A stretch of 61,180 nucleotides of DNA, filler included, from Hausera hauseri (lineage: Eukaryota), in assembly GCA_046269625.1 (NCBI GenBank). It is 10 parts of 10 records of this genome, joined end to end, with 100 filler letters (N's around TTAATTAATTAA, not from the genome) between each part and the next. Parts side by side here need not be neighbours in the genome. Positions count along the whole stretch, not along the records: positions 23,201 to 37,930 come from JBJURY010555450.1; 9 more parts are not named here. One strand, written 5' to 3'. The position numbers and the translations under genes are program-made. Within the stretch, counting starts at the first letter, position 1. Each line of letters begins with the position of its first letter. Below are positions 1 to 61,180 of this stretch, piece after piece. Below the pieces are notes generated by a model. That model was given only the letters and a program-made list of their open reading frames with translations, made no database searches and was not told the origin of the DNA.

Positions 1-11682: not shown

Positions 11683-14600
11683 AACGAAGGAAAGAACAAA
11701 CAAACGAACGCAGGAACGAAAGAACGAATGAACGAACGAAAAAACGAAAGAACGAACGAATAAAGGAACGAAAGAGAATCGAACGAACGTGCGAACGAAG
11801 GAACGAACGAAAAACGAACGAACGAACGAACGCACGAATAAACGAACAAAACAACGAACGAAAGAACGAACGAACGAATAAAGGATCGAACGAACAAAAG
11901 AACGGTCAAGCGAACGTAGGAACGAACAAACGAACTAAGGAAAGAACGAAACAACGAACGAATGAAGGCAAGAACGAACGAACCAACGAACAAACGAAAG
12001 AACAAAAGAACGAAAGAACGGAGGAGGAACAAACGAAAAAACGAACGAACGAACAAACGAACGAAGGAAAAACGAACGAATGTACGAACGAACGAACAAA
12101 CGAACGAACGAACGAACGAAAGAACGAACGAAAGAACGAAAGAACGAACGAACGAACAAACGAACGAAAGAACGAACGAACGAACGAACGAAGGAAAGAA
12201 CGAATGAACGAACGAAACAACAAACGAACAAACGAACGAACGAACGAACGAACGAAGGAGGATCGAACAAACGAATGAACGAACAAAAGAATGAAGGAAC
12301 GAAAGAGGAACGAAAGCACGAACGAATGAACGATAGAATGAACGAATGAAAGAATGAACGAACGAAAGAACGAATGAACGAACAAACAAACAAACGAACG
12401 AACGAACGAACGAATGAATGAAAGAACGAACGAACGAACGAACGAAAAAACGAACGAACGAACGAACGAGCGAACGAACGAAGGAAAGAACGAACGAACG
12501 AACGAAGGAACGAAAGAACGAATGAACGAACGAAACAAGGAACGAACGAAAGAACGAACGAACGAACGAAGGGACGAACGAACGAAGGAACGAACGAAAC
12601 AATGATGGAATGAACGAACGACCGAACGAATGAACGAACGAAACAAAAAACGAACGAACGAACAAATGAGGAACGAAAGAATAAACGAACGAAAGAAGGA
12701 ACGAACGAACGAAAGAACGAACGGACAAAAGAAAGAACGAACGAACGAAAGAACGAAAGAAAGAACAAAAGAAGGAACGAACGAACGAACGAAAGAACGA
12801 AAGAACGAACGGAGGAACGAACGAAGGAGAAACGAACGAACGTACGAACGAAGGAACGAACGAAAGAACGAACGAACGAAGGAATGAACGAACGAAAGAA
12901 CAAAGGGACGAAAGACAGAACGAACGAACGAACGAACAAAAGAAAGAACAAAAGAACGAACAAACGAAGGAAGATCGAACGACTGAACGAACGAAAGAAC
13001 GAAGGAACAAACGATAGAACGAACGAACGAACGAACGAAGGAGAATAGAACGAACGAATGAACGAAAGAAAGAATGAACAAACAAACGAACGAACAAACG
13101 AACGAACGTACGAACGAACGAAGAAACGGAGGAACGAAAGAACGAAAGAAGGAACGAAACAAAAAACGAACGAACGAACGAAAGAACGAACGAACGAACG
13201 AACGAACGAACGAAAGAACGAAGGAACGAACGTACAAAGGAAAGAACAAACGAACGAATGAAGGAATGAAAGAACGAATGAACGAATGATACAAGGAACG
13301 AACGAACGAACGAACGAACGAATGAGGAACGAAAGAATGAACAAACGAAAGAAGGAACGAACAAACGAAAGAACGAACGGACGAAAGAAAGAACAAACGA
13401 ACGAAAGAACGAAAGAAAGAACGAAAGAAGGAACGAAGGAACGAACGAAAGAACGAACGAACGAAGGAATGAACGAACAAAAGAACAAATGGACGGAAGA
13501 AAGAAAACGAACGAACGAACAAAAGAAAGAACGAAAGAATGAACGAACGAACGAACGAAAGAACGAAAGAACGAACGAAAGAACGAACGAAAGAGAAACG
13601 AACGAACGTACGAACGAAGGAACGAACGAAAAAACAAAAGAACGAACGAACGGAGGAGGAACAGACGAACGAACGAAAGAACGAACAAACGAACGAAGAA
13701 GAAACGAACGAATGTACGAAAGAACGAACGAACGAACGAACGACCGAACGAAGGAAAGAACAAACGAACGAACGAAGGAATGAAAGAACGAATGAACAAA
13801 CGAAACAACGAACGAACGAAAGAACGAACTAACGAACGAACGAACGAATGAGGAACGAACGAATGAACAAACGAAAGAAGGAATGAACGAACGAAAGAAT
13901 GAACGAACGAATGTACGAAAGAATGAACGAACAAACGAGGAACAAACGAACGAACGAAACAAAGAACAAACGAACGAACGAACGTAAGAACGAACGAAGA
14001 AAAGAACGAACGATCGAATTAAGGAACGAAAGAAGGAATGAACGAACGAAACAAGGAACGAACGAAAGAACGAATAAACGAATGAGGAACAAACGAATGA
14101 ACGAACGATCGAACGAAGGAACGAAAGAAGGAATGATCGAACGAAACAAGGAACGAAGGAAAGAACGAACGAACGAATGAGGAACGAACGAATGAACGAA
14201 CGAACGAACAAACGAACGAACGAAAGAAGAAAGAACGAACGAACGAACGAACGAACGAAAGAACAAACAAACGAACGAACGAAGGAGGATCGAACAAAAG
14301 AATGAACGAATGAAAGAATGAACGAACGAACAAACAAACGAACGAACGAAGAAGGAACGAACGAACAAACGAACGAACGAAATAAGAAAAAACGAACGAA
14401 CGAACGAACGAACGAACGAAGGAACAAACGAAGGAAAGAACGAACGATCGAACGAAGGAACAAAAGAACGAATGAACGAATGAGGATCGAACAAATGAAC
14501 GAACGAAAAAACGAAGGAACGAACGATATAACGAACGAACGAACAAACGAAGGAGAATAGAACGAACGAATGAACGAACGAAAGAATGAACGAACGAACG

Positions 14601-16143
14601 AACGAACGAACGAACGAACGAACGAACGAACGAAGGAGGAACGAACGAACAAACGAACGAACGAAAGAAGAAAGAACGAACGAACGAACGAACGAACGAA
14701 CGAAGGAACGAACGATAAAACAAACGAACGAACGAACGAAGGAGGATCGAACGAAAGAATGAACGAACGAAAGAATGAACGAACGAACGAACGAACGAAC
14801 GAACGAACGAATGAGGAACGAACGAATGAACGAACGAAAGAACGAAGGAACGAACGATAGAACGAAACAACAAACGAACGAAGGAGAATAGAACGAACGA
14901 ATGAACGAACGAAAGAATGAACGAACGAACGAAGGAATGAAAGAACGAATGAACGAACGAAACAACGAACGAACGAACTAACGAACGAACGAATGAGGAA
15001 CGAAAGAACGAACGGACGAAAGAAAGAACGAAAGAAAGACCGAACAAAAGAACGAACGAAAGAACGAACGAACGAACGAGGAACGAACGAATGAACAAAC
15101 GAAAGAAGGAATGAACGAACGAAAGAAAGAACGAACGAATGTACGAAAGAATGAACGAACGGACGAAAAACAAACGAACGAACGAACGAACGAACGAACG
15201 AACGAACGAACGAACGAAAGAACGAACGAAGGAAAGAACGAACGATCGAACGAAGGAACAAAAGAACGAATGAACAAACGAAACAACGAACGAACGAACG
15301 AACGAACAAACAAATGAGGAACGACCGAACGAACGAACGAAAGAACGAAACAACTAACGGTAGAACGAACGAACAAACGAACGAACGAACGAAGGAGGAT
15401 CGAACGAACGAATAAACGAACGAAAGAGTGAACGAACGAAAGAGGAACGAAAGCACGAACGAATGAAGGAAAGAATGAATGAACGAACGAAACAGCGAAC
15501 GAACGAACGAACGAATGAGGAACAAAAGAATGAACGAACGAAAGAACGAACGGACGAAAGAAAGAACGAACGAACGAAAGAACGAAAGAAAAAAAGCAAG
15601 AAGGAACGAACGAACGAACGAAAGATCGAAAGAACGAACGAATGAACGAAGGAAGGAAAAACGAACGAACGTACGAAAGAATGAACGAACGGACGAGGAA
15701 CAAACGAACAAACGAAACAACGAACGAACGAACGAACGAACGAAGGAACGAACGAATGAAGAACGAACGAATGAACGAACGAAAGAACGAATGAACGAAC
15801 GATAGAACGAACGAACGAACGAACTAAGAAGGATCGAACGAACGAATGAACAAACAAATGAACGAACGAAGGAATGAACGAACGAACGAACGAACGAAGG
15901 AACGAAGGAAAGACCAAACAAAAGAACAAACGAACGAACGAACGAACGAACGAGGAACGAACGAACGAAAGAATGAACGAACGAACGAACGAACGAAAGA
16001 AAGAACGAAAGAAGGAATGAAAGAAGGAACGAACGAACGAACGAAAGAACGAAAGAACGAACGAATGAACGAACGAAAGAACGAACGAACGAACGAACGA
16101 ACGAACGAACGAACGAACGAACGAACGAACGAACGAACGAACG
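10275..16143. repeat. Degenerate (GAAC)n tetranucleotide satellite filling an entire contig
   Basis: Continuous GAAC/GAAT/AAAC/GAAG units with recurring higher-order blocks. All ORFs here (FVRS or NERT repeats) are artefacts of the repeat. Confidence 0.97.
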
Positions 16144-16243
16144 NNNNNNNNNNNNNNNNNNNNNNNNNNNNNNNNNNNNNNNNNNNNTTAATTAATTAAN
16201 NNNNNNNNNNNNNNNNNNNNNNNNNNNNNNNNNNNNNNNNNNN

Positions 16244-19200
16244 TTGGAGTAGTGGAAACATGCGTGGTAGATAGAGGAATTGAAATCGGGGTAGAGGTGG
16301 GTACAGGTGTAAGGAAGGAGCTTTATGTCTCGGTTGGTGAGGTATCGTCAACGTAAAAGGCGGGTTTTAGATTAGTGATATGCACAAAAACTTCTTTTCC
16401 ATCTTTGAGAATAATAGCGTTGTGTGAATGCAGCTGCACCAGTTTATATGGTCCTATGTACAGTGGTTGGAAACCGCACGGTGTCGGATATTTTAGCCAT
16501 ACAAACTTTGCCGAGTATAAATCTTCGGGTATATAAGATCTGTCATTGTGTATAAGCCTGCAAAAGGAATCTTTGCTAATTGTAATGAAATGATCTTGTG
16601 CTCCTTGTATTCTTTCGTCCGTAGGTGTCTCTTCAAGAGCCGTTAGTTCAAACAGTGACCATACAGGAGTTCCGAATAAAGCTTCCTTTGGTGAACATCC
16701 TGCGGACAAGGACGGAGTGTTCCGCCAGCCCAGCAGGACGAACGGTATAAGTGTAGTCCAATTGGTGTTTGACTGTGCAAGGATTCAAAGTGATGTTTTC
16801 AAGGTTCGGTGGAAACGTTCGAGGAGGCCATTTGATTGGGGATGATATGGTGTTGTATGATTGTGACTTATACCCAATGGGTTGACTAGAGATTTGAACA
16901 GATTTGACTCGAATGGTGGACCTTGGTCTGAGATGATATAATGAGGAGACCCGAACCTACTAATCCACGTACGGAATAAGGTATCGGCTATGGTGTCAGT
17001 GTTTGTACTCCGTAGTGGTATGGCTTCCGGCCATCGTGAAGAACGATCCATCACGGTCAGAATAAATTGGTGGCCGTTATCTATTGGGAGAGGGCCAACG
17101 ATGTCAATATGTACTGTTTCAAAAGGTGACGTACAAGGGAAATGGCATAATGGCGATTATAAATGTTTTATGGTTTTATACTTCTGACAAGCCACGCACT
17201 CTTTAACCCATGCAGGGTACCAAGAAAACTGCGCATTTCTGTTGTTGTCTTAGGTAGTTGGACATTTTTAAGAGTCTCGACTCGATCAGGCTGAGGTGAA
17301 TGGCTGTTTGAAGAGATAATATGTCCGGGGAAATTACCGCGATTCTGAAAGAAGTTATATTTCGCAAAATTGATCTGTAGATTGAACTGATTAAGTCGTT
17401 TGAAGATAGATCGTAGGTGTTCCTTGTGTTGTTTAACAGAACTAGAAGCAACCAAGATATCGTAAATATATGGATGCGCAAAGGTGACGTCTGAAAGGAT
17501 TGAATCAATGTGTTGATGAAAAGTCTGCGCGGAATTCCGGAGACCGAAAGGCATATACAAATACTCATAAAGACCAAAAGGTGTGGTAACTGCAGTTTTC
17601 TCTATGTCTTCCGGTGCGACAGAAATTTGGTGGTGAGCTTTGGCTAAAACGATTGTTGAATAAACTGAAGTAGTATTAAGAAGATGTAATATGTCTTTGA
17701 TTAATGGTAGTGGATATGTATCCATTACGGTTAAAATATTAAGCTGGCGGTAATCGCCGCATGGTCGGAAGGATCCATCCTTTCTTTGGACAATGTGGAG
17801 AGGCGACAATCAAGGGGATTTAGATCTGCGGACGATACCTGATTGTTCGAATTCCATAAATTACGCCTCTACTGCCTGCCTGCGACGCGGTGACAATGGA
17901 TGGACTTTTCGTCCAATTGGTCTTTAATGTTTTGTAATTATATGATGGTTAATGCCGTTTACAGGAATGAAATTCCGATCTTTCTGAAGTATACGAGGAC
18001 AACAAGTATAGATGAATTGTTTTAAACTTACGCGTAGTTGCTGGAATGTTGTGAGTGGCGATAAACCAAGGTTGCTATCAGTACTTGGTATATGGTGGTT
18101 GGTTGTTGATGAGGAATTGGGTGGAGTTTGAAGTAGGATGGACGGGTCCGGAACTGTATTTGAGTAGGTGTTGTTGTTCAGTGATTTTACTGAAAATACC
18201 AAATCGTGGGTGTCGGCATTGTGCTGTGATTGACTGTCGACATTGTCCTTTGGAAGCTTACGATGTAAAGCATTATAGTTATTGGAATTATAATGAGGTA
18301 CTGACTGTTTTAAAATTGATTACCTACTTACTGTTGACTGTGTTGTCGTTGGGGTGTTGTCTATTCCTGTGCTACAGTCTACAGGTGTATTCAATTTCAG
18401 GCATTTTTGGTTACAATCAACTAGCAAATTATAGTGCGAAAGGAAATCGGAGCCAAGTATTGCTGTCTGGACGTTAGCGACTGTAAACGTGCAATGAAAT
18501 AAAGGGGAAAATTTTGGTATAGTGAAAGATAATTTGCAAGTTCCGGCAATATGAAGAGGTTGACCGGAGACAGTGTATAAAGGTTTTGTTTTAGTTGAAG
18601 AATGCCGAATCGGAAAAGAAAGTGGTAGTAGTGAAATCGCTGTGCCGGTATCGATAAGAAGATCTATGGATTGAATGTTAGGATTAGAGATAGCGGCTTT
18701 TAGTGTAAAGACTTTAAATGAAGTGTGTCGGCAAGAGGAACTAAGTAAATTGCCTTTGTCAGAATCTGCCGAGAGTACTGGCGGCGAAATCAGTTTTTTT
18801 GGATTGGTGAGTTAGGATGGTTACTGTTTGAGACACTGGAACGTCTATTAGTGGTGTAGTTATTGTTAGTTTTATAGTTACAGCCGGAAATACAATTCCG
18901 AGTATTAGACCAAAATTTTGCATGATAGATGCAAACTATGTTATCCGAGTGTAAATTTGACGAATAATATCTACATCCTAAACAGCATTTATTTGCATTG
19001 TTATTAAATTTGTTGTGGTAATAACATATAACCGCGTTGGTGATGATGTTCGATTTCTAGAAGAAGAACGTGTTCAATGAGGTGAGGAAGCATTCCGTCG
19101 ATGTAAGGAAAGGTCACTCAGCTTATCATTGATAGTGCTGATTGTATGTTGTAGTGCTGCATTTTCGGCGCGTAATTTGTTTAATTGGTGCTTGATAGAT

Positions 19201-19982
19201 GTATGTCGTTGATTGTCATCGGTCGTAATAGCGGCTGATATAATGGGTTGCGATTGGATTTGTAATACTTCGTGTGCTTTATCGGCCAATTCAGCTAGTT
19301 TACCTAAGGCTGTAGAATCTTCAACAACGGTTAATAAAGCCCTAATTTGAATGGGTAAGGCATTAAGGAAATATCGTCAAAGTAGACCCCGATTGTGTTC
19401 CTTGGTGACACCTAAATTACGTAAGTAAGCCAATGAGGTACGTAGGAAATCACTAGATTTTTGTGTCCCCATTGCATTTTCATTAAAGTAACGTTGCATT
19501 ATCGAATCAACTGATGGTTCTGTCAGTTTTAGCACATCATTGAACAATTGCGTATAAGGGTCAGGGTGTTGAAAGATGTTCAATAAGTTATGAATTGAGG
19601 CTTTTATGGAGTTTGGTAGAAAGTAGAGTAAATTATGGGCTTTGGGTAACGAGTCTGTAATACCCTTGGATTGTAACCAGAGTTGATGGAAGTGGATCCA
19701 GGTTTTGCTAGAATTTTCATTGTCTATAAAATATTCAGAGCAATGTGGAAGTGTACTGATAGGATTTTTGTGAAAATAATTTGTATCGGTTGAAGTAGGT
19801 TGATGATTTGATTTGGGATAGTACAGAATGGATTTGGGTTTTGTGGTCACCTTATCGATGGTGTCAATGGGTGGTGAAGAAATCATACCGCCGCAGATTC
19901 TATGATGGATATAAATACAGATATAGTGATGTGAGTTTATGATGTGTGGGAGGTCAGTTAAAATGAAGCCATTGTGAGTCAA
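16244..19982 (-). mobile_element. Decayed CsRn1-like Gypsy element (gag-PR-RT-[RNase H deleted]-IN)
   Basis: Gag at 19074-19982. CHCC finger ICIYHAKFWSNTRNCISGC at ~18880-18935. Protease LIDTGTAISLL at ~18630-18660. RT RPCGDYRQLN...MPFGLRNSAQTF...YIYDILV. Integrase RWPEA...SDQG...YHPQSNGLLERFHRTLK, then GPY. Confidence 0.92.
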
Positions 19983-20769
19983 GTAAAAATCGCTGAAGGC
20001 GGTGGTACTGTGAATGAGGGCATATAGTTGTAATGTCTCGAGACGTTGTGTGGTGTGTATTGTCTGTATTAGGTTATTATTAACATAAAGGTAGAGGGAA
20101 AAGGGTGGTTATAGACGGTAAATCGGATAGTGTGGTATCTCGACGAGGTTATTCGAAGTTAAGAAAATTGCTGTTTCTTTTGAAGAATCTGACCGACCTG
20201 TAGACCCCCTATAATTAATGGATCTATTGCGTATATAACTGACGCATACTGAAGAAAATCGACAATAGCTAGAAGGGAACGGATCCTGTTTATTGTCAGA
20301 AACTCTAGTCAGGTACTCGCTGTCATCAGAAGAATAAATCTGGCCGGCTTTGCGATAATGTGCCTTGATTTCACCTCGTATCATTACAGATTCGTTAATT
20401 TCCATAGATGGTTTAGTGTTGGATTATGTTGGTTTGGCAAGGTAAGGCACGGGTGGTGTGTAGTTAACAATGCCACAGGTGGCTGAGCCATTTTATTAAT
20501 TTCTATGTGGTCATAATCGAGTTCACGAATTCGTAAGAGTTTCAAATGCTTCAAAACGTAAAAGTGCGGTTTACCAATTTTGCCCAATGAAGCCAATTTA
20601 AATTTCGATGCAACTTTATCAACAGTTGCAAGATATCTCGAAAGACGATGTCGTAGGTAAAGAATAAAATGAAACAACTGTTGAATAGAATAAACGAAAT
20701 TTATGATCTGAGTAATAAAGAAAAGAAGTGTTTTGCTGAAATGGTATAGAATTACAACGATGGCAAAAG

Positions 20770-21140
20770 TCATGCCGGAATGATAGCAAAAACGCCTTAC
20801 GGACAAAACTAAGAAAAGTTTGAACGATCTTAAAGCGCCAATTCGAAAATTCTTGTGATTCGTATCAATGCCTGATGGAACATGATTCTCATATCGTCGT
20901 CAATTTGAATATTCAAAAGTGAAGGTAGGTCAACAATTTCAGATTTATTCATAACTGAAGGGAGTAACATTGGAATGGCAGATATACAGGATTTAAGAAA
21001 ATCAATTTTTTGTTTTCTATCGGCAGTTATGACATCATCCAATTCTTTAATAACGTTTTCCTGTTTCGTCAACAACGTCGTACGGATAACTTGTTGGTTC
21101 AATAGTTTTAACATAGTATCAAATGCTTGTCGAATGGGAT
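20770..21140 (-). pseudogene. FRY: Furry (FRY/FRYL, MOR2-PAG1 N-terminal region) gene fragment
   Basis: IRQAFDTMLKLLNQQVIRTTLLTKQENVIKELDDVITADRKQKIDFLKSCISAIPMLLPSVMNKSEIVDL...IDDDMR aligns co-linearly, from recall, with FRY [23 protein letters not shown]...[27 protein letters not shown]...MDDELR. Confidence 0.8.
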
Positions 21141-21419
21141 TCGTGCAACTACCTATAGGGGCTGTGTTCGTGTGGTTTAGTTTCATGGAAGGGTAACTTG
21201 ATTTACCTTTTGTGGAAATTTGCCGGTGTTGATTTGTTTGTTGATTCAAATCATTTGTTAAAACTGCTTTGATTCGATCGTGTAACTCGGCTGTTTTTTG
21301 ATAAGTGATATTGTGAGGCTAACGCCTGTGTGCCTTCTAATGACTGGAAAAGCGCTATCGTTGATGAATTAATTGTCAGAATTGGACTCTATTATGGACG
21401 ATGGCCCATCAAAATGAAA

Positions 21420-22930
21420 GACACAATTGATTGGTGAGAAGTATCCGATACCGACTTTCTCAGTGATGATGTTGTGGTTTTAATATGAAACTTAAATCGA
21501 TTAAGAAAAAGATCCCATTTCATCTGATTACGATCTTTCTAATCCATATTAATGAACTGTTGAGGAGTACATCGCAAAAAATCACACATAACCTGTCCAG
21601 ACAATGTACACCTACTCATGTGCCGGAGCGATTAGATGTTCCAACGGCCATAATAAAAATGACATTCACGGCATTGGAATTGGACCGTGAAACCTTTTTT
21701 CCGAATATTGGACAGTCTACCATAGTACAATATAATTGATTTTGAGGGATGCGTCTTTTACAGTTTTTACATTTTAAAAGTATCATGTAACGTAAAGGAT
21801 CTCCAATGTCGATAAAAAAGCTTGTAAACATTCTGTAAATAATGGCGTATTCCGTATCGATTGTCCTCAGTTTAACTGTTTTTACTGTAATAACATTTTG
21901 TATACTACTCAATGGTATAACCGCATCATCGAACTATGAATCCATAGTAATCGAATCCAAAATGCTCCAGATGGTACTTAATAAATCATTTTTGACTTCT
22001 GTATCGTCTTGTAACACTCCTAGACTTTGCAGTCGTTGGCTTTCGACCACATCGGGATTTATAATCGAAGCAGTTCGATTATTAATGACTCCAACAAAAC
22101 CTCGTTTATATTCGTCATATTTGACTTTACAATCAACAAGAGAAAGTACGGTAATTTTCGGTTTCCAGTTAATGTTAATGAATTCGATCCATTCAAGATC
22201 CCATACAGTTATTGGAAACGCTTTACAGGTTTCATCCAATAAAACAACGTCGAGATTATGAAGAATTTTCGGTTGATTATTTTCATCTGTTTGTGATTTT
22301 GATAGTAAATCTAGATACTCGCCAATTTTTTTAGCAATGCTAAAAATGTAAAATGTTGCCCCTTCAATTGGTCTTCTTTCTGTAGGGATTTCATATCTAC
22401 GATCATATTGTACAATGAAACATGATCGGACATGAGATAGAGTAAAGTATTCTGTAATGCAAATAAACAACTCCTGTCAACACCAAAATACTGTTCAATC
22501 CCACTAAATTTCTCGTCCATCGACAATGTAAACGCACATGATGTCTGCACATGATATGTGTGATCCTTTTCTAAATTCACATCAACGGCAACATTGAACA
22601 CAGATACAATGTCGACTGAAATCCACGAAAACATCAAATTCAATTCGTTATCTGTTATTACCAATATGAAATGATGAATACAATTTCTTTGAATAATCCG
22701 ATTTATCCCATGACGTAATGTTTACCATATCACTCAGAATGTCGTAAAGAAAAACTGAACACTCCTTTTAATCGCGTACTTTTTGACGTATTGTTATCAG
22801 TATTTTTAATATGTACAATTCTAATGGGGCTTTTCGTTACAATTAAACCTCGAACTTTTACCGCATTTACATCTGGACTCAAATCACAAATATTAACAAA
22901 TGGATTATAAGGGATTTGAGATCGGTTTTT
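21420..22930 (-). pseudogene. MEIOB: MEIOB (meiosis-specific OB-fold protein) pseudogene, near full length
   Basis: Co-linear motifs: VRGLIVTK...VFSFSLR; VNITSWDKSDYSKKLYSSFHI; VVLLDETCKAFPITVWDLEWI...WKPKITVLSLVDCKVKYD...IINPDVVES; CKNC...C..C; CTPQQF...MKWDLFLNRFK. In-frame stops at 21934 and 21616, plus frameshifts. Putative 46-nt GT-AG intron at 22616-22661. Confidence 0.85.
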
Positions 22931-23276
22931 GATATTCATCAGTTTTCTTTCGTTCCGACTCGAATTACATTTCGAAATATTTGTTTTAATAATATTCACA
23001 CCGGTTTGAACTTGTAAGTAGCCACCATTGTCTTCTGTTCGTTTTCGTTCATTATTATTAACTGGTTGATGATCCTCAGTCAGAGGTTCAGCATTAAATC
23101 NNNNNNNNNNNNNNNNNNNNNNNNNNNNNNNNNNNNNNNNNNNNTTAATTAATTAANNNNNNNNNNNNNNNNNNNNNNNNNNNNNNNNNNNNNNNNNNNN
23201 CAATATTTATTTTTGGTAACAATTTGGTTCTAGAAAAAATCTAAACCAAATTGTTATTAATCATCAATTCACATCA

Positions 23277-23290
23277 TTCCCCTACCCTTA
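23277..23290 (-). promoter_or_regulatory. Polypurine tract
   Basis: Minus strand TAAGGGTAGGGGAA, immediately followed by TG (LTR start). A second copy is at 37735-37748. Confidence 0.85.
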
Positions 23291-23689
23291 AAGGGGGGAC
23301 AGCGAGAATTTGGAATCATCATTCAAGAATCATTCATACAAAATTCATGCACAAACAATTACTAATTAGTTCAAGTTTTAAAATACGACATACGAATGAA
23401 ATATTTAATTACTGGTTAAAATAGGAAATGAAAATATTATACAAAATGTGAAGGTGCTGATAAGATCAATAACCAAAGAGAAAAAGTGAAAAATATATAT
23501 ACAAGTTGCTCAAAATAAAATGATGCAAAAAAAATACAATATATACAAATTGCTAGAGAATACTTAGTCATACAACGATAAAAAATGAGAAATACAATAT
23601 ATACACAAGGTGAAGAAGACAATCAATTGTTAGATAAATGTTCAACGATCAATGTCTTTTTTCGGAGATTTTCGACATCCAGTTTAGTT

Positions 23690-26600
23690 TCAGATGTCTA
23701 AATCCACGTTTTCATATTGAATTCTGGTATGGATATAGTCCTCTTCATCTGGTTTGGAGCCCTTTCGCACACGCTCGATTGGAATCAAAACTGGTTTATT
23801 TGCTTTTATTAGCAGGATATACTTTAATTGACCTCCTTGAAACGATCTTTTGATATTGTCCAATTTTTCCTTGATCAAAAGTAACTGTAATTTGGTGTGG
23901 AATTTAATTCCAAAGTTTATTGGTAATTTCATGACGTTAAGTGTGCCGAGGTATGGAACAAGAAAATAGTCATTTTCCAACTTCTGGTATATCATTCCAA
24001 TTAATTTGTTTACTTCTGTGCTCCATTTGTAAACTTCATTAGAATCCAATGATTTTTCGATATAATAGGGACGTTCTATGTCATGTATTGGTACTGGTAG
24101 AGCTAGATATTCAATTTTAATAATAATACCAAAGTTGAAAACGATATCTTCTTTAGCGGATAAAGTGTCCTTTATTCTCATGGCGATTAAATCTACATCA
24201 GAAGTTTCTGTTTGAATTTGGACATTGACGGTTTTACAAGTTTTGTTCCATTGATCATATTCACGTTCTTGTTCGTCTTCTGACGCCATAAGTTGCAAAA
24301 TATCTTGATTATCTAGTTCAAAGATATCCGAATTCATTTCATCTGATTGCTGTCCGAGCTCAATGTTTTCTGGGGTGTTTAATTCTTCGTCTTCAGCTAT
24401 GGGATCGAATTCTGGTTTGCTGATACTTGCTTCAATATGGTGAATCCAACTGAAATTCTCCAAATATTTTTCCCGATTATAGAATAATTCACCAACGTCA
24501 ATAATATTATTGGATAAGTCATCTGGCATCCAACTGACCTGCCTTAAGTTTTTAATAGTTTTCAATATATCCATTGTAAGATCTATTTTGCCAATACTAT
24601 CTTGTTCGTAGGTATAACCATTTCGGATCTTGGGCAACTTCAACTCCTTGGCCACATTTGTGATATCTATGGCACTGAAGGATTTTTCTGTTACTTCGGG
24701 GTGTTTTAGCAAGTCAATAACACCCGCGAAGTAATTTGAGGGAATATCAAATAATTGGATCATTTTGTGCGTTTCAACACCGACTACAATGGTGCCGAAC
24801 AGCCATTGTATTAGTTCTTTGGTGACGTCGTATAAATCTATCGCGGAATTTTCGATGGAATAAAAATCTATTCCATGACGTCCCGTGTTACAATTGTGGA
24901 TTTTTTCTCTGTTGGCCACAAGTGTCTTGTACAGTATTCGACGATGTTGATCTGTAACAATTACTTCCACAGGTACTGGGGATTTATCCATTTTAAATCC
25001 CAGCGAAACAACCAAAATCCTAATTGTATTAGATTGTCCTGTACAGATATAGTTGGACTTTGTTTCTTGAATCAGTTCTGGGGGACTTTGAGCTATGATT
25101 AGTGGTCTGGGTAGAGCTAAATGCTTTTCCGGGATTATCCATTCGACCATTAATACTACTGGTATTCGATTAGGCCTAATTTGGATGTTCTTCACAGTTA
25201 AAGATGTATTAATCGCCAAGGTTTCCTCTTCCAATAAGGTTGTTATGTTTGACAGCTTGTATTGGCCATCCTTTGCTGTTTTTAGTACTATGGTTCCTCT
25301 GGCATTATGTATGACCAATCCTTCAATTGATGGGTATTCTGTAATAAATTCTTCCAGATTTCTTTGATGTGTCTCGGTGATAAGTACAATCCTCACTTGT
25401 CGATTCAGGGTGAGACCGTATTTGAATTGATTTGGAATTTTCGCCACATGGACGTAAAGAGACTGTGGGTACACGTTGGCTTGTCTTCGGATCGTATTAT
25501 AAAAATTTCTGGCCATGGTATGCGTAAATGAGGAGGTTTTTGTTGCGTATCGAGACAGTAACTGCTCAATTGTAAGGACTTCTGAATGAAACAACGGATG
25601 AGTTGAGGTGGATATCTGTCTATGTCGGATTTGTGACACGTTGACTTTTTGAGTTGGGTTTGACATGATGTATTGAACTTTCTGTAACAGATTTGACTGC
25701 AATTGAAGATTTTGACGATTTTTTGAAAAAGGGGCTGAATGATAAAGTTCATTAGATTTATACCTACCATAAACTGCGTGTGTGTCATGTGGTAACCACA
25801 TAACCAACGAATAAAGAATGAGCGGGCTTAATGTGCGTGGCGCAAGTGTGTGTGTGTCAATTCTAGGTGTCATCAGTTGTGACTGGACACCTGATTTTTG
25901 AGGGCAATAGCACGTGCTAGTGCTAGTAAGATATTTACGGTAAATTTTGGGTGACAGCAAAGCGCCCAGAGCCAAAACTACTAGTAACAATACACTTAAC
26001 ATTATTATTAACAAAGCACATACTGCTATGTTTATTTCTGTGACTTCAATGCTTTGTTTTAGCAATGAATCATTTCGAATATCTTTAGGGCTAAAGTGAA
26101 ATTTTACTACTTTGTTTATTTTTGACAAAGTTTTAATGTTGATTTCAGAATAATGCGTACAATTTTTTACTATTACTAGGTAATTTGTATCTGAGATCAA
26201 CCTTGTACAATAAGCATATTTTTGTTTTCTTTCTAAAATGATTTTTTGCTGGTTATATTGATCTATACATGTTATACTAACCCATTCATTTTTCGGGTTC
26301 ATTTGATAATTCCAAGTAAACGCTATTCTATCTGTTTTTGGATGGCTTATAATAAAGAGTTTACTGGTTATTTCAATTTCGTTGTGTCTAGCTAATTTTT
26401 TATATTCCTTATAGGATATATTACATCTATTTTGCTCGACCATGAATGCAGTATCGAAGAGACATTCATTGAGTCGATAGGGTATCAAACATTTGACACT
26501 AGATTTCACTATCAACTGCAAAATCCATTTGTTGTGTGCTTTTAATTTAAAGATTAGTGCTAACAGAGAATATGAATAGTCTCTAACAACTACTAAGCAA

Positions 26601-29600
26601 GTTTGGCTATTTTCATCATCTAAGTCTACAAAAGCTATTCTATCTTTATAGAAAGTTACAATTCGTATTGCAGTCATATTATTAGCTGATCTTTTTCGAA
26701 ATTGTATACAACCTTTTTTAAAATCTAATCCTATTATTTCTATTTCTTTATTAAATATCTGGTCACTAGGTGTATGGTTTTGATTTTGCTGAATGGCTTG
26801 AATCATTGTATCATAAGAGATGTAGAATTGACCAGAACTGGCTTGAGTACAGGATAATAAAATGATAAATGTGAATATCATTATTAACAAGTTAGTGGAT
26901 AATAAACTTGGTGATTTTAAACCGAATTTTCCTGTATAAGCTGTTGGAGCTTTAGTTACGTTTTGTATAGAGACATTCTCTATCTTTCCTGGAGATTTTT
27001 CTACAAATAAAGTTTGTGGTCTTACTTCGACGACTTTGTATGGTCCTTTGCCGGTACGAGTTAATTTTAATGATCTACCTTTTGTAGTTACTGGATAATG
27101 CGTCATAACAAAATCTCCGATTTTATATGGATTTGATTGAGTCTTTTTGTTGTAATGTTTTGTATATGAATTCTTGTAATCTTCTCTAACAGTCTTTGCT
27201 TGTTCGCCATAGTCATTTAACTGCTTTAACAGTGCTGTATAATTTTCTTCTTGTGGATTGTTAGTAAATGGTAACGCTGTTGGTAGCAAGCTAACATCTA
27301 ATGGGAGTAATGGTAACCGTCCAAACATTAATTCGTACGGTGTTTTGTTTGTACTTCTTGTTGGAGTAGTATTCATAGCAAAAGCTACTGTTGGCAACTT
27401 ATCTGGCCAATTTTTCTGATCTGCTGATACTTGTACGGATAAAATTCCTTGTACAGTTCTATTAGATCTTTCTACTTTCCCGTTGCACTGTGGGTGATAG
27501 GCTGTAGTTAAAACGTGTCTGGTTTGCAAGACTTTTGTGACTTCATTGAATAATTGACTTGTGAAGTATGGTGCTCTATCTGTCAATATCTGTCGCGGTG
27601 CACCTAAAACACATATTAGTTTATTAAACAATTCTAACGCTATGGTTTCTGTTGTCATAGCTTTCAAAGGAATTAGTACAATATAACTTGTATAGTAGTC
27701 TATGAAACTTAATATGTATTTGTAGCCATTTATCGAAGTTGGATATGGACCTGAAATATCCATTGCACATATTTCCATAGGTGCTTTTGGTTCTGGAAGT
27801 GTTCCTAATATTGGCTTTATGCTTCTTCCTCTATCCCTACGGGTGGCGCAAATCTTACAAGATTTGACCCAATTTACTATGTCTTCACTTTGGTTTGGCC
27901 AAAAATATTTAAGCTTAATTCGCTTTATCGTTTTGCCCATTGAGGGATGACCAGCTAGGTGAGAATCGTGTTCTTGCAATAATACTGATTTTATTAGTTC
28001 ATTAGGGATTACAATTAGTGCTTTGTCATGGTGTATATATTTTAGTATATTATGATCTATGATCAATCTGGTTTTGTGATCATTTAGCCATTCTGTTAAT
28101 CTTTTATCAATGTTCGGCATAAGCGATGTACGTACATATTCTTTTATTACATATAGCAGTGGATCATTGTCCTGCACATCTGCTATTTTTTCCGTATTAA
28201 GATTTGCAAAGGCTGTCATCATTTTATTGAATTCATGGTCATCTATTGGCACGATAGCTGCTGTATTTGGTTCAGAAGGATAAATGGTTCGAGATATAGC
28301 GTCGGCATCATTATGGAACTTTCCTGGCACGTATTTGAATTTGGGATTGTAGTTCAGCAATTCTAATTTCCATCGTTGAATCCTATTGTATATCCGTTTG
28401 TTCTTACAGTCAATATTCTCTAACGCTTGGTGATCAGTATATACTATGACAGGATATCCATAAATGTAAAATTCGTAATTTCGTAAGCCTTCTAGTACCG
28501 CTAAAAATTCTAATTCAGTAGTAGAGTAATTTTTCTCTTCTTTAGTTAGTGCTCTTCCACCATAAGCTACTACGTGCTCTATTTGTTCATTAGGATATTG
28601 TTGGGCTAAGATGTAACTTAGGCCGTTTAAGCTTGCATCAGTCTTTAAAATAAATGGTAATTCAAAATCTGGATATTGTAGAATAGGAGCTGAAACCATT
28701 TTCTTTTTCATGATGTCGAAAGCGTATTGATGCTTTTCTTCCCATATATATTTCTTGTCATTGCGCAATAATTCATACAATACACTGTTAATTTGTGAAA
28801 AGTTTTCAACAAAAATACTGTAAAATCCAATAAGTCCTAACCAACATTGCAATTCTTTTTTATTTGTAGGAGCCGGAAATTCTAAAACTTTAGCGACTAT
28901 ATGTGGACTAGTTTCGATTCCTTTGGCTGATATTTTAAAGCCTAAATATGTTACTGAAGTTTGACACCAATCGCATTTGAGTGGGTTCAATTTTAACTTA
29001 GCATCTCTTAATCTTTCAAAGACTTCCTTAAGTTGCTGTATATGCTCTTCCCAAGTTCTAGACGCTATTAAGATGTCGTCTATGTATGATAAGCTTCTAA
29101 TTCCTTTTAGTACTATTCTTATGAATTCTTGAAAGAATGTTGGAGCTGTTTTAAGTCCGAAAGGCATTCTTGTGAACTGATATATCCCAGTATGCGTTTT
29201 AAAAGCTGTTTTCCATTTATCGGCGGCAGTTATGGGTATGTTTAGAAAACCCCATTGTAAGTCTAATGCAGTAAATAAAGTACATCCTTTTAAATCGTTT
29301 ATTATTTCTTTAATTCGAGGAATTGGATAGATATGGTTTTCTAGATATTTGTTTAGCTGCACAAAATTAACACATAATCTTCTTTTTGTAGTATTCTTCT
29401 TTGGTACCATTACTATTGGTGACGCCCAAGAGGCTTGACTTGGTTCAACTATTCCTTTATCTAACCAATCTTGTATTTGTTCTTCCACTTCAGCTTGTAG
29501 TGAATGCGGTGGTGGATACCATTTTGGCATTGGCTGTCTATTCAAATCTATTTCTTTTCCAGTTTTTTCATCAGTTATTAAGTTTAATCGAAATTCAACG

Positions 29601-32600
29601 AGATCTGTACATCCGATATCTACATCATTAAGCGCAAAGATTTCTGAAAACTCTTTTATTAATTTAATCATGTCTTTTAATTGCTCCTCACTAACTCTTT
29701 GCTTAATGTTTGCTATCAATTGTTGGAAAATTTTGTGCTCATTCAACTCTGTCTGAGTGGTTGCTGCTAAGAAATCAGTGATATTTTGATCAAAGGTACG
29801 AAAAAATTCACCTATTCTAGTATTAGGATGTAAGATTTTTGTACGTTCAGAACAATTGGCTACTACAATCGGAATAGTGCCATTCTGTACTACTGTACAA
29901 ATTGTGGAAAAGTAGTATCCTCTTTCGAAATCTTTTGGTTCGAATTTTACTATTATATTCTCGGGTGCTAAAAGCTTTCCTTTAATTGTCATTTCGCAGT
30001 AAGGTGGTATAATTATTTCATCCATTATCCATACAGCATTTTTATACTTTGGATTGTCTTGTAGTGGTAGATGATGATTTATACAGATTTGTCCTGTGGA
30101 TAAGTCCATTACTGAGTTTTTCAGTTTTCTTAGAACGTCTACTCCAATAATCATTCTTGGGTATAATTCTTTCATTACTTGAATTGTAGCGGTTACTTTT
30201 TGTTCATAAATAACAATCTCAGTAGTCCAATATCCTATAGGAAACACTGTTTGTCCGAAAAGTGATACATTACCACTATCAGATGGGTTTGCTAATCTTA
30301 CTTCATGTTGATAATTCAATGGAATTACTGTTTGGTGTATCAAAGTTACTGTTGCTCCAGTATCTATTAAAGCACTTATTTCTGCATCTCGAATATGCAC
30401 AGTGGTTTGCGGTCTTGGATCATAAGTCCGACTGATTGATTGTAACTGCTTTTCTGTCGGGTTCCTAACCAAAGGTAACAACGAGTATACTCCAGCAGTT
30501 CTGATAACGCCGTTGTCAACAATAAATCTTCCATTTAAGGGCATTTCAGAAGTACTGTTTTCTATTAAGTTTGAATTAGTTAATAGTGGTGATGTTGGTC
30601 TGGATGAAGTAAATGTTGGTGGTGAGGTTGGTCTAGATGTTATCGTTGTAGTTGGCTTCCATTTCTGTGCTAAAGATGCTAAATCCGGATATTGACTTGT
30701 TCTTTTGAGTTGCTCATTTTCTACCTCATTAGTACGAGTGGGTGCTCCGGGTACCACGAATAATTTCCTATAATTTTCATGTTCGCAGTATGGGTCTCTG
30801 ATTTCCTTTTCGATTTTTTCCGTAATTAATGGCAAATTCTGAATATTTGTACTTGTCGACGGTAATTCTGTATAAGTATTGTTTTCAACATTCAGCCTCG
30901 GTGGAGATTTTGGTGGTGGTTTCTTTTTTCTATTATCTAAATTAACATGTTGCTCCACCAGATTCTTCCATCTTTTTTCTTCATGTGCTTTAAGTATTTT
31001 TCCGAAAGGTGTAAAAACAGCTGATAATATTTTTAGTGAGAATCCGGTAAGCGTGTATATTTCATAAGCATTTAGCAGTGATGATAATATGGCTTTTGCC
31101 GTCTGTATACTTAAATAAATTGTGAAAATTCCTGCTGATACGGTACCAAATTTTATGAATCCTCCCCATAATGTTTTTAAGAAGTTCATTGTTACTTCTT
31201 TATAATGGTCAGGACTTAATAGCTTTTCCCACCTTGCATCTTGTACTCCGTCATCTAATATACGATGTAATGCTTTATTTAATGCTTGTTCTCTTTGAAC
31301 AGGGTATCTCAATGCTTGAATCATGTCGTTTATCTCGTCTCTTGTGTAGAGAGTTGTTTTTGACAGATCTGTGAATAAGTTATTCTCTACAGCGTGTCGC
31401 AACGCTGTCATTGTAAGTCGTTTGGGTGTTTTATGCGGCTTTTTCCGCTCTGGTAGAACTACCCATGTGCCTTCATTGTCATATTTTATGTAAGGCTGAT
31501 ATAATGTTGTACAATTCACTATTTTAGTAGGCTCAGTGTTTTTATCCAACAGTATACGTGTTATTGGTTGTACATATCTAATCTTTTTCTTGTAGGTTAC
31601 TGGAATTTCAATGTAACATATATTCTTTAGAATTACTAGTGGCACTTCGACTCGTTTACATTTGTATGTAAATAGAGCTTCTCCAATGATTTTGCCTTGT
31701 ATGCCTTCGCCTAATGGCATGGTTATTGCCGCCATTTCTGGGTTGGTAGCTAAGATAGCTAGTCTATTTCTTAGGGTTTCAAGATTAACCTTACAGAAAT
31801 TTTCGATTATTTCTGTGTACATTTCATCAATAGTTTTCTGAGTTATATAAAATAAGGTGTCATCTCTGATGTTAAAATGATCGCCTATGTTTAGGAAACT
31901 TTTAATATCAACTGGTACATTATCTGCATCTGGCACTTCTGAATCTGCAATATAATAGGAGGGATAGTTTGTGGAATGAATTGCTTTTCCACACTTAAAC
32001 GTAGGTTCTTGTTGAATAAATTTCACTCCTCCTACAAGGTTGGCAGACATGATAATTGTAGGCGTTTTAATTTCTGGTATCTGGTTTACGTTGGTCTGTT
32101 CGAAATTCGTTTCGAAGTATTTAGCGTATCTTTTGCCTGAAGTCACGTTAAATATGCCTTTCTTTATCAGCACTAGATGGCAGTCAAATTTCTTTGGTAC
32201 ATCCCATATCAAAACTGAAGTTATAGTGTGGCAATATCCTTTGCCTAATTTACAGAATGCCGCATCCATCATGGCTTTAGTGTTCGTATCAAAGTTGTAT
32301 GTCTGTTGTTTTATTTGAATTCTATATTGGTCATGTACTATCAAACCTGATTGCGGTCCTTTGCCTAAATCATATGTTCCTCCATTACAATTTCCGCCTA
32401 AATCTTTAGTTCCAACAACATATCTTTCAGTTTGATGCACTTCACCTATACCGGCTTTTAATTCCATTCTATCATATCTCATAAATCCTGTGTCAATTGC
32501 TACTTTGCAAGCTTCAGGTGTTACCGCTTCTGGTTCCGGTATGGTTGTTGGGATAATGATAGTTTCGTGACTATGCATTCCGCAATAGGTTACTGTTCTT

Positions 32601-35600
32601 GATCTTGTTAGCATACATTCGTAGCCTTTTACTTGCACTGATGCTCGATCGTGATAAATATATAATGTCTTTTGTACTGTAGTTATATTTCTGGGATGTG
32701 CTTCTGGACATGAATCTAGATCCATTAAGGAGTAGTAGTCACCTTCATAAATATGTTCGCAATCATAGGCCAGAATGTTATTGCTTCTTTTAATTAGAGA
32801 CATAAGCATTAATATTAGAAATAATATTGAAGAATATGAAGAATTACTTCCTTTTGATCTCATATCCTTTATTTCAATTTCTAAGGACTTATTTAATTCA
32901 GTAGTTATTTTGGGTATCAAAATTTCTTCTTTGTCTATTACCGTTTTTAATACTGCATCAGCTTCTTCTTCGAGATCTACTGTATTTCGGACATTTCTTA
33001 GGAATAAATCATTCCATGAGCATTTGTTTGGCACTATGTTTTGGCTCAACTGTATAATCTTTCCGGTAACGGTTTTTACGTCACTTTGATCATGAATATC
33101 AGTTACTAATAGGCAAATACTTTTTTCTAGATTTTTTCGAGTAGGCTTTTCTATTAATATTTGGGCCAAATCTTCTGACGTAATATTTTTATACGCTGGA
33201 ATTTTCTTTAACTTTTTGATGTATTTCAATAATTCAAGTACTCTAATTCTCCATTTCTGATTAGAATTAGGTTTTGCCATGCCTCTATCAATATCAAATA
33301 TTTCTTTAATTAATCCTTTTACTTCTTTATATTCTTTATAGAGTTGTGGGACTTCGTAATCTTGTAACTGTTTTGCAAACTGCTGAGCTAGCGTAATAGT
33401 TTTTGTTCGCTTTGTTTTAGCAGCTTTATTTAAATCAAGCAGGGTGCATTTTGCAACGTTTTCTAACATTTTAGTGTCATCATTGCAGACTTCGTTTAAG
33501 TTAATAATTTCTGGCAGTATCTGTATTGGCTTAAAATCGCTTTCTTCTATTTCTATCATATAGGTTTTTTCTGGTAACATACCTAAATCCGAGACATAAT
33601 CATCTAGATTCAATGTTCGACCTTTAAAAGTATAGTTTAGCTCGTTCAATGGTTTGTCAATGCTTGCTCTGATATGAATGTCCAAATGTCTAACAGTTTC
33701 GTTGGTAGAAATTTTAATTTGTGGCATTATTAAACTGTTGAATTTTGGCACAACATTTATGTATTCATTTTCAAGAGTTATGGACTGTCTGATTTTTGCA
33801 CCTAATAATTTTAATAGCACTTTTGGAGTTGCATTATATAAATACTCATCGGCCGCTAATGGGATCAACTTATGTACGATTCTTCGTATTTCATCAGTAT
33901 TAGGTTTTTCTGCCAAATATGTTACTAGCAACGTTTCTAGAAAACTTGGGTGATTCTTAAAGGCATCTATTTGCTTCGATAGTTCATTTTCTGAACTCAA
34001 TTGTTGAGAATCTATTTTTTGTATAGCAACTTTTATTAAACCTTCTCTTCGTGGTCTGTGTGGGTCTTCATCAGAGTCCGAGGATATTACTACAGTATCA
34101 GATTTCTTTTCTTCTGTATCTGATAATACTATTACTGTGTCTAACTTTTTTCCTTCGGTATCTGTCAATGGCATTGTCTTTGATGAAGTAGAGTCTGATT
34201 CTTTATCTAAGTCTGTACTAAACAACATGTTATTTCTAATTTTATTTACTGTTGCTATGAATTCTTGCAATTTCTGTTCTTTTTCATCATTAGACTCGAT
34301 GCCTAACTTTCTAATTTCTTTTAGAATATTTATTAATTCTTTTTTCTGGTTAGTATCAATATCTTCATTATCTTTTAATATTTTCCGTACTTCGATCTTT
34401 AGTTCTGATATAGAGCTGATGAATTCTGTAGTGATTTCTAGTAGCTTACTTTGAATATCATTTAATGTTTCTAGTTTTTCCAAACTAAGAGGTTCTTTCT
34501 GACTTCTTTGGGTTAATATTTGAAGAGCACTCCATTTTTGTAGTTCAGAGGGTGATAATGCTTGATCTAATACGTCAGCTAACTCGATATTTGCAACAGT
34601 GAATTCGTCTATTTTATTTTTTATAAACACGGATTTATTTTCTAATATTTTAATATTGTCATTTAAAAGTTGCTTTTGTTTAGTTGATAATTTCTTAGTT
34701 TTTAATTTGTGCTGAACTAGTTTAACAATTACATCATCTAAATATTGCATTGTTGGATATTCTTTATCTGTAACTTCCTGTGCTTCTTTGAGCAAGTTTT
34801 CAAACTCAATTTCTTCAGGAGTTTTATCTTTATTTAATACTTCCACAATTACATCATCAATTCGTTTTTTCTGTTCTTCTTGAATTTCAATCTTTCGTGT
34901 TTCATAAAGCTCTTTCATAAGCTTATTGTAATTATCTTTTGATGAACTAGCAGTAGGTTGAAAATATGCATTAATAGATTCAAGTTTCTCTAATCCAAAA
35001 GGTATTTGTCCTCTAGCCATTATATCTAAATCTTTAATCATTTGATTCATGACTTTTCCTTTAGTTTCTTCAGAGATTTCTTGATCATCATGTATAAATT
35101 TATCAGCAAATTTTCTTGGCGGAGATTTTGAATTTTTTCTAGATTTTTTCAACTTTGTTAAAGTTTCTTCTGGAATGCTTTCTGGCACCTTTTTAGGCTT
35201 TTTTCCAGTGTAGCCAGGAGATATATTTTTTATTATTTTCTTTCCATCCTTATCAACAGCTGCTACTGGTACTGGCAAGGCATCAAAAGCCATTTGTTCT
35301 AATTCTGTTAATTGCTTTCCGGCAAAATATTTTCTTACTGCATTTTTATGCGCTTCAATAATTGCTAATTTAGCTTCCATAACTTCTTCATCATCTGTAC
35401 CACATGAATAAGGTGTACGATTTACACTAAAATTTTGTAGCTTTGCAAAATCCTTTGAATTTTGATTTGACATGGGCCAATGTTCAAGATAGTATTCAGT
35501 AGAAGGTCCAACAGTTTTTTCATTGAAGGCTGCAGATTTAGTGGTAGGCTCACTTTTTATTGGTAACTTATCATTTGGAGTTCTGCAATTATTAGCTGTA

Positions 35601-36439
35601 TGTCCATTACGTTGGCATCTATAACATTTTATAACTCTTCCAGCTCTATTCACATCTTCTCTACCATCATTCTGATAATTATTTCCTTTATAAGGTGGTC
35701 TATTGCCGTATTGATTTCTATTTTGGTTACTATTTTCATTTTGACTACTTGACGGATTCCGTCTACTTTCTTCTTGTGAATTGTTTTTTGATACATTAGC
35801 GTTAGGTGCTTGATAATTATTATCTCTATTTGTTTTTGGAGGTCTAAAAGCCTCAAAGTTCTGTGCCATTTTTAAAGCATCAGCAAATGTATTTGGACTT
35901 CCAGCCAAAACCTTATATTTTAAATCTGGTACTAAACCTCGGATAAATTGCGTAGACAGTAAAATATCAGTGTCAACCTTGATATCCTCGACATCATCCT
36001 TATTTCCTTTTCTCATTTTAGTTAATTTAATTGCTTCAACATAATTTGAAATTAATTGTCTTAAAGAATATGCAAATTGAGTCACTGATTCATTTTTTTG
36101 AAACTTATTTTGAAAAATTATTAATTGTTGTTGAGGGGTCATGGTCGGCAGAAATCTATCTATCATTGCTATGCTTATAGTATTCCAATTTTTTCGTTCA
36201 GCATCACTTAAATCATTGTAAGCATCTATAGCTATATCAGTTAAATACAAAGGTAAACGTCTAATTTGATCTTTTTCACTTAATTCTAATGCGGTACTTT
36301 GCGATTTATAAGTTTTCAAAAATGGTAACAACTTATCGGGTTGACCATTAAATTTCTCTACATCGATTTTAAAGTTTCTGAAATCATACACATTTACATT
36401 ATCTTTAGCCATATTTTGGTTAAATTTAAGTTTTTCCAA
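23690..36439 (-). CDS. 4249-aa polyprotein: Gag - accessory insert - chuvirus-like glycoprotein - PR - RT - RNase H - IN - membrane FN3-like protein - exonuclease-like domain (first ATG at 36412)
   Basis: Capsid-like region (FNGQPDKL...ESVTQFAYSL...FIRGL). CCHC CYRCQRNGHTANNC at 35585-35626. AYDC and CGMHSH glycoprotein motifs. DTG at 30356-30364. YIDD at 29075-29086. RNase H TDAS...ELE...TDH...ADAISR. Integrase HHCC, DDE and GPY (27038-27046). No stop or frameshift. Confidence 0.95.
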   Translation of the reverse strand: MEKLKFNQNMAKDNVNVYDFRNFKIDVEKFNGQPDKLLPFLKTYKSQSTALELSEKDQIRRLPLYLTDIAIDAYNDLSDAERKNWNTISIAMIDRFLPTMTPQQQLIIFQNKFQKNESVTQFAYSLRQLISNYVEAIKLTKMRKGNKDDVEDIKVDTDILLSTQFIRGLVPDLKYKVLAGSPNTFADALKMAQNFEAFRPPKTNRDNNYQAPNANVSKNNSQEESRRNPSSSQNENSNQNRNQYGNRPPYKGNNYQNDGREDVNRAGRVIKCYRCQRNGHTANNCRTPNDKLPIKSEPTTKSAAFNEKTVGPSTEYYLEHWPMSNQNSKDFAKLQNFSVNRTPYSCGTDDEEVMEAKLAIIEAHKNAVRKYFAGKQLTELEQMAFDALPVPVAAVDKDGKKIIKNISPGYTGKKPKKVPESIPEETLTKLKKSRKNSKSPPRKFADKFIHDDQEISEETKGKVMNQMIKDLDIMARGQIPFGLEKLESINAYFQPTASSSKDNYNKLMKELYETRKIEIQEEQKKRIDDVIVEVLNKDKTPEEIEFENLLKEAQEVTDKEYPTMQYLDDVIVKLVQHKLKTKKLSTKQKQLLNDNIKILENKSVFIKNKIDEFTVANIELADVLDQALSPSELQKWSALQILTQRSQKEPLSLEKLETLNDIQSKLLEITTEFISSISELKIEVRKILKDNEDIDTNQKKELINILKEIRKLGIESNDEKEQKLQEFIATVNKIRNNMLFSTDLDKESDSTSSKTMPLTDTEGKKLDTVIVLSDTEEKKSDTVVISSDSDEDPHRPRREGLIKVAIQKIDSQQLSSENELSKQIDAFKNHPSFLETLLVTYLAEKPNTDEIRRIVHKLIPLAADEYLYNATPKVLLKLLGAKIRQSITLENEYINVVPKFNSLIMPQIKISTNETVRHLDIHIRASIDKPLNELNYTFKGRTLNLDDYVSDLGMLPEKTYMIEIEESDFKPIQILPEIINLNEVCNDDTKMLENVAKCTLLDLNKAAKTKRTKTITLAQQFAKQLQDYEVPQLYKEYKEVKGLIKEIFDIDRGMAKPNSNQKWRIRVLELLKYIKKLKKIPAYKNITSEDLAQILIEKPTRKNLEKSICLLVTDIHDQSDVKTVTGKIIQLSQNIVPNKCSWNDLFLRNVRNTVDLEEEADAVLKTVIDKEEILIPKITTELNKSLEIEIKDMRSKGSNSSYSSILFLILMLMSLIKRSNNILAYDCEHIYEGDYYSLMDLDSCPEAHPRNITTVQKTLYIYHDRASVQVKGYECMLTRSRTVTYCGMHSHETIIIPTTIPEPEAVTPEACKVAIDTGFMRYDRMELKAGIGEVHQTERYVVGTKDLGGNCNGGTYDLGKGPQSGLIVHDQYRIQIKQQTYNFDTNTKAMMDAAFCKLGKGYCHTITSVLIWDVPKKFDCHLVLIKKGIFNVTSGKRYAKYFETNFEQTNVNQIPEIKTPTIIMSANLVGGVKFIQQEPTFKCGKAIHSTNYPSYYIADSEVPDADNVPVDIKSFLNIGDHFNIRDDTLFYITQKTIDEMYTEIIENFCKVNLETLRNRLAILATNPEMAAITMPLGEGIQGKIIGEALFTYKCKRVEVPLVILKNICYIEIPVTYKKKIRYVQPITRILLDKNTEPTKIVNCTTLYQPYIKYDNEGTWVVLPERKKPHKTPKRLTMTALRHAVENNLFTDLSKTTLYTRDEINDMIQALRYPVQREQALNKALHRILDDGVQDARWEKLLSPDHYKEVTMNFLKTLWGGFIKFGTVSAGIFTIYLSIQTAKAILSSLLNAYEIYTLTGFSLKILSAVFTPFGKILKAHEEKRWKNLVEQHVNLDNRKKKPPPKSPPRLNVENNTYTELPSTSTNIQNLPLITEKIEKEIRDPYCEHENYRKLFVVPGAPTRTNEVENEQLKRTSQYPDLASLAQKWKPTTTITSRPTSPPTFTSSRPTSPLLTNSNLIENSTSEMPLNGRFIVDNGVIRTAGVYSLLPLVRNPTEKQLQSISRTYDPRPQTTVHIRDAEISALIDTGATVTLIHQTVIPLNYQHEVRLANPSDSGNVSLFGQTVFPIGYWTTEIVIYEQKVTATIQVMKELYPRMIIGVDVLRKLKNSVMDLSTGQICINHHLPLQDNPKYKNAVWIMDEIIIPPYCEMTIKGKLLAPENIIVKFEPKDFERGYYFSTICTVVQNGTIPIVVANCSERTKILHPNTRIGEFFRTFDQNITDFLAATTQTELNEHKIFQQLIANIKQRVSEEQLKDMIKLIKEFSEIFALNDVDIGCTDLVEFRLNLITDEKTGKEIDLNRQPMPKWYPPPHSLQAEVEEQIQDWLDKGIVEPSQASWASPIVMVPKKNTTKRRLCVNFVQLNKYLENHIYPIPRIKEIINDLKGCTLFTALDLQWGFLNIPITAADKWKTAFKTHTGIYQFTRMPFGLKTAPTFFQEFIRIVLKGIRSLSYIDDILIASRTWEEHIQQLKEVFERLRDAKLKLNPLKCDWCQTSVTYLGFKISAKGIETSPHIVAKVLEFPAPTNKKELQCWLGLIGFYSIFVENFSQINSVLYELLRNDKKYIWEEKHQYAFDIMKKKMVSAPILQYPDFELPFILKTDASLNGLSYILAQQYPNEQIEHVVAYGGRALTKEEKNYSTTELEFLAVLEGLRNYEFYIYGYPVIVYTDHQALENIDCKNKRIYNRIQRWKLELLNYNPKFKYVPGKFHNDADAISRTIYPSEPNTAAIVPIDDHEFNKMMTAFANLNTEKIADVQDNDPLLYVIKEYVRTSLMPNIDKRLTEWLNDHKTRLIIDHNILKYIHHDKALIVIPNELIKSVLLQEHDSHLAGHPSMGKTIKRIKLKYFWPNQSEDIVNWVKSCKICATRRDRGRSIKPILGTLPEPKAPMEICAMDISGPYPTSINGYKYILSFIDYYTSYIVLIPLKAMTTETIALELFNKLICVLGAPRQILTDRAPYFTSQLFNEVTKVLQTRHVLTTAYHPQCNGKVERSNRTVQGILSVQVSADQKNWPDKLPTVAFAMNTTPTRSTNKTPYELMFGRLPLLPLDVSLLPTALPFTNNPQEENYTALLKQLNDYGEQAKTVREDYKNSYTKHYNKKTQSNPYKIGDFVMTHYPVTTKGRSLKLTRTGKGPYKVVEVRPQTLFVEKSPGKIENVSIQNVTKAPTAYTGKFGLKSPSLLSTNLLIMIFTFIILLSCTQASSGQFYISYDTMIQAIQQNQNHTPSDQIFNKEIEIIGLDFKKGCIQFRKRSANNMTAIRIVTFYKDRIAFVDLDDENSQTCLVVVRDYSYSLLALIFKLKAHNKWILQLIVKSSVKCLIPYRLNECLFDTAFMVEQNRCNISYKEYKKLARHNEIEITSKLFIISHPKTDRIAFTWNYQMNPKNEWVSITCIDQYNQQKIILERKQKYAYCTRLISDTNYLVIVKNCTHYSEINIKTLSKINKVVKFHFSPKDIRNDSLLKQSIEVTEINIAVCALLIIMLSVLLLVVLALGALLSPKIYRKYLTSTSTCYCPQKSGVQSQLMTPRIDTHTLAPRTLSPLILYSLVMWLPHDTHAVYGRYKSNELYHSAPFSKNRQNLQLQSNLLQKVQYIMSNPTQKVNVSQIRHRQISTSTHPLFHSEVLTIEQLLSRYATKTSSFTHTMARNFYNTIRRQANVYPQSLYVHVAKIPNQFKYGLTLNRQVRIVLITETHQRNLEEFITEYPSIEGLVIHNARGTIVLKTAKDGQYKLSNITTLLEEETLAINTSLTVKNIQIRPNRIPVVLMVEWIIPEKHLALPRPLIIAQSPPELIQETKSNYICTGQSNTIRILVVSLGFKMDKSPVPVEVIVTDQHRRILYKTLVANREKIHNCNTGRHGIDFYSIENSAIDLYDVTKELIQWLFGTIVVGVETHKMIQLFDIPSNYFAGVIDLLKHPEVTEKSFSAIDITNVAKELKLPKIRNGYTYEQDSIGKIDLTMDILKTIKNLRQVSWMPDDLSNNIIDVGELFYNREKYLENFSWIHHIEASISKPEFDPIAEDEELNTPENIELGQQSDEMNSDIFELDNQDILQLMASEDEQEREYDQWNKTCKTVNVQIQTETSDVDLIAMRIKDTLSAKEDIVFNFGIIIKIEYLALPVPIHDIERPYYIEKSLDSNEVYKWSTEVNKLIGMIYQKLENDYFLVPYLGTLNVMKLPINFGIKFHTKLQLLLIKEKLDNIKRSFQGGQLKYILLIKANKPVLIPIERVRKGSKPDEEDYIHTRIQYENVDLDI
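31013..32830 (-). other. Chuvirus-type (class III-like) envelope glycoprotein domain inside the polyprotein
   Basis: Hydrophobic signal ILFLILMLMSLI, then AYDC...YSLMDLDSC, C..TRSRTVTYCGMHSH, CNGG, CKLGKGYC...W, GE..FTYKC..VEV, CYIEIPV...P.TRIL...C, and a C-terminal TM region LWGGFIKFG...GFSLKILSAVF. Confidence 0.82.
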
Positions 36440-36944
36440 AAGAACAATAGGTAAATTAGTGCTTGTTTTAGCAAGACTTTGACTTCTAGTTAGTCTTCTG
36501 TTATTTTCTATTTTGGCTCTGAGAACTTTTACTGTTTTTTGATATATATATACCCTTTGTAATTTTATTAATTATTACTTTAGGTATACTAGTGATTTTT
36601 AAGTGTGCGACTTCTTGACTGTCAGAGTCAGATGTCTAAACTTGGCAAAAAGGTAACTTTAAATGTTTAATTACTGTATTAGTATTTTTCCCCCACCCTT
36701 AAGAGGTTAGTAGGATTTTACACAAAAAGAGGAATAAGAAGTTCAGACACGAGTGCTGCTTCTTTCGACGATAACAACTTTTTTTTTATCAAGACAACGT
36801 GACCACCTTCGTGGTATGGGTCAATGAATTCAAGAAAGTTATCGTAATTAGTAAAGTAGATATGTGAACCGTTAAGTTTCACAGAAAATGGAGCGATAGG
36901 ACGTTTAAAGAAGTTAACAAGACGATCAAACATCAAAAGATTTG

Positions 36945-36957
36945 TGTTCGGGCGCCA
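36945..36957 (-). promoter_or_regulatory. Primer-binding site, tRNA-Lys(UUU) type
   Basis: Minus strand TGGCGCCCGAACA matches the first 13 nt of the tRNA-Lys3 PBS and lies 5 nt after a CA LTR end. Confidence 0.85.
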
Positions 36958-36962
36958 ATTAT

Positions 36963-37734
36963 TGTATTTCACGATTTTTTGAAGAATCAATGAAATACTC
37001 TGAGGGAAAAAATAAAGTTTATAACTTTAAATGGTGTGTTAAAATTTTGTAATGAATGCGGAAAAGGTGGAGATTGATTAATTAACTTCGGTTTTCTGTG
37101 AACCGAGTTTAAGAATTTTACTTAGAACAATTAAAAAGATTTAACGAACAAATATAATGAACACAACAAATACAATAATTCCTTATAGGAATCCAAATAC
37201 CAAAAAGATTCTTGACAAATTAAATGGTAACTATTTGCACCAAAATAAAATGACAAGAAAGTTCAAATAAAATATTACTCTTGTAGAGTAACCAATACTA
37301 ATTCAATAATTGCAATTGTTCTTACAGAACAATTAAATTCCAATTATTCAATAATAAGACAATAAATGAAGCTTTACCCGAGGATCTAGTTCAGCACAAG
37401 ACTAAGCATAAACAGCAGAGAATATCATCAAACAATTTTTCATCAAAAATTTACGCTCAAACAATTTTTTCTTCCATACTGAAATTCGTTTCAGTATATA
37501 TACCTTTGATGCTTCTAATCTTAGTGACAAAAAGGGTATAGAACATGTTATTCAGCGATTGTTAAGCGTTCTAAATTTGGGTATAAATTTGGGGTAGAAA
37601 AAATCCTCACTAAATACATTACCAAACTATTTATGGTAACAAAACAGGGGTAGAAAACTAATATTTATTTTTGGTAACAATTTGGTTCTAGAAAAAATCT
37701 AAACCAAAGTGTTATTAGTCATCAATTCACAACA
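36963..37734 (-). repeat. LTR (~770 bp)
   Basis: Bounded by the PPT+TG and CA+PBS. The first 76 nt recur at 23201-23276 with 4 differences. TATA-like TATATATA at ~37495. Confidence 0.8.
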
Positions 37735-39012
37735 TTCCCCTACCCTTAAAGGGGGACAGCGAGAATTAGAGTCATCATTCAAGAATCATTCATACAAAAT
37801 TCATACACAAACAATTACTGATTAGTTCAATTTTAGAATACAACATACGAATGAAATATTTAATTATTGGTTGAAAATAGGAAATGAAAATATTATACAA
37901 AAATGTGAAGGTGCTAAAGAGAAAAAGTGANNNNNNNNNNNNNNNNNNNNNNNNNNNNNNNNNNNNNNNNNNNNTTAATTAATTAANNNNNNNNNNNNNN
38001 NNNNNNNNNNNNNNNNNNNNNNNNNNNNNNTTACATTGCTGCCCTGGGGGGTAGATTTTTCAATGACTGTATTACAACAAGTCTGCAGAGTCAATACACA
38101 AAACTTTCGACTCAGACTCTGATATTTCTGGTGCTTCCAAATCCCAGCTGCTCAAAAATTGCCTTGACTCCAACTACTTGACAGGTTTGTAGGATCGGAC
38201 ATGAAACTTTTGACTCCAACATTTCTAGTTCTTCTGTTCTAGATACCCAAAAAATTTCACTGACAATGTCCAAAGATTTACAAATTCTACCTTTACCTAC
38301 TACCAGTTATTAATCAGAGAAACGCCTGACCAGTGTCTCTCACAGCATGTACTCCATAGCAGAAGTGGCATCCCTTGATGTTTCTAGAGCATGAATTCTG
38401 CTGTCCATTTTATAATGGGTGGGTGAACATCAGGAGTTATGTTTTTGTAAACCATGGGTCCAGAACCAAAGTTAAACCCGGGTCACCTGGACCAAAACCT
38501 AAACAGCAGGCGAATGACTTTTTGACTACACTACTGCGGCTCTCTAGAAAGAACGTAGCTGGTAGCAGCCTATCAGCCTCCTGCACTGTTTTTTTTATTT
38601 CCACTATCACGAGATACAGGAAATGTATAACATGAATATCAGACTGTCACGATCTCAAAATGGACAAAGTGTTTAATCCTAGAACCACAGTTAAAGTTTG
38701 GTACTGGCAACAAAGTAAAACCCACATATCATAGCCAAACACAGACTCGGCTAACTAAATAAACAGATGTGAGGACACATATGAACACTTGAGGACATAT
38801 TAGAAGTGACTAGGTCAGTGACAGTTAACACTCTCGGGAAGCTCTTGATTTGGTAATCTGAGAAAGTATGGGCATTACTTGAATGTCAGAAGGTTCCTAA
38901 ATCAAACAATCAACCAGTCTAGCTCTAAGATGGAAAACAAACAGTAAAATTACGTGTGTGAGATTAATCAACCAGGAGGGTTAGTACAATGAAATGCACT
39001 AATCAGGAAGGT

Positions 39013-39250
39013 GGTCGGATGTGACCGAGTGGTTAGTCCACTCGGCTGCTGAGTCCAGTGGCGCGGGTTCAGTTCTGACCGCCGGACCTCAGGTTCAACC
39101 AGCCTGAAATGGGTACCAGGATAAAATCCTGGGAAATAAATGCGGTGAGAAAGGTGGTGTCGTCCCTACTCACAAAAAAGCCGAAGCCTAGGAAAATGAA
39201 GGCACTTACACTTCATTCCCCATTCCTAATGCTTCGGGACTAACTTAATT
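39013..39250 (+). mobile_element. tRNA-derived SINE with a Nin/Deu-like core
   Basis: A-box TGACCGAGTGG, B-box-like GGTTCAGTTC, then TCAACCAGCCTGAAATGGGTACC, resembling the conserved ...AATGGGTACC SINE core. Confidence 0.6.
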
Positions 39251-40669
39251 TAATCATGAAGGGATTAGCTGATCGCCAACCTGCAACCCCAAAATGGAAT
39301 ACAAAACAGCGTTGATAGCGCGAGGGAAAAAACGTTTGGCTGACATGCATATCGGCACGTTGTAACAAAGACATAGAATCAAACCACAACCTTGCACTGA
39401 TCACCTATACTATCGCGGCCCCATTTAACAATATAAAAATTCTTCTTGAAACGCAAACAAGAATAATCTGTTTTAAGCGCTGATCAACAAAAGTACACTC
39501 AAGTTAATTAACATGTTTCTAAGCAACAGAAAAATACCCGAGCTAAGAGATATTTTTAATCCTGTAATCCTTTCTAAGCTCGCATGAACATACATATGCC
39601 AAAGACAGCATTACTACAGCCAACACACGACAACAATCCACAACAACGATTTTCATCCCTATTTTCTCTGTACATTCATTTACCAGTACACGTCTTGTAA
39701 ATAATAAAACATATCCATAAATAAAAACTCCATATCTCCTAAGACCAGTTAAATGTCTTGTATTGTGGGTGCATATAACACCAAAGACCAGTTGACTGGC
39801 TTTCATGTCGATGTATATGTTCACAAAGCCCATAAACTTGTCGTTTGCTACCCGTCCATTGAGGCGAACTCTAGGGTCAAGACCACTAGACTGGTCAAGG
39901 GCAAATATGGACAGAGAATAAGGGCTGGAAGACCAGAAAAACACATACATTGTAGCATGGCATGTATACATTGCATCATCTGTAACTACAGCCACTTAAG
40001 AAAAGAGTCTTTTCCCTAAGGCTAAGCTCATAGGATTGTATTTCATGCTGTACCGCTGTATCTCTGGAGGTCCAACCTTGTGCAACGAGTTGTGCAATTA
40101 GGGTGCTCGGTTTTTTCGATGTAAGATGCCCGCCTTCATTGCTAAAGGTCCGAGGTTCAAATGCCCGTGGAAAAACTCCTGTATCTTCTAGTAAAAATTT
40201 CTCCTGATCTCCGTGTAGTGAAATCGGACGTCTGTGTATAAAGTCGTGCACCTTCTGCAGTTGGAAATCGAAAAAAAAGCGTATTCTTAACTGCCTCTGC
40301 CCGCGAAACATTCTAGGAAAAATAGACTCAAATCTACGGGATCATCGCAGGTACATCGGAGTATGTGCTGAAATGAGATCTTCCAGACTGGAGGGAACGG
40401 AGCAGTAATGGATGTATATTCGTGTGCGAGGATGTTAAACCTTCAAGTAAGCTAAACTAAATTATCTCTGGTCAATGTTGGAGTCAATACTACCACTACT
40501 AACTGCATCCATCACGTACATAGTTATGGAGACGCGAAGCAAGCAAAAATTTAAACTACTTCACTGAAATATACAACATGGAAACGACAAAAAAGATGAA
40601 ACCGCCACGCTGAGTTAAACATGATGGTGTTCATTAATAATTATCATGGTTCTTATTTATCATAGCATT

Positions 40670-40990
40670 ATATTTATCATCATCATCATCATCAGCATCA
40701 CGTACCATGCTGCGAAGCGTAGGCCGCCACGGATCTCCATCTCTCGCGATTCCTGTGTCCCCAGTCATTTCTGTTGTTGACCTACTTCCGAGCCGTTCTT
40801 TCAAACCATCCAAACACTTCATTCTTTGCCGTCCAGACCTTCTCTTCATAAAATATGGCCAATCATGGACATCTTTTTCTGATCTTACTGATAAGCGTTA
40901 TTACTGTGTCTACTTCTTGTTAAACCTCTTCATTTGTTCTCTTTGCTGTCCAATGGGACTTTCAACATTATTCTGAGAAACCACATCCCT
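40670..40990 (-). mobile_element. RTE-clade LINE 3' end remnant
   Basis: GRQRMKCLD...RDGDPWR-like C-terminus followed by a (GAT)n tail. Confidence 0.65.
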
Positions 40991-41649
40991 ATTACTTTTA
41001 AAGAATGGATGACCTCGGCTCACCCTCTCGGATAATCAGAGGGACTGCCAGAAAGTTTTGCTACAGATTCCAGCAGTCCTTTTGAGGACCAGAGACTTCT
41101 TTAATGCTCCTCTGAGAAAGTGCAACCGGGCAGAGACGTCAAGTTATGAACACCAATAATATCGTAGTCCTGTCGTTTTTTCTATACTGGGCCATCCATT
41201 CCTTCTCGCATGTCACTATTATTTAGCATTAAACGTAAAAGGTTAAAAAGCAACGGTGTGACTTGTCATTTTAGTGACATTAATGTGTCTTGAACTGAAA
41301 ATAAGTTGAGAACCACTGTCTTAGAAGCTTTGATATCAACTATCCGCGATCCGTTAGCGTTTACGCTTGTGCAGTAGTGACCCCCCTCCCCCCCCCCCCC
41401 CCCCCGTGTTTGAGACAAGCGTTAGGTTGTGATATGAACTGGCTCTGTACAGGTGATTATGAATACCTGGATTCACCTAGATATGTATTACCTGTGATTG
41501 CTAGACTATCTGTCTGTCTGTCTGCATGAAAATATGTCTATCTGTTTGTAGTGTGCAGATAAGTAGAGTAAGGGCTGACACATTCTAGTTATGTCAGCCA
41601 GGGCAACCGTAACCCCAACACCGCGGACTCGATTTTCCTTGCAGGAACA

Positions 41650-42085
41650 GACAAGGTTGTGTCGGTTAATGAGTTGGTGAGAGTTGTCCCCACACCTGTT
41701 CTCCCTATATAGTGAAAACATAATGAGATCAATAGCATATATACCGGGATTAAAAGTTGGTGGATATAATTTAAATAACTTACGCAATGCAGATGACACT
41801 GTGCTAATAGCAACAAACAAAGGGTATTTACAAGAGATGCTAAACACGGTAATAACACGGTAAGTGAAAAGAATGGACTCAGCTTAAACACACACAAAAA
41901 CAGTAACGATGACAGTCTCTAAGACGAAAGGCGCCAACATTGTGCAATGTAATGATAAAAGCGACAAAAGTAAAACAAGTGCAGAAATTCAAATACCTTG
42001 GAACTCTCGTAACATCAGATGGCAGATGTGACACGGAAATCAAAAGCAGAATTGCACAGGCAAAAACAGCATTCCAGAAAATGAA
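41650..42085 (+). mobile_element. RTE-clade LINE reverse transcriptase remnant
   Basis: QGCV...SPHLFSLYSE...INNLR-like NLNNLRNADDTVLIA...QVQKFKYLGTLVTSDGRCDTEIKSRIAQAKTAF. Confidence 0.88.
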
Positions 42086-43348
42086 NNNNNNNNNNNNNNN
42101 NNNNNNNNNNNNNNNNNNNNNNNNNNNNNTTAATTAATTAANNNNNNNNNNNNNNNNNNNNNNNNNNNNNNNNNNNNNNNNNNNNATTTCTGTGTTTGAG
42201 AACTTCTGTATGAATGGGTGGGTATTTAAAATTAAAGGTGGAATCATTCCCCCGCGGAGGGACACCGCGATAACAATGGTCTGGAATGTTTGTGAAATTA
42301 ATGCAGATGTTTTTATATCATTATATATTTGTAAGGGAGATCGAGAATTGGGGGCAACTCACAAGCTGGGGGTTACGAAAAATGAAACTAATGATTTGCA
42401 AAACAACTATACTAACATTATTGTGAGCTTCGTATATAATAGACATATGAATATTCTATATGGCGTTGGAATCAGTAACAAGGGGGTCGATCTGATGATA
42501 ACGACAGGAATTCATCATAAAATATTCATGGGATCAAAGGTCTTTGTGACCCAAAATAATTTAAATGGGGATGAAAGGAAATACATACAGAGAGAAAATT
42601 CATATGGGTCCAGGGAAGAGAAAGTGAAAAACGCGCCAGGGGATAATGTAAGACGGAAACTGGTTATTCATTTAAGAAAAGACACGTATGATTTATTATA
42701 TCAATTTCACATGAAACATCCATTTTATCGTAGCAGAGCATGGTTTGTGTTTTGCACCGTGATCCGCAGATACATACCACGTAATGCAGTTGTCTTGCGA
42801 ATTTTGTATGTCCGTCTCCTCGTTTTCGGATCTCGTTCATTCCGTTTTAATGTTGAAATAAAGGCGAGAATCTTTTGCAAAATATGCACGGTGAAGAGCT
42901 ATGGGGAAATTAATAAAAGGAAACGCCGTGACTATTTTGCAGAGGTGACGCAAAATTGGAAAATTGTGAAACCTTGCGCCGAAGGCGATAAAAAATTAGA
43001 AAATATATCGAAGGTCTACGTCTGAACAAATGAAAAATACACCTCAGCGGATAGTGTCACCCGCAACGGATCACAAAGAAACATGTTCTAAACGGCTCGC
43101 GTTTGAGGCAAGTGACCGTCAATTATTGAACAAATTACAAAAAGGCATTGGATGTCCGGAACTTCAAGTTGTGGAGAAGCAGTTTGAAAAGCTAAGTGAA
43201 GAAGCACAAATTAATTATACAAATTCAAAGAAAATATTGAATCTTCTTGAAGATAGGGAATTAGAAGGAGTAGAATTACCGTATCTAATAGGAAGAGGTA
43301 AACGAGATTTCGGAAAACAGAGTTGGAGAAATAAGAAAACAGGTAATA

Positions 43349-46300
43349 ATGCGTTGTGGCGGACGTAATTCCGTGGTAGACTTAACTGAATCTCAGTCAT
43401 ATTGGTATCTAATTGGGAATGTAAAGAAAAACTTAAGGATAAATGAGGAATTCATTCTATTACATGCCGGAAAACCTCTACGGACCGATGGAGCAGTGAA
43501 AAGCCTGAGACACGGTGCAACAATTCATTTAACGTTCCAGCTAAGGGGAGGAAGCGAGATAACAACGGACGAACTCCAAGAACGTATTGCCGAGCGACAA
43601 AGACCCATAAATGAATTGGCTTTGATTCGAAGAAGATCGATGGATGTAAATTTGAACGAACATGATTATAACGCATTCCATCAAAGTTATGAGAAAATCT
43701 TTTCGAATGTCCAAGAAGAACTGTGTATATTGATAACCGCAGCCAGGAAATTAAAATGGAAAGAGAATGTAACATTACTAGAGAATGAAATAGAGAAACT
43801 AGACGAACAGAATGAAAATATCAACGCAGTTATCTATGAAAGAAGCCTAAGGGAAAGCAAATCGACAATTAATACAACAAGAGGCGCAGATAGTGGTATA
43901 AAGGAAAATGTTATACTGCCATAATTGCAGAAGTTAGAACTCCCAAAGTTTGGCGGTATAGTTACAGTGTGATAAATGGAAGAGAACGTTTGACACCTGC
44001 GTTTATAAGACGCCAATGTCTGACATCTACAAAGAATTACAATTGAATTAGTGCCTTAATGGAGAGCCAAAAGGCTAATCGAGAATTTTGATTTGTCAGA
44101 AGAGGGTTATAAAGCTGCAATTGAAAAACTTGACTCCTATTACGGAGGGGAACAACGGTGTTATGCCGCCTTTATGACTGAGGTGATGCGTTTCAAACCG
44201 ATTAAGGAAGAAGACATCGTAGGCCTAGATAGGTTTGTTGCATTGTTGGATGGCATAACAGTAAGATTGCAAAATTTGGGAAGGAAAGAAGAATTAGGTG
44301 GAGGGTTGTTATATCAAAGCCTAATGGAAAGGTTGCCCTAGTCTATAGTATTGCTATGGGAAAGACACGTTGCTGAAAATAAGTCGAGTCGAACAGTTCA
44401 AGAACTAAAAGTATTGGTAGAATTGGAAGCGAGCGTTCGAAGGAATACAATTGAAAGAGTCAGAGGTATAAATACTTTTAACCCAGGAAGAGACTACGAG
44501 TCTGATCGGATATGCGGTGAGAATGAATTGACAATTGAAAAAGGTTCCCCGTTCATAATAAATATTATGCACCTTCGAAAAGGCATGAGTTTCAAAGAAA
44601 ATCGCAAGGAAGTTTCTATGTAAACAAAGATGTCGACAGGAATAAGAAATCAATTCTCAACGAAATGGAAAAAGGGAGTAGTATTAAATCGACGAACAAA
44701 ACCGAAAACCAAATATGCTGGGAGTTAGAGAAAAACGGAGATTGCAAATTTGGAAATAAATGTAAATATCTACACGTTAATGCGGGAAATAGTAAAACGC
44801 AAGTTTGTACGTATTATGAGAGGGAATTGTAAATATGGAGAGAAATGTTGTTATACTCATGAACCGCCCTCAAAGAAAAACACGTTTAAGAAACAAGAAA
44901 GAACGTTTTACACTGTACAAAGTGATGAGGAACCAAGGAAGTAGGAGGGTGAATACGAGGAAGAAGTTATAGAAGCACAAGTTAGCTCTTACGTGACCCG
45001 ACGATCAGAAGAGGCGATAGCAGGAAATAAAATAGCTTTGCGAACTGTGGATGTGGGGTTGGAAAATGGAGAGCGAAAAGTAAAGATGTGTATGTTGTTG
45101 GACGACGCGAGTACAGAATGTTTTGTGAGACACTCCGTCGCTGAACAATTAAGATTAGTTAGTACCCAGGAGAGTGTCCGTTATGGTGGTAGGTGGGAAG
45201 ACAACAATCGAAGATGGAAAGGGTAAAAATGAGGTTACGAAGTAAAAACGGGAAGGTTAACATCCTATTTGAAGCGTTGGTCCTTCATGATCCAACAGGA
45301 AAAATGATGGCCGTGAATTGGGAGATCGAAAAAAGCAAATGGCCACATTTGAGAGAAATAAAGTTTGCCGCTCAAAAATCGCCGAAATCGGTTGATGGGA
45401 TAATCGGAGCGAACTATATACATTTGCATAGGTCTATAAAGAAAATAGCAGGAAAAGCAAACGAACCGGTAGCCAGACTGACTCCACTCGGATGGACGTG
45501 CGTTGGTGTGATTGGAAATGAAAGGAAAAAGGTAAGGACAAATTTCGTTAGAACATTTTGGACAAGAACCGATGAAGTGCAAGAGGATTGGAACAGATTA
45601 TGGGAAGCAGAACATAAGTTCCAAGAAAGGACGGAGTTAAATAACTTAGAGACTGAACTGTTAGAAAGAGTTACGAATGGAATAAAATATGAAAAAGACA
45701 GATTTTGCGTTAAGTTACCGTGGAAAGAAGAGAAGCATCCAGATGTCAGTGGGATTGACTCATCATGGATGGCAAAGAGAAGATTAGACTTGCTAATAAA
45801 GAAATTGGATAAGGATATTAGAGTAAAAGACGAATATAATAAAGTCATTAAAGAATACGAAGAAAGATCATACATAAGAAAAATATCGGACGAGGAAGAA
45901 AAGGAGACAAAATGGTTATTACCACATTTTCCTGTAGTTAAGTTTGATCGTGACACGACAAAATGTTGAATAGTGTTTGACGCAGCAGCGAAGAACAAAG
46001 AAAAATGTCTAAATGATTTCTTTGAGGTCGGCCCGTAATTACAACTTGATGTAGTTGACATCTTACTTCGAATGCGTCGCAACAAATACGTCTTAATTTG
46101 CGACATACACGAGATGTTCCTTCAAATTTCAGTGGATTCAGCAGATAAAAAATACCTACGTTTTTTATGGAAGAAAAATGATAAGGAAATTTCTTACGAA
46201 TTTAACAGACTGGTATTTGGATTGAATAGTTCCCCGTTTTTAGCGCAGTTAGTATCCAGAGTTAATGCAGAAGAGTTTAAGGAAGCATATCCAAGAGCAG

Positions 46301-47343
46301 TAGAAACCATAACGTGTTCAACATATATGGATGATTGCATAGACGCAGTACCTACAGAAGAAGCAGTAGTAGAATTATACCACGGACTGAATACGATATG
46401 GAATAGAGCAGGAATGGTTCCGTATAAATGGGCAACTAATTCAGAACAACTTGTCGCTGAAATCCCACATGTGAAGAGATCGAAGGAATATAATATATTG
46501 GAGAAAAACACGATTATCACAAAGGCATTACGTATGAAGTGGGAAGTAAAAAAGATAAATACTCGTTTGATAAAAAGGCTATAATTGAAGATATAATCAC
46601 TAAGAGCACATTACTGAGTCAGGTAGCCAAAATATATAATCCGTTGGGATTCTTAAGTTGTTACACCATAACTGGAAAAATGATAATACAAGAGTTATGG
46701 ATTGGAAATTATGGATGGGATCAAAAACTGCCAGATGAAGTGACGAAAAGAATAAAATCTTGGATGAAACAGGCCTGCCTATTGAACGAAATAGAGACCG
46801 AGAGGTACCTGAGGTTGGACAAAGATAGGGACTGGGAATTACATATATTTTGTGACGCCTCAAGATTAGCTTATGGCGCAGTAGGATATGTCAGAACAAG
46901 AAAAAAGGATGAAACCTTTTTCACCACATTGGTGACGGCAAAAGCAAAAGTAACTCCAGTAAAACCAGTAGCGATACGTAGATTGGAATTTCTGGCGGCT
47001 TGTGTAAGGATCAAATTGAAGGGAAGATTAATAAAGGCTCTGGAAGGGAAGGACGAAATGTTACACTTTGGACCGATAGCAAAAATGTGCTACATTGGAT
47101 CCGAAATTGCAGTAAACACTATAAGACATTTGTAGCAAATCGTATAGTGTATATACAGGAACATTCTTCGAACGTTCAGTGGAAATATGTGACGACAAGC
47201 AAAAATCCAGCCGACGCGTTGTCAAGAGGCCAATCTATACAGGAAATAAAGAGGAATTATAATTGGTGGCGTGGACCAAAGTTCCTGTCTGAATATGAAG
47301 TTAGTTGGCCGGAACAACCCCAAGAATTTTCGAAGAAAACGGA
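43349..47343 (+). mobile_element. Decayed BEL/Pao LTR retrotransposon (Gag-PR-RT-RNase H; integrase beyond the contig end)
   Basis: DUF1759-like KLELPKFGG and EEGYKAAIEKLDSYYG. Protease LLDDASTECFV. ARLTPLGW. WLLPHFPVVK...VFDAAA. RT FGLNSSPFLA...YMDD. RNase H LHIFCDASRLAYGAVGY...WTDS...FVANR...NPADALSRG...WWRGP. Many stops and frameshifts. Confidence 0.93.
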
Positions 47344-48819
47344 NNNNNNNNNNNNNNNNNNNNNNNNNNNNNNNNNNNNNNNNNNNNTTAATTAATTAAN
47401 NNNNNNNNNNNNNNNNNNNNNNNNNNNNNNNNNNNNNNNNNNNCGATCTCATAAAATGGCGAAAAGTTGCTCCTTCTGGAGGCCACACGAGCTCGCTGAC
47501 TTTATCCGGAAATCGACTCTGCAAAGCTTCGGTAAAATCATCATTTGTCCGGAACATTTCTGTATATAAACCAAGACGCGCATTATGAATTGTAAAATTC
47601 TCCCGATATCCTATAAAAATATAAATTATATTATAAATAATAAAAATAATATACCTTGTATGTTTCTTTCATTACGACTAATATTCGACGATTGCGACAT
47701 GCGTTTGTAATATGAAAATTTGTATAAATTTATTTAAATTTATACAAAATCTCATATAACTATATGCATGCATAGCGAAAACAAAGGTACAATCAATAAC
47801 GATGGTATTGAATCAGCAGTTTATAAAGTTTCTTTACATATTTTGAGAATGAGCATCCAATAAGATATGCTTCTATATATAGCTGCATTCTTATTGGATG
47901 CTCATTCTCATTCTACTCTATATACTTTCTATCTTCTATCTAAAAAAAGTATATAGAGTAGTACTACTTACAAATATATTACTTATATTTGTAAGTAGTA
48001 TAAAGTATTCCGATTAACATGAAACAGGATGTTTGATTAAAATAAAATAGGGGACTGCATAATGTTTTTTGCCGAGAGATGCAGACATTGTGAGTTAGAA
48101 GTGGTTCAGTGTCTGGACCATAAGATTCATGAATTAAAATGAAACTACTAATGGGTTCAAGAAACATGCCCCGGGGCGACATCGCATCTCGCTGCTTTAG
48201 AAACTATCAGAAAAATGTATCCTTAAATAACAATGCTGTGAATGAAGTAAACATGCTGTGGTATGTGTAAAGTGGCAGTATATAATGATATAAACATACT
48301 GTGGTGGGTGAAAAGTGGCAGCATATAATGATACTTCTGCCCACCCAACATTTAAATCATTGTTTGTTTTTCTGGTCGTTACTTCTGACTTGTTCAGAGA
48401 ACGGCAGGAAACTAAAATTATATCTGGCATATACCATGTGGGAGATTTTCTACAAAAAATATTTAGATTTGAGTCTAATCGATGTGTTTTTATTCCTCTG
48501 AAATAGAAACAGTTCATCTATTCTACAGCTGTCAACATGTTGGTGATTTCTGGTCTGATATTCATAGTTGGGTCTCATTTAAAATCTCTAATGAACCCCT
48601 TTTACATCTAAAGATGTTCTTTATTTTATGGACAATTTGGTCCCTGATGCTTCTGATATAATTAATCTTGTTTGTTTTGTTCAATTTAACTCTTTTGTTA
48701 TAAAACCACTCTTTTTACGGTTTATTCTGAAAACTGTAATACTGTCAAATTCCCCTTACTTGTGTTGTATACAATATAAGTTTTCAATTTAAAAAAAAAA
48801 AAAAAGTTCAGATTGAGCT

Positions 48820-48880
48820 CTTATTTTGAAGGCCAGCCGCTAACGGAAGTGACTTCCTCCCCTCACCGGAAGCTAAAATG
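48820..48880 (+). promoter_or_regulatory. Putative promoter of the fish NLR gene (ETS-type motifs)
   Basis: CGGAAGTGACTTCC and ACCGGAAG lie upstream of a likely non-coding exon ending at the CAG/GTTTG donor near 49066. Confidence 0.4.
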
Positions 48881-49431
48881 TTCCGTTTAGCCTTGTTGTT
48901 TGTAGCTAGCAGCAGCTAACTGTACGGAGCTGCAGCAGCTGCACGTGGAGACGGCAGGTCAGAACCGAAGAAGAAGAGAAGTGGGAGGAGTTTAGATCTG
49001 CTGATCAGGAAGAGAAAGAACAACAGAAGCTGTTTTACAGCCTCATCCTTCTGCTGCTCACATCAGGTTTGTGTGTTCTGATTCTTTCTCTTTAATCTGA
49101 CGATGTTAGAGGTTAGCAGCAGGCTTCTGCTAGCTAACGGGTTTCTCCTCTCTAGAAGCACGTGAGTAGCTCTCTGTGCTAACATCTTAGCATGCTAACA
49201 GATGACGTCATGGATGAGCTCTGTTGTAAACTCCTCAGTAAGGATAGAAGCTGAGGCAGTCCAGCTCCAGTCCTTCAGCTGCTTTGAACTCTTGTTAACA
49301 TCTTTAAGTTTTCCTACATTTGTTCTGTCATTATTGTGACTTTGTTCATCAAATGTCATCTAAAGCTTCAGCTTTGAGCCTTTTTTCTTCTGACTGCAGC
49401 ACAAGCTGTGAGCAGCAGATGTTAGAATCAG

Positions 49432-49980
49432 ATGAAAGAGGAAACAGTTCAGACTGGTGAAAAACTGATGGTTCAGGACTCTTCAGCTGCCAGCCTTGTT
49501 CCAAATGACAGAAGAAGACGTTTGTCCTGTAAACAGGTGAGTTTCCTGGCAGAGGAGCCCTCAGAGGCTCAGCTGCCTGTAAAGATGAAGCAGCAGAGCT
49601 CAGAGGTTCCCAGGTCTCAGTCCTCCCAGCAGCAGCATCAGAGCCAGCTGGACTCCATGTTTGTGGTGCGTACCTGTCCAACAGTGAGCAGAGACACAGG
49701 AGCTAGCTTAGCTTAGCTCAGCCTGTCTCCATCATGTGTTTGTCTCATTCACAGCTGCTGGAGGACAAGATGGTCACGTTTGTGAAGAAGGAGCTGAAGA
49801 AGATCCAGAAGCTTCTTAGTTCACATCCTTCCCAGAGCTTAGAGAGTCAAAGGGCCGATGAAGAGGATGTAGATGGTGAGGAAGATGAGAAGAGGAGCAA
49901 CAGAGAAGCCTTTCTGAAGCTCACGCTACATTTCCTGAGGAAGATGAAGCAGGAGGAGCTGGCTGAGCGTCTGCAGAGCA
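49432..49980 (+). CDS. Teleost NLR (NLRC3-like/FISNA-NACHT family) N-terminal exons, partial; exon ...-49665, intron 49666-49754, exon 49755-49980
   Basis: Spliced reading QQSSEVPRSQSSQQQHQSQLDSMFV|LLEDKMVTFVKKELKKIQKLL...REAFLKLTLHFLRKMKQEELAERLQS is the typical fish NLR N-terminal segment. GT/AG sites are correctly placed. Confidence 0.85.
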
Positions 49981-52364
49981 GTAAGAAGAAAACATTTTCC
50001 TGACTTATTTACAGATGGAGGAAGAATTCTTTCTTCACTGCTGAGTTTGAATGTTTGATCTTAGAAAAAAGACATTAACTTTTGGCTTTTCTAACTCTTA
50101 GTTTTTGTTTTATTTAGTTGAAGTGAACAATAATTGTCTACAATGAGCTTCAGGTTGAAATGAATAAGATCAGAGCTTCTCCTCTGAACACGTTGCTCCA
50201 CCACCACAGATTTCTGTCATTTTTAAAATGAAGAAAATACAAAACAAAGCTGTGTTTTCTGTGTGGTCTCGTTAAAGCTGTCTAATCCACTGATACTGGA
50301 TTAAACTGCTGCTTACAACAAACCAGATGAAGCAGAGCCACCTGATTTCCTAATATTGAGGCTAAAACAAATGTTTTAGGTGCAGGGAGGGGCAGTCTTC
50401 ATGTCCTGTAATAAATCAGTCCAGCAGGATCAGCAGCGCTCTCATACACACACACGTTTGTTCTTCTATCCTCATGGGGACTTTGCACTGACTTCCATTT
50501 ATCTCCTGGTCATTTGTGTAGCCCAACATAAGCTCTCAGGTACACTGTAAACCCACATTAGTAATCATTACTAAAGCCCTTTTAGCTGACTGATTGTACT
50601 CATATGTTTAGTTTTTACAAAATCAAAAAACAAACAAATCAAGCTCTGTTTACATGAAGGGTTGTGTCCAAGATACATTACTAAAGAAATCAGGTTTTAA
50701 GAACTCATGTTTACGATTGACTCAACATTACTAATGTTTATTAGTAATCAGTACTCACGTTTATCAGTAAATGTTACTCACATTTATCAGTATTCATATC
50801 TCATGTAAATATGAATTATTAAATGTAAAATATAAACATCAATTAGTTTTTATATGCAATTCAAACATTTTAAACATGTAAAGATGAGAACTTTCACCAA
50901 TGTAAAGACTTTAATCATGAACAAAAACCAATAAATATTGAGGTACCAGAGTCGTCAGCTATTCCACAACAACTGCACCATCACTAACTGTTTTCAGGCC
51001 TCCCATTGGTCAATTAAATTACTGAATTACAACAGATTGCCTGAATAATGACAGAAGAAGAATAAGGAAATATATTGCTGTGTTCCGGTTGTATCAGAAC
51101 TCGATATTCTGAAACCAGACTGACGTCAGGTCCGAGCTAAAAGTGTTCCAGTTTCAAACGTCGGAAAAAGAATTTCTATTTTTGTCCTCTGCAACAATAA
51201 CACAATAATCGTGCTCAACGAAGTATTTTGAGCCTGCAAACAGTGTTAAAATATTTATTTTATTATGACTATAAAGCACTACAAGTACGTATGACTTAAT
51301 GTAAAATAACACAGAACTGCTAAAACACCTAAAAGTAAAGAGTTTCATGCTGCAGCCATGTTGAAATGATGACGTAATGCATGTTTGGGTTTGGTTTGGA
51401 TGAGTCTACTTCCTGACTAGAAACCAAGACTTCAGGGGGCGTTCTAGTTGAAAAATAGAATTGGAAGCTCGAAACTACGACCTCCGAGGACAACTGGAAC
51501 GCAGCATGTGCTGTAATGTGTGCTGCTTTTACAAAATATCAAGGCAAACAAGTTACTATGTATCTAGTAACTGTAATAAGAGGTTGAAGTTGTATTGGTA
51601 TTAAATAGGTATTAAAAGATATTAAATTTAACTTAAAGGGCACCTATCGTGCAAAATTCACCTTTTTCTTGTTTTTAAACTTACGTTTGGGTTTGTGCTG
51701 CTTCTATAAACAGTCCAAACACCAAAAAAATGCACCCAGCCATTATTTTTCTATAATTAAATGTATTTTTAGGTATCTGGAAACATGCATTTTACCAAAC
51801 CTCGTTATTTTGGCGTCACAATAACAAACCAGAGCCCTAATCCTTATCTGGCAACCCAAGGTGGAGCTCCGCCCCCTTCTTTACCGTACGAATATTTGTT
51901 CTGCNNNNNNNNNNNNNNNNNNNNNNNNNNNNNNNNNNNNNNNNNNNNTTAATTAATTAANNNNNNNNNNNNNNNNNNNNNNNNNNNNNNNNNNNNNNNN
52001 NNNNGGGAACTGGGGAAGTTTAGTTTGATTTGACTTACTCATTGTGTGTTTTTGATTATGATTAATAAAGGTATTTGAGTTTATGTTTTATATTTTAGTA
52101 ATACTGCATTTTTCACTGTATGTTGTTAATTACAGGTCATTAACAATAATGTGTAGCGCGTAACCCGTTTATGTAATATTTCCTCTAAACTTAAGCTTCA
52201 TTCCCTTGTTAACTTAAAACTACGTAAAACAAAAGACAAAAACCAGTGTACAAAATACGTTATTGGAATATAATACAACATGTACAATAGAAAGAAAAAT
52301 CACAAATTGTCAATAATCTGGGTGGACTGAATTGCATATTTGAACTGGTCTGTCGGTACATGTT

Positions 52365-55300
52365 TTATTTCACACGCCAATGCCCATACGCCCAATTCTT
52401 ATTTTGCCCCACCCACTTTCGCTTGTCATCGTTGCATGACAAAGCAACCTTTTTATTTATGATGGTATACAGCTGGTGCTCTATCGATCGTATGGTCGTT
52501 TGATACACAACAGCCTTTCCTTCTCCGCCTTCTTCTTCTTGTCCATCATAGACACGGCAATAATCACCGTGATTTATTTCCGTCTGTTTCAGATGGATGC
52601 CTTTTGCCCGCATTTTCGGCTTACAGTTCGTCGGAAGACTGTAACACTTTGGGCGCAAAAATATCCATTCCATGTATTGAACCCGGCCTTCACTTTCGAC
52701 CTTGAAGCAGCCGATTTTGTTTGTTATCACGCTACTGTACAGTGGATGGTTCTGTGGGTAGTTGGAGGTGTCCAGTAGTCCACCTGACATCATTTTTCGG
52801 AGCAGCTGGTCTCGAATGATGTTTTTCAGCTGAAGAAAAAAGCTGTCTGTGTCACCGGCAACGATACTGATCTCACAGCCGCCGCCGCCGAATATTTGCC
52901 AGTAACGTGCCAAGTCGCGATAATGGAGCTCGTACATTTGCAACTTGCTCAGGTCCAATACCACTTAATCGAAGTAGCTTGGCCGGTCCAGTACGACTTC
53001 TTCTTTGTTTAGAAGCACGGCGACCAATCGATCGGCAATGTGTACTAACCGCCTGAACTGATCCTTGCTGGTGTACGTAACTAGTCGTTTTTGGTTGTTG
53101 TTACACAAGCGTACATTGAGCCGCTTCTTCAGATTTGCCGCTGCTTTCCCGTACAGTGAATTGTTTTTGAGCTTGTAATAGTCCTTTTCGAACTTTGTAC
53201 AAGCTGCGGCTCGTTTTGCGGAATTTTCATCAATGTACACCTTGAATACCGGCGCCTAATTGAAGAGGATTGCACGATGCAGCTGTGTGACGCGTACACC
53301 GAGCTGGATGTAAAACTGCAGTAGACGCCAATGAACCACGTAATTTGATTTGGGTTTATGTGTCAATTGCAGCTTCTTTACTTTTGAGCTGCCGGGCGGA
53401 CATTGGCTAATTGGTGCGACCGGCAATTCATCAAGAAATTTACGCAGCTCATCTGGTACCACGAGATCGACCTGCATCAGATATCCGATTGAGCTGTTTT
53501 CTGCTGTTGTCTTGTCTGACGCCCTCGACAGATTTTTCAGTATTGTGTCCAGGTCCTGTTTTTCGACTATCCATTCGAATGAACCATACGGCAAGGGTTG
53601 TGATAGCGCCCAGCCGTACAGGTTATTAATATCGATGTACAACATTGATGTTGTATCATCACTGGTTACGTGATTTTTGTTGACAAATGTCATGCCGCCA
53701 CGAATACCAGTATCAAATAGTCGGTACATTTTCGGGTGTTGCAACAGCTCAATTTCCCTGTCCAGCGACATTAGTGCTGATGCCCAACTCATCCCCAGTA
53801 TGGTGTAAAAGTTTAGCGGCTCCAGCATACCTTACACCAAAGCCTTAGAACGAAATGTCTGAAACACATCGGCTAACAAGTACACGTCCAGTTTCAGGTA
53901 CTGAAGCATGTACTCCAGCATGTTCCTGCAGCCGAGCTCTGTCAACGCTTCCTTTGCTCTGCGGTACTCGTCCTCTGTGATTCCGGCCCACTGTGGCGGC
54001 AATTCATCTGTTGTCGGAGGCCGCTCGTATGACACAACAAAGTCATATGGGAATATGCCTTTGTTGTGTGCAATATGCGCGGGGAACTGCGTCAGTGTTA
54101 GCGGCACATCCGTCAAGGCATTTAAGAGCTTTGCTAGAGACTCATTGAGGAACTGCAATGAGTCAAGAAATCGTATCTGAAACCAGTTTATGCGTGTCGA
54201 TAAGAACAGGTACTTCTCCATCGTTGTTGGGATTATGGATAGCTCCCAGTGTGGAAATCCGCTGATGGCCAATTTCAGAATATGGTGACAGTCATCACCC
54301 CTAAAGTTATGAAATATCACCAGCAGGAATGGCCGCACCCGTCTTGCCAAATTGCATGAATTGCATGCTGGTCCCAAGTATCGACTAATGAAATGATCGT
54401 GATCCGGTACTAGCTGTTCCTGTGCATCGAACGGCAATATTTTGTTGCACATGTAACATTCGTCAGTGGCAGCGAAAAGCAGTGGTTCATATTCGTCTGC
54501 CAAGATCAAGGGTTTAGTGCTATTATTCCAGTACCACGGCGCGATTTCCGTTTCCACTATTGTCTCCAACTGATGCAGAAAATTGCGGACACAGTTCCAT
54601 CCGTGCAAAACGTAGTATTGTGGTTGTCTCTCGGCTTTAATTGGCACAACCAGCATGCCGACGGCGATTGGGACATGCTTTTGGACGTTGATGTTGTGTT
54701 GTGGTAAAATTGCCTCGATATCGGCATATACCACATATGTCGGACTGTCGATTTTTGACCAGTCACTGAATGTCAGTTTCTTTTTGACTGGCATGACATA
54801 CATTATTTTTCCTGTTGCATTTTTCCTGCACAGTGCCACATGCTTTTCCCTGTCGCTTCTGACCAAAAGCCATGTAGACATGTGGGACACCATTTGCAGC
54901 GTATGCGTTTTAGGACAAACAGATCATGGTCCATGTTTATTAGTCTATCCAAATTTGTTCCTGGGCGTCCATTTGGGTTCCGACTGCGGTAGATTATGTC
55001 TACACTGGGATTTTTGCACATTTCTTCATCTGTCGGTATTTCTATGATTGTGTTGTACCGGAACACGTTTATTTCCAGTGTCGTATTGCCCCATTCAAAA
55101 GCCGGAATGGTTTTGAGTTTCATCGGCATCCAACATTCGCCGTAGTCCAATACTGAGAAATACTTACTGTACTGCTTTGGACCATTTGCATGATGTCTGG
55201 ACACTTGATCATATTTCAGTATGGCCACAATGCTGTAAATAAAGCAGTATTCGTCGTTAGTATTTTGTACATTTACTACCGCCAGAGACTGCTTCAAGGA

Positions 55301-56158
55301 TGCAGGGGTAGGCAAGAATGATCGTCCGGACCGCTAAATCATGTCACTCGTCTTGGACAGAATAAAGCCGAGAGTGACAATCTTTACAATTCGCCAGCAG
55401 CTGCCTTTTTCCGTATAGTTTGCGATTTTTTCATCAAGCTTTTCGCCAATGTCCCCAACAGTGAATTCTTCGGTATTTAGCAGAGCTCGATGTGACAGGT
55501 ACCATTGTTTCCTGTCACCTTGCACGTTTTCGAATTCTGCAAGCACATAATACTGCACTTTGCAGCTGTTGCGTTTGAATTTCCGCATTTCAACTTCCAG
55601 TCGGTTTCGCACACTGGAGGGGACATATCTCAATTGCTTTGCTGTTGTAGTTGCCGCTGACATGTCCACCTTCAGGTCCACGTACGATCTGTTTAGATCG
55701 TACTTGACGGTAATGGGAGGTTCCTGCTGGTCATGTTGCTGCTGCTGCTGCTGTTGCTTACTGCTGCTGCTGCTTTGCGCGTATTCGTCAAGGCTTGTGA
55801 ATGCTTGACGTTTCCTACTGGTTGTTGTTGTTGCTGTTGTTGAGGGGATGCTTCTTTTTGTTGAGTCCATGACTAGTTGCTTTTTGGACCGCTTAAACGG
55901 GTTTAAGTTGCCCTTGTGTTGATTATAGAATTGTTCGTAGTTGATTTGATCATCATCATCAACTATAGAATAACAACCGGGGCAATCATAGGCCCGTTTA
56001 CTTTGCAGTGTTGTGGTGATGCCATAGTACTGCTCCATTGCAGTGTGGCAACCATCAACGTTATGCACTCTGCTAGTACAGTATTGTGGGTATGTGGGGC
56101 AATGCGCAAGCATCATCTTCTTAGACCGCGTAAACGGCCCAAGATGATGCTTGTGCAT
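52365..56158 (-). pseudogene. Polinton/Maverick- or adintovirus-type protein-primed DNA polymerase B, decayed (copy 1)
   Basis: GSCWRIV; VVNVQN..EYCF; YADIEA (Exo I); C..C...DHDH...GPACNSCN; FHNFRGDD; FLDSLQFL..SL; KGIFPYD; YLKLDVYLLADVF; YIDINNLYGWALSQPLP; KLKNNSLYGK; GDTDS; FLRPKCY; RAKGI; DDKR...YGH. Four in-frame stops and one frameshift. Confidence 0.92.
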
Positions 56159-56446
56159 CCAGTAAAAGTCAGCATACGGGCACTAGGTTGAAGTATTGCA
56201 CGTCGGACATAGATACGTGTCCANNNNNNNNNNNNNNNNNNNNNNNNNNNNNNNNNNNNNNNNNNNNTTAATTAATTAANNNNNNNNNNNNNNNNNNNNN
56301 NNNNNNNNNNNNNNNNNNNNNNNTATGTTTAATCCACTACATTATGTATTTGCGTAAGTGAATTTTAGTACAGTACATGCAATATATGCTATTTTAGACC
56401 TACAGTACATTGCTGAACAAACAAGGCACAAGAAACAAATGCCTAT

Positions 56447-56791
56447 TTGACGCAAAATCATCATAAACTGACGTGGGAAGAATATAATACCCAGTTTTGC
56501 AAAGATTGCCTCATGCGAGACATTGACACTGTGTGCGATATACGTGAGGCCACGTTCTACGTCAAGGATCATGCTGATGGGCGAAAGAAGAAGATATTTA
56601 ACATTAAATTTCCAGAATTACGAATATGTGCATATGAATGTGGCAAATTGGTATCTATACTAAATAACATTACATGTATTTATCGTGAAAATGGTTTACA
56701 TTGTGCTTATAAAAAGTGTTTAGCGTTATGTCGAAGTTATGTTGTTGCGAAATACGTGTGTTATGAAATTAGTTGGCCTTATCCTACATAG
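56447..56791 (+). CDS. Cys-rich hypothetical ORF convergent with pPolB copy 2 (possible Polinton/virus accessory gene, probably 5' truncated)
   Basis: CKDC, CAYEC, HCAYKKCLALC; tail-to-tail with PolB with a ~100-bp AT-rich gap. Confidence 0.35.
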   Translation: MTQNHHKLTWEEYNTQFCKDCLMRDIDTVCDIREATFYVKDHADGRKKKIFNIKFPELRICAYECGKLVSILNNITCIYRENGLHCAYKKCLALCRSYVVAKYVCYEISWPYPT

Positions 56792-56896
56792 TAGTTACTT
56801 AGTTTTACTTAGCCTTATTATATATCCCACATTACTTGATCAAGAAGACAAAACGATATTTTTATACAAGATTTATTAACAAAGATATTTACGTAT

Positions 56897-59800
56897 TTAC
56901 AGTGCCACATGCCCGTGAGGTAGTTTGTTTATTCCATCACACACGATATGCCTCTTGTCGTCCATCCAATCAAGGCTTTTCTTCTGTAATGCCACTGTCT
57001 CAATGTTATAATCCCTAGACTGGATCCTTCGCTCATGCAGAACTCTGACATAGTCATTGAAGCCAATCTTCTTGGCTAAGGTCGCCCTTTGAACCCCTTT
57101 AGCCCGCTTATTTACCTGGTCACTTACATCGATGACGTACATTTTTGATCTCAGCGCCACGAAACGGGTGATGATGTTTCCATTCACCTACTCTTTAAAC
57201 TTCCCGAGGACCTTTCTGTTGGCGGTGGAATAATTTGGATGAACCTTCGGATAGTCCAAGATATCCATATGCTGAACCAACTTAGCAAAATCTTCATAAA
57301 TGTCCTCCGTATGAATCTAATAAATGAAACTATCAGTATCCATATACATAAGCTGCAGCTCCTTGAACGTGGGGACCATGATGTTGTAATGAAAATCATA
57401 CATCAGGGTCTTTGGCAAATCCAGGCTTGACATCCTGACACAGATCGGCTTGTTAAACTCCAGGGATGTCTATAGCCTACGTATGCTGACTAGGTTTTCT
57501 GTATATATTGTGCTGTAATGGAAGTTGGGCTTGGCAATGAGCTTCTTTGCCCGCTTCCAGTCACACACCAACTCGATATTTATCCTGTTGCAGATGTTCT
57601 CCATCGTTTTGCCAAAGACTGAGTTGTTATACAACTTGAATTGATCCTTTTCGAAGACAGATTTGGATTTGGCCCTCAGCTGCGTGCTGAAATCTATGTA
57701 AAGCTGCAACTACATAGACTAGTTAAATGATAGGGCACGATGGATCCTTGTGACTTTGACACCATTTCTCATAGCCTGCTGGAGATTCATATAGTGGGCT
57801 ACATACCTTACCGGTTCATCCAAGTGGCAAAGCAACTTCTTGTGATTCCTATTTGGTGGATGCTTGCTCTCCGGGAGAAAAGGCAGTTGTTCTTGCCTTG
57901 AGTGGATGCTATGGGGATATTCTACACCCACTTCCGATATATGTATCCCCTATCTTCATTGGGGTCCAGATATTGTATTAAGAGCTCTTCGGGAAGCTCC
58001 ACCCATTTACAATTGTCATAGAGCAATGAGACACTCATTGCCCATCCATTTAAGTTATTTGCATCCAGGTATGTTTTATATGATGATGGCCTGGATGTAT
58101 CATATTCTGTCATGTATTTATTGTTTGCCTCACTATACCTGTGAATGGCCTGGCAGATTCCGCCCGAATGCCTCGCTCGATCATCAAGATCATATCATAG
58201 CCCTTTAAAATCTGGAGCCGTATGCCTGTATAGCGTAGCATCGCTGCACATCTCATTCCCAGAGCTGTGAAAAATGAGCTGGATCCAATTTGTAGAATTT
58301 AAGTGTGACATCCCGGAAGCTTTCAAATACAGCAGCAGCACATCTGTGAGGATATCGATGTCACTATATGCCCCTATCGTCCTACATTTGAATGCTTTCC
58401 AGACATTTTGAGCATGCTCATAGTCTTCATCATTGATGTCCGTGATGAAAGCCTACTGTAAAAATCCTTCTTAGCAGTCAATTCCGTTTCGTCAAGAGAT
58501 CTCCATGACGTTAGGTAGTCATAGGGGTATACTCCTTTCAATTTGACTAAGTCAAACGTTGCCAAGAAGAACCGCTTCGTTTCTTTGAGCTCATCAGCTG
58601 GAAGATTCTTGACCAGGCTGTCAAGGGATGAGCTCATGAAGCGCAAACTGTCTATGAAACGAAGCCGGATTCTCCTCACATGCTTTGTGAATATGACATA
58701 TTTCTCCTCACTGTTTGGGATCACATCGATGTTTCCTTCAATAGCCCTCAATTCCTGAACTATGAAATAGGAATCATAGCTGCTAAGGTTGTGGAATATC
58801 ACGGGAGCATATGTACATGTTTTGCAGCGTAAGTTGCAATCATTGCACCCTGCGCCTCGATACATGCCTGTTGTATGGCAATTATCTCGAACTTTGTAAT
58901 TGTCTAATATAAAGGCTTTTTCACAAAAGTAACACTGTGTTGCATTTTGCCATTCACATTTCTCATTTTGCGACCTTTTCATAGTATTTTTACACTGCTG
59001 GTGCATATTTTCGATCTTATGTGCAATTTACTCCAAGCGCTTCATGAAATGAAGCGCTGCATCTTAACCCCGGAATAGGAATTCCTCCTTGTCCATTCCT
59101 AATGCATACATGCAGTCTGATAACATCTTATGATATTGGAAAGTTGTCGTGCTTCTTTGCTGCGGATTCGGAGTGCAGCTGTGAACTGGACTGAGGATGG
59201 CTTGTAAGTCACAATATATGACAATCGGCACCTTCAACATATTTTCAAACTCTTTGCATTCAAGGTAATCCTTTTTGGGGAATTCTGCTCGGATGCAATA
59301 GTTTGTATTTCAATAAATCTTGTGCTCCTTGACCTTCTCCGCGGCAGTGTCATCACTGAAATGGGATAGACGTCGTTTGCAGATTTCCAGCCTTCACTTA
59401 TGCTTGGATATTTGGGATCCTACAAAGCTCTCAAAGTTTTTGATCCAGATGAAATGCCTCGTTTCTCCGTCATCTAGCAGGAGCAGATCCATATGATCCT
59501 CCAATTCCTCCTTGCACACACGTAGGGGATACAATTTTTCCTCCTCCAATCCAAAGATGTTGATGGAGATGTTGTTGACGCTTTCAAATTTGGCGACTTC
59601 ATCTAGGCTCGGCGGAAATGAAATACATCTGAAGTCATATGTGTGCTGCACTTTGCCATATATCCAAACTCTCAAAGCATTATGTTGATCCTGGACGAGT
59701 TTTTGACAAAATATCATACATGAAACACATGCTGTCCTTATTATGGACATTGATGCTTGACTTTTCTTAACTATCCATTGAGGAAGCGGTATATAGGTGC

Positions 59801-60150
59801 TGCCTCTCATCGGAGAATAATTGTGCACTTGCACAAGTAACCCCTTTATTGCTGCTAGAGTCCAACCGCTCTTCTTGTCTTGGCTTTTTTCGTCTTCGCA
59901 GATGAGCCTTGCATAGTCCTCAATAATGAAATCCTTAATGTTATAGGATTTCAATAGTGACTTGTTCTTTGTCTTGAAGGCTCTATTAGATAGCTTTCCT
60001 TAGACGTTGGTGAAGGTGGCTTCCAATTTGAAGTTTACCTTAAGGGCCTTTAGCTCCGACAAGTTGTCCTAAAGAATTCCAGCTGCCTCCTCCTTTGAAT
60101 GTTCCAGGAATTTGTGGAGCGATGTCTGCCCCACTGTGACTATGGAGTAT
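56897..60150 (-). pseudogene. Polinton/Maverick- or adintovirus-type protein-primed DNA polymerase B, heavily decayed (copy 2)
   Basis: KSGWTL...GSTYIPLP; CYFC...RDNCHTTGMYRGAGCNDCN; FHNLSSYD; FIDSLRFMSSSL; KGVYPYDY; YLDANNLNGWAMS; KLYNNSVFGKTMEN; YMDTDS; LRSKMY; RAKGV; DDKR...PHGH. Confidence 0.92.
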
Positions 60151-60737
60151 TGTCACACTTTGCTCTTCAATGCAACAGCATCAACTGGTCGCTGCCGTTG
60201 ACTTTAGGATCCATTATGTTGCGCCGGGGATCCAGGGCGCTGTGCCCAGGTTGATGCTGCGGGGATTGGCAGCGCTGCAGCTGTACAAGACATAACCGGA
60301 ACAATGCCTTCCGTCTGTACAGATGCGGTTGGTATAACTGGAACAATACCTCCCATCTGTGTAGATATTGCAGGCATAAGGGGAACAGTGCCTGTCTTGA
60401 ATATGGCCTTTTTTGACTTGGCCATGAAATTGCAAAAGTGGGTTTTATGAAATTCATGAAACTTACAGTATCTCTCCTGCGCTGACAGTTTCACATTCTG
60501 GGCATGTAAAATATTCTTCACTGTTCCAGATATGACCATAATATTTTTTCATATTTTCATGGCATTTCTGGGCATCATGTGAACCACTTGATAGGCAATA
60601 TGTGTATATTTCACATTTTTCAATGTTCTGTTGGGGGTATATGATGTTGAGACTAGAATAACGTTTATATGATATATGACCTTTGCCGGATAACGTTTCT
60701 ACTGACCGACCTTACTGACCGACGTTCACATATACAA

Positions 60738-60810
60738 TTACAATAATTTTGTGATTTGATAAACAGTTACAATAATTTTGTGATTTTATTACAATAATTT
60801 TGTGATTTGA
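60738..60810. repeat. Short tandem repeat upstream of pPolB copy 2
   Basis: TTACAATAATTTTGTGATTT occurs three times. CTGACCGAC occurs twice just before it. Confidence 0.7.
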
Positions 60811-61180
60811 TATTTCTGACATTTCGTAAATTTTGTATTTTTATTTTGTTTCATAAATCTTTCCTCCTTTTTCCTTATTTGTCGAACCCAAATGATGGGT
60901 ATACTTTTACCACTGTTACTATGAGTATATTGTTATCCAGGACATTTGGTCGACTGACGCTGGGATTAAAAGCCTTGAAGTAAAAATAGTTAGAAATAAA
61001 AATGAGAAAACCATAGATATATTCATTGAACTATAGACGTAGTGCCGTCATATAGTTCCAAGAAAAAGAAAAATTTAAATATATAATTTTTCACGATAGA
61101 ACTTGATATTGGTTAGAATCGAAAAATATACCATACATTACTCTGAAATTATTGCATATTTGATTTCTTTTTTTGATTGA

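Follow-up and report, generated by a model that had tools for sequence, protein, structure and literature searches.

The contig at positions 23201-37930 carries a coding-intact, Burro-like Gag-Env-Pol retroelement. Its polyprotein would be threaded through the ER, leaving Pol on the tail of a viral-type fusogen, where a YPDL motif is predicted to recruit ALIX/ESCRT for enveloped budding. We consider this reading probable as a whole; the topology in it was predicted from hydropathy alone. The central puzzle is what lets a polyprotein of the Gag-Env-Pol order function once signal peptidase has severed Pol from Gag, and a conserved ALIX-type motif in an otherwise unalignable Env tail makes Env-driven budding and Pol packaging testable. 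The window (the whole 61,180-nt stretch of Hausera hauseri DNA analyzed) joins ten contigs with artificial spacers; these bound the contig 23201-37930, which is occupied by the element of ~14.5 kb.

The polyprotein frame lies on the minus strand, as do all features listed below, and is open from 36571 to 23690 (4293 codons stop to stop; probability of such a stop-free frame by chance ~1e-150). The first ATG, at 36412, gives a single ORF of 4240 aa (23690..36412). The initial annotation had described one stop-free polyprotein of 4249 aa, strand unstated; the frame stands, but that length counts from a TTG at 36439. Residues are numbered here from 36571, which adds 44 to the earlier numbers. The plus strand across the element is closed, without a corresponding open frame.

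An LTR, a primer binding site (PBS), and a polypurine tract (PPT) had also been claimed; the latter two were found, and the LTR only in part. The 5′ LTR (36958..37734, ~777 nt, with a 3′ boundary placed to within a few nt) starts with TG directly after a PPT motif (37747-37735). It is followed by a PBS (36946..36957) that is the exact complement, 12/12, of the tRNA-Lys(UUU) 12-mer given in the supplement of PMC13524379. At the other end are a polypurine tract (23277..23289) and the 3′ LTR, which the contig end truncates after 76 nt (23201..23276). A third PPT-like motif, at 36700, did not have unusual folding (z 1.28). The two contig ends are alike over 244/254 nt (~96%), a block of ~75 nt of LTR and ~180 nt of 3′UTR plus PPT at 23458-23202; the latter part also lies ahead of the 5′ LTR (37735..37915), where it belongs to a different or a collapsed copy. 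The contig ends are a collapsed or tandem repeat, and record 1 of run X1 links 23201 to 37658. Neither a full LTR pair nor a target-site duplication is readable within the contig, whose ends fall inside the repeat. Because a 4% end divergence is a poor fit to a single neutrally decaying copy that keeps a 12.9-kb frame, we infer that the ends probably come from different copies; LTR identity is unusable for dating the insertion.

The order proposed for the polyprotein (Gag, insert, signal peptide, glycoprotein, TM, PR, RT, RH, IN) is borne out by Pfam matches and motifs, with the signal peptide and TM as predictions. The matches are Retrotrans_gag (aa 108-178), zf-CCHC (314-330), Monjiviricetes_fusion (1249-1889), RVP (2052-2152), RVT_1 (2389-2547), RT_RNaseH (2635-2741), H2C2 (2855-2913), and rve (2929-3027). 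Gag (aa 54-330; 35582..36412) has a capsid-like region and one CCHC knuckle. Its Retrotrans_gag match is weak (E 0.044 on the full chain, 0.0034 on a fragment), and BLAST matches it to the N-termini of relatives P0002, P0006, P0009, P0012, P0017, and P0021. Downstream of Env come an aspartic protease (30116..30418, Pfam E 1e-8), a reverse transcriptase with RNase H (28289..29407), and an integrase with HHCC, D,D-35-E, and GPY motifs (26942..28009). The catalytic motifs are preserved: DTGA, YIDD, the acids of RNase H, HHCC, and D,D-35-E. The PR-RT spacer (29762..30049) may hold a degenerate dUTPase fold, seen by eye only and without a significant Pfam match; a degenerate dUTPase fold has been noted for Burro (PMC6431247). 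The RH-to-IN spacer, ~95 aa, is compatible by length alone with the "mini" domain bridge of ancient errantiviruses. The element is of the Ty3/Gypsy (Metaviridae) type, given the PR-RT-RH-IN order, the PBS after the 5′ LTR, and the PPT before the 3′ LTR, and the Gypsy-type Pol claimed earlier is supported by domain order and catalytic motifs.

Env lies in frame between Gag and PR and is a class III fusogen of the gB/chuvirus type, as the initial annotation had proposed. A predicted internal signal peptide (aa 1246-1267; 32771..32836) has an equivalent before Env in most relatives. The ectodomain (31154..32770) contains 14 cysteines and three sequons and has no RxK/RR furin site. The membrane-proximal and TM region (30986..31153) is predicted from hydropathy; the TM is only moderately hydrophobic (19-mer 1.43) and aligns with clear TM peaks in relatives. 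Monjiviricetes_fusion matches with E 1e-74, and a profile of 120 Env sequences matches 33 PDB sequences, all 33 of them herpesvirus gB (best E 0.002). The AlphaFold model (mean pLDDT 88.9) has a helix of ~48 residues. A check of the fold against herpes gB had been suggested for the glycoprotein region (~1204-1810 in the earlier numbering), and the 35 Foldseek matches listed for the model are all gB (35/35, best E 2e-14, TM-score ~0.4).

The Env tail, in the spacer before PR, contains YPDL (aa 1961-1964; 30680..30691), a late-domain-type motif. It was noticed in this element first and relatives were tested afterwards, with the element's own tail left out of the count; also left out were P0007 and P0016, which have no tail, and P0008, a near-copy of P0153. 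Strict YPxL occurs in the TM-to-protease spacer of 6/12 relatives (shuffle mean 0.32; 0/2000 shuffles reach 6) and within the C-terminal 70 aa in 25/103 stand-alone G proteins (shuffle mean 1.8, maximum 6 in 500). The tails are related, and these counts are not of independent events. The consensus is hydrophobic-Y-P-x-hydrophobic, with [LIVM]YP found in 9/12 polyprotein relatives and 55/103 stand-alone G proteins; half of the polyprotein tails have no strict YPxL, and that of locus L011 has no YP. The stand-alone tails are also enriched in P[TS]AP (15/103; shuffle mean 0.9). Reversed PY is not enriched in the tails. The element's Gag plus insert contains no PTAP, PPxY, or YPxL, and a late motif is found in the Gag plus insert of 2/9 relatives.

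A competing explanation, which we judge unlikely, accepts the element as real but assigns Env and its tail motif to transfer inside or between cells, through endosomal sorting, loading of exosomes, or fusion of cells, and not to the release of free infectious particles. The YPxL motif is also compatible with the YxxPhi sorting consensus, ALIX takes part in forming exosomes, and no particle is reported for elements of the Gag-Env-Pol kind in the literature examined. However, YxxPhi without proline is not enriched (8/12 tails vs 7.0 expected from shuffles; 33/103 vs 35.7). Since only the proline-containing form and PTAP/PSAP are enriched, the tails point to ESCRT rather than AP-2, a pattern that exosomes and virions would share. 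To our knowledge, no matrix protein is recognized in chuvirus-type viruses, and the Env-tail motif may hint at how they exit cells.

YPDL is the ALIX-binding sequence of EIAV p9 (PMC8402826). For hartmaniviruses, the glycoprotein tail has been suggested to contribute to budding (PMC6261641), and a louse mononegavirus carries YPDL in its ORF I instead of G (PMC6394706). Among the best 15 of 56 and 12 of 68 matches in freely accessible papers, none ascribes a late domain to the Env tails of chuviruses or Gypsy elements, and we found no description of a signal peptide in Burro.

The insert between Gag and Env appears to carry SUMO-like cargo. A helical and ubiquitin/SUMO-like (Ubl) module (aa 886-1009; 33545..33916) is common to the element and four relatives; PF11976 matches it with E 0.0031, below the curated cut-off, and a profile of the four relatives with E 5e-6. 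Upstream are two tandem stretches (aa 812-834; 34070..34138) that match a pattern which we take to be that of SUMO-interacting motifs (SIMs). That pattern was drawn up with the sequence already in view; one match arises in 13/20000 shuffles and two in 0/20000. By the strict pattern, SIM-like motifs are found in 0/12 relatives. A Bcl-2-like domain before env is clear by eye in P0004, P0007, P0016, and P0021 (P0007 Pfam Bcl-2 E 0.001), and a Bcl-2-like profile scores 5.8 bits against the element's insert, out of register and as high in 4/500 shuffles. Burro has a BCL2-like domain just before env (PMC6431247).

After the integrase we predict a second surface protein (25949..26908) with a signal peptide, a 269-aa ectodomain (8 cysteines, 5 sequons), and a TM. 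The prediction is from hydropathy; there are FN3/Ig-like leads only, and Atlas matches are all <0.9. Another signal peptide, followed further on by a hydrophobic segment, is likewise present in 5/5 same-clade relatives that reach past IN (P0002, in which the TM is marginal, P0003, P0005, P0013, and P0153). L011 has no post-IN signal peptide. The relatives' post-IN ectodomains are mostly unalignable with that of the element (best E ~0.01); the element's own has no PDB match at E 10 and a weak NCBIfam match (E 0.066).

Only this element runs on for ~750 aa beyond the post-IN TM. This tail includes a possible RNase T/REX-type (DEDD) exonuclease-like domain (24542..25024; Atlas 0.94, 185 shared features, 29/30 matches to RNase_T). 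There is no Pfam match, the top PDB match, SDN1, is non-significant (E 0.3-0.4), and the single-sequence fold has a pLDDT of 35. At what we take to be the exonuclease motif positions, a methionine stands at the Exo II aspartate in the comparison with SDN1, and by eye the first strand is without D-x-E and the last motif without H-x4-D. The domain is apparently catalytically dead. Homologues of it, or of aa 3230-4293, were found neither by word search nor among the ORFs of 89 Gypsy loci. In the literature searched, we found no description of a post-IN surface protein, SIM-like motifs, or an RNase T-like tail for this kind of element.

In the mechanism that we favor, signal peptide 1 would insert co-translationally and be cleaved near the conserved A-Y/F-D-C start of Env. 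Gag plus insert would stay cytosolic on a membrane stub, with Env lumenal. The Env TM would return the chain to the cytosol, with PR-RT-RH-IN joined to Env and not to Gag, and signal peptide 2, after IN, would lead into the second surface protein, also of type I, which could serve in attachment or adhesion. Co-clustering at the membrane may activate PR, freeing CA/NC, RT, and IN, and tRNA-Lys would prime reverse transcription. The Env tail would recruit ALIX/ESCRT via YPDL, and enveloped particles would bud. Host silencing could be countered by decoys, namely the SUMO-like domain, the SIM-like motifs, and the domain resembling a nuclease; of all the steps this one is the weakest, a guess from anatomy. 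The initial annotation had argued that the element needs signal peptidase and its own protease, which is supported, and that Gag, Env, and Pol are made at 1:1:1. That ratio holds for the primary product only and could be changed by splicing or degradation.

More broadly, G proteins of Gag-Env-Pol elements and their stand-alone relatives might carry tail ESCRT late domains. The elements would then assemble unlike any studied retrovirus, with Env instead of Gag driving budding and bringing Pol into the particle and the post-IN protein mediating attachment; in the present lineage, SUMO decoys and a dead exonuclease would in addition counter silencing. We offer this generalization tentatively and regard it as somewhat doubtful in full.

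The frame could instead be an assembly mosaic of related copies, in which the insert and exonuclease tail may belong to another subfamily than the Env-Pol core. The assembly consists of short contigs, and the 96% likeness of the ends and the 3′UTR ahead of the 5′ LTR fit such a mosaic. So do the 9945 contigs that align to the element, 7092 of them at 90-95% identity. Summed contig depth, which is not a copy number, is in the thousands over Gag, Env, and Pol and in the tens over the 3′ part; the insert also has far fewer. The junctions were checked on assembled contigs of run X1, possibly the source sample. Pieces without any difference (depth 24-46) form an overlapping series between 34300 and 32825 that reaches the opening codons of the signal peptide, and others of similar depth cover parts of Env and the TM (31010-31172, 31253-31684, and 31808-31976). 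A 1285-nt piece (29652-30936) runs from the Env tail through PR with one difference. Among the pieces listed, none spans the whole element and gaps stay inside Env. The similar depth of exact pieces at the insert/signal peptide and in Env, and the Env tail-PR piece, speak in part against a mosaic, as does the recurrence of the same layout in independent proteins, and we consider a mosaic improbable.

The intact frame had been taken to suggest recent activity or selection, and purifying selection on env is supported. Among the best-supported variants, which are biased to conserved stretches, 22/25 in env are synonymous, compared with 21.5% for random changes. The corresponding counts are 6/6 in the tail, 7/8 in pol, 3/10 in the insert, 1/4 after IN, and 1/3 in gag.

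A search for other elements with the Gag-G-Pol order, suggested earlier, did find them. From the best 150 of 1060 Env matches, 18 long ones were scanned; 10/18 have a protease on the same polypeptide, and 5/18 an RT as well. The layout of the element is also present in P0002, P0153, and L011, and Gag, Env, RT, and IN occur in one chain in P0002, P0017, and L011 (nematode-type by eye, with an Env only distantly related, E 1e-21 to the Env profile). Metagenome and viral contigs contained no related loci when searched with the element's own Env or Pol. A quick Env tree of 50/123 usable rows places 15 polyprotein Envs on one side of a branch (SH-aLRT 85, or 99 with P0142) and 34 other G proteins, nearly all stand-alone, on the other. 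The element's Env lies inside the polyprotein group, with 14 others, on a long branch (1.65).

The RT phylogeny that had been called for gives a partial answer. RT-RH trees that include 52 Gypsy RTs leave the element unplaced, at the end of a long branch (2.1), and free searches do not place it within the Gag-Env-Pol clade. A tree constrained to join it with seven Gag-Env-Pol relatives scores 6.6 log units above the free tree (p-AU 0.63, 25 rows dropped). By these comparisons, an RT clade with the Gag-Env-Pol relatives is not rejected and not proven, and an independent origin gets no support. The initial annotation's proposal that a separate Gypsy lineage independently captured a chuvirus-like G, to which the long RT branch, a best RT-RH identity of 42% to a Gag-Env-Pol relative and an env-less Gypsy alike, and the absence of monophyly in POL among GAG-ENV-POL elements (PMC13524379) would lend themselves, is highly implausible given an Env nested in the polyprotein clade, a helical and Ubl module and post-IN surface protein common with relatives, and the higher score of the constrained RT tree. 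The element is thus better read as a Burro-like member of a layout found in several relatives than as an independent, uncatalogued lineage.

Sacco et al. are said to have described nematode ERVs with a continuous gag-env-pro-pol ORF. Sacco et al. 2022 is cited in PMC13524379 for nematode non-canonical ERVs with Env before pol, and by the supplement of that paper their Env subgroup differs from that of our element. Rotifer Vesta/Juno LTR elements have a DEDDy exonuclease as ORF3 (Rodriguez et al. 2017, PMC5408684), likewise a DEDD-superfamily nuclease 3′ of pol in a Gypsy-like element. The rotifer nuclease is RNase D-like, retains its catalytic residues, and has an ORF of its own, whereas the domain here is part of the polyprotein frame, resembles RNase T/REX, and is apparently dead.

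Among the closest published systems are the Gypsy elements of Chary and Hayashi 2026 (PMC13524379), ordered GAG-ENV-POL and with an ENV of the gB type, from Nematoda, Bryozoa, and Platyhelminthes. The features of such errantiviruses (HSV/gB type) are present here, namely an uninterrupted GAG-ENV-POL order and a gB-type ectodomain between a predicted signal peptide and TM. Gene order, gB-type fold, and multi-copy habit resemble those of the Platyhelminthes C1a "ancient errantiviruses" (PMC13524379). By eye, the cysteine pattern and motifs of Env domains I-II match six Schmidtea C1a sequences and not the bryozoan or nematode ones, a resemblance that may point to a flatworm host. No PBS is called for the six Smed elements, in contrast to the perfect tRNA-Lys(UUU) PBS here. 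The terms polyprotein, exonuclease, late domain, ESCRT, cytoplasmic, and immunoglobulin do not occur in the main text of that paper; its figures and supplements 3-6 may annotate extras.

Arkhipova and Yushenova 2019 (PMC6431247) describe planarian Burro (GYPSM1), in which env sits between gag and pol in one frame. The domain order, suggested earlier to be new, is therefore already catalogued in substance by the papers PMC6431247 and PMC13524379, and the Gag-Env-Pol layout, in print since 2019, is not novel. Judged from its domains, the element is Burro-like and not Burro itself, with Burro compared by description only. Both have one giant ORF (4,873 aa in Burro), an N-terminal Gag, env between gag and pol, and a PF11976 SUMO-like domain upstream of env; the Burro env has matches to mononegavirus fusion glycoproteins (PMC6431247). 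However, Burro exceeds 30 kb, so that the element is about half its size, and has two to three zinc knuckles instead of one, as well as MATH, BIR, and ankyrin domains, for which there are no Pfam matches here (PMC6431247). The account of Burro, in the portions of PMC6431247 consulted, includes no second surface protein, tail motif, or exonuclease-like domain. The interest of this element lies mostly in its Env-tail motif and its additional domains at the C-terminus, and less in the Gag-Env-Pol layout.

In the main element, the Burro-like Gag-Env-Pol Ty3/Gypsy polyprotein gene and its flanks, there is a third near-copy of the polypurine tract motif. It lies on the minus strand at 36700-36688, in the 5′UTR about 250 nt past the primer-binding site, and no stable fold was found around it. 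A single contig assembled from sequencing run X2 links the LTR end to the region after TM2, the hydrophobic segment that ends the predicted second surface protein (junction 25728 / 36985; depth 4.8, with a short side of 42 nt). This junction may represent a copy of the main element with an internal deletion.

The window is composed of ten short contigs of 4-15 kb each, linked by N spacers of 100 nt that each have a stop cassette in the middle (starts at 5431, 10175, 16144, 23101, 37931, 42086, 47344, 51905, and 56224). Because the contigs are unrelated and joined by spacers, neighboring features give no genomic context. A degenerate GAAC/GAAA microsatellite of 5.9 kb occupies one entire contig (10275-16143).

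The window also contains a decayed BEL/Pao element (42186-47343, plus strand) with RVT_1 and Peptidase_A17 domains; upstream in this contig, the frame 43292-43921 resembles by eye a ubiquitin-like domain with an LRGG end, and Pfam gave no match for it. Two contigs (52005-61180, minus strand) are Polinton/adintovirus-like and carry a fragmented protein-primed DNA polymerase B and endonuclease VII. A decayed Gypsy element without env is found at 16326-23100 (minus strand), with its reverse transcriptase at 17171-17809. Adjoining it, on the same strand and in the same interval, are exon-like frames reminiscent of an OB-fold protein, for example MEIOB. Cys/His-rich repeats at 2205-3265 (minus strand) look like NF-X1/ZNFX1 zinc fingers. 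Pfam gave no match for either the exon-like frames or these repeats.

Locus L011, which shares the Gag-Env-Pol layout, has one 2300-aa ORF (401-7303) in the order Gag-Env-PR-RT-RH-IN; its Env differs from that of the main element and looks nematode-type. This locus is eukaryotic DNA located within a bacterial MAG, and P0003, a relative found via the fusogen, is likewise assigned to a Flavobacteriaceae MAG.

Several polyprotein relatives (P0153, P0005, P0004, P0006, P0011, and P0012) encode two to six protease-like repeats each, and P0153 has ankyrin and C2H2 domains as well. The post-integrase surface protein of P0002 contains a clear immunoglobulin domain (aa 2461-2560, E 4e-8). Among the 103 stand-alone Monjiviricetes-type G proteins (P0018-P0152), 55 have [LIVM]YP and 15 have P[TS]AP within the last 70 aa, both far more than in shuffles, an enrichment that bears on chuvirus-like and BEL/Pao Envs in general.

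Follow-up and report, generated by a model that had tools for sequence, protein, structure and literature searches.

How can a reverse-transcribing element that encodes its Gag, its enzymes and two membrane proteins in one uninterrupted frame bring all of these together at a membrane? This question is raised by a locus of Hausera hauseri (GCA_046269625.1), analysed here in a window of 61,180 nucleotides (10 parts of 10 records of the genome, joined end to end with filler). One ORF on the minus strand of the window contains, in order, Gag, a hydrophobic segment (signal 1), a fusion glycoprotein (G) with its anchor (TM1), the protease, reverse transcriptase, RNase H and integrase (PR-RT-RH-IN), signal 2, a second ectodomain, TM2 and an RNase T-like tail (Table 1).

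Table 1. Features of the element, in 5′ to 3′ order on the coding strand. KD11, Kyte-Doolittle 11-residue peak.
Feature	Position	Strand	Remarks
5′ LTR, partial	36958..37930	(-)	start in N gap; ends at primer-binding site
Primer-binding site TGGCGCCCGAAC	36946..36957	(-)	one match in window, 0.09 expected
Single ORF	23690..36571	(-)	4,293 codons between stops; residue 54 is the first Met (nt 36412)
Gag: capsid-like region and CCHC zinc knuckle	35567..36412	(-)	aa 54-335; predicted cytosolic
Charged spacer, nucleocapsid to signal 1	32837..35566	(-)	~900 aa; without hydrophobic segment
Signal 1, internal signal peptide of G	32768..32827	(-)	aa 1249-1268; KD11 3.07
G ectodomain, chuvirus/mononegavirus-like class III fusion glycoprotein	31166..32767	(-)	predicted luminal
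TM1, anchor of G	31097..31159	(-)	aa 1805-1825; one Lys near start
Second short hydrophobic helix	31001..31030	(-)	aa 1848-1857
YPDL in G tail	30680..30691	(-)	late-domain-like (ALIX-type) motif or Tyr-Pro protease site
Aspartic protease (LIDTGA)	30116..30418	(-)	RVP E 2.6e-09
Reverse transcriptase (YIDD) and RNase H	28349..29407	(-)	RVT_1 E 1.1e-30; RT_RNaseH E 3.2e-30
Integrase (HHCC, D-D-E, C-terminal domain)	26957..28009	(-)	Integrase_H2C2 E 1e-17; rve E 1.7e-11
Signal 2	26840..26905	(-)	aa 3223-3244; KD11 3.29; predicted cleavage TQA/SS
Second ectodomain	26030..26839	(-)	270 aa; one FN3-like domain ~26111-26365
TM2	25952..26029	(-)	KD11 3.45, KD19 3.37; then basic flank, predicted cytosolic
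Claimed third signal-like stretch	25770..25832	(-)	KD11 1.94
RNase T / ISG20-like (DEDDh) domain	24542..25030	(-)	predicted cytosolic
3′ LTR, partial	23201..23489	(-)	runs into N gap; start not fixed

Organization of the element

The window element is a Ty3/gypsy LTR element with a single polyprotein, about 14.7 kb long between the gaps that bound it. Its Pol is of the Ty3/gypsy type, with the order PR-RT-RH-IN and the catalytic motifs present. The LTR parts agree at 94.2% over 259 columns (37660-37915 against 23202-23458), and the primer-binding site is one that we take to be tRNA-Lys-like. No target-site duplication is visible in the window, where the LTR ends and the duplication site fall in N gaps. 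The Gag region matches the Gag of related proteins as well as Pfam zf-CCHC (E 0.00038) and, below the cut-off, Retrotrans_gag (E 0.004); the charged spacer gave no significant match in Pfam or PDB. Contigs on the element number 11,848 in one run, possibly the source of the window, and are mostly 90-95% alike, a depth that does not equal copy number.

Relatives of the polyprotein were found by a full HMMER search with the window G. A word-index search with the same query gave no matches among long proteins; the blank is attributed to low sensitivity, given that the HMMER search did find relatives. The relatives, 15 of which have a complete integrase, are non-independent samples. In an RT-RH tree of 17 proteins, with published elements left out, the window protein sits on a long branch and is 38-42% alike to all.

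Relation to known elements

The in-frame gag-env-pol layout has already been published, and gene order alone is not new. The non-canonical nematode endogenous retroviruses treated by Sacco et al. in 2022 (J Gen Virol) reportedly have env before pol within a continuous gag-env-pro-pol ORF. The gypsy-like LTR retrotransposons Burro/GYPSM1 of planarians, presented as “the first case”, encode a polyprotein of >4,000 aa in which gag and pol flank, in the same frame, a mononegavirus-type Env (PMC6431247), and the window element is like them in carrying Env at this position in one ORF. Burro/GYPSM1 is >30 kb long with BIR, BCL2, ankyrin and ubiquitin-like cargo, none of which was found by Pfam in the shorter window element, and an assignment to Burro proper was rejected on size and cargo. 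Among the relatives, P0152 (4,844 aa, with ankyrins) resembles the Burro description. Neither a membrane protein after the integrase nor an FN3 domain nor a topology is mentioned in the section that describes these elements (PMC6431247).

GAG-ENV-POL errantiviruses with an HSV/gB-type ENV have been reported from Platyhelminthes, Nematoda and Bryozoa (Chary and Hayashi, eLife 2026, PMC13524379). They share with the window element the gene order, a Ty3/gypsy Pol and a chuvirus-like G with a signal and one TM. The window element has the errantivirus hallmarks of a Ty3/gypsy Pol, a chuvirus/gB-type ENV between Gag and the protease and a partial LTR pair with a primer-binding site, and six planarian “C1a” ENV fragments resemble its G and those of its relatives by eye, none being identical (PMC13524379). 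The main text contains none of the terms “polyprotein”, “fused”, “fibronectin”, “late domain”, “ESCRT”, “cytoplasmic” and “exonuclease”, and “fibronectin” is absent from seven supplements. Anakin, a BEL/Pao element of mosquitoes, also carries a chuvirus-derived glycoprotein in an LTR element (PMC7642597). This glycoprotein belongs to the same Pfam family as the window G, whereas the Anakin Pol is of the BEL/Pao type and the window Pol is Ty3/gypsy with G before the protease. Anakin was rejected as an assignment, given that RVP, RT_RNaseH and Integrase_H2C2 were matched without Peptidase_A17 or DUF5641. The second membrane protein was not found in the literature searched; Sacco 2022 and Grohme 2018, with supplements, may bear on its novelty.

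The fusion glycoprotein and its anchor

By sequence, the ENV between Gag and the protease is of the chuvirus/gB type; it matches Pfam PF24664 (E 1.3e-75 at aa 1250-1887), and 14 of 14 cysteines are kept across 23 of 23 relatives. A sequence search against solved structures gave no match for G. The signal peptide that the first-pass annotation had placed at about 32770-32830 lies in the stop-free ORF, and its KD11 is well above the best peaks of 1.63 in Gag, 1.80 in the G ectodomain and 2.14 in Pol, the last in a buried RNase H strand. Values across all 26 signal 1 segments of the polyproteins run from 2.15 to 3.42, and the N-terminal signal of 81 of the 95 free-standing G proteins occupies the same position relative to [YF]DC. 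Small residues are found at Y-4 in 24/26 polyproteins and at Y-6 in 22/26. Signal-peptidase cleavage before AYDC, as previously proposed, is in the wrong register and would leave Leu at -1; it was rejected, the family register being three residues before Tyr and ILA/YDC the small-residue alternative in the window. At position -1 of the family register the window carries Asn, a point against the main reading.

The glycoprotein anchor had been drawn at about 31013-31172. TM1 is indeed present there, but the stretch comprises two helices, and TM1 was recognised by alignment with relatives and not by score. Its 19-residue mean (1.41) is the lowest among 24 aligned proteins, and its charge-free run spans 18 residues, compared with 21 in 13/15 relatives. 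In the window and in 14 of the 15 relatives, flanking Lys/Arg leave the second helix 10 uncharged residues (11 in the remaining relative), and this helix is likely to lie on the cytosolic membrane surface. TM1 looks single-pass because this next helix is so short, and Pol is therefore predicted to be cytosolic. In relative P0164 the two helices score equally high, which counts against the main reading. From TM1 to the end of IN, no strong hydrophobic segment occurs in the window or in 14/15 relatives; P0152 carries an additional strong segment between TM1 and RT and P0016 carries two before G, which the main reading has to account for.

Short motifs recur in the tail that follows. The linkers after TM1 contain YP in 22 of 23 cases (8.5 expected) and YPx[LI] in 11 of 23 (1.6 expected), while the same region of free-standing G tails contains YPx[LI] in 33/81 (1.9 expected) and P[TS]AP in 12/81 (0.5 expected). 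Among the matches listed, no publication on late domains concerned, by title, the G tails of chuviruses or retroelements.

The second membrane protein

Signal 2 lies where it had been proposed, at about 26840-26905 and ending CTQA/SS, with a KD11 far above the Pol peak; the 15 signal 2 segments range from 2.72 to 3.67. The segment proposed as a TM at about 25950-26030 likewise exceeds that peak by far and is labelled TM2. Among relatives with a complete integrase, signal 2 is present in 14/15 and TM2 also in 12/15; P0156 is without signal 2, and P0167 and P0013 are without a clear TM2. Net charge is -2 before and +3 after the window TM2, and is positive after TM2 in 11/13 proteins and before signal 2 in 13/15. 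Of the 30 differences listed between related contigs in the stretch from signal 2 to TM2, 15 are synonymous, where 20-33% would be expected.

On the strength of a profile match at aa 3414-3478 (24.9 bits), the window second ectodomain is homologous to the second ectodomains of the relatives. It models as a fibronectin type III (FN3) fold, a seven-stranded β-sandwich. The model, built on 11 sequences, has 7 strands and a middling pLDDT of 61; the top rows in VIA are fibronectin FN3 (Z 8.8, rmsd 2.6, 84 residues), and Foldseek agrees (best E 0.0044). Profile searches of PDB gave weak matches (best E 0.0038), all 33 being FN3-bearing by molecule name (one unnamed). Pfam fn3 was reached at threshold by 0/11 members; a single-sequence fold (pLDDT 37) was set aside, and Atlas gave FN3 leads below 0.9. 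A second, more diverged β domain may precede the FN3-like one. Across the relatives, the slot after integrase holds 1-3 FN3-like repeats, in P0167 an Ig-like domain (Ig_3 E 1.5e-05, below the cut-off), and in P0165 and P0166 a short Cys-rich domain. N-glycosylation sequons number 58 in all second ectodomains against 36.3 ± 5.6 expected, but this test is weak because the window's own are not enriched (4 against 2.6), those of the G ectodomains are depleted (27 against 42) and those of RT-IN are slightly enriched (66 against 53).

The C-terminal tail

The window polyprotein continues for 758 aa after TM2, compared with 36-120 aa in the 12 relatives with TM2, and none of the relatives compared has the nuclease-like tail. 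No match to aa 3590-3850 was found in Pfam/PDB or relatives. The RNase T-like assignment further on draws on Atlas feature scores of 0.93-0.94 to RNase_T clusters; its sole PDB match is SDN1 (E 0.4), and Pfam gave none. The first acidic D-x-E (ExoI) motif is absent, the corresponding strand reading ILVVSLGF, and the domain is likely inactive.

Topology and assembly

Hydropathy and comparative proxies suggest that the single polyprotein probably enters the ER twice and gives rise to three chains, each anchored in the membrane, with Pol looping through the cytosol, a reading in which budding and attachment are included. The first-pass annotation had called for at least two entries, with Gag and PR-RT-IN cytosolic and G and the second ectodomain luminal; homology, conservation and charge bias favour this arrangement, which stays a prediction. 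Its tethering of Pol through the G tail is retained in part, as Pol is predicted to be membrane-held, but at both ends, by TM1 upstream and a signal 2 remnant downstream. Such tethering may take the place of a Gag-Pol fusion, as the annotation had suggested. Signal peptidase would cut the polyprotein into the three chains. The first would consist of Gag and the spacer, held at its C-terminus by what remains of signal 1, a polarity opposite to that of orthoretroviral Gag; the second, G-TM1-tail-PR-RT-RH-IN, would have the signal 2 remnant as second anchor; and the third would be a type I protein in which TM2 joins the FN3-like ectodomain to a cytosolic tail that carries a dead nuclease-like domain. 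Anchored in this manner, all parts would thus meet on one membrane, and no frameshift would be needed. ESCRT would be recruited for budding through the YPxL motif of the G tail, the enzymes would be released by the protease of the element, and the third chain would most likely serve the fusogen as an attachment or accessory partner.

In the structural polyproteins of flaviviruses and alphaviruses, internal signals thread the chain through the ER repeatedly, and the capsid has a C-terminal anchor. The threading and the glycoprotein-linked budding proposed here are compared with these viruses and with foamy virus assembly (PMC3705266) by analogy, and no homology is claimed. Unlike all of these, the window element has its replication enzymes between two glycoproteins.

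Two alternatives would alter the topology itself. TM1 and the next helix could form a hairpin, or a weak TM1 could fail to stop transfer, so that Pol would often be luminal, which would down-regulate Pol or mark this copy as decaying; the low TM1 mean with its internal Lys and the ~6% difference between LTR parts are in keeping with this. It is nevertheless very improbable, given the 10 uncharged residues available to the second helix, the inversion that a hairpin would impose on signal 2, on the FN3 domain and on the basic flank of TM2, and the presence of the cytosol-acting motifs YPx[LI] and P[TS]AP in the same tail region of free-standing G proteins. Somewhat less remote, though still improbable, is a third ER entry at 25770-25832, earlier read as a signal, which would leave the tail secreted or luminal. 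The stretch is signal-like by eye, with 13 mostly apolar residues and then T-H-A/V. Yet its KD11 falls below the buried RNase H strand, three tail peaks and all 26 signal 1 and 15 signal 2 segments; the domain downstream is like RNase T/ISG20 nucleases; and tail sequons show no excess (5 against 5.2 expected). A third entry lacks comparative support because no relative with TM2 has a comparably long tail, and the third signal was dropped for its hydrophobicity within the Pol background and the nuclease-like fold that follows.

Other alternatives keep the topology and change its use. Packaged Pol could derive from a Gag-Pol message that is spliced or otherwise skips env, and surplus Gag from a shorter product, tethered Pol being a by-product. 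Retroviruses do not usually make Gag, G and Pol at 1:1, and LTR elements with a single ORF adjust the ratio by splicing or degradation; moreover, 12 of the 20 slippery heptamers of the ORF fall in Gag and the spacer, a count without a null in AT-rich DNA. Against this, the continuous frame is maintained across proteins as divergent in RT-RH as those of the tree, and, because signal 2 is in frame after IN in 14/15 relatives, Gag-Pol from a spliced message would still carry a membrane anchor at its end, making this route unlikely. Contig joints were not accepted as splicing, owing to short sides and low depth. No RNA run was found to contain the stretch, a result silent on expression. A more plausible but still doubtful alternative is that the element has captured host-like cargo as its second membrane protein (an immune decoy, receptor interference or producer-cell adhesion), which would then not be a virion attachment protein. 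The slot is conserved while its content changes between FN3-like repeats, Ig-like and Cys-rich domains, and Burro elements are known cargo collectors (PMC6431247). However, the second membrane protein would be made 1:1 with the fusogen and placed on the same membrane by construction, and PPxY motifs occur in 2/13 TM2 tails. Receptor-binding partners of fusogens also vary fast. The twice-threaded reading extends, tentatively, to a lineage of animal LTR retroelements that would make two-glycoprotein particles with a class III fusogen and a swappable FN3/Ig-type attachment protein, recruit capsid and enzymes by membrane anchors alone, and bud through a late domain in the G tail and not in Gag.

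Implications

Entry of gB-type elements is stated as unknown in the errantivirus study, where HSV is noted to need gD, gH and gL (PMC13524379). A conserved second membrane protein of predicted type I topology, produced in step with the fusogen, offers a concrete candidate partner for such entry. The layout would force reverse transcriptase and integrase to be packaged by a route other than a Gag-Pol fusion. If true, the two-glycoprotein reading would unite a flavivirus-like assembly logic with a herpes/paramyxovirus-like split between attachment and fusion in a reverse-transcribing element.

Element organization and relatives

The Ty3/gypsy LTR element encodes a single polyprotein from an ORF of 4,293 codons, flanked by partial LTRs that are 94.2% alike over 259 columns. 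Its two ends reach N gaps, with the termini and target-site duplication lying outside the visible sequence. Pfam scans of eight ORF fragments gave the order zinc knuckle, chuvirus/gB-type fusion glycoprotein (G), protease, reverse transcriptase, RNase H and integrase, and returned no significant match C-terminal of the integrase. The catalytic motifs of Pol are present. The single protease differs from several relatives, where extra protease-like copies flank Pol on both sides (P0152, which has six, P0157, P0160, P0164 and others); ankyrin and ubiquitin-like domains also occur among these relatives.

Features of the window; positions in nucleotides unless marked aa (ORF residues)
Feature	Position	Strand	Basis or remark
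Polyprotein ORF	23690-36571	-	
Zinc knuckle	aa 314-330	-	Pfam
Monjiviricetes_fusion PF24664	aa 1250-1887	-	Pfam, E 1.3e-75
Primer-binding site	36946-36957	-	
N runs	5431, 10175, 16144, 23101, 37931, 42086, 47344, 51905, 56224		join short contigs
(GAAC)n array, ~1,480 copies	10275-16143		between N gaps
Gypsy-type RT and integrase gene fragments	16671-17890; 3950-4426	-; +	27-35% alike to the element
BEL/Pao pieces	46039-47132	+	RVT_1, Peptidase_A17
Two Polinton/Maverick-like pieces	53835-54923; 58377-59027	-	DNA_pol_B_2, Endonuclease_7
Possible exon of a furry-like host gene	20833-21318	-	MOR2-PAG1_N, E 5.6e-08
Three nested inverted repeats, 49-119 nt	8274-9040		possibly a small DNA transposon

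A 12-base linker occurs at the N gaps, and parts across them are possibly non-adjacent in the genome. Long stop-free frames at 10219-16191 were rejected as genes, being a product of the (GAAC)n array.

With the window G as query, a full HMMER search matched 1,063 proteins at E ≤0.001; among the best 150 of these, long polyproteins with an internal G were the top matches, including P0002 at 33% identity. A second search, with the G of the relative P0004, gave 16 matches, 13 of them new. In domain scans of the relative polyproteins, G precedes the protease. We compared 26 G-containing polyproteins, window counted, for the internal signal before G (signal 1), 24 proteins for the G anchor (TM1; P0006 and P0020 omitted as truncated), and, for the C-terminal region, the 15 relatives whose integrase is complete; P0007, P0153 and P0154 were omitted as near-duplicates or fragments. 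The relatives share kinship, and counts over them are non-independent samples. The reverse transcriptase-RNase H region is 38-42% alike to 16 relatives and sits on a long branch. The database record of P0002, the closest G relative among the matches listed, assigns it as a hypothetical protein to a bacterial metagenome-assembled genome, a placement that probably reflects eukaryotic contamination.

Signal 1 and the G ectodomain

The first-pass annotation had proposed five hydrophobic segments along the polyprotein, and three stand clear of background in their best 11-residue hydropathy mean (KD11): signal 1 at 3.07 (background peaks of 1.63 in Gag and spacer, 1.80 in the G ectodomain), and, beyond the integrase, signal 2 at 3.29 and TM2 at 3.45 (Pol peak of 2.14). 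Among 95 free-standing G proteins (600-720 aa, Met start), 81 carry [YF]DC at residues 11-50 after an N-terminal hydrophobic stretch. The same arrangement is internal in 26/26 polyproteins, a count that means only that each has one, as the search pattern demanded the stretch. Because the residue at Y-3 is large and hydrophobic (I, L, F) and those at Y-4 (24/26 polyproteins, 68/81 free G proteins) and Y-6 (22/26 and 52/81) are small, cleavage in the family is predicted three residues before the Tyr. In the window Asn occupies that position, and cleavage may fall there or at ILA|YDC; the originally suggested site, before AYDC, matches neither. All 14 ectodomain cysteines of G are kept in 23/23 relatives.

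TM1 and the side of Pol

The step that decides the location of Pol is TM1. Its KD11 in the window is just 1.63, and its assignment depends on comparative support. The charge-free run is 21 residues in 13/15 relatives, 29 in P0013 and 18 in the window (TM1 of P0164 lay outside the slice counted). In the next helix, Lys/Arg residues enclose a stretch of 10 uncharged positions (11 in P0013), which appears too short to span the membrane. Against this, the window has the weakest TM1 among the 24 proteins, and the second helix of P0164 scores level with its TM1. From TM1 to the integrase end, no segment reaches a KD11 of 2.5 in the window or in 14/15 relatives; the exception, P0152, has one at aa 2095, followed, as judged by eye, by a weaker uncharged run that would restore parity. 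DeepTMHMM is reported to place one TM past the gB-type ectodomain (Chary and Hayashi, PMC13524379).

The linker after TM1 contains YP in 22/23 proteins (8.5 expected) and YPx[LI] in 11/23 (1.6 expected). YPx[LI] and P[TS]AP are ESCRT late-domain patterns, which act in the cytosol. Alternatively, the polyprotein YP motif could be a Tyr-Pro protease site. In the final 60 residues of the free-standing G proteins (among P0017-P0151), YPx[LI] occurs in 33/81 (1.9 expected) and P[TS]AP in 12/81 (0.5 expected); this enrichment in cytoplasmic tails suggests that, across the chuvirus-like G proteins, late domains are carried on the glycoprotein itself.

A predicted second membrane protein

C-terminal of the integrase, a segment resembling a signal is present in 14/15 relatives, and a TM follows it in 12 (in P0004 and P0160 counted only under 15- and 21-residue windows). 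The flank before signal 2 carries a net positive charge in 13/15 proteins, and the flank after TM2 in 11/13, window counted. A profile of 13 ectodomain repeats from nine relatives, the window left out, matches the window at aa 3414-3478 (24.9 bits), and the whole window ectodomain scores 28.4 against a maximum of 12.7 in 1,000 shuffles. An 11-row alignment with the window matched 33 PDB sequences at E ≤10 (best E 0.0038), FN3-bearing by name (neogenin, DCC, EphA2, Dscam) with one unnamed; the same alignment set gave no Pfam fn3 match. The ectodomain model has seven strands (pLDDT 61), resembles fibronectin FN3 domains (Z 8.8, rmsd 2.6, 84 residues) and gave a best Foldseek E of 0.0044. An Ig-like domain fills the slot in P0167, and a short Cys-rich domain in P0165 and P0166. 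Across 14 proteins the second ectodomain holds 58 sequons against 36.3 ± 5.6 expected; in the same test G is depleted and RT-IN slightly in excess. Among the 40 best-supported of 148 related-contig differences, a selected subset, 15/30 from signal 2 through TM2 are synonymous and none is a stop; the expected share is 20% for all changes (P 0.0002) or 33% for transitions (P 0.044), a modest hint of constraint.

The proposed third signal-like stretch (25770-25832) did not hold up, its KD11 of 1.94 falling within background (2.35 in the tail, 2.14 in Pol). The tail past TM2 is 758 aa in the window versus 36-120 in 12 relatives. Residues 3840-4040 are like RNase T/ISG20 nucleases (Atlas 0.93-0.94, ten of the ten best matches in one clan; SDN1 in the PDB at E 0.4), with the first acidic motif missing, a likeness that fits a cytosolic location and no third ER entry. 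Rotifer retroelements are described as carrying DEDD nucleases as cargo (PMC5408684). As GC3 is 0.34-0.38 in the tail and 0.18-0.29 upstream, the tail may have been captured later. Contigs from two runs are sparse over it (23201-25660) relative to the element core, as if it were confined to a subfamily, read depth not being copy number.

Proposed topology and its precedents

In the topology that we propose from these predictions, the polyprotein would enter the ER twice. Gag would end with a C-terminal anchor, the G-Pol chain would have two anchors, TM1 and what is left of signal 2, and the third product would be a type I FN3 protein. All three would gather on the same membrane, where the G tail would recruit ESCRT and the element's own protease would free the enzymes. 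The earlier proposal that Pol is tethered through the G tail is thus plausible but incomplete, because two ER entries would also leave Pol anchored by the signal 2 remnant. Its further suggestion, that such a tether stands in for a Gag-Pol fusion, is a hypothesis; a search of RNA runs listed none containing the stretch. We regard the overall reading, with two entries, three membrane-anchored products and a doubly anchored Pol, as reasonably probable; an attachment role for the FN3 protein is closer to evenly balanced.

Among published groups the planarian elements come closest, judged on resemblance alone; of these, Burro is described with env in frame between gag and pol (PMC6431247). GAG-ENV-POL elements with a gB-type env have been surveyed in nematodes, bryozoans and flatworms (PMC13524379), and the portions consulted of the Troyka paper (PMC12440569) and of PMC11410931 add nothing further on this layout. 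The literature searched, incomplete in its coverage, yielded no description of the second membrane protein or its fold, nor of the late-domain motif or the topology. The gene order is already known, and the feature itself is real; worth pursuing are the second surface protein, which is conserved, and the predicted double anchoring of Pol.

Follow-up and report, generated by a model that had tools for sequence, protein, structure and literature searches.

A constrained membrane protein predicted downstream of integrase in a GAG-ENV-POL Ty3/gypsy element of Hausera hauseri

Downstream of integrase in a Ty3/gypsy-type LTR element of Hausera hauseri lies a region that is under purifying selection and that, from its hydrophobicity and charge, is predicted to be a type I membrane protein freed by signal peptidase. 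The element is a variant of the Burro-like/GAG-ENV-POL errantivirus plan, with this membrane protein and a long tail placed after integrase. It comes from contig JBJURY010555450.1, which occupies positions 23,201 to 37,930 of the window, i.e. the whole stretch of 61,180 nucleotides analysed, filler included. The reading favoured here, held tentatively and with slightly less than even confidence, is of an accessory protein that would tether a catalytically dead DEDDh-like tail to Env-bearing membranes.

The element is about 14.5 kb long (LTR-to-LTR spacing 14,458 bases), and its LTRs are identical at 244 of 254 aligned bases (96%). One contig of run X1 extends the 3' LTR by 183 bases, and the added sequence resembles the upstream LTR. 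A single ORF encodes, in order, Gag, a gB-type Env, PR-RT-RH-IN, a hydrophobic segment (H1), a Cys-rich region of 270 aa, a strong transmembrane segment (TM2) and a tail of 754 aa (Table 1). Env (aa 1249-1889) falls between the CCHC knuckle (aa 314-330) and the protease (aa 2052), which is the GAG-ENV-POL arrangement. Two flanking LTRs, PR-RT-RH-IN with H2C2 and GPY/F, and a gB-type Env make the element an errantivirus in the operational sense. It has the giant single ORF with in-frame Env of Burro/GYPSM1, but not an internal region of ~25 kb, and BIR, MATH, ankyrin and dUTPase domains were absent from a Pfam scan of the ORF. In a quick and poorly resolved RT-RNase H tree of 37 rows, the element stands outside every strongly supported group. 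Since no stop or frameshift intervenes, output of the second protein would equal that of Gag, Env and Pol 1:1, unless Met3231 is the start point of a subgenomic RNA.

Table 1. Features of the element, in positions of the window
Feature	Position	Strand	Remarks
Upstream (5') LTR, aligned part	37660..37915	-	outer end lost at contig end; repeat families D2-D5
Single unbroken ORF	36571..23690	-	4,293 codons, stop to stop; first Met = aa 54, base 36412
Gag: capsid-like region and one CCHC knuckle	35552..36412	-	PF03732 E 0.044, PF00098 E 0.0046; both under curated cut-offs
gB-type/mononegavirus-like class III Env, in frame, Gag-protease interval	30905..32827	-	PF24664 E 1e-74, aa 1249-1889
Pol: PR, RT, RNase H, integrase with H2C2 and GPY	26972..30418	-	PF00077, PF00078, PF17917, PF17921, PF00665; GPY = aa 3176
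H1, internal signal-like hydrophobic segment	26840..26890	-	KD 2.33; ends T-Q-A; contains Met3231; predicted signal-peptidase site
Predicted luminal region, 270 aa, beta-rich	26030..26839	-	8 Cys, 5 N-x-S/T sequons
Membrane-proximal all-beta subdomain with FN3-like pattern (putative fold)	26129..26374	-	seven strands in pLDDT-43 model; diverged contigs of run X1 overlie
TM2, most hydrophobic segment of the polyprotein	25955..26029	-	aa 3515-3539; KD 3.37
Predicted cytosolic tail, 754 aa, same chain as TM2	23693..25954	-	no Pfam family above cut-off
DEDDh (SDN1/REX-like) exonuclease-like region	24647..25018	-	catalytic acidic residues apparently missing (by eye)
Downstream (3') LTR, aligned part	23202..23458	-	extends past contig end

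H1 is LLIMIFTFIILLSCTQA (aa 3228-3244), 52 aa downstream of GPY. Apart from H1 and TM2, no 19-residue window of the polyprotein exceeds Kyte-Doolittle 1.6. Cleavage presumably falls after the T-Q-A of H1, a predicted site called by eye from the (-3,-1) rule. Two basic and no acidic residues precede H1, and no basic and one acidic follow it; one basic and three acidic precede TM2, and three basic and no acidic follow. This asymmetry fits N-in/C-out insertion followed by out/in insertion. For Pol to lie in the cytosol, the Env anchor would need an odd number of membrane crossings. The luminal region contains 3.0% Cys, compared with 2.6% in the Env ectodomain and 0.6-1.4% in other regions, and its five sequons compare with 2.7 expected.

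All the peptides that an earlier note had quoted from the stretch after GPY are present in the reading frame of the minus-strand ORF, and the order it had described, a Cys-containing ectodomain of about 270 aa and then a TM, holds. The ORF continues 754 aa beyond that TM with a DEDDh-like region, which the note had overlooked. It had placed the protein where env normally sits; the Env that can be recognised in this element is located upstream, in the Gag-protease interval. The DRIAF repeat it had pointed out is present (aa 3310 and 3414), but an exact repeat of some 5-mer arises in 630 of 20,000 shuffles, and a longer internal repeat is absent (989 of 2,000 shuffles score at least as high).

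Selection on the region is evident from run X1, where 376 contigs align to 25960-26960 and 266 of these are less than 90% alike. In this interval the X1 contigs have no listed indels, and the 40 listed differences create no stop; they are 40 of 70 differences, tool-selected by support, in contigs with a likeness of 80% or more. Of the 32 differences listed for the luminal part, 15 are synonymous, where 22-27% would be expected (p 0.002-0.014; crude dN/dS 0.33-0.43); leaving out three codons that carry two changes each gives 13 of 26. The rest of the ORF is comparable (16 of 35 synonymous, dN/dS 0.38-0.48). The post-integrase region is thus a constrained part of the element family, because synonymous changes are enriched among diverged copies. 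Since the conserved 270-aa lumen exceeds an anchor's needs, this external portion probably serves a function of its own. On the tail, extra contig cover occurs over the DEDDh-like bin 24674-25164; outside this bin diverged contigs are scarce, so that the linkage of ectodomain and tail is seen in this copy alone.

The fibronectin type III (FN3) reading of the ectodomain is a fair pattern by eye, and the fold is unproven. The W and L-x3-T-x-Y-x-V pattern of the earlier note is indeed present, and a regular expression for it, written post hoc, matches 13 of 100,000 shuffles. Of the residues expected, W3419, L3458, T3462 and Y3464 are in place, and the Gly, Pro and strand-F Ala of the compared FN3 sets are missing. 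The ectodomain did not match PF00041 in Pfam scans; FN3 scored -0.8 bits by HMMER (equalled or exceeded by 1,024 of the 1,988 shuffles that gave a score) and a probability of 0.14% by HHalign. Two further profiles were prokaryotic and could miss diverged animal FN3. Profile 1 held 119 domains, from 122 loci chosen by a motif with L-x-P-x-T-x-Y (62 of 66 aligned members being PF00041). Against it the ectodomain scored 14.9 bits, compared with a held-out minimum of 31.8; the glocal score was reached by 6 of 2,000 ectodomain shuffles and 30 of 200 whole-polyprotein shuffles, and the profile gave five peaks in 119,270 unrelated residues. This signal was lost on the less biased profile 2 (91 domains, for which profile 1 served as seed in loci picked by Pfam), where a score of 8.0 against a minimum of 21.9, as high in 794 of 3,000 shuffles, is at chance level. 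Structure prediction and fold search, the check proposed by the earlier note, gave no support: AlphaFold2 without alignment returned models of low confidence (pLDDT 36 for 270 aa, 43 for 95 aa), too poor for a meaningful fold search, and FN3 is absent from their matches. The ESM Atlas gave no FN3 support either; all of its ten best named matches fall in the propeller clan, at scores of at most 0.80 that represent noise level.

A beta-propeller (WD40/PD40-like) reading gained no support: against purpose-built profiles 70-363 of 1,000 shuffles scored as high, which is chance level, and no internal repeat was found. A TolB match to the region has E 0.067. The PH-like look of aa 3280-3395, seen by eye, has no Pfam support.

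Searches for homologues gave no match for aa 3200-3700 among the proteins of 2,361-7,513 aa in a 5.8-billion protein library, none for aa 3200-3560 with HMMER against 1.84 billion representatives, and none for the region in JGI and IMG/VR contigs or PDB sequences. PHROGs and NCBIfam yielded nothing below E 0.01. Env-seeded scans recovered two broken, uninformative loci, and none in viral contigs. The capture from a host receptor that had been supposed therefore has no homologue of any kind behind it in the libraries searched. In the literature covered, mostly open papers without Repbase, no paper was found that describes a GAG-ENV-POL element with a membrane protein after integrase.

The DEDDh likeness of the tail comes from two tests and is weak. 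Its top PDB match is SDN1 (5z9x, E 0.35), and an RNase_T profile of 13 sequences gives 12.5 bits (single-profile E 6e-6), a score equalled by none of 631 scored shuffles (1,000 made). The match is ~64-93 aa long and does not appear in Pfam scans; relatives of the region among longer proteins were not found. The region seems to lack the catalytic residues: judged by eye and mostly outside the alignments, the ExoI position reads ILVVSLGFK, with no D-x-E, and the ExoII stretch is without its Asp.

In the favoured reading, H1 would insert and start translocation with integrase left cytosolic, cleavage would follow T-Q-A, and TM2 would halt translocation. The luminal domain would fold, become glycosylated, and bind a partner or direct trafficking. 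The tail would work in the cytosol, probably through RNA binding, by which it could recruit or shield element RNA or disturb host silencing. The protein is likely dispensable for fusion, because a related gB-type element (P0027) lacks it.

An attachment subunit of a two-glycoprotein envelope is possible, if on the unlikely side; here the ectodomain, possibly with one FN3 domain, would sit in particles and bind a receptor while the gB-type Env fuses. Sharing an ORF with Env, and hence likely equal amounts, a Cys content resembling that of Env, and purifying selection all agree with this, as do T3462 and Y3464 of the FN3-like motif, whose listed differences are all synonymous, I3459 and N3463 being altered. 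Herpes gB requires gD, gH and gL, and the entry route and cell recognition of gB-type errantiviruses are stated to be unknown in the discussion of PMC13524379; there is also a belpaovirus with GN- and GC-like glycoproteins (PMC9094657). Against it, the partner is not conserved, since P0027 has a gB-type Env alone and the ENA protein P0006 an unrelated second protein, and FN3 is unproven. A cytosolic tail of 754 aa is, to our knowledge, unusual among virion attachment proteins. A fuller version, which we regard as speculative and unlikely, is a herpes-like two-part entry machine derived from a single polyprotein in a Ty3/gypsy lineage, with a gB-type fusogen ahead of Pol, a post-integrase receptor-binding glycoprotein that exchanges its ectodomain from lineage to lineage (270 aa in this element against ~95 aa in P0006), and a tail pseudo-nuclease linking RNA to the budding site.

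The recurrence of the topology with an unrelated lumen in P0006 would suit a pure cut-and-anchor cassette, in which H1 and TM2 merely let signal peptidase separate Pol from the tail across a functionless spacer; a lumen that is long, Cys-rich and constrained like the remaining ORF makes this quite unlikely. A mimic or decoy of a host FN3/Ig receptor at the surface of the expressing cell, serving immune evasion or competitor exclusion, is improbable, as neither donor nor homologue appeared in the protein and contig libraries searched, despite the membrane-proximal FN3-like pattern and the host-like regulatory domains of Burro elements (PMC6431247). Least credible by far is a non-functional passenger open by chance in this copy: homologues are absent outside two runs, but the synonymous excess largely refutes it, listed stops and indels are absent, and 1,100 additional codons stay open despite AT-rich DNA.

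A constrained second membrane protein in the ORF of the gB-type Env is a candidate for the missing entry partner, or else for a factor in host interaction. Its presence would mean that the polyprotein is cut by host signal peptidase on either side of Pol, and annotation that ends at integrase overlooks about a quarter of such ORFs.

The closest plan is that of the GAG-ENV-POL errantiviruses with HSV/gB-type Env from Platyhelminthes, Nematoda and Bryozoa described by Chary and Hayashi (PMC13524379), which share the Ty3/gypsy Pol order, LTRs, a gB-type Env between Gag and Pol, and multiple related copies; the present element adds a second membrane protein and a DEDDh-like tail after integrase. 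The main text of that paper does not contain 'fibronectin', 'immunoglobulin', 'exonuclease' or 'nuclease', and its elements may carry such tails unremarked. The planarian giant gypsy elements Burro/GYPSM1 (PMC6431247) likewise combine a huge polyprotein (4,873-5,140 aa versus 4,293 here) with extra domains and an Env placed in frame between Gag and Pol. They exceed 25 kb, and extra domains after integrase that include a membrane protein, as here, go unmentioned in section 7 of PMC6431247. Kuafuorterviruses were considered and set aside, the part of PMC11673190 covered offering nothing relevant.

The bdelloid rotifer elements Vesta and Juno (PMC5408684) also have post-pol coding, either a DEDD-type exonuclease or short two-TM ORFs with intervening cysteines. 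Their ORF3s are separate, and their nucleases, of the DEDDy type, keep the catalytic residues and have no TM domains, whereas here the TM protein is joined in frame to the DEDDh-like region and a fusogen is also present. Atlas virus (Belpaoviridae, PMC9094657) is an LTR element with two envelope glycoproteins, GN and GC, an adjacent phlebovirus-derived class II pair; the fusogen here is class III and the second protein is ~1,300 aa distant, beyond Pol. Among gB-type Env elements, P0027 ends soon after GPY without a post-integrase cassette. P0006 (2,871 aa) has one Gag-gB-Pol ORF that continues into a signal, a Cys-rich lumen, a TM and a tail, with 33% identity to the present element across the best Env-Pol alignment, and does not group with it in the quick, poorly resolved tree. 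Its tail is short, and its lumen of ~95 aa, preceded by a second protease-like stretch, is unrelated in sequence to the 270-aa lumen here. The post-integrase signal-lumen-TM topology thus recurs without the ectodomain, because the P0006 cassette has no sequence similarity.

The contig at 23201-37929, one of those joined by N-linkers in the window, carries a single minus-strand LTR element. Its two LTRs, spaced 14,458 bases apart and identical at 244 of 254 aligned bases, enclose one ORF of 4,293 codons. Elements in the GAG-ENV-POL order have been described from Nematoda, Bryozoa and Platyhelminthes (PMC13524379); in planarians, Burro elements are published as one giant ORF that holds Env in frame (PMC6431247). 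The backbone of the element is already known, and the region after the integrase, with its predicted second membrane protein, is real.

Features of the element's polyprotein
Feature	Position	Strand	Basis
Gag + CCHC	first in ORF order	minus	weak Pfam matches
gB-type fusion glycoprotein (Env)	aa 1249-1889	minus	PF24664, E 1e-74
Protease, RT, RNase H, integrase	in order after Env	minus	Pfam
H1 (signal-like hydrophobic segment)	aa 3228-3244	minus	hydropathy; begins 52 aa after GPY
270-aa segment	between H1 and TM2	minus	sequence
TM2 (strong hydrophobic segment)	aa 3515-3539	minus	hydropathy

Between Gag and Env lies an acidic, Lys-rich spacer of 900 aa (window 32852-35554, minus) with no Pfam family over the cut-off. 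The Env cytosolic tail, ahead of the protease, holds YPDL at aa 1961 (window about 30680-30695, minus), and in P0006, a long database protein matched by the Env-Pol search, the corresponding position has YPHL and PSAP. These motifs, similar to ESCRT late-domain motifs, hint that budding signals may sit on the Env tail and not on Gag.

Elsewhere, the contig at 10275-16142 resembles a simple repeat array: its AT skew is extreme (0.7-0.9), and its minus strand has long frames free of stops. By eye, broken Ty3/gypsy gag-pol fragments (16323-20108, minus), broken BEL/Pao-like pol fragments (45193-47342, plus) and, spread over two contigs, pieces of family-B DNA polymerase-like ORFs (52365-56182 and 58374-59999, minus) can be discerned, as can an ORF (43292-43924, plus) whose ubiquitin-like stretch ends in LRGG and leads into a coiled-coil-like region, and two Cys/His-rich ORFs like NFX1-type zinc-finger repeats (2202-3265, minus).

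The peptides quoted in the earlier note, which had placed an FN3-like membrane protein after the integrase, were all found, all in frame. H1 and TM2 are the sole windows of the polyprotein with hydropathy above 1.6, a mark below which Env's own signal and anchor fall. The charge pattern agrees with a predicted topology of integrase inside, 270-aa segment outside and tail inside. Cys content is 3.0% in this segment, 2.6% in the Env ectodomain and 0.6-1.4% in other regions; its sequons (5 vs 2.7 expected) are unremarkable taken alone. The ORF continues for 754 aa beyond TM2. Within this tail, about aa 3850-3975 show a likeness to DEDDh exonucleases, with SDN1 as the best PDB match (E 0.35); against a 13-sequence RNase_T profile this stretch scored 12.5 bits, more than any of the 631 shuffles that were scored out of 1,000 generated. 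By eye, the catalytic acidic residues seem to be missing. Profile searches gave no family for the parts of the tail on either side of this stretch (25022-25954 and 23693-24514, minus). Extra contig cover from X1, a public sequencing run whose assembled contigs were aligned to the element, is present on the DEDDh-like bin and scarce over the remaining tail.

Two public runs contain the element, and the best of them may be the source of the window itself. A total of 376 X1 contigs aligned to 25960-26960, with no indels listed among them; 266 are <90% alike, so diverged relatives have at least patches of this interval, and these cover H1 and the membrane-proximal FN3-like stretch too. The substitution test, a rough one from short contigs rather than a codon alignment, used the 40 differences shown of 70. 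Of the 32 listed differences in the luminal part, 15 leave the amino acid unchanged, where 22-27% would be expected to do so (p 0.002-0.014; crude dN/dS 0.33-0.43), or 13/26 without three doubly hit codons; the remaining ORF has 16/35 (crude dN/dS 0.38-0.48). Since these shares are similar, the luminal region is kept under about the same constraint as the core genes.

No homologues of the 270-aa region were found in protein, contig, PDB-sequence or profile-library searches. The FN3 core pattern (Trp, Leu, Thr, Tyr, alternating hydrophobics) can be made out by eye at aa 3400-3481, without the usual FN3 Gly, Pro and Ala. At T3462 and Y3464 all listed differences are synonymous, whereas neighbouring positions vary, a small point for FN3. 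The claim is not borne out by HMMER (-0.8 bits; 1,024/1,988 scored shuffles as high), by HHalign (probability 0.14%) or by a less biased profile in composition-corrected glocal mode (8.0 bits; 794/3,000 shuffles). A motif-selected profile in the same mode gave 14.9 bits (6/2,000 ectodomain shuffles; true members at least 31.8). Both glocal profiles were built from prokaryotic domains, and in either case the highest peak over the ectodomain finishes at the FN3-like stretch. The structure prediction proposed in the earlier note, by AlphaFold2 without alignment, gave seven strands at pLDDT 43, and a fold search on this model returned no clear match. The best ESM Atlas matches were beta-propellers at noise level, and direct propeller tests on the ectodomain stood at chance level. 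In our judgement FN3 is possible, somewhat short of an even chance, a propeller is unlikely, and the remaining probability falls to another beta fold.

The Env-Pol search matched 37 long proteins, two of which carry PF24664; tails were inspected in nine, both carriers among them. The integrase of P0006 is followed by a second protease-like stretch at residues about 2467-2558 and, just beyond that, by a signal, about 95 aa of Cys-rich lumen, a TM and a tail, a cassette with no sequence similarity to that of the element. P0027, another of these proteins, ends about 95 aa past GPY. The post-integrase membrane cassette is thus recurrent, optional and variable in content. Two further gypsy-like polyproteins of 4,200-4,300 aa from this search also bear extra domains; P0040 carries PF01612 (exonuclease) together with PF00293 and PF00385, and P0031 carries PF02225.

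The open frame, hydropathy, charge asymmetry, constraint and a weak DEDDh likeness in the tail are shown. Among the readings, an accessory membrane anchor for the pseudo-nuclease tail ranks first, if tentatively. H1 would be an internal signal cut by signal peptidase, TM2 would anchor the newly made chain, the lumen may bind a partner or steer traffic, and the dead nuclease domain may bind RNA at the membrane. Such signal peptidase cleavage is predicted for a planarian nidovirus polyprotein (PMC6211748). A true attachment subunit ranks second and is rather doubtful; the two readings are not mutually exclusive. A spacer without function, set beside the luminal constraint, is improbable; a host-receptor decoy, set beside the searches for homologues, is more so; and passenger DNA, in a continuous constrained frame, is very improbable indeed.

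No constrained post-integrase membrane protein fused to a pseudo-nuclease in a fusogen-bearing element was found in the literature searches or in the passages of papers covered; the figures, supplementary files 2-6 and deposited sequences of PMC13524379, Grohme et al. 2018 and Repbase may bear on novelty. Partial precedents are env-less gypsy elements with small TM proteins (PMC11952523), rotifer elements with TM and DEDDy ORF3s (PMC5408684) and a belpaovirus with two glycoproteins (PMC9094657).

Follow-up and report, generated by a model that had tools for sequence, protein, structure and literature searches.

A spacer module with SIM-like motifs and predicted helical and ubiquitin-like domains in a Ty3/gypsy retroelement of Hausera hauseri

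The Gag-Env spacer of a Ty3/gypsy retroelement from Hausera hauseri contains a module made of a duplicated motif resembling SUMO-interacting motifs (SIMs), a predicted helical domain and a predicted ubiquitin-like (Ubl) domain that lacks a di-Gly end. As a tentative best explanation, we suggest that this module may be a Gag-linked, non-conjugatable adaptor, which would dock the core, or a released fragment, on SUMO-modified host proteins. Observed directly are the position of the module, the duplication, the missing di-Gly and the retention of the helical-plus-Ubl pair in distant relatives. Positions are those of the window, that is, the whole 61,180-nucleotide stretch of DNA that was analysed.

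Architecture and copies of the element

The minus strand of the window carries, at 23690-36571, a single ORF of 4293 codons (stop-to-stop numbering), whose first Met is codon 54, at 36412. Its Pfam matches identify the element as a Ty3/gypsy retroelement ordered Gag, spacer, class III Env, PR, RT, RNase H and IN, with the following features.

23690..36571, minus strand: single open frame for Gag, spacer, Env, PR, RT, RNase H, IN and a C-terminal extension (ORF and Pfam)
37660..37915, minus strand: 5' LTR, the portion matching the other end; the LTR continues into the assembly gap at 37931 (direct repeat)
23202..23458, minus strand: 3' LTR, the portion ahead of the assembly gap at 23200 (direct repeat)
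36946..36957, minus strand: primer-binding-site-like 12-mer (sequence)
35582..36367, minus strand: Gag capsid-like region (aa 69-240) and CCHC zinc knuckle (aa 314-330) (Pfam, BLASTP)
32771..32839, minus strand: hydrophobic stretch ahead of Env, aa 1245-1267, putative internal signal sequence (sequence)
30905..32827, minus strand: class III (gB/mononegavirus-type) fusion glycoprotein (Pfam PF24664, E 1e-74, aa 1249-1889)
27302..30418, minus strand: protease, RT, RNase H and integrase in Ty3/gypsy order (Pfam)

The LTR parts at 37660-37915 and 23202-23458 form a direct repeat (94% over 259 nt); both copies are cut by gaps, and the element spans about 14.7 kb as measured between the outer ends of the matched parts. 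The 12-mer is presumably one for tRNA-Lys. The Pfam matches of Gag were to Retrotrans_gag (weak, E 0.044, aa 108-178) and zf-CCHC (E 0.0046), and the C-terminal extension bore a weak resemblance to a nuclease that degrades small RNAs (E 0.37). With the Env region as query, three single-frame Gag-Env-Pol proteins of 3761-3865 aa (P0008, P0009 and P0010) were found among 3167 candidates, and BLASTP aligned the window Gag to theirs at E 1e-14 to 8e-19. Judging from RT identities, P0008 and P0009 (94%) belong to one lineage, P0010 (74%) to another and the window (40-44%) to a third. The hydrophobic stretch before Env is also present in the relatives, and we infer that it is an internal signal sequence. 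Because the spacer (924 aa in the window) precedes this sequence, Gag and the spacer would be cytosolic and would lie inside the particle.

One sequencing run, possibly from the source sample, contained a contig identical to the window over 33083-34112 at a depth of 32. In the same run, 2319 of the 2614 contigs aligned were less than 95% alike to the window, which indicates that the window holds one open copy of an old multi-copy family with many diverged copies in the host. Of 554 differences, the 40 listed fell at codon positions 1, 2 and 3 in the numbers 16, 4 and 20, as expected under selection on the spacer protein; these 40 are a non-random sample, with 3 of them inside the module. Summed depth over the bins of the SIM-like pair and the Ubl was low (231-907, against thousands elsewhere), which is at most a hint of faster divergence there.

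A duplicated SIM-like motif in the spacer

34079..34162, minus strand: tandem 14-aa duplication, aa 804-831 (sequence comparison)
34115..34135, minus strand: SIM-like unit 1 of the Daxx type (hhXh), in which S-D-T-E follows the core VIVL, with S817 as CK2-type site (consensus match)
34064..34096, minus strand: SIM-like unit 2, T-V-V-I core then S-S-D-S-D-E-D, CK2-type sites S831 and S833 (ICP0 SLS-4/IE2 type)

A preliminary description of this DNA had reported a tandem duplication of 14 residues, and our comparison bore it out. The copies, at aa 804-817 (34121-34162) and aa 818-831 (34079-34120), agree in 9 of their 14 residues and in 29 of their 42 bases, and an equally good tandem appeared in none of 300 shuffles of the spacer under either of two shuffle schemes. 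Of the 14 bases at each codon position, 12 match between the copies at the first, 11 at the second and 6 at the third, and different codons encode 6 of the 9 residues that the copies have in common. From this pattern the duplication looks selected, suggesting that it is old and has been kept at the protein level.

The same description had likened both units to the SIMs of Daxx and PML. This is right for unit 1, which satisfies the hhXh aliphatic-core consensus and resembles the Daxx motif IIVLSDSD (PMC8616421). Unit 2, with three hydrophobics, fails the strict four-residue consensus, so that the strict rule counts unit 1 only; it fits the ICP0/IE2 type instead, and SLS-4 of ICP0 is a proven SUMO2/3-binding SIM with three hydrophobics (PMC3174244). 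An acidic/Ser tail with CK2-type sites (817, 831 and 833) adjoins both candidate cores. A single strict-rule motif is not rare by chance: out of 2000 shuffles of the spacer, 509-671 contained one, and 2-7 contained two no more than 25 aa apart. A SIM-like motif fell within the 70 residues preceding the helical domain in 189 (window) and 133 (P0010) shuffles, out of 2000 each. We regard the duplicated motif as a likely SUMO-binding site.

A predicted ubiquitin-like domain without di-Gly

33542..33769, minus strand: ubiquitin/SUMO-like domain without di-Gly, aa 935-1010 (Pfam, ESM Atlas, profile)

A Ubl domain had been placed about 100 aa after the duplication, and we recovered it at aa 935-1010. 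Its best Pfam family was Rad60-SLD (PF11976), at E 0.0019 and 18.4 bits, below the cut-off of 23.8, followed by a match to Pfam ubiquitin at E 0.0094; among the four members (the window and its three relatives), the window's alone matched a Ubl family in Pfam. The named ESM Atlas neighbours were all of the ubiquitin clan (0.90-0.92), an agreement also seen in one third of shuffled proteins. A single-sequence PDB search returned no ubiquitin or SUMO at E<=10. A profile of all four sequences aligned to ubiquitin in the PDB along almost the whole of its length, a single small gap apart, and among the best 60 of its 162 PDB matches 53 were ubiquitin or its variants and none was SUMO. Against single-copy ubiquitin chains the profile gave E 0.02-0.3, the values for poly-ubiquitin being inflated by summing. 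The AlphaFold2 models covering the domain had a mean pLDDT of 42.5 and 44.4, and fold searches with models of such low confidence are uninformative; the MAFFT alignment put two compensating gaps into the window's Ubl, weakening the second model. Overall, the profile and family matches speak for a ubiquitin (beta-grasp) fold of aa 935-1010, a prediction that we consider very probable.

GG is absent within 25 residues after the domain, in agreement with the preliminary description, and a C-terminal di-Gly is absent in 4 of 4 sequences. Such a domain would be neither conjugatable nor removable by host Ubl proteases, and thus would be an integral binding domain. In pestiviruses that carry insertions, the polyprotein is cut by host Ubl proteases; we rejected cleavage of that kind here for the lack of di-Gly in all four sequences. 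Recent capture of a host gene was likewise rejected, since the module, at a GC3 of 0.26-0.29, does not differ in this from Env and Pol and since deep relatives share it. A STUbL-like ligase was rejected because a RING domain was not among the Pfam matches of the spacer.

The net charge of the Ubl is acidic (-4), and its strand-helix region has 5 basic versus 3 acidic residues in the window and 6-7 basic residues in the relatives. In the 'F-x-G' turn, the residue that precedes the Gly, at what we take to be the equivalent of the acidic Ubc9-binding position (NIP45 D394, Rad60 E380), is Lys in the window, Tyr in P0008 and P0009 and Asn in P0010. Binding to the backside of Ubc9 needs the acidic residue D394/E380 (PMC11065178). 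When the register of the four-sequence profile was read by hand, the Ile44 and Val70 positions of ubiquitin corresponded to Thr981 and Glu1007 in the window, and the Ile44 position to Glu in P0008 and P0009, suggesting that the usual ubiquitin receptor patch has been lost.

A predicted helical domain and retention of the module in relatives

33770..33985, minus strand: helical domain of about 72 residues, aa 863-934, common to the relatives (relatives-only profile, low-confidence models)

Between the SIM-like pair and the Ubl sits a predicted helical domain that was absent from the preliminary description. Helices were present at aa 863-934 in two low-confidence AlphaFold2 models, and no family was assigned by Pfam, by the ESM Atlas (low recognition, 1627) or by a fold search on the poor model. 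As a lead only, the helical domain may resemble, most strongly in P0010, the five-helix bundle of the TFIIS N-terminal/LEDGF integrase-binding type; that family was not listed for the domain by Pfam, by the low-recognition Atlas or by the poor-model fold search.

All three relatives have, between the knuckle and Env, a helical stretch and after it a Ubl-like one, and an unguided full-length alignment placed the window's module onto theirs. A substitution-matrix profile built from the relatives only found aa 893-1000 of the window, the shuffle counts at three gap settings being 2, 5 and 7 of 300. Used end to end, this profile stopped at aa 1010 with a score that 0 of 1000 shuffles reached, in a test that was picked after weaker homology tests; control regions in the same test gave 13 and 19 of 300. 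The two halves of the profile landed separately where they should, the helical half at 934 (47 of 1000 shuffles) and the Ubl half at 1010 (51 of 1000). Standard tests were weak: hmmsearch gave 55 of 500 shuffles, hhalign a probability of 1.2% and pairwise Smith-Waterman against the relatives 40, 233 and 10 of 300, and a short piece of the window aligned to full-length relatives was placed in a scattered way. The module of the relatives is 22-27% identical to that of the window, against 31-36% for Env, and is among the least conserved parts, and spacer lengths differ across the lineages (415-924 aa).

In P0010, two SIM-like motifs precede the helical domain by 43 and 65 residues, and the unguided alignment put them in register with the window's pair. 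None was found in the spacers of P0008 and P0009, and under the strict rule none of the three relatives has a motif. By these comparisons, the helical-plus-Ubl pair is the kept core, while SIM-like motifs occur in two of the three lineages. The Ubl is thus an ancient component that this lineage of elements has retained.

Wider searches with the module found no homologue among short proteins (49-158 aa), none among 5779 candidates for the region aa 780-1260 and none among 234 metagenome stretches. Two module matches among 1.84 billion representatives were rejected as repeat-sum artefacts. An Env-based search yielded 10 loci, namely five chuvirus-like contigs, one short Env fragment and four Env-bearing fragments, three of which had pol pieces upstream; the module was absent from all 10. 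The Env-based search of prokaryote genomes gave 0 loci.

Comparison with known systems

The closest described architecture is that of the planarian Burro/GYPSM1 elements, whose one polyprotein has an in-frame Env flanked by Gag and Pol, the spacer bearing a 'Ubi2/SUMO-like (PF11976)' domain (PMC6431247, Arkhipova and Yushenova 2019). The window element likewise has one polyprotein, an in-frame Env like mononegavirus fusion glycoproteins and a PF11976-like spacer domain, its own match lying below the cut-off. Burro is giant (>30 kb with LTRs), whereas the window element is about 15 kb and has one zinc knuckle; and the MATH, BCL2, BIR, ankyrin and dUTPase cargo that HHpred assigned to Burro was not found in the window by Pfam scans. 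The Burro section of PMC6431247, which suggests that the cargo meddles with host ubiquitination, mentions neither SIMs nor a helical partner domain; our comparison is with its description, and Burro itself may hold them. A SUMO-like domain in the Gag-Env spacer is thus already published, to which the window adds the pair of SIM-like motifs and the conserved partner domain of predicted helical fold.

The 'ancient errantiviruses' of Nematoda, Bryozoa and Platyhelminthes, which are GAG-ENV-POL elements of HSV/gB type (Chary and Hayashi 2026, PMC13524379), share with the window the gene order, a class III Env between Gag and Pol, PR-RT-RNase H-IN, LTRs and a primer-binding site, in the window a PBS-like 12-mer; the Env of Smed_errantivirus_1 in the supplement of that paper is, by eye, like that of P0010. 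The spacer is unannotated there, 'SUMO' and 'ubiquitin' having 0 matches in the text and none relevant in 7 supplements (cells of up to 400 characters).

Among host proteins, the RENi family (Rad60, Esc2, NIP45/NFATC2IP) also has an integral, non-conjugated SUMO-like domain of PF11976, and the account of Rad60 places SUMO-binding motifs in the same chain as its SUMO-like domains (SLDs), as in the window. RENi proteins are encoded by host genes and have two tandem C-terminal SLDs, whereas the window's single Ubl is internal and is retroelement cargo, in which the acidic Ubc9-binding residue of RENi appears to be absent. The phospho-SIMs of Daxx, PML, HSV-1 ICP0 (SLS-4) and HCMV IE2 share with the window's motifs an aliphatic core followed by Ser/Asp/Glu and CK2-type sites; their binding to SUMO is proven and that of the window's motifs is predicted, and ICP0 couples its SIM to a RING ligase that the window spacer lacks. 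Conjugatable ubiquitin and SUMO modifiers end in di-Gly, in contrast to the window and its relatives (4 of 4 without). In the literature covered, mostly non-subscription, we found neither SIMs in a Gag-Env spacer of this kind nor a retrotransposon-encoded SUMO antagonist described; the anti-silencing examples in PMC11512509 are plant DNA transposons.

Possible functions of the module

If the module is an adaptor, the spacer would travel with Gag or be freed by the element's protease. CK2-type phosphorylation of the Ser/acidic tails might raise the affinity for SUMO, as in Daxx and PML, and the duplication together with Gag multimerisation would make the SIMs multivalent and add avidity. The helical-plus-Ubl pair could be an ancestral protein-binding core, around which SIMs were gained or lost. 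The likeliest benefit to the element would be trafficking, nuclear entry or docking at integration sites, rather than titration of the silencing machinery. Retroviruses exploit SUMO to enter the nucleus and to integrate: SUMOylation of MoMuLV CA is required before nuclear entry, and the SIMs of HIV-1 IN are required for nuclear import and integration (PMC10144533). By analogy with these CA and IN precedents, we would favour a docking benefit.

The preliminary description had offered a decoy or a targeting module, and targeting is compatible with the evidence. As a decoy, the SIMs would trap SUMO-modified silencing factors and the Ubl would mimic SUMO toward SIM-bearing co-repressors or Ubc9, lowering H3K9me3 on the element. 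The silencing premise of that description is sound in Drosophila, where H3K9me3 guided by piRNAs requires SUMO and contacts with SIMs (PMC10363806), although nothing in it is specific to the window element. SLDs are able to bind a SIM as well as the backside of Ubc9 (PMC13645794), and viral SIM proteins such as ICP0 counter SUMO-based defence (PMC3174244). The acidity of the Ubl, the 6-7 basic residues across the strand-helix region in the relatives, the weakly nuclease-like C-terminal extension and the many diverged copies in the host also speak for a decoy. However, the presumed Ubc9-contact residue is non-acidic in 4 of 4 sequences (Lys/Tyr/Tyr/Asn), the family profile leans to ubiquitin with no SUMO among its best 60 of 162 matches, Pfam found no E3 or SUMO-conjugate-removing protease domain in the spacer, and 2 of the 3 relatives (one lineage) have no SIM-like motif. 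We regard the decoy as unlikely. The broader proposal, that enveloped GAG-ENV-POL elements encode a SUMO-pathway antagonist in which phospho-SIMs, a helical bundle (possibly TFIIS-N/LEDGF-like) and a SUMO mimic intercept piRNA/H3K9me3 silencing, seems to us improbable.

The lean of the profile toward ubiquitin, nearly full length and with one small gap, raises another reading, in which the Ubl is a handle for proteasome, p97 or ESCRT-type receptors and governs the turnover or membrane release of the Gag-spacer piece on the Env signal sequence, the SIM-like motifs being an incidental acidic linker. The Burro spacer does hold other ubiquitination and apoptosis cargo (MATH, BIR, BCL2; PMC6431247). 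We consider this reading rather unlikely, because the residues at the Ile44 and Val70 positions argue that the receptor patch is lost and because the duplication has been kept at the protein level.

The SIM-like strands could instead bind the element's own Ubl, in cis or across Gags, which would gather or condense Gag where particles assemble or hold the module closed up to its cleavage by the protease. The motif pair and the Ubl are 100 residues apart in a single chain, the SLD of Esc2 binds a SIM peptide (PMC13645794) and multivalent SUMO-SIM contacts build compartments (PMC9708086, PMC10363806). Such a latch is doubtful, however, given that P0008 and P0009 retain the Ubl without recognisable SIMs and that the strand-helix region of the window has a mere 5 basic against 3 acidic residues. 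Least probable is an ancient captured Ubl fold with only a structural role in the particle and with motifs that arose by chance: the low conservation of the module and the high chance rate of a single SIM-like motif fit it, but the module is retained in three deep lineages whose spacers otherwise differ, Burro also has a SUMO-like domain (PMC6431247), and the duplicated unit is centred on the motif and diverges synonymously.

Ubl cargo of the Burro type has been noted since 2019, and the window narrows this cargo to a module of about 210 residues, comprising the SIM pair, the helical domain and the Ubl. Since the module is compact and its core is kept across lineages with 40-44% RT identity, it should be expressible alone for assay. 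At present the finding refines how a known architecture is annotated. Should the SIMs prove to bind SUMO, the heterochromatin pathway of the host would be engaged by an invertebrate retroelement, which would thereby either steer nuclear entry and integration or blunt silencing; the latter, if true, would be a form of counter-defence new to retrotransposons of animals.

C-terminal extension of the Ty3/gypsy element

23693-27031 (-), aa 3181-4293: C-terminal extension after the integrase, about 1100 residues
24689-24970 (-), aa ~3868-3960: stretch of this extension that matches, at E 0.37, small RNA degrading nuclease 1

A Pfam scan of the extension (aa 3181-4293, numbered along the stop-to-stop frame) found no family. 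It carries two hydrophobic segments, at aa ~3220-3238 and ~3506-3540, and the Cys-containing region that lies between them may be a second surface protein. P0008, P0009 and P0010, distant single-frame Gag-Env-Pol relatives of the element, have a membrane-anchored tail at a similar place, but it is a different one. These relatives also bear up to three retropepsin-like stretches each, the sites being after Env, before RT and after the integrase, whereas the window's element has one. The match to small RNA degrading nuclease 1 was weak, and by eye the first catalytic motif appears degenerate; DEDD-type cargo is known in rotifer LTR elements (PMC5408684).

Other mobile elements and repeats

3950-4426 (+) and 16359-17890 (-): other Ty3/gypsy RT and integrase gene fragments, 27-30% identical to the 4293-codon element
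8274-9106: inverted repeats, long and imperfect (72-88%)
10275-16143: satellite array of the (GAAC)n type, about 5.9 kb

The inverted repeats are possibly the decayed ends of a foldback element or DNA transposon, and the satellite gives rise to spurious long frames. Broken frames at 52365-59999 (-), in at least two copies, resembled by eye the family B DNA polymerase and adjacent genes of a Polinton/adintovirus-like element.

A second retroelement with a ubiquitin-like stretch

43292-43924 (+): frame starting with a ubiquitin-like stretch
45193-47395: BEL/Pao-type pol pieces downstream of it, read by eye

The ubiquitin-like stretch retains its R-G-G end and continues in frame beyond it. A Pfam scan of this frame gave no match; the PDB matches of the stretch were ubiquitin, with di-ubiquitin at E 0.01 and single chains weaker. 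The window holds in this a second retroelement bearing a ubiquitin-like domain, one that host proteases could possibly cleave.
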